This document shows positions 1-32,000 of a stretch of DNA of 32,000 nt, one piece after another. This stretch comes from Dickeya solani IPO 2222. GTDB lineage: Bacteria > Pseudomonadota > Gammaproteobacteria > Enterobacterales > Enterobacteriaceae. Made by a program: the position numbers and the translations under genes. Each line of letters opens with the position of its first letter. Positions within the stretch are counted from its first letter, which is position 1. The stretch covers positions 4,560,001 to 4,592,000 of the forward strand of contig NZ_CP015137.1 in NCBI RefSeq assembly GCF_001644705.1. Direction: 5' to 3'. The notes under the pieces are model-generated. The model had not been told where the DNA came from. It made no database searches and saw nothing but the letters and a program-made list of their open reading frames with translations.

Positions 1-825
1 CAGTTCAGCCTCATAATCGCCGAGAAAATAGGTTAATCCTTCACTCCAGCCGGCCGGCCCGGCAGCCTGGGTGCGATAAAATTGTCCACAATAATTAGGT
101 GACAATGTCACTTTATTGCTAACGTATCCCTTAATGATGACGGCATAGTCGGTTGCCTCCAGCAGCGAAATATCGTTCGGCCCATCACCTAAACCGAGCG
201 TGACCGGCGGAACGTTACCCGTCGCTTCAATATGCTGCTTCAGCCAGTTCACGGCGGCGCCTTTACTAATACCTTCATGCATCACGTGGAAAAAACGGCC
301 TCCTTCAGTCACCGACAAGTGTTTTTGAGCCAGACACACCCTAAACATTTCCAGTGATGCCGCATCCCCTTGCCACAGCACGGGTTCTGAGGCGGTACGT
401 TGGCGAGCCAGTGCAGCTTGCGGCAGCGTCAGTCCGGTGGCAGCCGCCACAGCGGTATCATCCATATCGGCAAAACCGTGAAACAGGAAACCGTACTGCT
501 CGCGTAACGCCTGTAACTGTCGGCAAATGTCGGGGTAAGCAAGTGACGTGGGCGGTAGCGATGTCTGCAATCGCGTTTGCCAGGATGTCGGCAGCAGAAT
601 ATCGGCGCCGTTTTCCGCGATGGCTGGCATGTTGTGCAATGCCAGCTCCTGTTGAATCGACATAATTTCTGCCGCGGTTTTGCTGGTCGTGAGGATCACC
701 GGCACACGGTGGGACAGCAGCCGCTTTAGCCACGGGCGAGCGTCATCCCAGCGGTAGGTGTCGTGGTCCAGCAATGAACCATCAAGATCAGTAAAAATGA
801 CCCAATTTTTAGCCGCTTCAGGCAT
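1..825 (-). CDS. yedP: HAD-IIB phosphatase, mannosyl-3-phosphoglycerate phosphatase family (YedP-like); 3' end lies beyond the window edge
   Basis: Absent from the ORF track because it has no stop inside the window. The minus-strand frame is open from ATG (825-823) to base 1 (275 codons). Translation MPEAAKNWVIFTDLDGSLLDHDTYRWDDARPWLKRLLSHRVPVILTTSKTAAEI...TLGLGDGPNDISLLEATDYAVIIKG...AGPAGWSEGLTYFL shows HAD motif I (DLDGS) and motif IV (GDGPND). It is colinear with E. coli YedP as I remember that sequence. Confidence 0.75.
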   Translation of the reverse strand, partial: MPEAAKNWVIFTDLDGSLLDHDTYRWDDARPWLKRLLSHRVPVILTTSKTAAEIMSIQQELALHNMPAIAENGADILLPTSWQTRLQTSLPPTSLAYPDICRQLQALREQYGFLFHGFADMDDTAVAAATGLTLPQAALARQRTASEPVLWQGDAASLEMFRVCLAQKHLSVTEGGRFFHVMHEGISKGAAVNWLKQHIEATGNVPPVTLGLGDGPNDISLLEATDYAVIIKGYVSNKVTLSPNYCGQFYRTQAAGPAGWSEGLTYFLGDYEAEL

Positions 826-1358
826 TTCGTCTCCTATAGGCGCTCGACAGGTAGTGATTTATCCAGAGTACGGCACAAGACAAACTGACATGCGGATTGG
901 GCGGGAAACGCTATTTGCCTGATTATTTTGGTGAAAATGATTTGAGTGCTTTATTAAGCCTATGCACAGATCTCAGTTTTCGCAAATTCATCGCCAAAAT
1001 GAACGTTGAAGCAAAGTGCTGGCAAAAAATGAGGACTGAGCATAAGGTAAAAACTATTGATGATCTCAATCTAAAGTCAGTCGCGTCGCCGGCAGGACAG
1101 CGCATTGCATCCGGAAGAAAAACCATCGAGGTGCGAAAGTGTGTTGCCTGGTAAAGTATACCCATGATAGGAGCGTTTTTTAGTCACCAGTCTTTAATCA
1201 GTGAAACCCCTATCTTTACCTTGTCCAGGGTCGCCTGGTGGGCAAAAGCTGGCAGACTAAATGCCGCGAACAATGGAATAAGGGACAGACGAAAGCGTTG
1301 CATATTAATATTTTTCCTTGGGTTTTATTTCGTGACAACATCTTCTGATGTTTCCCCG

Positions 1359-2288
1359 TTACCGAATGTTCTTGTCCAGGAATTCACGAATGACGGGAAA
1401 AATTTCCTTTCCGTGTGTTTCGAGCGCGAAATGTCCAGTGTCATAAAAGATAATGTCTGCCTCGGGTAGGTCACGTTTCCAGGCCTCAGCGCCCGCAGTG
1501 AGGAAAAACGGATCGTGTCTTCCCCAAACGGCCAATAATGGTGGCTGATACTCACGGAAATATCGCTGGAAGGTAGGATACATCGCCACGTTCGAGGCAT
1601 AATCCAGCACCAGATCGAGTTGAATCTCCGCATTGCCCGGCCGCAATATCTGCAGCCCTTCAAGCGTGTAGCCATCAGGTGAAACCAGACTCTGATCGGT
1701 AACTCCCTCAAGGTATTGCCACTTAATCGAGGCCGGGGTCGGAAAGTCATACAGAGCATTCCGATTTTGCTGTGTGGGTTCGCGCCAGTATTTTTGGATA
1801 GTCGCCCAGCCTTCACCCAGTCCTTCTTCATAGGCGTTGCCGTTCTGGGAAATGATGGCAGTCACCCGCTGCGGATGGGCGACCGCCAGACGCCAGCCCA
1901 CCGGGGCACCGTAGTCGTGAACCATGAGAGCGTAGGTATTGAGATTGAGCTGTTCAGTGAACTGGCTAATGGTCTCCGCCAACTGGCTGAAGGTGTATGC
2001 ATACTGGTCTCTTGCCGGGGCTTCGGTAAAGCCGAATGCCGGTAGATCTGGCGCGATCAGGTGATAACGATCGGCCAGCCGGGGAATAAGGTCGCGGAAC
2101 ATAAATGATGAGGCAGCGAAGCCGTGAAGTAACAGTATGGTGGGCGCTTCAGGATTGCCTGCCTCACGGTAGAAAACCTTCACATTCCCTATCTGCTTGA
2201 AGCGGTAATGAACCGAAATGGCGTGCGTAGCATCATCCGATACAGAGACCATAGGTTCCGCAGCTGACATTGATGTAGAAGAAGTCAT
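1359..2288 (-). CDS. alpha/beta-fold hydrolase (epoxide-hydrolase / haloalkane-dehalogenase-like subgroup)
   Basis: The ORF 1359-2300 is 313 codons. I placed the start at the internal ATG 2288 because GGAG lies 7 nt upstream, whereas ATG 2300 has no SD. LLLHGFAASSFMFRDLIPRL carries the HG oxyanion motif. MVHDYGAPVGW is an Asp-type nucleophile elbow. The C-terminal DTGHFALETH carries the catalytic His. Confidence 0.85.
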   Translation of the reverse strand: MTSSTSMSAAEPMVSVSDDATHAISVHYRFKQIGNVKVFYREAGNPEAPTILLLHGFAASSFMFRDLIPRLADRYHLIAPDLPAFGFTEAPARDQYAYTFSQLAETISQFTEQLNLNTYALMVHDYGAPVGWRLAVAHPQRVTAIISQNGNAYEEGLGEGWATIQKYWREPTQQNRNALYDFPTPASIKWQYLEGVTDQSLVSPDGYTLEGLQILRPGNAEIQLDLVLDYASNVAMYPTFQRYFREYQPPLLAVWGRHDPFFLTAGAEAWKRDLPEADIIFYDTGHFALETHGKEIFPVIREFLDKNIR

Positions 2289-2300
2289 GATAAACTCCAT

Positions 2301-2348
2301 GTAACCAGTAAATGATTAATTTGAAGGTTACTCTGGTTTTTGGTAACC
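2301..2348. promoter_or_regulatory. Divergent intergenic region with three GTAACC/GGTTAC hexamers (candidate operator)
   Basis: GTAACC at 2301-2306, GGTTAC at 2326-2331 and GTAACC at 2343-2348. The last two form GGTTAC-N11-GTAACC. All lie in the 92-bp spacer between the hydrolase start (2288) and the CGNR gene start (2381). Confidence 0.3.
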
Positions 2349-2380
2349 TGTCAAAACAATTTTATAAGTTACGGATCATT

Positions 2381-2956
2381 ATGAATTCTGACAGCATTTC
2401 TTCTGATGTTCTCTTTCTGGCTGATAACCTCGCGCTCGATTTCATCAACAGTGAATACGGTGTGGGTGAGGGGCGGCATGACTGCCTGAACAACGATCGC
2501 AGCGTTATAAACTGGCTAACGCTGGCTGGTTTATTACCAGAAAGCGCTGAAACACCGCATGGGTTATTAGCTGAAGCTCGACAGCTTCGCGATGCGTCAA
2601 GGGCGGTGATAAAAGCCGCCATGAACGGTGTTTCGGTGGACCTCACTGTGGTCAATCAGATACTTGAGGCGGGGCGTCCTGCGAGGAGGCTGGAATGGGA
2701 TGGAGACGCTCAGCAATTTCGAGTCGATGTTCATCAAAGGAACAATAGCCCGGCAAGCCTGCTTTGGCCTGTCGCCGATGCACTGGTAAATCTGGTTACC
2801 GGCGATAAATTCGAATTCGTCCGCCAGTGTGAAGCGCATGAATGCATTCTGCTATTCCACGATCTGAGTAAATCTCATCGCCGCCGCTGGTGCAGCATGG
2901 CGACCTGTGGCAATCGTATGAAAGTGGCAGCGTTTCGATCCAGGAAGAAACCTTAA
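2381..2956 (+). CDS. CGNR zinc-finger domain protein (ABATE + zf-CGNR, putative regulator)
   Basis: The C-terminus CEAHECILLFHDLSKSHRRRWCSMATCGNRMKVAAFRSRKK is the zf-CGNR signature. The N-terminal LADNLALDFINSEYG resembles the ABATE domain start. I moved the start from 2312 to ATG 2381 (MNSDSISS...), which removes an AT-rich leader with no homology. Confidence 0.85.
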   Translation: MNSDSISSDVLFLADNLALDFINSEYGVGEGRHDCLNNDRSVINWLTLAGLLPESAETPHGLLAEARQLRDASRAVIKAAMNGVSVDLTVVNQILEAGRPARRLEWDGDAQQFRVDVHQRNNSPASLLWPVADALVNLVTGDKFEFVRQCEAHECILLFHDLSKSHRRRWCSMATCGNRMKVAAFRSRKKP

Positions 2957-3226
2957 CAGGGCTGATTCCATTATCCGCAGGCTCCTTGAAAGAAACTGGG
3001 CAAAGTACAGGCATCGGTGCTGGTCCGTTCATAAGCGGGAAGAAAGCCGCCATGCAGTTTCCAGGGTAATCCACGGTCAGGAACGTCAGAACTCACTTGA
3101 TTACATGTCGGTTCGCATAATGTATATTATGTTAAATTTCATGTAAGTGTATCTAAACCCCTCACAGAACATTTGTTTCTCCAAAAATCAATAAGTTGAG
3201 ATTTTTGATGCAGCCCCCTTTTCTCT

Positions 3227-3447
3227 GATGCGGTGGCCGAGTCGTTCTTCAGTTCGCTGAAAAAAGAGCGCATCAGAAAACGGATCTACAAAACCCGCGC
3301 TCTGGCCCGGGCGGATATCTTCGATTACATTGAAATGTTCTACAACAGGGCCAGGCGGCACAGTCATCTCGGCGGCATCAGTCCGGAGGCTTTTGAACAG
3401 GCCTCGTCGTGAGGACAGGAAATGTCTGCGGTTGTGGGGTCAGTCCA
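3227..3447 (+). mobile_element. IS3-family transposase (OrfB) C-terminal remnant with right terminal repeat
   Basis: The frame from 3227 reads DAVAESFFSSLKKERIRKRIYKTRALARADIFDYIEMFYNRARRHSHLGGISPEAFEQASS* (stop 3410-3412). This is the conserved C-terminal end of IS3-family OrfB. An in-frame TGA at 3206 means only about 61 codons survive. The element end reads ...GGGGTCAGTCCA at 3447 (reverse complement TGGACTGACCCC...), giving the TG/CA termini typical of the family. Confidence 0.8.
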
Positions 3448-3700
3448 AAGCCCTTGCGGCTGAACTGGCTAAAGGCCTTAAAACTGAAGCGGACCTCAAC
3501 CAGTTTTCACGTATGCTGGCGAAACTTACCGTCGAAACGGCGCTCAATGCCGAACTCACCGACCATCTCGGATACGAGAAAAATGCCCCTAAGTCAGGCT
3601 CTAATACCCGAAACGGTTACTCGACAAAAACGTTGGTTCGGTGACCGCCTGAGCGATCACCTTTAATACCGTGGCAGTTACACAGAATTACGGACAGGCT
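3448..3700 (+). mobile_element. IS256-family (Mutator-type) transposase remnant, N-terminally cut by the IS3 end and carrying a large internal deletion
   Basis: From about 3447 the sequence reads KALAAELAKGLKTEADLNQFSRMLAKLTVETALNAELTDHLGYEKNAPKSGSNTRNGYSTKT, the N-terminal region of proteobacterial IS256-family transposases. Near 3632-3640 the reading jumps frame to ..WFGDRLSDHL* (stop 3664-3666), which matches the extreme C-terminus of that family (..EFGDRL..). About 1 kb of the gene is therefore missing. The right end is approximate: GTTACACAGAATTACGGACAGGCTC at 3677-3701 looks like an IS256-type terminal sequence. Confidence 0.75.
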
Positions 3701-3806
3701 CTGATAAAGTTCGCCCATCCGTCGTTGCTTTGGCTCAATAAACGATGGTCGCTCACTTTGCCTCTCAGGCCAGTATTGCGTGCCGGTTCCGGTGGAATTC
3801 CTAAAA

Positions 3807-4811
3807 TCACACTATTCTCCTTAAATAAGGGACTTTTTTTATAAAAAAAACCGAAATCACGCAACATAAGAAAACAATAATGGACATTAATGGTATAGAA
3901 ATGATGGAGTAATCAACCCATCGTCTTGCGGCCAGATAGTAAAGAATTTCAATAAAAACAGGATGGATTAAATAAATACCCAAACTAATATCAGATAAAA
4001 CCTTCAATTTATTGTGGTAAGATTTATCCAAATGAAAAACCTTCAAAATCCACATAAAAGAAATAGACATGAATATGACATTAAAACTTAAATAGCTATA
4101 AAAATAGAGCCCCACTTCTTTTCCTGAAATCGACGACAATAAATAGCAACCCACACAAGTTAACGTTAATGAGATTAAAAAAATAAAAATATAAAATGAA
4201 AGAGGTTTAGCTGTGTGTTTTCTTGCGATCAAGTGACCACAGATGTAATACGGAACATAGTAAATAAACTCACTAGTAAATAAGAAGTCATCATTTCCGG
4301 TTAAAAAATTATACAGGTCACTTAAAGAACAAAAAACAAACATCAGAAAAACAAAAAACAACAACCTCTCTTCATGTGTATTAATTACTAAAATCCTAAT
4401 CAGCGGGGTGAATATATATAGCCCTATTATCATATACAAAAACCACATATGATAATAAGGTCTTCCATTCATGATGTTTTTTAGTATATCCCCCTCCCCT
4501 CCACCATTAAACTTAACCTTGAAAAAACCCCATAAAATGAAGAAAAAAGACCAGAAAAACAATGGAATAAGTATTTTACCTATTCTTTTTTTGTAAAAAA
4601 TGGATAGGTTTTCTACTTTTTCAGGAGAAAGCAATAATGCCCCGCTAATCATAATAAAAACGGGGACACACCAGCGAACTAATGAGTCATATAAATTCCC
4701 AGCCCACCAGGAATAAGCCCCAAGTTCGGCCAGAGTCACAGTATAAGCAGAGATATGCAAAACAATAACAGCGAAAGTTGACACGATTCTAGCTATATAG
4801 AGCCATTCCAT
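3807..4811 (-). CDS. Acyltransferase-3 family integral membrane protein (OafA/WecH-like O-acyltransferase)
   Basis: A 334-codon ORF that is hydrophobic throughout, with about 10 hydrophobic segments. MEWLYIARIVSTFAVIVLHISAY and RWCVPVFIMISGALL are typical of Acyl_transf_3 proteins. The gene is very AT-rich (16 G+C in the 60 nt 3841-3900). Confidence 0.8.
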   Translation of the reverse strand: MEWLYIARIVSTFAVIVLHISAYTVTLAELGAYSWWAGNLYDSLVRWCVPVFIMISGALLLSPEKVENLSIFYKKRIGKILIPLFFWSFFFILWGFFKVKFNGGGEGDILKNIMNGRPYYHMWFLYMIIGLYIFTPLIRILVINTHEERLLFFVFLMFVFCSLSDLYNFLTGNDDFLFTSEFIYYVPYYICGHLIARKHTAKPLSFYIFIFLISLTLTCVGCYLLSSISGKEVGLYFYSYLSFNVIFMSISFMWILKVFHLDKSYHNKLKVLSDISLGIYLIHPVFIEILYYLAARRWVDYSIISIPLMSIIVFLCCVISVFFIKKVPYLRRIV

Positions 4812-5307
4812 TTTATTATGTTCTCTTTGTTATATTTATCATGAAATAATCAACAACATATTATGTTTTATAGATAATAATTATAACCTATCCCAACCAA
4901 TGCGTATTCATTGGCGTGGCTGGCTTATGGCCAGATAGCGCATTTTAACGGACAAGGGGATTATCCGGATCAATGGACGAGCATAACGAGTAACCCAGAT
5001 TATGTGAAGATATCGAGGTTATCCAGGTTAAAAAATGACAATTAAAATAATCCTAACGGGATAATAGCTTCATCATATCACAGTAAAAATAGCATTCCAC
5101 GCATAAAACACGCTACTGACGTTATAAAAGGAATTTTGTCCTAATCTGGCACAACGCGTTGTGCCGCTGTATGTGATCTACAGTCCGATTAAAGCGCTCC
5201 TTGCCTTCAATGCCGTCGTTCCCCTGCTATCAACCTGCCACGATGCCGACAGGTTAAGGATGCGAGCATACAGCGATTTTTCATCCATAATAATTCCACA
5301 CAGATGA

Positions 5308-5826
5308 TTACTTTAAGCGGAGGTGATTATTTTTCGCCCACTTCCTTAATCTTCCATTAGCATTGGCATAGGGTGATGACGTGTTCAATGAGATCATTCG
5401 TCCCATAGTCCATTTGCCATACCATGGCTTGCCATACAGATCTTCATTAGTACGCTCATCAATAAGTTTCACTATTTCATCGTTTACTGACTGAAGGTCG
5501 CGTATTAACGACTGGTAGTTTAATTCTTTGTAATCAAAGTAAAATTTCTGCGCCAGAAGCCCAAGTTGATTCCACTTATAACCGGTTTCAGGGAAGTCGA
5601 CAGGTTGACCTTTTGCATCACAGGTAATCCATTTTACAACCAGAATGTTCCATCCCAGCAAATACGAAACAAGATCACAAACACTCATCTCCGTACCTTT
5701 CGCATGACCATCCATCGATTTATCCGAAGTGAGCTCAGGCGGAACAGCGTTGAGGTAACTGATTAATTTCGTGAAATTTTTATCAATAGCGGAAAGCAGT
5801 TCGGACTTTGTTTGTGGCACGCCCAT
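5308..5826 (-). CDS. ClbS/DfsB-family four-helix-bundle protein (DUF1706; colibactin self-protection protein family)
   Basis: From ATG 5826 the product is 172 aa: MGVPQTKSELLSAIDKNFTKL...GHAKGTEMSVCDLVSYLLGWN...FPETGYKWNQLGLLAQKFYFDYK...LYGKPWYGKWTMGRMISLNTSSPYANANGRLRKW. It is colinear with E. coli ClbS (about 170 aa) as I recall it, including the GHAKGT, FPE.G.KWN.LG.LAQKFY and LYGKPWY.KWT.GRMI blocks. The ORF-track start 5895 adds 23 residues with no homology. Confidence 0.8.
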   Translation of the reverse strand: MGVPQTKSELLSAIDKNFTKLISYLNAVPPELTSDKSMDGHAKGTEMSVCDLVSYLLGWNILVVKWITCDAKGQPVDFPETGYKWNQLGLLAQKFYFDYKELNYQSLIRDLQSVNDEIVKLIDERTNEDLYGKPWYGKWTMGRMISLNTSSPYANANGRLRKWAKNNHLRLK

Positions 5827-6214
5827 CAAGAACGCCCTCTCAGTTTTAAAACCGATGCCATGAAGGCACAGGTGTCGTGTTTGGAAAACAATCAATTATG
5901 ACCCACCTGCCACCACAGGGGAAGACCATGAGAAAACACCAATCCATTGACAGTGGTTGTCATAAATTTCCTATCAGCTTTCGATTGAAGATAATGGATA
6001 TTATTACGTTATATCATACCATTTCCCATTTATTCCTCCTGGTGCCATATTTAACCCGATCAATGACAAATAATTTCTTTATTCATAATGGATGATTATT
6101 TTATAAATTTATTTTAGGATTTATCTTATTCACTGAAATATTAATATTTAACAATGTTTAATATGAAGCAGGACGTGCTTCTTATCTGACATCAAATAAT
6201 ATATGGACGTGAAT

Positions 6215-6907
6215 ATGATGAAATTCAAAAAGGCTTTTTTAATATCTTCACTATTATTACCTCTGGCCCATAGTGCCCAGGCAGCCTGGGAACTTGGCGA
6301 TATCTGCTACGGCTATGCAACAGCCACAGGTTCGGGTTATTCCGGCGGCGCTTTATTGCTGGATCCGATCCCTGCCAATATGGAGATAACCGCGTTAAAC
6401 AGAACGCAACTGGACTATAAAGGCGTTAAAGCGGCGCTCGCCGGCGCTTATCTCAAAGTCACCGGGCCTAAGGGAAGCACAATTGTTTATGTTACTGATT
6501 TATATCCTGAAGGTGGCGATTGTGCGCTGGACTTGTCATTCAATGCGTTCGAGAAAATTGGCAATTTACAGGATGGAAAAATTAATATCCAATGGGAGCT
6601 GGTAAAAGCGCCGGTAAACGGTAATGTGGTATACAGAGTTAAAGAGGGGTCTAATCCTTATTGGGCGGCAGTGCAATTCAGAAACGTCAAATATCCGATT
6701 ATTGAGATGAAGTATCTGCGAGGTAGTCAATGGGTCAGCGCGCCAAAAACAGATTACAATCACTTTATTCTGGAATTCGTTGGAAAAAATGATATCCCGA
6801 TCGAGTTTACCGATATCAAAGGCAATATATTAAGCGATACGCTCCCGCCAATGTCAGACAGCACGTCATCCGCCTATTTGATCACCGGAAAAGTACAACT
6901 GCCTTAA
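6215..6907 (+). CDS. yoaJ: Secreted bacterial expansin (EXLX1/YoaJ-like: DPBB domain + CBM63-like domain)
   Basis: Signal peptide MMKFKKAFLISSLLLPLAHSAQA. The mature part GYATATGSGYSGGALLLDPIPANMEITALN...GVKAALAGAYLKVTGPKGSTIVYVTDLYPEG...DGKINIQWELVKAP...YRVKEGSNPYWAAVQFRN.KYP...DYNHF is nearly colinear with B. subtilis YoaJ/EXLX1 as I recall it. The start could be 6203, 6215 or 6218. Confidence 0.88.
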   Translation: MMKFKKAFLISSLLLPLAHSAQAAWELGDICYGYATATGSGYSGGALLLDPIPANMEITALNRTQLDYKGVKAALAGAYLKVTGPKGSTIVYVTDLYPEGGDCALDLSFNAFEKIGNLQDGKINIQWELVKAPVNGNVVYRVKEGSNPYWAAVQFRNVKYPIIEMKYLRGSQWVSAPKTDYNHFILEFVGKNDIPIEFTDIKGNILSDTLPPMSDSTSSAYLITGKVQLP

Positions 6908-6938
6908 TCTCCATGATGACAATAAGCTGTTGAGTAAC

Positions 6939-6967
6939 GAGAGTTGCCGGTTATACCGGTAACTCTC
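6939..6967 (+). terminator. Hairpin downstream of the expansin gene
   Basis: GAGAGTTGCCGG (6939-6950) pairs with CCGGTAACTCTC (6956-6967), with one G-T pair. The following sequence TCTTAGGTCCTTTCGCTTTTT is moderately T-rich. Confidence 0.5.
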
Positions 6968-7182
6968 TCTTAGGTCCTTTCGCTTTTTCTACTAAATCTA
7001 AACCGCAATCGCCCATCAGCACTTTTGCCGGCAAGCCGGTCTTATCCGCTCCGTATTTTTCCTCAACTTTTTCCTCAACGCGCACGGTCTTAAGCATGCG
7101 CCGCCTGTTGGCATTCCTCACCTGCCCCTCTGAGAGCAACACTTCAGAGAGCAACACCCTGCCGAGTGCCCGCAACATTCTC

Positions 7183-7227
7183 TTGACAGTTCAGGAATGT
7201 CAATGCAAAACTATACCGTACAGTTTA
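7183..7227 (+). promoter_or_regulatory. Candidate sigma70 promoter with overlapping 16-bp palindromic operator (copy 1)
   Basis: TTGACA at 7183-7188, then an 18-nt spacer to the -10-like AAAACT. The palindrome TATACCGTACAGTTTA lies at 7212-7227. The block AAACTATACCGTACAGTTTAGTTA matches the block at 12058-12081 (minus strand) in 22 of 24 positions. TTGACA-N9-TGTCAA (7183-7203) is itself an inverted repeat. Confidence 0.5.
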
Positions 7228-7365
7228 GTTAATTCATTGGCGTGCTCTTCCCGGTAATCGGGGTTAATCAGGGAGCTAACGCCATATACCGAAGGTTTCC
7301 GCCTTCATCAGGGAAGTCAGTGTTACGTCACTCAACAAGAAGTTCTTTATTACAGGATACGTCAA

Positions 7366-8031
7366 ATGAAAGCATTCGCACGGGCCGCCCAGCCAGCCAT
7401 CGTGGCTCTGACCCTCTTTTTGGCCGGTTGTTCTGGTAACCAGCAACCCTTACGCTACACCGGTATTGGATCATCAGCCCAGTTGACCCCTAACAGCGGT
7501 GATGCATCCGACCGAATCCCCTTCAAGTACGCCGCCCCGGTTGACTGGAAAAAATACAACAGCGTTATCATTGAGCCCGTCGTGGTGTATTCAGGCAGCG
7601 ACAATCAGTTTGGCGACCTGTCCACGTCTGACAGGCAACGACTTGCCGCCTATATGCAAACAAAGTTCGAAGAGGCGCTGCGCCCGCGTTTCAGACAGGC
7701 GACAGCATCCGCGCCGGACGCTTTACGTCTGAAACTGACGCTTACCGGTGCAGAAACCACCACGCAGGTCGTGGGAACATTCACCAAGTTCGATCTTGCC
7801 GGCGGGCCTTACAACATCGTGCAATCTATCCGCGGCAAAGAAGGCATGTTCAGCGGATCGGTGAGTTATGCTGTCGAGATCTACGACTCTACTTCCAACC
7901 GCTTGCTTCATGCCTATGTCGCCAGGCAATACCCGAACGCCATGAACGTTTCTGCCACCATTGGCTCGTTGAGCGCGGCAGAAGTCGGGCTCGATAAAGG
8001 TGCGGACGAACTGGCCGGCATACTGAAATAA
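7366..8031 (+). CDS. Putative lipoprotein (possibly DUF3313 family)
   Basis: A 221-aa ORF. The signal peptide has the lipobox MKAFARAAQPAIVALTLFLAGC|SGN. The family assignment is from memory of similar ~220-aa lipoproteins only and is not verified. Confidence 0.7.
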   Translation: MKAFARAAQPAIVALTLFLAGCSGNQQPLRYTGIGSSAQLTPNSGDASDRIPFKYAAPVDWKKYNSVIIEPVVVYSGSDNQFGDLSTSDRQRLAAYMQTKFEEALRPRFRQATASAPDALRLKLTLTGAETTTQVVGTFTKFDLAGGPYNIVQSIRGKEGMFSGSVSYAVEIYDSTSNRLLHAYVARQYPNAMNVSATIGSLSAAEVGLDKGADELAGILK

Positions 8032-8110
8032 GGTATCCCGTTGACCGACAGCATCGCCCGTGACGTGTTCCCGCAGGCGCCCCGCGGTTATGCCGGTGAA
8101 TGTTAAAAAC

Positions 8111-8148
8111 AACAGATAATCGAAAGCCGGTTATCTGTTTCACCTTTT
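8111..8148 (+). terminator. Strong hairpin (terminator or attenuator) between the lipoprotein gene and the pqiA-like gene
   Basis: AACAGATAATCG (8111-8122) pairs with CGGTTATCTGTT (8128-8139), a 12-bp stem with one G-T pair and a 5-nt loop. TCACCTTTT follows, so the T-run is offset by 5 nt. Confidence 0.5.
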
Positions 8149-8175
8149 AAATCTTGCTGAGTCTTGTCCGCCGAG

Positions 8176-8805
8176 ATGAAAAGCTACCCGTATTTGATCG
8201 CTTGTCCACACTGTGGTTGCGTGTATCGCCTCCGCCCCCTGGTCGGCAACGATGTGGCGCAGTGTGGGCGTTGCCTGACCATTCTCTATCGTTCCTCGTC
8301 GATGAGTCCGGCACGTTTGCTCCCTCTGGCCTGTGCTTCTGCCATCACCTTTTGGATGGCCAATACCTGGCCTGTCATGACGGTGAGTTTTCATGGACTA
8401 ACGCATGACGTGACGCTCTGGCAATCCATGTGGTCGCTTGCTCAGGACGATACCTTCTTTCTGGCGTGGTGTGCGGTGCTGTTTCTCATTCTTGCTCCTT
8501 CATTACAAATCATGCTGTTAACCTGGATTTTGTTGTTCGTAAGCGCCCGCCGGCGGGCGCCGGGCTTTATCGCCATCATGAAAACGCTGAGGTGGCTGCG
8601 CCCCTGGAACATGATGGAAGTGGGTCTGCCTGGTTTTCTGGTCGCGGCGGTGAAATTGTCCGGTCTGCTGGATGTCTCTGTCGAGCCCGGAGGGTGGTTT
8701 CTGGTTGCCTCATTGGTGCTGGTTCTGATCATTACCCGTCAGGATAATCATTGGCTGTGGTCGCTTGACTCGGCTGTTCACCGCGGAAGGACGCATCATG
8801 CATAA
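8176..8805 (+). CDS. PqiA-family integral membrane protein, half-size (first of a split pair)
   Basis: N-terminal zinc-ribbon-like CPHCGCVYRL...CGRC is followed by hydrophobic segments, as in each half of E. coli PqiA. The start is uncertain (TTG 8164 or ATG 8176). Confidence 0.8.
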   Translation: MKSYPYLIACPHCGCVYRLRPLVGNDVAQCGRCLTILYRSSSMSPARLLPLACASAITFWMANTWPVMTVSFHGLTHDVTLWQSMWSLAQDDTFFLAWCAVLFLILAPSLQIMLLTWILLFVSARRRAPGFIAIMKTLRWLRPWNMMEVGLPGFLVAAVKLSGLLDVSVEPGGWFLVASLVLVLIITRQDNHWLWSLDSAVHRGRTHHA

Positions 8806-9418
8806 GGCGCCTTCGGCCCGGCAGATGAATGTCTGCGATTGCCCGGTTTGCGGTCTGGTTTGCGATGTGCCGGCGGCGAATGACAGCGCGGCCCGTTGCC
8901 CGCGTTGCTATACCCGACTTGATGCGCGTTTCCCGAGAGGTACCGCTTTGTCGTGGGCTTTGCTGCTTGCAGCCCTGATTTTTTATATTCCAGCCAATAC
9001 CCTGCCGGTGATGTACACCAGCCAGATCGCCAGCGGCGGTGAAAGCACGATTATGACTGGCGTTGTCGACTTCTGGCAGCACGGTTCGTATGGCATTGCC
9101 CTGATCATATTTATTGCCAGCGTCGTCATTCCTTGCATGAAATTCCTGTCCCTAATGATCCTGCTGGTCACCGCCCGTCGGAAAAGCGCATGGGCAAGAC
9201 GCGAACGAACCCAGCTCTATCGCATAACGGAATGGATCGGCCGCTGGTCCATGCTGGATGTGATTGTCGTTGCGGTGGTGTGCAGCCTGATTCGTTTTCA
9301 TACGCTGGGCGAAGCGGAACCCCGCCCCGGCATCCTGTTTTTTGGACTGGTGGTTATCCTGACCATGCTCTCCGCCATGAGTTTCGACCCGCGTTCGATC
9401 TGGGAGGATGAGCAATGA
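8798..9418 (+). CDS. PqiA-family integral membrane protein, half-size (second of a split pair)
   Basis: CPVCGLVCDV...CPRC plus hydrophobic segments. I chose ATG 8798 because GGAAGGA lies 6 nt upstream. It overlaps the upstream stop by 8 nt (ATGCATAA, 8798-8805). Confidence 0.8.
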   Translation: MHKAPSARQMNVCDCPVCGLVCDVPAANDSAARCPRCYTRLDARFPRGTALSWALLLAALIFYIPANTLPVMYTSQIASGGESTIMTGVVDFWQHGSYGIALIIFIASVVIPCMKFLSLMILLVTARRKSAWARRERTQLYRITEWIGRWSMLDVIVVAVVCSLIRFHTLGEAEPRPGILFFGLVVILTMLSAMSFDPRSIWEDEQ

Positions 9419-11115
9419 ATCCGATGTTACCGGGTGAGATCACCGCCATTCGCCGCCACTGGCGTCATGCGTTTATCTGGCTCGTCCCGGTTATCGCGCT
9501 GGCGATCAGCCTCGCCATGCTGGTTCAGTCTCGCCTGTCCGCCGGGCCTGACATCACCCTTTCCTTTCGCAGTGCGACGGGGCTTGAAGCCGGCAAAACC
9601 ACGGTCAAATACAAAGACGTCACGGTCGGCGTGGTAAAAGATATCGTTATTAACGATGACGGTTCCCGTGTTCTGGTCAGGGTTCAACTGAACAAAAACG
9701 CAGAAAATCTGGCGCGCAGCGGCTCACGGTTTTGGGTCGTCAGGCCACGCGTGGGGATGAGCGGCGTCAGCGGCATTGATACCCTGTTGTCCGGCGCCTA
9801 TATCGGTGTGGATAAAGGCTATTCATCGGAAACCCGGCGCGAGTTTACCGGTCTGGAAACCCCGCCCGCCATTATCAATGACATGCCTGGGAGCCACTTT
9901 GTCATTGACGCCGACGACTTGGGGTCGTTGGATATCGGCTCGCCGGTTTACTACCGCCGGGTGCAGGTCGGACGTCTTGCCTCTTATCATCTGAAAGAAG
10001 ACGGCCGTGGCGTCAGTTTGCAGGTTTTCATTGATGCGCCTTATGACCGACTGGTGCAGCCTGACACCCGTTTCTGGAATGTCAGCGGTGTCGACTTATC
10101 CGTCGGCGCCAACGGCTTTCGCCTGAAAACGCAGACTGTAGCCGCGGTGCTGGCCGGCGGCATCGCGTTTGCCGCACCGGAAAGTAATACGGAAGACAAT
10201 ACGGAAAGCAATAAAGATAGCCATAAAACGCCGGCTATTAACCCTCCTGTCAGCTACCGACTGGCGCAGGATCAGGAATCCGCCATGTCGGCGCCGGATG
10301 GGCAGGCGATTCCATTCCGGCTTCGGTTTGAGCGAGCGTTGCATGGGCTGGACGTCGGCGCGCCGGTAGAGTTTTCCAGTGTCACCATCGGTCGGGTCAC
10401 GGCTATCTCGCTGGACTATAATCCCACTGGCTATCGTTTCCCGACGATAGTGGATGTTGAGGTATACCCCGCTCGTTTGGGGAATTTGCTGGATAAACTG
10501 CCCGGTTCATCGCCATCTGAACCCCCTTCTCCTGCAGAAACAGTCAACAAAGCCGCCCAATTCACCCGCGACCTTGTCGCCCACGGGCTACGGGCCCAGG
10601 CGGTTCCCGGCAACCTGTTAACCGGGCAGTTGTATGTTTCATTCGATTTTGTGCCTGATGCCCCCAACGTCCTCTTTAATCCAAACACCCGCCCCATCGA
10701 ATTACCGACCGTCAGCGGCGGGCTGGATAAACTGCAGGCGCAATTGGGCAGTATCGTCGCCAAAGTTAACAACATGCCGCTGGAGTCCATCGGCAACAAC
10801 CTGAACAACACCCTGGTTGAGCTGAGCAAGACGTTGCGTCTGGTCAATAACCAGACATTGCCGACCGCCAACAGCCTGATGAAACAAACGCAACTGACGA
10901 CGGAAAACGCTCAGGAACTGATCGCGGAAGACTCGCCATTGCTGATTCATTTCACCCAAACGTTGCAGGAGACCAGCCGGACGCTACGTACCCTGCGGGA
11001 GTTTACGGAACAGCTGGAGCGTAACCCGGAGTCGCTGCTGCGCGGACGCTCATCGGACTCGGCCCTGGACACAGCGGATGGCCATCCTGCTTCCCCAAAA
11101 GGAAAACAGCCATGA
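9415..11115 (+). CDS. PqiB-like multi-MCE-domain protein
   Basis: 566 aa. N-terminal TM segment FIWLVPVIALAISLAMLV. Three MCE-type repeats (GLEAGKTTVKYKDVTVGVV, LDIGSPVYYRRVQVGRL, GLDVGAPVEFSSVTIGRV) and a long helical C-terminus. Architecture and size resemble E. coli PqiB. ATGA overlap with the upstream gene at 9415-9418. Confidence 0.88.
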   Translation: MNPMLPGEITAIRRHWRHAFIWLVPVIALAISLAMLVQSRLSAGPDITLSFRSATGLEAGKTTVKYKDVTVGVVKDIVINDDGSRVLVRVQLNKNAENLARSGSRFWVVRPRVGMSGVSGIDTLLSGAYIGVDKGYSSETRREFTGLETPPAIINDMPGSHFVIDADDLGSLDIGSPVYYRRVQVGRLASYHLKEDGRGVSLQVFIDAPYDRLVQPDTRFWNVSGVDLSVGANGFRLKTQTVAAVLAGGIAFAAPESNTEDNTESNKDSHKTPAINPPVSYRLAQDQESAMSAPDGQAIPFRLRFERALHGLDVGAPVEFSSVTIGRVTAISLDYNPTGYRFPTIVDVEVYPARLGNLLDKLPGSSPSEPPSPAETVNKAAQFTRDLVAHGLRAQAVPGNLLTGQLYVSFDFVPDAPNVLFNPNTRPIELPTVSGGLDKLQAQLGSIVAKVNNMPLESIGNNLNNTLVELSKTLRLVNNQTLPTANSLMKQTQLTTENAQELIAEDSPLLIHFTQTLQETSRTLRTLREFTEQLERNPESLLRGRSSDSALDTADGHPASPKGKQP

Positions 11116-11717
11116 GATTGATATTACCGCTGCTGTCTGTCATCACGGTGCTGACGCTACCGGCCTGCCGTTCCCCGCAGGTTCGCTACCATACGCTGGT
11201 TCCCCCTGCCGCCGGGGCGGTATACCCGCACCCGACGCCATTCGCGATTGATTTATTACCGGTCGATGTACCGGCACAGGTGGACAGACAGCAGGTGGTG
11301 ATTCGCACCGGTCAGGATAGTGCCATGATCCTTGACAGCGATCGTTGGCTGAGTCCGCTGAGCGATGAGATTCATACGGCGCTATCATCACTGCTGGTCC
11401 AGCGCTCGGGCGCCCAAAATGCGTCGGGGCAGCCCCTGCCGCGCGATATTCCTGTGTTGCGGATCCGCATGCAGATTCGGCGTTTTGACAGTTGGCCCGG
11501 CCAGTTCGTCTCACTCGACGCCGACTGGAGCCTGACCGTAAAAAATGGAGATAAACACCTCAAACTGTCTTGCCGCAGTCAGTTGACTGAACGCGCCGCC
11601 GGAGATAACGCGCGGCTGTTTTCTGCCTGGCAGACGATTATTGAGCGAGTCGCGACACAGATGACGGAAACCGCCCGGCAATGGCAACAACATGGGAACA
11701 TGGCGTGTCAATCGTGA
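11112..11717 (+). CDS. PqiC/YmbA-like lipoprotein (ABC-type transport auxiliary component, DUF330)
   Basis: Signal peptide with lipobox VLTLPAC|RSPQVRYHTL, the Cys followed by the xxYYxL-type motif of this family. 201 aa. ATGA overlap with the pqiB-like stop at 11112-11115. Confidence 0.8.
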   Translation: MRLILPLLSVITVLTLPACRSPQVRYHTLVPPAAGAVYPHPTPFAIDLLPVDVPAQVDRQQVVIRTGQDSAMILDSDRWLSPLSDEIHTALSSLLVQRSGAQNASGQPLPRDIPVLRIRMQIRRFDSWPGQFVSLDADWSLTVKNGDKHLKLSCRSQLTERAAGDNARLFSAWQTIIERVATQMTETARQWQQHGNMACQS

Positions 11718-11796
11718 AGCGGAATCATAAAACGAAAAAGCAGCGTATAAACAAACAGAGGATGCGTCAGTGTGGTGATGGCAGACGTTTCCTGAA

Positions 11797-11835
11797 GCCA
11801 GAGCCAGCTCGGTCACCCGGTCTGGCTCCTTTTCA
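11797..11835 (+). terminator. Possible terminator after the pqi-like operon
   Basis: GAGCCAG (11801-11807) can pair with CTGGCTC (11822-11828). Alternatively AGCCAGA can pair with TCTGGCT. CTTTTC follows. The stem is short and the loop long. Confidence 0.35.
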
Positions 11836-11852
11836 CACCCAGAGGCGTCGCG

Positions 11853-11933
11853 CTAAATATGACTGCCGATAGACAGACAACCGTTCAGGATCATAGCGGC
11901 CATGATGATACAAACCAGCCCAATAATTCTCAT
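11853..11933 (-). CDS. Mini-ORF 2: 26-aa hydrophobic peptide with lipobox-like ILNGC
   Basis: ATG 11933-11931 is preceded by GAGGA 6 nt upstream. Product MRIIGLVCIIMAAMILNGCLSIGSHI, stop TAG 11855-11853. It is a paralogue of mini-ORF 1 and falls below the ORF-track size cutoff. Confidence 0.5.
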   Translation of the reverse strand: MRIIGLVCIIMAAMILNGCLSIGSHI

Positions 11934-11971
11934 GTTTTTTCCTCACTCACAACCGAATAAGATGGATTCCC

Positions 11972-12043
11972 CTAGAACAGGGAGACACAGCCGGTCAGCA
12001 TACAGACAGCCGCAGCAAATCCTGCCAACGCCAGAATTTTCAT
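11972..12043 (-). CDS. Mini-ORF 1: 23-aa hydrophobic peptide with canonical lipobox LTGC
   Basis: ATG 12043-12041 is preceded by GAGGAA 6 nt upstream. Product MKILALAGFAAAVCMLTGCVSLF, stop TAG 11974-11972. It lies directly downstream of the promoter/operator at 12062-12104. Confidence 0.55.
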   Translation of the reverse strand: MKILALAGFAAAVCMLTGCVSLF

Positions 12044-12061
12044 ACTCTATTCCTCAATAAT

Positions 12062-12104
12062 TAAACTGTACGGTTTAGTTTATATAAAGAAAAAACACTG
12101 TCAA
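12062..12104 (-). promoter_or_regulatory. Candidate sigma70 promoter with overlapping 16-bp palindromic operator (copy 2)
   Basis: On the minus strand: TTGACA (12104-12099), a 16-nt spacer, then TAAACT as the -10-like hexamer. The palindrome lies at 12062-12077 (plus strand TAAACTGTACGGTTTA, 14 of 16 self-complementary). The mini-ORF 1 ATG is 19 nt beyond the palindrome. Confidence 0.55.
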
Positions 12105-12254
12105 GCCGCTGATTGTCTGAAAAAGAGTGATGAAGGCGTACCAAAAAACGTCGCTGCGTGGCGTACGCTATCGTTGAACAAACGTCACGCAGATGAGATT
12201 AACGAGGGAAATGTTGGATTTATTATCCCAATAGGCAACCGGCTTGCCGGTGAG

Positions 12255-12881
12255 TCATTTGCCTGCCTGAGGGGATGCCCCATGCAGGAAAAGCTGGACG
12301 CCGTTTCTCACCATGTCGTTGATACGGGCGGTCGAATAATCAGGCAGTTCACGCTGCAATAGCACCGCATCCGCTTCTGCTTTAACCAGCGATGTGAACT
12401 GCATGGCTCTCAGCATCGGATCAGACGGAGCCAGTTCGCCTGTTTTCATGGCGTCGGCCATGAGATCGGCCAGCCTGGCCATGCTTTCTTTCGGCCCTGA
12501 TCCCTGAAACAAGGCACCGATATCTGAGTGACCCGCCTCGCCAACCACAATACGATAAATTTGCAATGCCGGGTTCCCGCCGGTCAGAACATGCATCATT
12601 TTTTCACCAAAACGCGTCAGCTTGTTCTCCAGAGAACGCTGCCCGTCTTCCGGTACGTCGAGCTCCGCCGCTGCTTCCGTCAAAAAACGCGTACTGTAGG
12701 TGCGCACAACCGTCTCAAACAACGCTTCTTTTGAAGGAAAATAGTTATAGAGCGTCGCCTTTGACCCCCCTGCACGCTTAGCCACTTCATTCATGGACGC
12801 CCGTTCGTATCCCGTTTCCTGAAACAATTGGGCGGCGGCATCGATAATGGCCTGCCGTTTTTCCTCAGTCAGTGTTCGCAT
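12255..12881 (-). CDS. TetR/AcrR-family transcriptional regulator
   Basis: 208 aa. The N-terminal HTH region KRQAIIDAAAQLFQETGYERASMNEVAKRAGGSKATLYNYFPSKEALF is a textbook TetR_N domain. Confidence 0.9.
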   Translation of the reverse strand: MRTLTEEKRQAIIDAAAQLFQETGYERASMNEVAKRAGGSKATLYNYFPSKEALFETVVRTYSTRFLTEAAAELDVPEDGQRSLENKLTRFGEKMMHVLTGGNPALQIYRIVVGEAGHSDIGALFQGSGPKESMARLADLMADAMKTGELAPSDPMLRAMQFTSLVKAEADAVLLQRELPDYSTARINDMVRNGVQLFLHGASPQAGK

Positions 12882-12937
12882 TACTCCTCCTCTGGCACCT
12901 GTCCGGGATCATTCAGTCGGCATTATTTTTAGGTAAC

Positions 12938-12953
12938 CGGACAGTACAGTTTA
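12938..12953 (-). promoter_or_regulatory. Third, weaker copy of the palindrome upstream of the TetR gene (candidate autoregulatory operator)
   Basis: The plus strand reads CGGACAGTACAGTTTA. The minus strand reads CATAAT-TAAACTGTACTGTCCG. One half-site and the GTAC centre are perfect and the other half is degenerate. It lies 57-72 nt upstream of the TetR start codon. Confidence 0.4.
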
Positions 12954-13322
12954 ATTATGCCGCAGTATGCCACATTTCAGCGATCCAAGAAACCGAGCGG
13001 TATTCGCTATCCCCCTTCTGTGTAAGTCGAATGTCGATCACAGCTCGTTCAGCAGTTAAAATTGTACATTTGTATTAAATTAGACATTTAATTACTAAAA
13101 TGTCATTTATATTGGGTTTTATCAGAATTAAATTCCAACTATAAAATAATAAATGTTTTTTTTATCCAAAAGTTCATTCTGTTTTTTTGAGCAAGACTGT
13201 CAAATCCACGCTATTCTCTTCTTGCTGCCAGTAAGGATACGATGCAGGCCAGATTACGGAACGCCCGATACCGCCCGCTTTCATCGCGGGCTGGCGTTCC
13301 CGCTGACGCCCGGAGAGGAACC

Positions 13323-13883
13323 ATGAGATCGAAAAGCGAAATCACCACAGAACAATTGATACGCAGCGCAGCGGCCATCATTCAGCGTGATGGTCTGCAT
13401 GCCTGTACTCACCGGGCAGTAGCTGAAGAAGCGCAGATGTCGTTGGGCGCCACCACCTACCACTTTAAAACGCTGGATGACCTGCTGGTCGCGGTGATGC
13501 ACCAGGCGATTGAAAACTTTTCACTCAGCACCCGGCATTGGCTTTCTCTGCAGGGAACCGACGATCCCGCCGGGATCCTGACCGATTTCGTATTCTGGAC
13601 TATCGGCGAGCGCTCAAGGCTGACTCGCGAGTACGAACTGTTTGTCGCCGCGGTTTCCCGCCCTTTTCTGCGGCCGCACGCTGCCGAGTGGCTACATGCT
13701 CACGAAACAATATTGGGCGAACATTTCGGTTTCAGCCACACGGTGTCGCAAGCGGCGGTATCGTTCACCGACGCCTGGCTGATGCGCGGCATTCTGAGCG
13801 GCGTCGATGACTTGCCGGATGCGGGTGTGATTCGGGCAGCTTTTCACGCCATCGTCACCAACAGGTCCGCTATCGGTCCTTAA
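13323..13883 (+). CDS. TetR-family transcriptional regulator (second)
   Basis: I placed the start at ATG 13323 (GGAGAGGA upstream) rather than the ORF-track start 13242. TTEQLIRSAAAIIQRDGLHACTHRAVAEEAQMSLGATTYHFKTLDDLL is a TetR_N HTH. Confidence 0.85.
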   Translation: MRSKSEITTEQLIRSAAAIIQRDGLHACTHRAVAEEAQMSLGATTYHFKTLDDLLVAVMHQAIENFSLSTRHWLSLQGTDDPAGILTDFVFWTIGERSRLTREYELFVAAVSRPFLRPHAAEWLHAHETILGEHFGFSHTVSQAAVSFTDAWLMRGILSGVDDLPDAGVIRAAFHAIVTNRSAIGP

Positions 13884-14011
13884 AACACGCCTGTGCGGGT
13901 CATGGTCACTCGCACCCATTGAAACTGAAACGACATGTATTCCTCCGGGGCGGCACACTCCCCCGGCAGGCATGGCTTTGCCGGTAATAAACGACCGGCG
14001 AAAACTGGAGC

Positions 14012-14045
14012 AGTACCTACACGGGAAAAGTACCTACACGTAACC
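14012..14045 (+). repeat. Tandem 17-bp duplication just upstream of the binding-protein gene
   Basis: AGTACCTACACGGGAAA (14012-14028) is followed by AGTACCTACACGTAACC (14029-14045). The first 12 nt are identical. The repeat ends 12 nt before the ATG at 14058. Confidence 0.8.
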
Positions 14046-14057
14046 AAGGACTATCGT

Positions 14058-15179
14058 ATGAAGAATGTGAATAACGCGATGAAGGCAGCCGGGCTGATGC
14101 TGGCTCTCGCGGGAAGCACGGCGGCCTTTGCCGGGAATGCCGTCGCCACGCCGGAACAGCGATCGCTGGACCAAATTTACCAGAGCGCGCTGAGAGAAGG
14201 CGGTGTGGTCACGGTCTACGCCGGCGGCGACACCGCGGGCCAGCAGGATGGCATCAAGCAAGCGTTCGAAAAGCGCTTTCCGGGCATGACACTGAATGTT
14301 GTCGTGGATTACAGCAAATTTCACGATGCCCGCATCGACAACCAGCTGGCTACCGACAGCCTGATTCCGGACGTCGTTCAGCTACAGACGTTGCAGGATT
14401 ATCCGCGCTGGAAAAAGGAAGGCGTGCTGCTGAACTACAAGCCTGCGGGCTGGGACAAGATCTGGCCGACATTTCGGGATCAGGACGGTGCCTGGACCGG
14501 TATTTTCGTCGATGCGTTCAGTAATGTGGTCAACACCAAGTTGATCGATCAGAAAGCCTGGCCGCGTGAAGCCAATGATTACCTGCGCCCTGACCTGAAA
14601 GGGAAAATCGTTGTCACCTACCCGAACGACGACGATGCCGTGCTGTTCTGGTTCAAACAGGTGGTGGATAAATACGGCTGGGATTATGTGGCGAAGTTCA
14701 GCGAACAAGAGCCGGTTTACGTGCGTGGTACTCAGGCGCCGGCGGACGATGTGGAAAGCGGCAAGTCCGCGGTAACCTTCTCCACTGACGGCGCGCTGGT
14801 TCCTGACGCCAAAGCCAATTCCCGCTTTGTGCTGCCGACGCAAGATCCATTTGTCGCCTGGGCGCAGCGCGCGGCAATCTTCAAACAGGCCAAACACCCA
14901 GAATCCGCCAGGCTGTATCTGAGCTGGCTGCTGGATCCGAAAACCCAGACCGACGTCTGGTATATGTGGTCGGTTCGCACCGATGTAGCGCCGCCGGCCG
15001 GTTACAAGCACATCTGGGAATACAAGAACACCAGTCCGGAAGCCTTCGAGCGTTTCATGAGTGACCGGGCGGCAGTCGAACGCTTCAGAGCGCAGATCGG
15101 TTTGTATCTGGGCGAAGTTAAAGGTGAACCGTCGCCGGGCTGGCTCGGCCTTCACCCAGAACAGGCGCTGCCGCACTAA
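14058..15179 (+). CDS. Periplasmic ABC-transporter substrate-binding protein (solute-binding family 1 type), orphan
   Basis: Start at ATG 14058 with AAGGA upstream. Signal peptide MKNVNNAMKAAGLMLALAGSTAAFA. Length is about 373 aa. The general SBP pattern is present (VVTVYAGGD..., DVVQLQ, FVDAFSNVVN). No permease or ATPase gene is adjacent, and I do not recognise the ligand class. Confidence 0.7.
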   Translation: MKNVNNAMKAAGLMLALAGSTAAFAGNAVATPEQRSLDQIYQSALREGGVVTVYAGGDTAGQQDGIKQAFEKRFPGMTLNVVVDYSKFHDARIDNQLATDSLIPDVVQLQTLQDYPRWKKEGVLLNYKPAGWDKIWPTFRDQDGAWTGIFVDAFSNVVNTKLIDQKAWPREANDYLRPDLKGKIVVTYPNDDDAVLFWFKQVVDKYGWDYVAKFSEQEPVYVRGTQAPADDVESGKSAVTFSTDGALVPDAKANSRFVLPTQDPFVAWAQRAAIFKQAKHPESARLYLSWLLDPKTQTDVWYMWSVRTDVAPPAGYKHIWEYKNTSPEAFERFMSDRAAVERFRAQIGLYLGEVKGEPSPGWLGLHPEQALPH

Positions 15180-15228
15180 GTTATCCGCCACGTCACACGT
15201 GAGTGTATGACATACCGCTCATTTGCCA

Positions 15229-15260
15229 GGGATTCCGATGTGTCACGGAATCCCTTTTTT
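15229..15260 (+). terminator. Rho-independent terminator after the binding-protein gene
   Basis: GGGATTCCG (15229-15237), an 8-nt loop, CGGAATCCC (15246-15254), then TTTTTT (15255-15260). Confidence 0.85.
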
Positions 15261-15435
15261 ATCTCGCTGAAATACTATTCCTGTCCGCAAGCTGCACCCC
15301 ATCGCGATTCACATCACTTTATGTTTTCTGATGTTATCCAGAATTTCGGCGCGGTCACGTCCGGATGAACATAACCGACTACACTATGATTACACGGCAT
15401 TTTTCCTGATTCTAACCACTCACCGGGATGTGCAC

Positions 15436-17304
15436 ATGACACATACGCAGCAAGAAAAATCACCAGGTTTGCTGGCTATTTCCGCTCTGGGCATTGTATT
15501 TGGCGATATCGGTACCAGCCCGCTTTATACCTTCAACACCGTGATACAACTGGCCGGCGACGCCGCCCGGCCGGAAACCATACTGGGCCTGCTTTCCACC
15601 TTGTTCTGGACGTTGATCATCGTCACCTCGATCAAATACGCGTTGTTCGCCATGCGGATCGACAACAAAGGCGAAGGCGGCGTGCTGGCATTGATGTCGC
15701 TGTTGCAGAATAACCAGGCCAAACGTCAAAAATGGATTATTGCCGCCGGGTTGCTGGGTGCGGCCTTTATCTATGGCGACGGTGCGATTACGCCAGCGAT
15801 CTCGGTGTTGTCAGCGCTGGAAGGGCTGGAGCTGGTTTTGCCGGAAACCGCCAATTACATCCTGCCGCTGACGATAGTTCTGCTGGTTCTTATTTTCGCC
15901 ATTCAGCCGTTGGGCACGGCAAAAATCAGTCAGTTTTTCGCACCGGTGATGCTGCTGTGGTTTGCTACGCTGGCTCTGCTGGGTATCAGGAGCATCATTA
16001 ATTATCCGACCGTACTCTGGGCGCTCAACCCCGTTCATGCGCTGACATTTTTCGCCACTCACGGACACATCGCCCTGCTGATTCTGGGCGGCGTATTCCT
16101 GTGCGTCACCGGGGCGGAAGCGCTGTATGCGGATATGGGGCATTTTGGCCGTAAGCCCATCTGGATTGCCTGGTATGCGGTAGCGCTCCCTTGCCTGCTG
16201 CTCAATTATGCCGGTCAGGCGGCATTTATCTTATCCGGCACCGACGCCAACAATAATATTCTCTACCGGCTGTGTCCCCCTGAGTGGCAAATACCGCTGG
16301 TGATTCTCGCCACGTTAGCCACCATCATTGCCAGTCAGGCCATTATCTCCGGCGCGTTTTCCATGACGCGGCAGGCGATTCAGCTTGGCTGGCTACCCAG
16401 AATGAAAATCACCCAAACAGCGGAGCAAAGCTATGGCCAAATCTATCTGGGTACCGTCAACTGGCTTTTGATGGCGGTCACGCTCAGTCTGGTCATTTTC
16501 TTCCAGTCGTCGGAGCGGTTGGCTGCCGCCTATGGTATTGCCGTTTCCATCACGATGCTGATGACAACGCTGTTGCTGTATATCGCAATGCGTAAGATTT
16601 GGCGCTGGAACAAGATGTTGAGCCTCAGCATCACCGCCATTTTTATTCTGATCGATGTGGGATTCTGCGTCGCCAATATGCTGAAAGTATTCGACGGCGG
16701 CTATGTTCCTTTGCTGCTGGCGATGCTGATTTTCTGCGTGATGTTTATCTGGCGTCGGGGTGTGACGCGCGTATCGCAGACCGTGGCGGAAAAAACGCTG
16801 CCGGTAGACGAGTTTCTCTCATCGCTACAGGCTGATGGCATTTCGCGCGTACCCGGCGTCGCCGTATTTTTGACCCGGGTGCAGAATGTCGCGCCGCCGG
16901 TGATGCGCTGGCATGTCAAACGTAACCAAGCCTTGCATGACAAGATCATCGCCCTGACCATTCAGGTGCTGGATGTGCCACGCGTCAGGGAGGAAGACAA
17001 ACTGGTGCTGACCGAAAAACTTCCCGGTTTCTGGCAAGGCGTGGCCTACTACGGATTTATGGAGAAGCCCAATATTCCCGAGCTGCTCAGGCAAACGCCG
17101 CCGCTGAAAGCCTGTGCCGATCACGAATCCGTAACCTATTACATCGGCCATGAATCGATCGTCGCCAAAGACAGTGCGGACGCGCTACCGCGCTGGCAAT
17201 CCTACCTGTTCGCCTGGATGATGCGAAACTGCCTGCATGTCACGGAATACTACCAGTTGCCGGGTAATCAGGTGATTGAGATCGGTCGACGTATCGCTAT
17301 CTAG
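15436..17304 (+). CDS. kup: Kup potassium uptake protein (KUP/HAK/KT family)
   Basis: From ATG 15436 the product is 622 aa, the same length as E. coli Kup as I recall it. The N-terminal LAISALGIVFGDIGTSPLYT is the family signature. It has a 12-TM-like hydrophobic core plus a soluble C-terminal domain. Confidence 0.92.
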   Translation: MTHTQQEKSPGLLAISALGIVFGDIGTSPLYTFNTVIQLAGDAARPETILGLLSTLFWTLIIVTSIKYALFAMRIDNKGEGGVLALMSLLQNNQAKRQKWIIAAGLLGAAFIYGDGAITPAISVLSALEGLELVLPETANYILPLTIVLLVLIFAIQPLGTAKISQFFAPVMLLWFATLALLGIRSIINYPTVLWALNPVHALTFFATHGHIALLILGGVFLCVTGAEALYADMGHFGRKPIWIAWYAVALPCLLLNYAGQAAFILSGTDANNNILYRLCPPEWQIPLVILATLATIIASQAIISGAFSMTRQAIQLGWLPRMKITQTAEQSYGQIYLGTVNWLLMAVTLSLVIFFQSSERLAAAYGIAVSITMLMTTLLLYIAMRKIWRWNKMLSLSITAIFILIDVGFCVANMLKVFDGGYVPLLLAMLIFCVMFIWRRGVTRVSQTVAEKTLPVDEFLSSLQADGISRVPGVAVFLTRVQNVAPPVMRWHVKRNQALHDKIIALTIQVLDVPRVREEDKLVLTEKLPGFWQGVAYYGFMEKPNIPELLRQTPPLKACADHESVTYYIGHESIVAKDSADALPRWQSYLFAWMMRNCLHVTEYYQLPGNQVIEIGRRIAI

Positions 17305-17543
17305 TCACTTACAATGCGGGACAGGCATATTTCCCCTAACCTGTCCTCGCGTTTCGCCCGACGTCTTCCAGTATCACTAAAAGGGCGACCGTAAAACGTT
17401 AGCGGCATACGTAAAATCCGCCTTCCCCTTCTTGCCTGACGATAAGCACACCAATATTTCAGACTGTAGGTAGCATTGAAGATATAAGTATGTTGTAACT
17501 AAAAAGCTTTAAGAAAGCGAGACGATGTGGGTCAACTCTCAGC

Positions 17544-17572
17544 GAAAAATAAAGGGCGGAGAACCCGCCCTT
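17544..17572 (-). terminator. Rho-independent terminator of prtA
   Basis: AAGGGCGG (17552-17559) pairs with CCGCCCTT (17565-17572). On the minus strand TTATTTTT (17551-17544) follows the stem. It lies 17 nt after the prtA stop. Confidence 0.8.
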
Positions 17573-17588
17573 CTTTAATATCAGCCGG

Positions 17589-19064
<1,476 letters not shown>

Positions 19065-19413
19065 TTAAATTTTTAGATAAAGAACACCTCTGCCAATCTA
19101 ATGACATATTTTTCAGCATATAAGCTTGATGATATTTAACACAGACAAACAGCACCGTCACTGGTGCTAATTATTTATATAAGCCACTGTAATGTTTTTG
19201 TAAAGAAGAGTTAATCAATTTTCCATTTATTGAGGATTTAAACCACCGCTTCGATACAAAGCTAATTGATTAAAATGAAATAAGTTATTTGAATGGCGGA
19301 AAATAGGAAAAGAAACCGATTGCTTTTTAAACCAGTTTTTTGCGAGAGGGTTTAAATACACGCGAAATAATTTCAAGAATAAATTCTACCCTTATGCAGA
19401 ACTGAATATTAAA

Positions 19414-19434
19414 CAGGGCAGATAAACTGCCCTG
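19414..19434 (-). terminator. Terminator hairpin after prtC
   Basis: CAGGGCAG (19414-19421), a 5-nt loop, CTGCCCTG (19427-19434). On the minus strand TTTAATATT follows. Confidence 0.65.
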
Positions 19435-19455
19435 AGCAATATTCTTAGAATATCA

Positions 19456-20928
<1,473 letters not shown>

Positions 20929-20974
20929 TCACCCTTTATTCAGGACGAGCAATGCCCTGCCAGAATGACATGAT

Positions 20975-21000
20975 AATAAGATTCCCGTGGAAATCTTATT
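20975..21000. promoter_or_regulatory. Perfect 9-bp inverted repeat upstream of prtC
   Basis: AATAAGATT (20975-20983), 8 nt, AATCTTATT (20992-21000). It directly abuts the prtB terminator hairpin and lies 80-105 nt upstream of the prtC ATG. Confidence 0.3.
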
Positions 21001-21027
21001 AAACAGGATGGTTAACCCACCCTGTTT
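21001..21027 (-). terminator. Terminator hairpin after prtB
   Basis: AAACAGGATGG..TTAA..CCCACCCTGTTT forms an imperfect stem (AAACAGG pairs with CCTGTTT, TGG with CCA). On the minus strand AATAAGATTT follows. Confidence 0.55.
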
Positions 21028-21045
21028 AATATTTTCAGTGGTTGA

Positions 21046-22518
<1,473 letters not shown>

Positions 22519-22612
22519 TTACTGTCAGAATGCCTTTTTTCGCCATTAAGTCGCCGACAATTATCACCACGGCTAATTTAATGACATACCCATCCCTCGC
22601 AGCAGGCTGCGA

Positions 22613-22705
22613 AAGAAATTTCGTGGAAACTGCAATCAATTTTTATAAAGGGCACCATCAATTTTTGTAGAGAACACCATCAATTTTCGTAGAAACTACA
22701 ATCAA
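22613..22705. repeat. Four tandem 22-bp direct repeats plus a partial fifth in the prtF-prtB spacer
   Basis: R1 22613-22634 AAGAAATTTCGTGGAAACTGCA. R2 22635-22656 ATCAATTTTTATAAAGGGCACC. R3 22657-22678 ATCAATTTTTGTAGAGAACACC. R4 22679-22700 ATCAATTTTCGTAGAAACTACA. Then ATCAA again at 22701. Pairwise matches counted by hand: R2/R3 18 of 22, R3/R4 17 of 22, R1/R4 17 of 22. Confidence 0.85.
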
Positions 22706-22724
22706 CTAACGCAAACGGTTACCG

Positions 22725-24113
22725 TTAATTCGCTTTATTGCCGGTGGTCATATTAATTCCGTTTTTATTTATTGAATGCGCAGATTGAAACCAGGCAGCC
22801 AATTGCATCATATCCTGCTCATTCAGCGTACCGGCGGTATAGCGCAAATTCAGCCAGGCCTGTAACCAGCGATATTTGACTTCCGTCAGTTCGCGGCGGG
22901 CGTTATACCACTCCTGCTCCGCCATCAGCACGTCCAGATTGATGCGTTCGCCGCCGGCGACGCTCTGCCGCGTGGCGCGGATCGCTTCCTCAGCGGCGGT
23001 AACGCTCATCTGCCAGGCCCGGATTTTGGCGGCCCCGTTAGTGCACAGGTTGAACTGACGACGCAATTCCGCAAAGGTCTGCCGGGTCTGGTTATCCAGC
23101 TCCGCCTGACTTTGCTGGTATTCCGCCGCGGCCTGACGCATCGACGCCGAAACCGCACCGCCGGAATACAGCGGCACGCGCACCTGCAGGCCAACGGTCT
23201 GGGTGTCGTATTTCTGGTTGTAGTTAAATTCAGACTCCGACAGGCTGTTGCGGGTGGATGCCACCAAATCCAATGTCGGCAGGTGGCCGGCGCGGTTACG
23301 CTCAATTTCGTAGCGGCTGTAATCGACATTTTCACGCTGCACCGCCAGCTTTGCATTATGCCGCACCGTCAGTTCGCGCCATTGCGACAGCGAACGATTT
23401 TCGGTGACGTTATCCGGCAACGTGTCCAGCGCCAGCGGCGACAGATCTTGAATTTGCAGTGGCGAACCCATCATGTTTTCCAGATCGGTCATGGCGGCAT
23501 CCAGCGTATCTTCCTGTTCGATACGCTGGGCTTCAATGACGGTGTAACGCGCCTCCGTTTCCCGCAGGTCGGTTTGCGTGCCTTCCCCCGCCGCCAATAA
23601 GCGACGGTTCAACGCCAGTTGCTCCTGATAGGCTCGGCGCTGCGCATCCAGCAGCATCAGTTTTTCCTGCGCCAGCAATGCCTCGCTCCAGGACTGGTAC
23701 AAACGCACCATCAGGTCCTGACTGCGATCGCGAAATCGCTGATCGGCCATCAGTTTGCGGGTGACGCCCTGCTGGTAGCGCGCCCAGGCGGCATAGTCCA
23801 GCAGCGGCTGACGCAGCGTCAACGTCGATACGTAGTTATCGTAGTCACGTTTAGTCGTGTTATTTAGCGTCCGGTCCCGTTGGGTTACCTTGGAGTGGCT
23901 GTAATTGGCGCCATAGCTGTATTGCAGCGACGGCAGTAATCCGGCGCGGCCGATCGCCACTTCTTCCTGCCCGGCGTCTCGTTCGAAACTCGCCGCTCGC
24001 AGCTGTGCGTCATTGCGCAGCGCCAGTTCCCATGCATCCAGTAGCCCCATCGCCTGGGCGCCGCCGCCCGACAGAGATAACACCACCGTCAGTAATACCG
24101 CTTTCCTTCGCAT
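22725..24113 (-). CDS. prtF: Type I secretion outer-membrane factor PrtF (TolC family)
   Basis: 462 aa. Signal peptide MRRKAVLLTVVLSLSGGGAQA, followed by TolC-like repeats (LLDAWELALRND..., two OEP-type halves). It lies immediately downstream of prtE. Confidence 0.9.
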   Translation of the reverse strand: MRRKAVLLTVVLSLSGGGAQAMGLLDAWELALRNDAQLRAASFERDAGQEEVAIGRAGLLPSLQYSYGANYSHSKVTQRDRTLNNTTKRDYDNYVSTLTLRQPLLDYAAWARYQQGVTRKLMADQRFRDRSQDLMVRLYQSWSEALLAQEKLMLLDAQRRAYQEQLALNRRLLAAGEGTQTDLRETEARYTVIEAQRIEQEDTLDAAMTDLENMMGSPLQIQDLSPLALDTLPDNVTENRSLSQWRELTVRHNAKLAVQRENVDYSRYEIERNRAGHLPTLDLVASTRNSLSESEFNYNQKYDTQTVGLQVRVPLYSGGAVSASMRQAAAEYQQSQAELDNQTRQTFAELRRQFNLCTNGAAKIRAWQMSVTAAEEAIRATRQSVAGGERINLDVLMAEQEWYNARRELTEVKYRWLQAWLNLRYTAGTLNEQDMMQLAAWFQSAHSINKNGINMTTGNKAN

Positions 24114-24125
24114 TGCTTCCTTCCG

Positions 24126-25472
24126 TTACTCTTCCGTCAACGCCAGATGCATGCGATCCATCAGGGGTTTAAACAGATAATTGATAAACGAACGCTCCCC
24201 GGTGCGGACAAAACCTTGCACCGGCATACCGGGTTTAATTTCCAACCCGTGCAGAGAACGCTTGCCTTCTTCGCTGACCTGAATGCGCAAACCGTAGTAC
24301 GGCGTGCCGTCCTTTTCGTCCACCAGCCGGTCAGCGGAAAGCAGGGTCACCGTTCCCGGCACTCGCGGCGTGGTGCTTTGGCTAAACGCGGTGAATTGCA
24401 GTTCCACCGGCAGCCCGGACCACACCTTATCCACCATTTCTACCGGAATACGGCCATCCACCAGCAGCGGCTGGTCTTCGGGAACGATCTCCATCATGAC
24501 CTGCCCGGGGCCGATCACCCCACCTTCGGTGAAGATCTTCATGTCCACCACGGTGCCGGCAACCGGTGCACGGACCTGCACGTTGGCCAGATTGAAATCC
24601 GCCTTCTCGCGCTGGCTGATCACTTCATTCAGCTTGGCCTGCACGTCAGACAATTCGCTGTTGACCTCTTTGTCGTATTCCTGCTGGCGCTGAGCGATGC
24701 GCAATTTCTGCTGCTGAATATCACGCCGGGTTCGCCCTACTTCGCCGCTGGTCTGGGCCAGTTCGCCGCTGACCTGCGCAAACAACCGTTCCGTTTCCAG
24801 CATCTTATTGCGCGGAACATAGTTATCCGCCGCCAGCGGCCGCAGCCCCTGCAACTGCTGGCTCAACGTCGCCTGCTCGGACTGTTTGCTGCTCATCACC
24901 TTTTGCAATGCGCCAAGCGACGTCTCCAGGCCATCGATACTGGCGCGCACCCCGTCCGTTTCCAGCTTTAGCGACTGCTGACGACTACGCAACAGATCTT
25001 CCTGCAACGCGATGATAGCGGCCATTTCCGGCCGCTGACGCGCCTGAACCAGCCGCGGCGTCGCCGCCAGCGACGATTGATCGCGCTGTTCCGCCAGCAG
25101 TCGTGCTTCGCGGGCAATCAGTTGATCATATTGGGAACCCAACCCTTCGCTGGTGGTACGGGCGTCGACCGCATTCAGCGTCAGCAGCACCTGACCCGCG
25201 GCAACGCGGTCGCCGTCTTTCACCTGAATCCGGTCGACAATCCCGCCCTGCATGTGCTGGATCACCTTGCGATTGCCGGACACCACCACATTGCCTTGCA
25301 CCGCGACCCCTTTGTCCAGCGGCGCCAGCAACGCCCACAGCAGAAAACCGCCAAAACCGGCGAGCACCAGCCACCAGCCTAGCCGTAACGCCCGCTCTTC
25401 ATCCCGGCTGGCGCGATCGCGCATTGCCGCTTCGTTCAATTCATCCTGAGTGGTTATATCCATGCCTGTCAT
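24126..25472 (-). CDS. prtE: Type I secretion membrane fusion protein PrtE (HlyD family)
   Basis: 448 aa from ATG 25472. The ORF-track start 25475 is a GTG one codon upstream, and AGGGA lies 7 nt before the ATG. N-terminal TM segment LGWWLVLAGFGGFLLWALLAPL, a long coiled-coil middle, and a HlyD-type C-terminal barrel. Confidence 0.9.
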   Translation of the reverse strand: MTGMDITTQDELNEAAMRDRASRDEERALRLGWWLVLAGFGGFLLWALLAPLDKGVAVQGNVVVSGNRKVIQHMQGGIVDRIQVKDGDRVAAGQVLLTLNAVDARTTSEGLGSQYDQLIAREARLLAEQRDQSSLAATPRLVQARQRPEMAAIIALQEDLLRSRQQSLKLETDGVRASIDGLETSLGALQKVMSSKQSEQATLSQQLQGLRPLAADNYVPRNKMLETERLFAQVSGELAQTSGEVGRTRRDIQQQKLRIAQRQQEYDKEVNSELSDVQAKLNEVISQREKADFNLANVQVRAPVAGTVVDMKIFTEGGVIGPGQVMMEIVPEDQPLLVDGRIPVEMVDKVWSGLPVELQFTAFSQSTTPRVPGTVTLLSADRLVDEKDGTPYYGLRIQVSEEGKRSLHGLEIKPGMPVQGFVRTGERSFINYLFKPLMDRMHLALTEE

Positions 25473-25485
25473 CACGAGATCCCTG

Positions 25486-27213
25486 TCATTGCGGCATCGC
25501 GGCCGTGGGGTTCATCCGGGCCTGATTGGCGGCGCTGCGCTGTTGCAGTTCCGTCAGCACATCCCGCGCCAGTCCCATACGCTGCTGCTGGCCCTCATGG
25601 AGGATCAGAATTTTTTGCGCCAGCGTCGTCAACGCCGGGCGATGGGTGATCAACACCACGGTCGCGCCGCGTTTCTGCAATGCGACAATCGCCTGCATCA
25701 AGGCCTGATCGCCTTCGCTGTCAAGGCTGGCGTTCGGTTCATCCAGAATCAACAGGCAAGGATCACCGTACATAGCGCGCGCCAGACCGATACGCTGCCG
25801 CTGACCGCCGGATAAACCGCTGCCGCCCTCGCCCAATTCGGTGTCATAACCATTGGGCAGCGACAAAATCAGTTCATGCACCCCCGCCAGCTTTGCGGCC
25901 GCCACCACTTTTTCCGGATCGGCATCGCCAAAACGGGCAATGTTTTCCGCCAGCGTGCCCTTAAACAATTGCACATCCTGCGGCAAATAACCGATGGTCG
26001 GCCCAAACGTGTTTTTGTCCACCTGATTCAAATCAGCGCCATCCAAACGCACTTTGCCTTGTGTCGGCGCCTGCGCACCGACCAGCAAACGCGCCAGCGA
26101 GGATTTGCCGGACCCAGACGCGCCCAAAATCACCAGCGTTTCGCCAGCCTGCAACGAGAAATGAATGTTCTGCAATCGGGCGTTGCCCTGTGCCGGGCGC
26201 AGCGAAACCTGTTCCACGCCGAGATGCCCTTCCGGCGCAGGCAGCGCCATTGCCGCCGGCTGCGGCGGATAGGCGGCAATCAGCCGGGTCAGGCGCTGCC
26301 AGGCAATGCGCGCGCTGCTCCACTGTTTCCATACACCGATTAACTGATCGATCGGACTCAGTACCCGGCCGACCAGAATCGACCCGGCGATCATCATCCC
26401 CGGCGTGATCTTGCCGTCGATCGCCAGCAACGCCCCTAGTCCCAGCATCAGCGACTGCAACGCAATGCGACTGTACTTGGACGCGCCGCCCACGGCGGCT
26501 GCACGCTCGCTGGCCAAATTCTGCAGGGAAATAAAACGGTAGTGGCGCGCCAGCCAGCGCCGACGCAGGTTGCCCAGCATGCCCATCGCTTCAATGACGT
26601 CGGCATTACGTAACTGGGCGTCGGCCAGGTGGGTTGCCTGCTGTGATTGCTGATTGGCTTCCGCCAGCGGTTGATTGGTCAGTCGCTGGTTCAGCCAGGC
26701 CAGCGCCACCAGCACCACGGTGCCGCCCAACGCCAGCATCCCCAACCAGGGATGCAGCAAAAACAGCACCAGCAAAAACAGTGGAAACCAGGGCACGTCG
26801 AAGAAGGCAAACAGCGCATTGCCGGTGATGAACTGGCGCAGCAACGTCAGGTCGGTCAACGCCAGCCCGGCGCGGCTATCGCCAGCCTCCAGATTACGGG
26901 CAAACGCCGCATTGAAGACATCCTGATTGAGCGCCAGATCGATACGGGTGCCCAGCCTCACCACCAACAGACTACGAACCCACTCCAGCGCGCCCATAAA
27001 GGCACACAGTCCCGCCATCAGTAACGTCAGCATCAGCAGGGTGATACCGTTGCCGGACGCCAGCACCCGGTCATACACCTGCAGCATATATACCGAAGGC
27101 GCCAGCATCAGCACATTGATGACGGCGCTGAAAATCCCGACGCTCCAGAAACTGCGGCGGAACTGGCGCAGCACGCCGAACAACGAACGATCTCGCTCAG
27201 AGGAAGCATTCAC
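25486..27213 (-). CDS. prtD: Type I secretion ABC transporter PrtD
   Basis: 575 aa with a GTG start. N-terminal 6-TM domain. Walker [13 protein letters not shown] signature LSGGQRQR, Walker B LLILDEP. Confidence 0.92.
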
Positions 27214-27229
27214 GGCAGGGCTCTCTCCC

Positions 27230-27592
27230 TCAGGCTTTCTTTTTCAGAGTGCGAACGCTGCCGTCAGCCAGCTTATGTTCGTAGTGATCGCGGTTGCGGC
27301 TGAAAAACGCCACTGCCGAACCGTCTGCCTGCGTCAGCGTCAGACCGTCTGGCGTAGGCCGCCAACCGACCGGCGCTTCCGGCAGCAACGTTTGCAGGCA
27401 CGCGCTGTCGCCGGCCAGCCGCCAGGTCGTGCCGTCAAGCACATCGGTGTTCAACCGGATATCGCAGCGCTGCTCCGCGCCGCTCAATACCCACTGCCCG
27501 CTCAGTTCCGCCGCGGACGGCAATCTCAGACTGCTCGCCATACATCCTCCACTCAGTGCACTCAATAATGTCGCAATAATAAGCTGTTTCAT
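27230..27592 (-). CDS. inh: Periplasmic metalloprotease inhibitor Inh
   Basis: 120 aa. [19 protein letters not shown]|[19 protein letters not shown]... The mature N-terminus SSLRLPS and the overall sequence match the E. chrysanthemi Inh / serralysin-inhibitor family as I recall it. It lies directly upstream of prtD. Confidence 0.9.
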
Positions 27593-27663
27593 GATATTCC
27601 CATCATTCGGTTATCAGTGAACGCGTTTAATAATTGAAACCATCTTGTTAAATACGAGGATAA

Positions 27664-27700
27664 CGGCAGGCATGTCTCCAATGAGAGAAAATACCTGCCG
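27664..27700 (-). terminator. Possible terminator after prtG
   Basis: CGGCAGGCAT (27664-27673) pairs with ATACCTGCCG (27691-27700), with one mismatch and a 17-nt loop. Only a weak U-rich tract follows on the minus strand (TTATCCTCGTATTT). Confidence 0.35.
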
Positions 27701-27743
27701 CCATTCAATCAACCCCAAAATAACGTGAGCGTTCCCATTATTT

Positions 27744-29177
27744 TTAAACAATAAAATCTGACGGCTGTAACGCCTCACCGACAATGTTTACCAGAAAATC
27801 AGCCGTGTCGTGTCCGCTTAAATGCAACCGCATATTGGTCTGGTTAGACTGACTATCCCAATTCAACACCACTTCGTTTCCTTTTCCCGAGAAATTATCA
27901 ACAAAGCTGAGATCATGATTTTTATTAAATGCAGATAAATCGATTCTGTCTTCTCCGCGCTGGAAATCGGTAATGGTATCCGGCGCAGACAATAGCGAAT
28001 CCTTTTCCCAGGCATAAACAAAAATATCTTTACCGGCGCCGCCGGTTAAAATATCAGCGCCACCGTCGCCATAAAGCACATCATTACCGGCACCGCCGTC
28101 AATACGATTATCAGACAGATTCCCCACAATCACATCATTGCCTGAACCGCCAATCGCATTTTCAATCACCGCGCCCGCGGCAATGGAAACGTTGCCTTTT
28201 AATCCGCCGACATCCGAGAAAGTGCCGCTAATCAGGCTAATACGCTGATCCGCGCTGTAACCGGAAAAATCAAAGGTATCGTTGCCGTCAGCATCCCAAA
28301 CGGAAAATATCAGCGGTGTCTTGCTGTCTGTCGCAGTATAGAAATCACGACCGCTATTGGAGTGAAACCCGTATACCGTATCACCCGTGCGGGCCGACAT
28401 ATTGGCGCCATACAATTTTTGAATGGCCGCAATATCATCCATTAGCGGCGCGGCGGCATGATAGCCATGAAAATCGCCGCCGGTGTACCCTTCATTCCAG
28501 TAGCTCATGATACTGAATTGACGGGTATCCTCCGCGTAGGTCACGTCTTTATAGCCCGGATTGCCGTCGGAAGCGTCGTAATCGCCAGGATGATATAGCC
28601 CCAGCGTATGGCCGATTTCATGCGTCAGCGTATTACGGCCAAATTCATTGATATCCGGCCGCTGATTGTCGGCCTGATTATAATTAAACCAGGCTGAACC
28701 AGCCCATTTCCCATTGCCGGGATAGAAACCGAACGCCTGGCTGTTGTTATCCGTATTGCCATCCGAGGTCAATGTATAGTTGCCAAACTGAATGGCAGCG
28801 TGCTGACCATCCTTAGCTTCGCTAAACGTGACGTTCGCCACATCAGCCCAGGATTGCAATGCCAGTTTGGCCTGCTGAATCTGCGCGGCGTTAAATTTGA
28901 CAAAACCTTTGAAATTATCCGGCATGTCGGCATCAGAAACCGACTGAAGAAAAGAGTAAGTCAGCGCAACGGATTTACCGAAAACCTTTTCGCCATTCCA
29001 GGTAATATTGCCACGGGTGATTTGATCACGGGCCTGTTCCAACGTATAGGAGGGCTTATCGCCGATGTTGCCATTACCACGAGCGTGATAATTCCATAAC
29101 TGATAGACATCCGCCACACCGGTATAATCGCCGGATGATGCGGAAGAAAGATCGGTTTTCTTTCCATATAAAGCCAT
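27744..29177 (-). CDS. prtG: Serralysin-family secreted zinc metalloprotease PrtG
   Basis: 477 aa from ATG 29177, with GGAGGA 7 nt upstream. The ORF-track start 29222 adds 15 residues. HEIGHTLGLYHPGDY, SIMSYW, RTX repeats [41 protein letters not shown]-terminal ..SDFIV. It is the most divergent and most AT-rich of the four paralogues. Confidence 0.85.
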   Translation of the reverse strand: MALYGKKTDLSSASSGDYTGVADVYQLWNYHARGNGNIGDKPSYTLEQARDQITRGNITWNGEKVFGKSVALTYSFLQSVSDADMPDNFKGFVKFNAAQIQQAKLALQSWADVANVTFSEAKDGQHAAIQFGNYTLTSDGNTDNNSQAFGFYPGNGKWAGSAWFNYNQADNQRPDINEFGRNTLTHEIGHTLGLYHPGDYDASDGNPGYKDVTYAEDTRQFSIMSYWNEGYTGGDFHGYHAAAPLMDDIAAIQKLYGANMSARTGDTVYGFHSNSGRDFYTATDSKTPLIFSVWDADGNDTFDFSGYSADQRISLISGTFSDVGGLKGNVSIAAGAVIENAIGGSGNDVIVGNLSDNRIDGGAGNDVLYGDGGADILTGGAGKDIFVYAWEKDSLLSAPDTITDFQRGEDRIDLSAFNKNHDLSFVDNFSGKGNEVVLNWDSQSNQTNMRLHLSGHDTADFLVNIVGEALQPSDFIV

Positions 29178-29263
29178 AACATTTCCTCCATGAAATTCGT
29201 TTTTATACCCGTAATACTTCACGTTGAAGATGTGTCGGCAAAACCGCGACTAAACACCAACCT

Positions 29264-29292
29264 ATTCACTTTTTGTCCTATTGAAAGTGAAT
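29264..29292. promoter_or_regulatory. 9-bp inverted repeat about 100 bp upstream of prtG
   Basis: ATTCACTTT (29264-29272), 11 nt, AAAGTGAAT (29284-29292). The arms are perfectly complementary. Confidence 0.3.
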
Positions 29293-29466
29293 ACTCCTTG
29301 TGGCGTGTTAATCAGATTGAAATCCGGCATACCCTGACAACACAGACAGGTTAGTAAAACGGAAATAAAATGACAAGATTCTGTCAGGAAAATCGACGTT
29401 TCATTACCTTGCGTTCAGGCCGCGGAAAAAAACCAGACAGAACATTGCGGAAGGGGAAATTGGCAG

Positions 29467-29502
29467 AATAAAAAGTGGCGCATCTGTCGCCAGACGCGCC
29501 AC
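29467..29502 (-). terminator. Rho-independent terminator of the qorB-like gene
   Basis: GTGGCGCATCTG (29475-29486), loop TCGC, CAGACGCGCCAC (29491-29502), with one mismatch. On the minus strand TTTTTATT (29474-29467) follows. Confidence 0.8.
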
Positions 29503-29526
29503 CGCGTTTAATCACGTGAAAAAAAA

Positions 29527-30384
29527 TTACAGCGACGCCAGCGTAGCGCGGATGACTTCGGCATAAGGCGTCGTCGGGCGCCCCAGCAATGCCGCCAGCG
29601 CGTTGTTGTCATCAAACAATCCGCCTTTTTCCGCACCGGCGTCGGAGTCCGCCAGCATATCCGCCAGAAAGTCCGGCAATCCCGCGCCTTTCAGCGCGTT
29701 GGCGAAATCAGCCTGGGACAGGTTGACATACTGCACCGGTTTGCCGCTCTGCTTCGCAATTTCCGCGGTAAATTCCACCAGGGTGTAACTGTTATCGCCA
29801 GCCAGCTCATAAATTTTCCCTTCCTGACCCTGCTGTTGCAGCACCGTCGCCGCCGCTTGTGCATAATCGCTGCGCGCTGCCGACGCAATACGGCCTTCGC
29901 CGGCCGCGCCGATAAACGCGCTATGCGCCAGAGCCGGTGCGATGCTGGCGGCATAGTTTTCGGTATACCAGCCGTTACGCAAAATAACATGAGGAATGCC
30001 GGAGGCGCGCAGCGCGCCCTCGGTCGCCAGATGCTCGACCGCCAACCCCAACGACGAGGTATCCGCGTGCAGCAGACTGGTGTAAACAATCAGCCCGACA
30101 GCGGCTTTTTTTGCCGCATCGATCACCGCGTTGTGCTGGGTTTCGCGCTTGCCGACTTCACTTGAGGAGATCAACAGCAACTTGTCTACCCCACTCAACG
30201 CACTGACCAACGTCTCCGGCCGATCATAATCGCCATGTCGCACATGAATCCCCTGCGCGGCCAGAGCGCTGGCCTTGGCCGGGTCGCGCACCACCGCAAC
30301 GATCTGTTCTGCCGGTACCGACTTCACCAGCGAATCAATCACCAGACGGCCCAGTTGGCCGGTTGCTCCTGTAATCGCAAACAT
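29527..30384 (-). CDS. qorB: NAD(P)H:quinone oxidoreductase, NmrA-like SDR (YtfG/QorB-like)
   Basis: 285 aa from ATG 30384, with AGGAG 6 nt upstream. MFAITGATGQLGRLVIDSLVKSVPAEQIVAVVRDPAKASALAAQGIHVRHGDY...LLLISSSEVG...YTSLLHADTS.LGLA.EH...LRNGWYTENY is colinear with E. coli YtfG as I recall it. Confidence 0.88.
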   Translation of the reverse strand: MFAITGATGQLGRLVIDSLVKSVPAEQIVAVVRDPAKASALAAQGIHVRHGDYDRPETLVSALSGVDKLLLISSSEVGKRETQHNAVIDAAKKAAVGLIVYTSLLHADTSSLGLAVEHLATEGALRASGIPHVILRNGWYTENYAASIAPALAHSAFIGAAGEGRIASAARSDYAQAAATVLQQQGQEGKIYELAGDNSYTLVEFTAEIAKQSGKPVQYVNLSQADFANALKGAGLPDFLADMLADSDAGAEKGGLFDDNNALAALLGRPTTPYAEVIRATLASL

Positions 30385-30493
30385 CACGTACTCCTGTTAA
30401 TGAGAAAACCCTACGCCACGCTTCAACCCGAATGCTCTCAACGCCAAAACAGGCTAAAGCTCTTGCCAGCAAGCATATGGCCCAAACTCACTT

Positions 30494-30507
30494 TTAGTAA
30501 GTACTAA
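30494..30507. promoter_or_regulatory. Small palindrome upstream of the qorB-like gene
   Basis: TTAGTA-AG-TACTAA (6-bp arms), about 110-123 nt upstream of the qorB-like start. A further TTAGTG half-site lies at 30516-30521. Confidence 0.25.
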
Positions 30508-30677
30508 CAAAAAGGTTAGTGTGAAATAAAAATGCCAGCATTATCACAGAATGCTCGCGGCCAGCTTCCAGCTGGTATGCTGCCGGGTAACCTGTAAGAT
30601 AATCGACCTACCGGTTTTTTAGTTTCAGTCACATCGCACTTATGCGATATTGCTTTTTCAGAGCGCTAATGACGCAA

Positions 30678-30695
30678 ATATTTGTCATATTTGTC
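30678..30695 (+). repeat. Tandem 9-bp repeat in the spacer upstream of the SrfA-like ORF
   Basis: ATATTTGTC ATATTTGTC (30678-30686 and 30687-30695), a perfect duplication about 100 nt upstream of the GTG at 30795. Confidence 0.75.
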
Positions 30696-30794
30696 ACTTC
30701 TTTACGCATTTGATTCATGATCATCAGAATTATAATCGCAGATATTGAACACGATTTTCTGCCTTGACGGTTTATCACAAAGGGTCTCTTTGGC

Positions 30795-32000
30795 GTGGCA
30801 AAATTATTTTTACGCAGTGGAAATTTAGACGATTTTCTTGCGTTGGGAGAGAACGGCCAGCCCGTTTATGCTTCGGCGCTACAATTACGGGAGACACTGC
30901 GTCTTCGCAAACAACAGCACATCGCTGACTGTCTGGCCATTCCCCAACCTAACGAGGATGGCGATCGCATCGACTGGTATGCGCCCTTCGCCGGTAAGAT
31001 CACCTCCTGGATGGCGGCCAGCGACGAGCAACGCGAACAGGCGCTGCTGTTGCTGGAACAGTATCTCGGCACCGTTGACGCCATTAGCGAGCGGGCGCGT
31101 CAATCCAACAAACCGGCCCAGAAACTCTTCGGTGTATTGTTGTCGAAAGCCTTTCAGTTTCCGGGTTCCAATCATGTCTATTTGGTGGACGATAAACCGG
31201 TTATCACCTTCTGGGGTTTTGTCAGCCTGGGCAAAAAATCTCGCGTCGATGTGCTGGAGAGTTTGCGCCCGGTTGAGCCGGTCGAGATTCCCGAGCCGGT
31301 TCCGGAACCGCTGCCGGAAGTAACCACGCAGGTCGCCGACCCCGAACCGGAACAACCGGCGCTGCCGGTCGAACCGGAACCGGTCGTGGTTGCCGAACCG
31401 GTCGCTCCGCTGCAAACCGCCCCGGCGCGGCGCCGGGTCTGGACCAGCATGTGGTTGCTGGCGCCGGGTGCCGCGTTATTGGCGACGCTGGCGTTCCAGA
31501 TTCGCGGCTGCGTTTCTCAACCCGAAAACAACACCCCGCCGGCGGTGACCGCCATCAAACCGGAAAAACGCGCGCTGAGCGCCCCGCCGGCGGATACGCT
31601 TTCACCGCCGAATCTGCCGTTGGAAGTGGCGACGCTGTTGCCGTCGCCAGCGGTGGCTGAGCAGAAGAAACCCGAAGAAAAAGCGCCGGAAGCGCCCGCC
31701 CATGCAGAGATGAGCGCCGCGCCGAAGGGCGCGCTGGTGATGCCTGCCGACGCAGTAAAAATCGGCTCCATCCGTTTCCTCGACGGCAACTGGCAAGCGG
31801 TAGTCGCCATGAAAAATCCGCTGACCGGCAAACCACCGGTTCTCCGCTACCAGATCAAAGACGGTAAAGGCCGGGTACGCTTTAACTACAGCGAAAAAGT
31901 CACCTGTCAGGCTGAGGTAGAGGCCGGGTTGCACCAGTCCGGCAATCTGGTGATCAACAGCCGCTATCGGGCGCGCTGCAGCGATGGTTCCCGTTATCCG
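30795..32000 (+). CDS. Large proline-rich membrane-anchored protein, tentatively SrfA-like virulence-factor family; 3' end lies beyond the window edge
   Basis: Absent from the ORF track because it has no stop in the window. The frame is open from the in-frame TGA at 30765 to base 32000, and the first start candidate is GTG 30795 (402 codons in the window). Translation VAKLFLRSGNLDDFLALGENGQPVYASALQLRETLRLRKQQHIADCLAIPQPNEDGDRIDWYAPF..., then a PEP-rich linker (EPVEIPEPVPEPLPE..EPEQPALPVEPEPVVVAEPVAP), one TM segment (VWTSMWLLAPGAALLATLAF) and a further Pro/Ala-rich region. The CDS call is solid. The SrfA assignment rests on my memory of the N-terminal motif only. Confidence 0.7.
   Translation, partial: MAKLFLRSGNLDDFLALGENGQPVYASALQLRETLRLRKQQHIADCLAIPQPNEDGDRIDWYAPFAGKITSWMAASDEQREQALLLLEQYLGTVDAISERARQSNKPAQKLFGVLLSKAFQFPGSNHVYLVDDKPVITFWGFVSLGKKSRVDVLESLRPVEPVEIPEPVPEPLPEVTTQVADPEPEQPALPVEPEPVVVAEPVAPLQTAPARRRVWTSMWLLAPGAALLATLAFQIRGCVSQPENNTPPAVTAIKPEKRALSAPPADTLSPPNLPLEVATLLPSPAVAEQKKPEEKAPEAPAHAEMSAAPKGALVMPADAVKIGSIRFLDGNWQAVVAMKNPLTGKPPVLRYQIKDGKGRVRFNYSEKVTCQAEVEAGLHQSGNLVINSRYRARCSDGSRYP

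Follow-up and report, generated by a model that had tools for sequence, protein, structure and literature searches.

Two conserved, unannotated mini-genes in Dickeya solani probably specify the shortest lipoproteins so far seen in bacteria

Two mini-ORFs conserved as genes

Can open reading frames of 23 and 26 codons, each with a lipobox only a few residues from its end, be genuine genes, and if so, are their products lipoproteins? The question is raised by two frames on the chromosome of the plant pathogen Dickeya solani, within a window of 32,000 nucleotides (the whole stretch of DNA that was analysed). Mini-ORF A (11972-12043, minus strand) encodes a peptide of 23 aa, MKILALAGFAAAVCMLTGCVSLF, and mini-ORF B (11853-11933, minus strand) encodes one of 26 aa, MRIIGLVCIIMAAMILNGCLSIGSHI. 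Direct reading of the sequence places a Shine-Dalgarno motif, GAGGAA (12050..12055, minus strand), 6 nt upstream of the ATG of A, and another, GAGGA (11944..11940), 6 nt upstream of the ATG of B, within the 38-nt spacer that separates the frames (11934..11971, minus strand). The original prediction described two tandem, unannotated mini-ORFs on one strand, 38 nt apart and with strong Shine-Dalgarno sequences, and every one of these details was found in the sequence. Purine-rich, Shine-Dalgarno-like motifs also lie upstream of A in most of nine pair loci that were collected by anchoring on the TetR gene described below.

The pair is located downstream of that gene (12255..12881, minus strand) and, as predicted, runs convergent to the end of a Pqi-like operon, where a pqiC-like gene occupies 11112..11717. 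A GC-rich hairpin (11800..11829; RNA fold -27.7 kcal/mol) separates the convergent units and is a probable bidirectional terminator. Its stem is kept within Dickeya, and the equivalent hairpin 3' of B is followed by a U-tract in D. chrysanthemi and Sodalis, though not in locus L096; a strict terminator scan of the D. solani sequence made no call on the minus strand at this hairpin. Promoter, operator, A, B and hairpin together constitute a self-contained bicistronic operon.

Neither frame is called by gene finders or in the RefSeq annotation, and exact look-up of nine mini-peptide variants in protein databases found none of them. A collection of 15 billion proteins, queried with A and B concatenated, yielded no candidate. 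Pfam (E <= 1) returned nothing for A and only a weak match of B to the PF24052 signal peptide, NCBIfam contained no family for either peptide and gave only weak matches to lipoprotein signal peptides, and the only database similarities, all marginal, were to the signal peptides of lipoprotein families. Rfam contained nothing relevant in the region at gathering or E-value thresholds. The peptide motifs were not found in the searched literature, where queries for small or shortest lipoproteins produced plasma-lipoprotein papers or nothing. The remark at the outset that the peptides were not recognised as any named family agrees with their absence from Pfam, NCBIfam, the RefSeq annotation and the searched literature. 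We attribute the absence of A and B from the databases to gene-finder length cut-offs, which exclude them.

The pair is intact in more than 25 diverged loci. It recurs in three Dickeya species, two Brenneria, Pantoea coffeiphila, Gibbsiella and a Sodalis endosymbiont, as well as on two conjugative Klebsiella pneumoniae plasmids and about 15 metagenome contigs. Besides the nine TetR-anchored loci, about 15 more came from a metagenome scan with a DNA pattern of the B C-terminus alone; the invariant B C-terminus is built into these matches by the search pattern, but they also contained the operator, ORF A and the TetR gene, which had formed no part of it. Motif-based detection could overlook divergent variants, and the genome scan with the TetR protein left out the Dickeya species, which were recovered via protein look-ups. 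The two K. pneumoniae plasmids were found only by a peptide-level search and a search with the Klebsiella sequence; D. solani DNA had no match among plasmids at the DNA level, and E. coli genomes contained the module in neither its D. solani nor its Klebsiella form.

An FrrA/AefR-like TetR gene adjoins the pair in every intact-pair locus, and the pair decays where the TetR gene is lost. Changes of the lipobox Cys to Tyr occur only in decaying copies, one in the Sodalis endosymbiont, where a premature stop interrupts the TetR gene, and one in locus L104, which is without TetR gene, promoter and A start codon. The pair is missing from about three-quarters of the enterobacterial TetR-bearing loci (about 30 of about 40, among the matches listed) and is therefore dispensable for the core regulon. 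In Acerihabitans the B variant is 54 aa long and is deposited in protein databases as an orphan; a free C-terminus at exactly that place is therefore not obligatory.

Broken frames, or conservation of the DNA alone, would be expected if A and B were not genes, and the opposite was observed. More than 20 diverged sequences preserve the frames, start codons and stop positions, and most loci also have Shine-Dalgarno-like sequences. Indels are confined to the spacer, which measures 9 to 50 nt depending on the species and carries a 12-nt indel in D. dianthicola, while the ORFs are indel-free. In the lipobox and mature part, synonymous sites are saturated (pS = 0.78 in A and 0.80 in B) and the peptide is conserved (pN = 0.08 and 0.11, respectively), with variable third positions in 7 of 8 codons of A and 11 of 11 codons of B. 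Constraint is weak in the signal part (pN 0.38-0.43), the N-terminal hydrophobic portion of which drifts. These codon patterns indicate that selection acts on the protein and not on the DNA. The lack of a call for either ORF by gene finders or RefSeq, and the absence of the peptides from protein databases, would suit chance ORFs or an untranslated conserved RNA or DNA element, a reading to which we give almost no credence: invariant amino acids are set against saturated synonymous sites, the DNA as such is unconserved, and frames, starts, stops and, mostly, ribosome-binding sequences persist across diverged sequences, so that the codon analysis effectively refutes it. As judged by this comparison of sequences, A and B are genuine, conserved genes that have gone unannotated.

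A putative operator, its presumed TetR regulator and a proposed envelope regulon

The mini-ORF operon has a sigma-70 promoter (12077..12104, minus strand; scan score 10/12) consisting of a -35 hexamer TTGACA (12104..12099), a 16-nt spacer and a -10 hexamer TAAACT (12082..12077). This promoter stretch is 100% conserved among Dickeya species, and the sequence upstream of it diverges. Abutting the -10 hexamer is a putative operator, the 16-bp palindrome TAAACCGTACAGTTTA (12062..12077), which is 14/16 self-complementary and part of a longer dyad, TAAACT-N9-AGTTTA. It differs from the query palindrome by one mismatch, and the window contains two matches where 0.06 would be expected by chance. The pair thus lies, as had been claimed, directly behind a promoter with a palindrome. 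In all pair-bearing loci a GTAC-centred palindrome overlaps the TTGACA/TAAACT promoter, and the distance from operator to ATG is 15-27 nt in all but B. rubrifaciens (47 nt). The palindrome recurs at the promoters of TetR genes and of DUF3313 genes of orthologous loci in many genera; the site at 12062-12077 is a candidate family-specific palindromic operator overlapping a promoter, as would be expected in a TetR regulon.

The presumed regulator is encoded by the TetR-family gene at 12255..12881, whose product contains TetR_N and TetR_C_7 domains (Pfam, with NCBIfam matches too) and is FrrA/NalC/AefR-like. Its closest solved relatives are NalC, AefR and, nearest of all, FrrA (6g87; E = 8e-25), which was co-crystallised with a flavonoid. 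Upstream of tetR, sequence reading picks out a degenerate operator-like site, TAAACTGTACTGTCCGGTTA (12934..12953, minus strand), which may reflect autoregulation, and at the equivalent position loci L006, L086 and L092 have a good palindrome. We infer that the TetR protein represses the mini-ORF pair.

The second operator copy, TATACCGTACAGTTTA (7212..7227), lies within the promoter TTGACA...AAAACT of a DUF3313-pqiA-pqiA-pqiB-pqiC operon (7366..11717, plus strand; Pfam and NCBIfam assignments). Its genes, all on the plus strand, encode a DUF3313 lipoprotein (7366-8031, the first gene), a split PqiA (8164-8805 and 8765-9418), a PqiB-like MCE protein (9415-11115) and the PqiC-like lipoprotein (11112-11717) toward which the mini-ORFs converge. 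DUF3313 genes have an operator-bearing promoter upstream across genera. Because the pair and the DUF3313/Pqi-like MCE operon have a common operator upstream, they would belong to one envelope regulon. The proposed link to Pqi holds as far as adjacency goes, though the most constant partners of the pair are the TetR gene and the DUF3313 gene, not the Pqi-like genes as such, and in D. dianthicola, D. chrysanthemi and a second lineage no pqiA lies near the pair. Sequence and profile searches of the PDB gave no match for DUF3313, a single-sequence AlphaFold model of it had a pLDDT of 37.8, and the searched literature contained incidental mentions of it and no functional work.

Predicted processing and competing readings

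All 21 distinct orthologues of A end in G-C-V-S-L-[FL], and the 21 distinct orthologues of B end in G-C-L-S-I-G-S-H-[IL], the near-invariant motifs being L-[ST]-G-C-V-S-L-F and L-x-G-C-L-S-I-G-S-H-[IL]. Among these 42 distinct sequences, Leu occupies position -3 in 41, Gly position -1 in all 42 and Cys position +1 in 41. We compared them with a PROSITE PS51257-type lipobox, {DERK}(6)-[LIVMFWSTAG](2)-[LIVMFYSTAGCQ]-[AGS]-C, and with the further PROSITE-type rule that the Cys stand at position 15-35 and a Lys or Arg within the first 7 residues. The pattern fits D. solani A, 20 of the 21 distinct A and 16 of the 21 distinct B sequences, and the full rule fits 20 A and 15 B, one more B having the pattern and not the Lys or Arg; the Cys stands at residue 19, 21 or 23, and the Lys or Arg is present in all sequences but one. 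D. solani B departs from the strict lipobox only at -2, where it has Asn, as do B of D. dianthicola and of L095, and the other sequences outside the pattern are decaying copies or have the Cys at -4. The claim of a canonical lipobox was therefore sustained for A, while the lipobox of D. solani B falls outside the strict pattern at -2; the broader description of A and B as paralogues with lipoboxes behind a TetR-type operator is strengthened by the comparative data.

Among orthologues, a drifting leader joined to an invariant lipobox and tail is the evolutionary mark left by a cleavable lipoprotein signal peptide ahead of a very small, functional mature part. Each D. solani product is a predicted prolipoprotein with an 18-aa signal peptide, leaving mature CVSLF from A and CLSIGSHI from B; at 5 and 8 residues after processing, these are probably the shortest lipoproteins so far encountered in bacteria. 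In vitro, Lgt, Lsp and Lnt will use short synthetic peptides as substrates, the first 24 residues of Lpp among them; Lgt requires no more than a signal peptide followed by about 4 residues, and Lsp and Lnt work on short lipopeptides (PMC8048626). Two other ideas were rejected. A and B do not look like 5'-end remnants of larger lipoprotein genes, given their conserved stop positions and tails under purifying selection, and the class-I PDZ ligand motif (S-x-hydrophobic-COOH) that had been considered for both tails is broken in B. rubrifaciens (…SHLT), in the Klebsiella plasmid (…GGHL) and in the 54-aa variant.

For the inducer, lipidation, cleavage, sorting, partner and physiological role we infer the following. 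When uninduced, the FrrA/AefR-like TetR repressor would sit on the palindrome abutting the -10 and block transcription. A ligand, probably a hydrophobic plant-type compound in view of the regulator's relatives and the plant-associated hosts, would release the repressor, and derepression would also open the DUF3313 lipoprotein/Pqi-like MCE operon via the same operator. The peptides would insert in the inner membrane with the N-terminus inside (Lys or Arg at position 2), Lgt would attach diacylglycerol to the invariant Cys, LspA would remove the signal peptide of 18-22 residues and Lnt would add the third acyl chain, yielding triacyl-Cys-Val-Ser-Leu-Phe and triacyl-Cys-Leu-Ser-Ile-Gly-Ser-His-Ile. 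Since neither has Asp at +2, Lol would be expected to carry both to the outer membrane, where the lipopeptides may serve as accessory components of a TetR-controlled envelope response; the invariant 4-7 residues would most likely be read by a specific partner, for which DUF3313 is the best candidate. This overall model, a repressor-controlled pair of mini-prolipoproteins that are processed and act in an envelope response, is one that we regard as reasonably probable.

The whole peptides are hydrophobic enough (21-24 residues) to form an uncleaved transmembrane helix, a property that speaks against the lipoprotein reading. To our knowledge, moreover, the smallest bacterial lipoproteins have mature parts of roughly 20 residues or more, and we know of none as short as 5 or 8 residues, which counts against that reading as well. 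The peptides could instead be small membrane proteins like AcrZ, MgrB and MgtS, each crossing the inner membrane once and staying there uncleaved as a signal anchor, with a C-terminal motif on the periplasmic face that modulates a larger membrane protein such as PqiA or another regulon member. Their size (23-26 aa), almost wholly hydrophobic composition and positive N-terminus, the Asn at -2 that takes Dickeya B outside the strict lipobox rule, and the co-regulation with membrane and envelope proteins are all compatible with this, yet the transmembrane part is the least conserved, and constraint falls on the L-[ST]-G-C lipobox common to both paralogues and on the residues beyond it, as one would predict for a cleavable signal peptide and not for a helix-packing interface. 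Neither peptide matches AcrZ, MgrB or similar families in Pfam or NCBIfam, and some lineages have no pqiA near the pair, so that we consider a role as small membrane proteins unlikely, although it deserves to be kept in view.

Exported peptide or lipopeptide signals offer another explanation, in which the C-terminal 5-8 residues are released or displayed and sensed, possibly feeding back on the adjacent regulator, by analogy with SHP/Rgg, a peptide-signal system, or with the enterococcal pheromones, which derive from lipoprotein precursors. Short genes for hydrophobic peptides beside, and presumably controlled by, a transcription factor, with a drifting leader and constraint on the last few C-terminal residues, would suit such signals; TetR regulators, however, are cytoplasmic small-molecule sensors, the locus has no linked gene for a peptide transporter or a processing protease, and in known systems the active peptide precedes the lipobox Cys or has no lipobox attachment, and signalling is accordingly a quite improbable function. 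Even less credible to us is the earlier suggestion of type I toxin-like (Ibs/ShoB-like) peptides that damage the inner membrane when expressed, which was poorly supported by the data. A and B are indeed small, hydrophobic and tandemly duplicated, but simple scans of 11853-12043 detected nothing promoter-like on the plus strand, no Rfam family was found in the region, and neither Pfam nor NCBIfam gives a toxin-family match (e.g. Ibs_toxin). The genes have strong Shine-Dalgarno sequences and, because the operator ends 15-27 nt before the ATG in all loci but one, what is probably a short leader and not a long structured one; their putative repressor operator is common to an envelope operon, and it is the lipobox and tail, not the helix, that are conserved. 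Of the three readings proposed at the outset, the lipoprotein reading fits best, because the signal part is variable and the lipobox and mature residues are invariant.

Significance and relation to known systems

If the products are lipidated, their mature parts of 5 and 8 residues would lower the known minimum size of a bacterial lipoprotein, and cells would encode "designer lipopeptides" in which a few residues are under strong selection, which in turn implies a specific reader protein. A bolder and decidedly tentative proposal is that the operon provides a ribosomal route to lipid-like molecules: triacylated penta- and octapeptides, made on demand under a small-molecule-sensing repressor, would be natural Pam3Cys-type lipopeptides and the smallest lipoproteins known, and, rather than working as proteins, could act as specific ligands, cargo or membrane-modifying lipids for the DUF3313/MCE system or as a lipopeptide signal. 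The mini-ORFs also offer a handle on the DUF3313 lipoprotein family and on a Pqi-like MCE system with split PqiA; as the pair, DUF3313 and the Pqi-like units share one operator and, as proposed, one repressor, a single tetR deletion should switch on all of them. The module is present in important plant pathogens (Dickeya solani, D. dianthicola and Brenneria) and on conjugative K. pneumoniae plasmids, and triacyl-Cys lipopeptides are potent TLR2 agonists. It further exposes an annotation gap, in that a cross-genus family lies below gene-finder length cut-offs and hence outside the 15-billion-protein collection.

Among known systems, the entericidins EcnA and EcnB (Pfam PF08085) of Enterobacterales are likewise tandem paralogous tiny lipoprotein genes in a small operon of their own, and in them too a short signal peptide leads straight into the lipobox. 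Their precursors, however, are 41-48 aa long and their mature amphipathic helices are ~21-27 aa, compared with 5 and 8 residues here; A and B have neither sequence similarity to them nor a PF08085 match (Pfam, E <= 1), and there is no evidence of a toxin/antidote relationship. Regulation differs as well, the entericidins being controlled by EnvZ/OmpR and RpoS. The pair is tandem and encodes very short hydrophobic peptides, as do Ibs/Sib and other type I toxin loci, from which it is distinguished by presumed repressor control and by the absence of a detected antisense RNA gene, a long structured leader and a family match. With AcrZ, MgrB and MgtS the peptides share similar size, a single hydrophobic segment and co-regulation with envelope machinery that they possibly modulate, whereas the constraint on A and B is on the lipobox and C-terminal tail and not on the helix, again with no family match.

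A regulatory parallel exists with NalC-ArmR and FrrA/AefR-type regulons, which have a regulator of the same TetR subgroup, adjacent envelope or efflux genes and a palindromic operator; in distant relatives the operator lies upstream of an efflux-type outer-membrane lipoprotein gene, as assigned from N-terminal sequences only. NalC also controls a small-peptide gene, armR, but its product, an anti-repressor of 53 aa, is soluble and cytoplasmic, whereas the present regulator would act on two lipobox peptides and a DUF3313/MCE operon. Finally, the predicted products of A and B would be natural counterparts of the synthetic Lpp 1-24 peptide, FSL-1 and Pam3CSK4-type lipopeptides; unlike those synthetic molecules, the minimal precursors described here, whose processing is predicted, are gene-encoded, conserved and regulated.

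The A-B mini-ORFs and their promoter

ORF A (12043 to 11972) and ORF B (11933 to 11853) lie in tandem on the minus strand, 38 nt apart, and encode peptides of 23 aa (MKILALAGFAAAVCMLTGCVSLF) and 26 aa (MRIIGLVCIIMAAMILNGCLSIGSHI), respectively, each ending at a TAG stop codon and each preceded by a Shine-Dalgarno sequence 6 nt 5' of the ATG (GAGGAA for A, GAGGA for B). A 10/12 sigma-70 promoter on the same strand (TTGACA, 16 nt, TAAACT; 12104..12077) is directly followed by the palindrome TAAACCGTACAGTTTA (12077..12062), and a GC-rich hairpin 3' of B (11829..11800; fold -27.7 kcal/mol) is common to the convergent pqiC-like gene. With these features read from the sequence, all facts given in the original prediction, including the tandem ORFs, Shine-Dalgarno sites, spacing and palindrome, proved correct.

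The adjacent TetR protein is 100% identical to one of D. solani, whose chromosome CP051457.1 contains the locus with no gene annotated in the interval from the TetR gene to pqiC, and RefSeq has no annotation for A or B at the homologous site of a Klebsiella plasmid. A, B and seven orthologous mini-peptides were absent from a collection of ~15 billion proteins, a concatenated A+B query retrieved no candidate among 5.8 billion clusters, an Rfam search found nothing, and the peptide motifs were found in no paper of the literature searched. Pfam and NCBIfam contained no family for either peptide; the sole marginal matches were to signal peptides of lipoprotein families.

Distribution and conservation of the pair

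We collected loci by anchoring on the TetR protein, and all counts refer to the matches listed. The A-B pair adjoins an orthologous TetR gene in D. solani, D. dianthicola, D. chrysanthemi, Brenneria roseae, Pantoea coffeiphila, Gibbsiella quercinecans and Candidatus Sodalis endolongispinus, and in B. rubrifaciens it is present upstream of the TetR gene. A peptide-level search also located it on two conjugative K. pneumoniae plasmids with the complete module tetR - A - B - pqiC - pqiB - pqiA - pqiA - DUF3313 in the D. solani arrangement. These plasmids (NZ_CP084857.1, positions 50073-60150, and NZ_CP141562.1) are of the IncF type and come from human samples; the module includes a second TetR gene and is adjoined by an IS110 transposase.

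As an independent test, we used a degenerate DNA pattern covering only the C-terminus of B to screen a metagenome collection. Seventeen of the 22 matches were 26-codon B ORFs and, where the flanking sequence permitted, these were accompanied by a TetR gene immediately upstream, an A ORF ending in SGCVSLF-stop, an operator ~174 nt upstream and, no more than ~1.5 kb away, a DUF3313 gene, all of which lie outside the search pattern and yet recur.

The pair was absent from the TetR loci of D. undicola, a D. zeae-labelled genome, Affinibrenneria, B. goodwinii, B. populi, Raoultella, Kosakonia and Erwinia billingiae, where the TetR gene is either directly convergent to pqiC or DUF3313 or lies in a different context; A-B thus counts as an accessory component of the regulon. 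Loci were recognized via amino-acid motifs, such that divergent variants could escape; when small hydrophobic ORFs with a Cys were sought downstream of the TetR gene irrespective of motif, no further ones emerged. The locus is highly plastic within Dickeya: D. solani combines DUF3313 with pqi-like genes and A-B, DUF3313 is accompanied by A-B alone in D. dianthicola and D. chrysanthemi, and D. undicola has DUF3313 only.

For nine TetR-anchored pairs, we divided each ORF into the codons for the lipobox and mature part (the last 8 of A and 11 of B) and the N-terminal remainder. The former had saturated synonymous divergence (pS 0.78 for A, 0.80 for B) with pN of only 0.08 and 0.11, respectively, versus pN of 0.38-0.43 in the N-terminal parts of both. 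Third codon positions in the C-terminal part varied in 7 of 8 codons of A and all 11 of B, and two to four codons each were used for the conserved Gly, Cys, Val, Ser, Leu and Phe of A and the Gly, Cys, Leu, Ser, Ile, Gly, Ser and His of B. An alignment of four Dickeya-type sequences was fully conserved from the -35 element to the operator save for a few spacer positions and poorly conserved upstream of the promoter; the ORFs had no indels and the A-B spacer had a 12-nt indel, which in D. dianthicola is a tandem duplication (ATTCGGTTGTGA). Conservation of the frames with mostly synonymous change, proposed as a check in the original prediction, is thus what we found. With synonymous sites saturated, pN low and the ORFs free of indels, the DNA is not kept for its own sake: A and B are conserved as peptides, with constraint concentrated in the C-terminal third. 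This codon analysis excludes chance ORFs or a non-coding element.

The operator, its presumed regulator and the DUF3313 operon

All pair-bearing loci share the arrangement TTGAC(A/T) - ~17 nt - TAAAC - palindrome. The palindrome is GTAC-centred with an almost invariant right half (GTACAGTTTA), and it ends 15-27 nt before the A start in all loci but B. rubrifaciens, where the distance is 47 nt and the 16-mer is perfect (TAAACCGTACGGTTTA). In a second lineage of pair-bearing loci, the better of the dyads is TAAACTG-N7-CAGTTTA, whose left arm is the -10 hexamer. From this comparative genomics, we infer that the TetR protein binds the palindrome, and we consider it very likely that A and B are real, translated, conserved genes under a TetR operator.

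The palindrome has two matches in the window versus 0.06 expected by chance. The second, TATACCGTACAGTTTA (7212-7227), lies in a TTGACA...AAAACT promoter (in the region 7180-7240) that is equivalent to that of A-B and drives an operon (7366-11717) composed of DUF3313 (7366-8031), two PqiA-domain genes, a PqiB-like MCE gene and a PqiC-like lipoprotein gene; the two single-domain PqiA genes represent a split PqiA. In Enterobacterales, the operator-bearing promoter adjoining this TetR family precedes DUF3313 lipoprotein genes, and DUF3313 was present in 45 of the fetched TetR loci among the matches listed, including B. roseae. The pqi-like genes are missing from D. dianthicola and D. chrysanthemi, which retain the TetR gene, A-B and DUF3313; it is therefore the TetR gene and DUF3313 that consistently accompany the pair. 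For DUF3313 itself, we found no functional literature and no PDB relative by sequence, and we propose a role for A and B in a DUF3313/MCE envelope response only tentatively.

Upstream of the TetR gene, a 'gcatact' -10-like element is succeeded by a degenerate operator-like site, TAAACTGTACTGTCCGGTTA (12934-12953, minus strand), and a good palindrome at the equivalent site in Erwinia and Affinibrenneria loci suggests autoregulation. Among proteins of solved structure, those closest to the regulator are Bradyrhizobium FrrA (6g87, and 6g8h as a co-crystal with a flavonoid), NalC and AefR; FrrA-type relatives, together with plant-associated hosts, suggest that the inducer may be a plant-type hydrophobic compound. 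In more distant Proteobacteria (five loci of Steroidobacteraceae/Rhodocyclaceae-type MAGs: L056, L059, L063, L072 and L081), the GTAC-centred palindrome next to the same TetR gene precedes lipoprotein genes that are putative outer-membrane efflux factors by N-terminal sequence. Because the target there is apparently an efflux gene and not DUF3313, the regulator-operator pair appears to predate its enterobacterial targets by far.

Divergent from the TetR gene in the window (13242-17304) are a second TetR-family gene (TetR_C_31), a gene for a Kup-type potassium transporter and one for a solute-binding protein whose N-terminus carries a long extension, and beyond them (17589-29222) lies the Dickeya protease (prt) cluster, with four serralysin-type metalloprotease genes, an Inh inhibitor gene and three PrtDEF-type type I secretion genes (ABC transporter, HlyD-type and OEP-type).

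Lipoprotein features, alternatives and known systems

In 21 distinct sequences each of A and B, position -3 is Leu (20 of A, all of B) or Ile (one A), position -2 is Ser/Thr in A and Ser/Thr/Asn/Ala in B, position -1 is always Gly, and position +1 is Cys in all but one B, which has Tyr. The tail after Cys is V-S-L-F in A (one V-S-L-L) and, with single exceptions, L-S-I-G-S-H-[IL] in B. A PROSITE-type lipoprotein pattern is passed by 20 A and 16 B sequences, one of these B lacking Lys/Arg in its first seven residues; the sequences that fail have Asn at -2 (the Dickeya-type B of D. solani, D. dianthicola and the L095 locus) or Cys at -4 (plasmid A), or are decaying copies (two). In E. coli, lipoproteins without Asp at +2 are sorted to the outer membrane, and the lack of Asp at this position in A and B predicts the same destination.

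Cys-to-Tyr changes occur only in decaying copies (Sodalis B and an A remnant at L104, another compared locus), and the pair seems to decay once its regulator is lost. In Sodalis (L012, 4001-4900), a stop at codon 16 interrupts the TetR gene; at L104 (2290-2460), the TetR gene, promoter and A start codon are all lost, and B has an Asp in its hydrophobic region. Acerihabitans arboris (L011, 4771-5060) has the same promoter/operator, a degenerate A (MIFQITQLLLAPWER) and a B that runs on to 54 aa as a His/Arg/Asp-rich lipoprotein (WP_162364168.1); no other member of the A/B family is deposited, and this one is an orphan in the protein database.

Both peptides combine hydrophobic N-terminal two thirds that drift with an invariant lipobox and tail, which is the pattern of a cleavable lipoprotein signal peptide with a functional mature part and not that of a helix-packing small membrane protein. 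Uncleaved small membrane proteins are nevertheless a possible reading, since either peptide, taken whole, has the hydrophobicity needed to span the membrane and the lipobox of Dickeya B is imperfect, but they explain the conservation less well. On these sequence grounds, lipidation and cleavage of A and B is the somewhat more probable outcome. Processing of such short precursors is biochemically plausible: the original Lgt assay used a synthetic peptide of Lpp residues 1-24, and short synthetic lipopeptides serve in assays of Lsp and Lnt (PMC8048626).

The original prediction also raised an Ibs-like type I toxin, which is unlikely given the short leader, the strong Shine-Dalgarno sequences, the shared repressor operator and simple scans that gave no antisense promoter and no RNA or toxin family match. 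A peptide signal with SHP/Rgg-like logic is attractive but unsupported.

The nearest named systems to a lipoprotein pair of this kind are the entericidin pair, bacteriocin-release and lysis lipoproteins, the synthetic minimal Lgt substrate and lipopeptides such as FSL-1. Entericidins are likewise tandem paralogous small lipoproteins, but their mature parts have ~20 or more residues and A and B gave no profile match to them. A and B resemble lipoprotein precursors but fall outside any described family, and processing would leave mature parts far shorter than those of any lipoprotein known to us.
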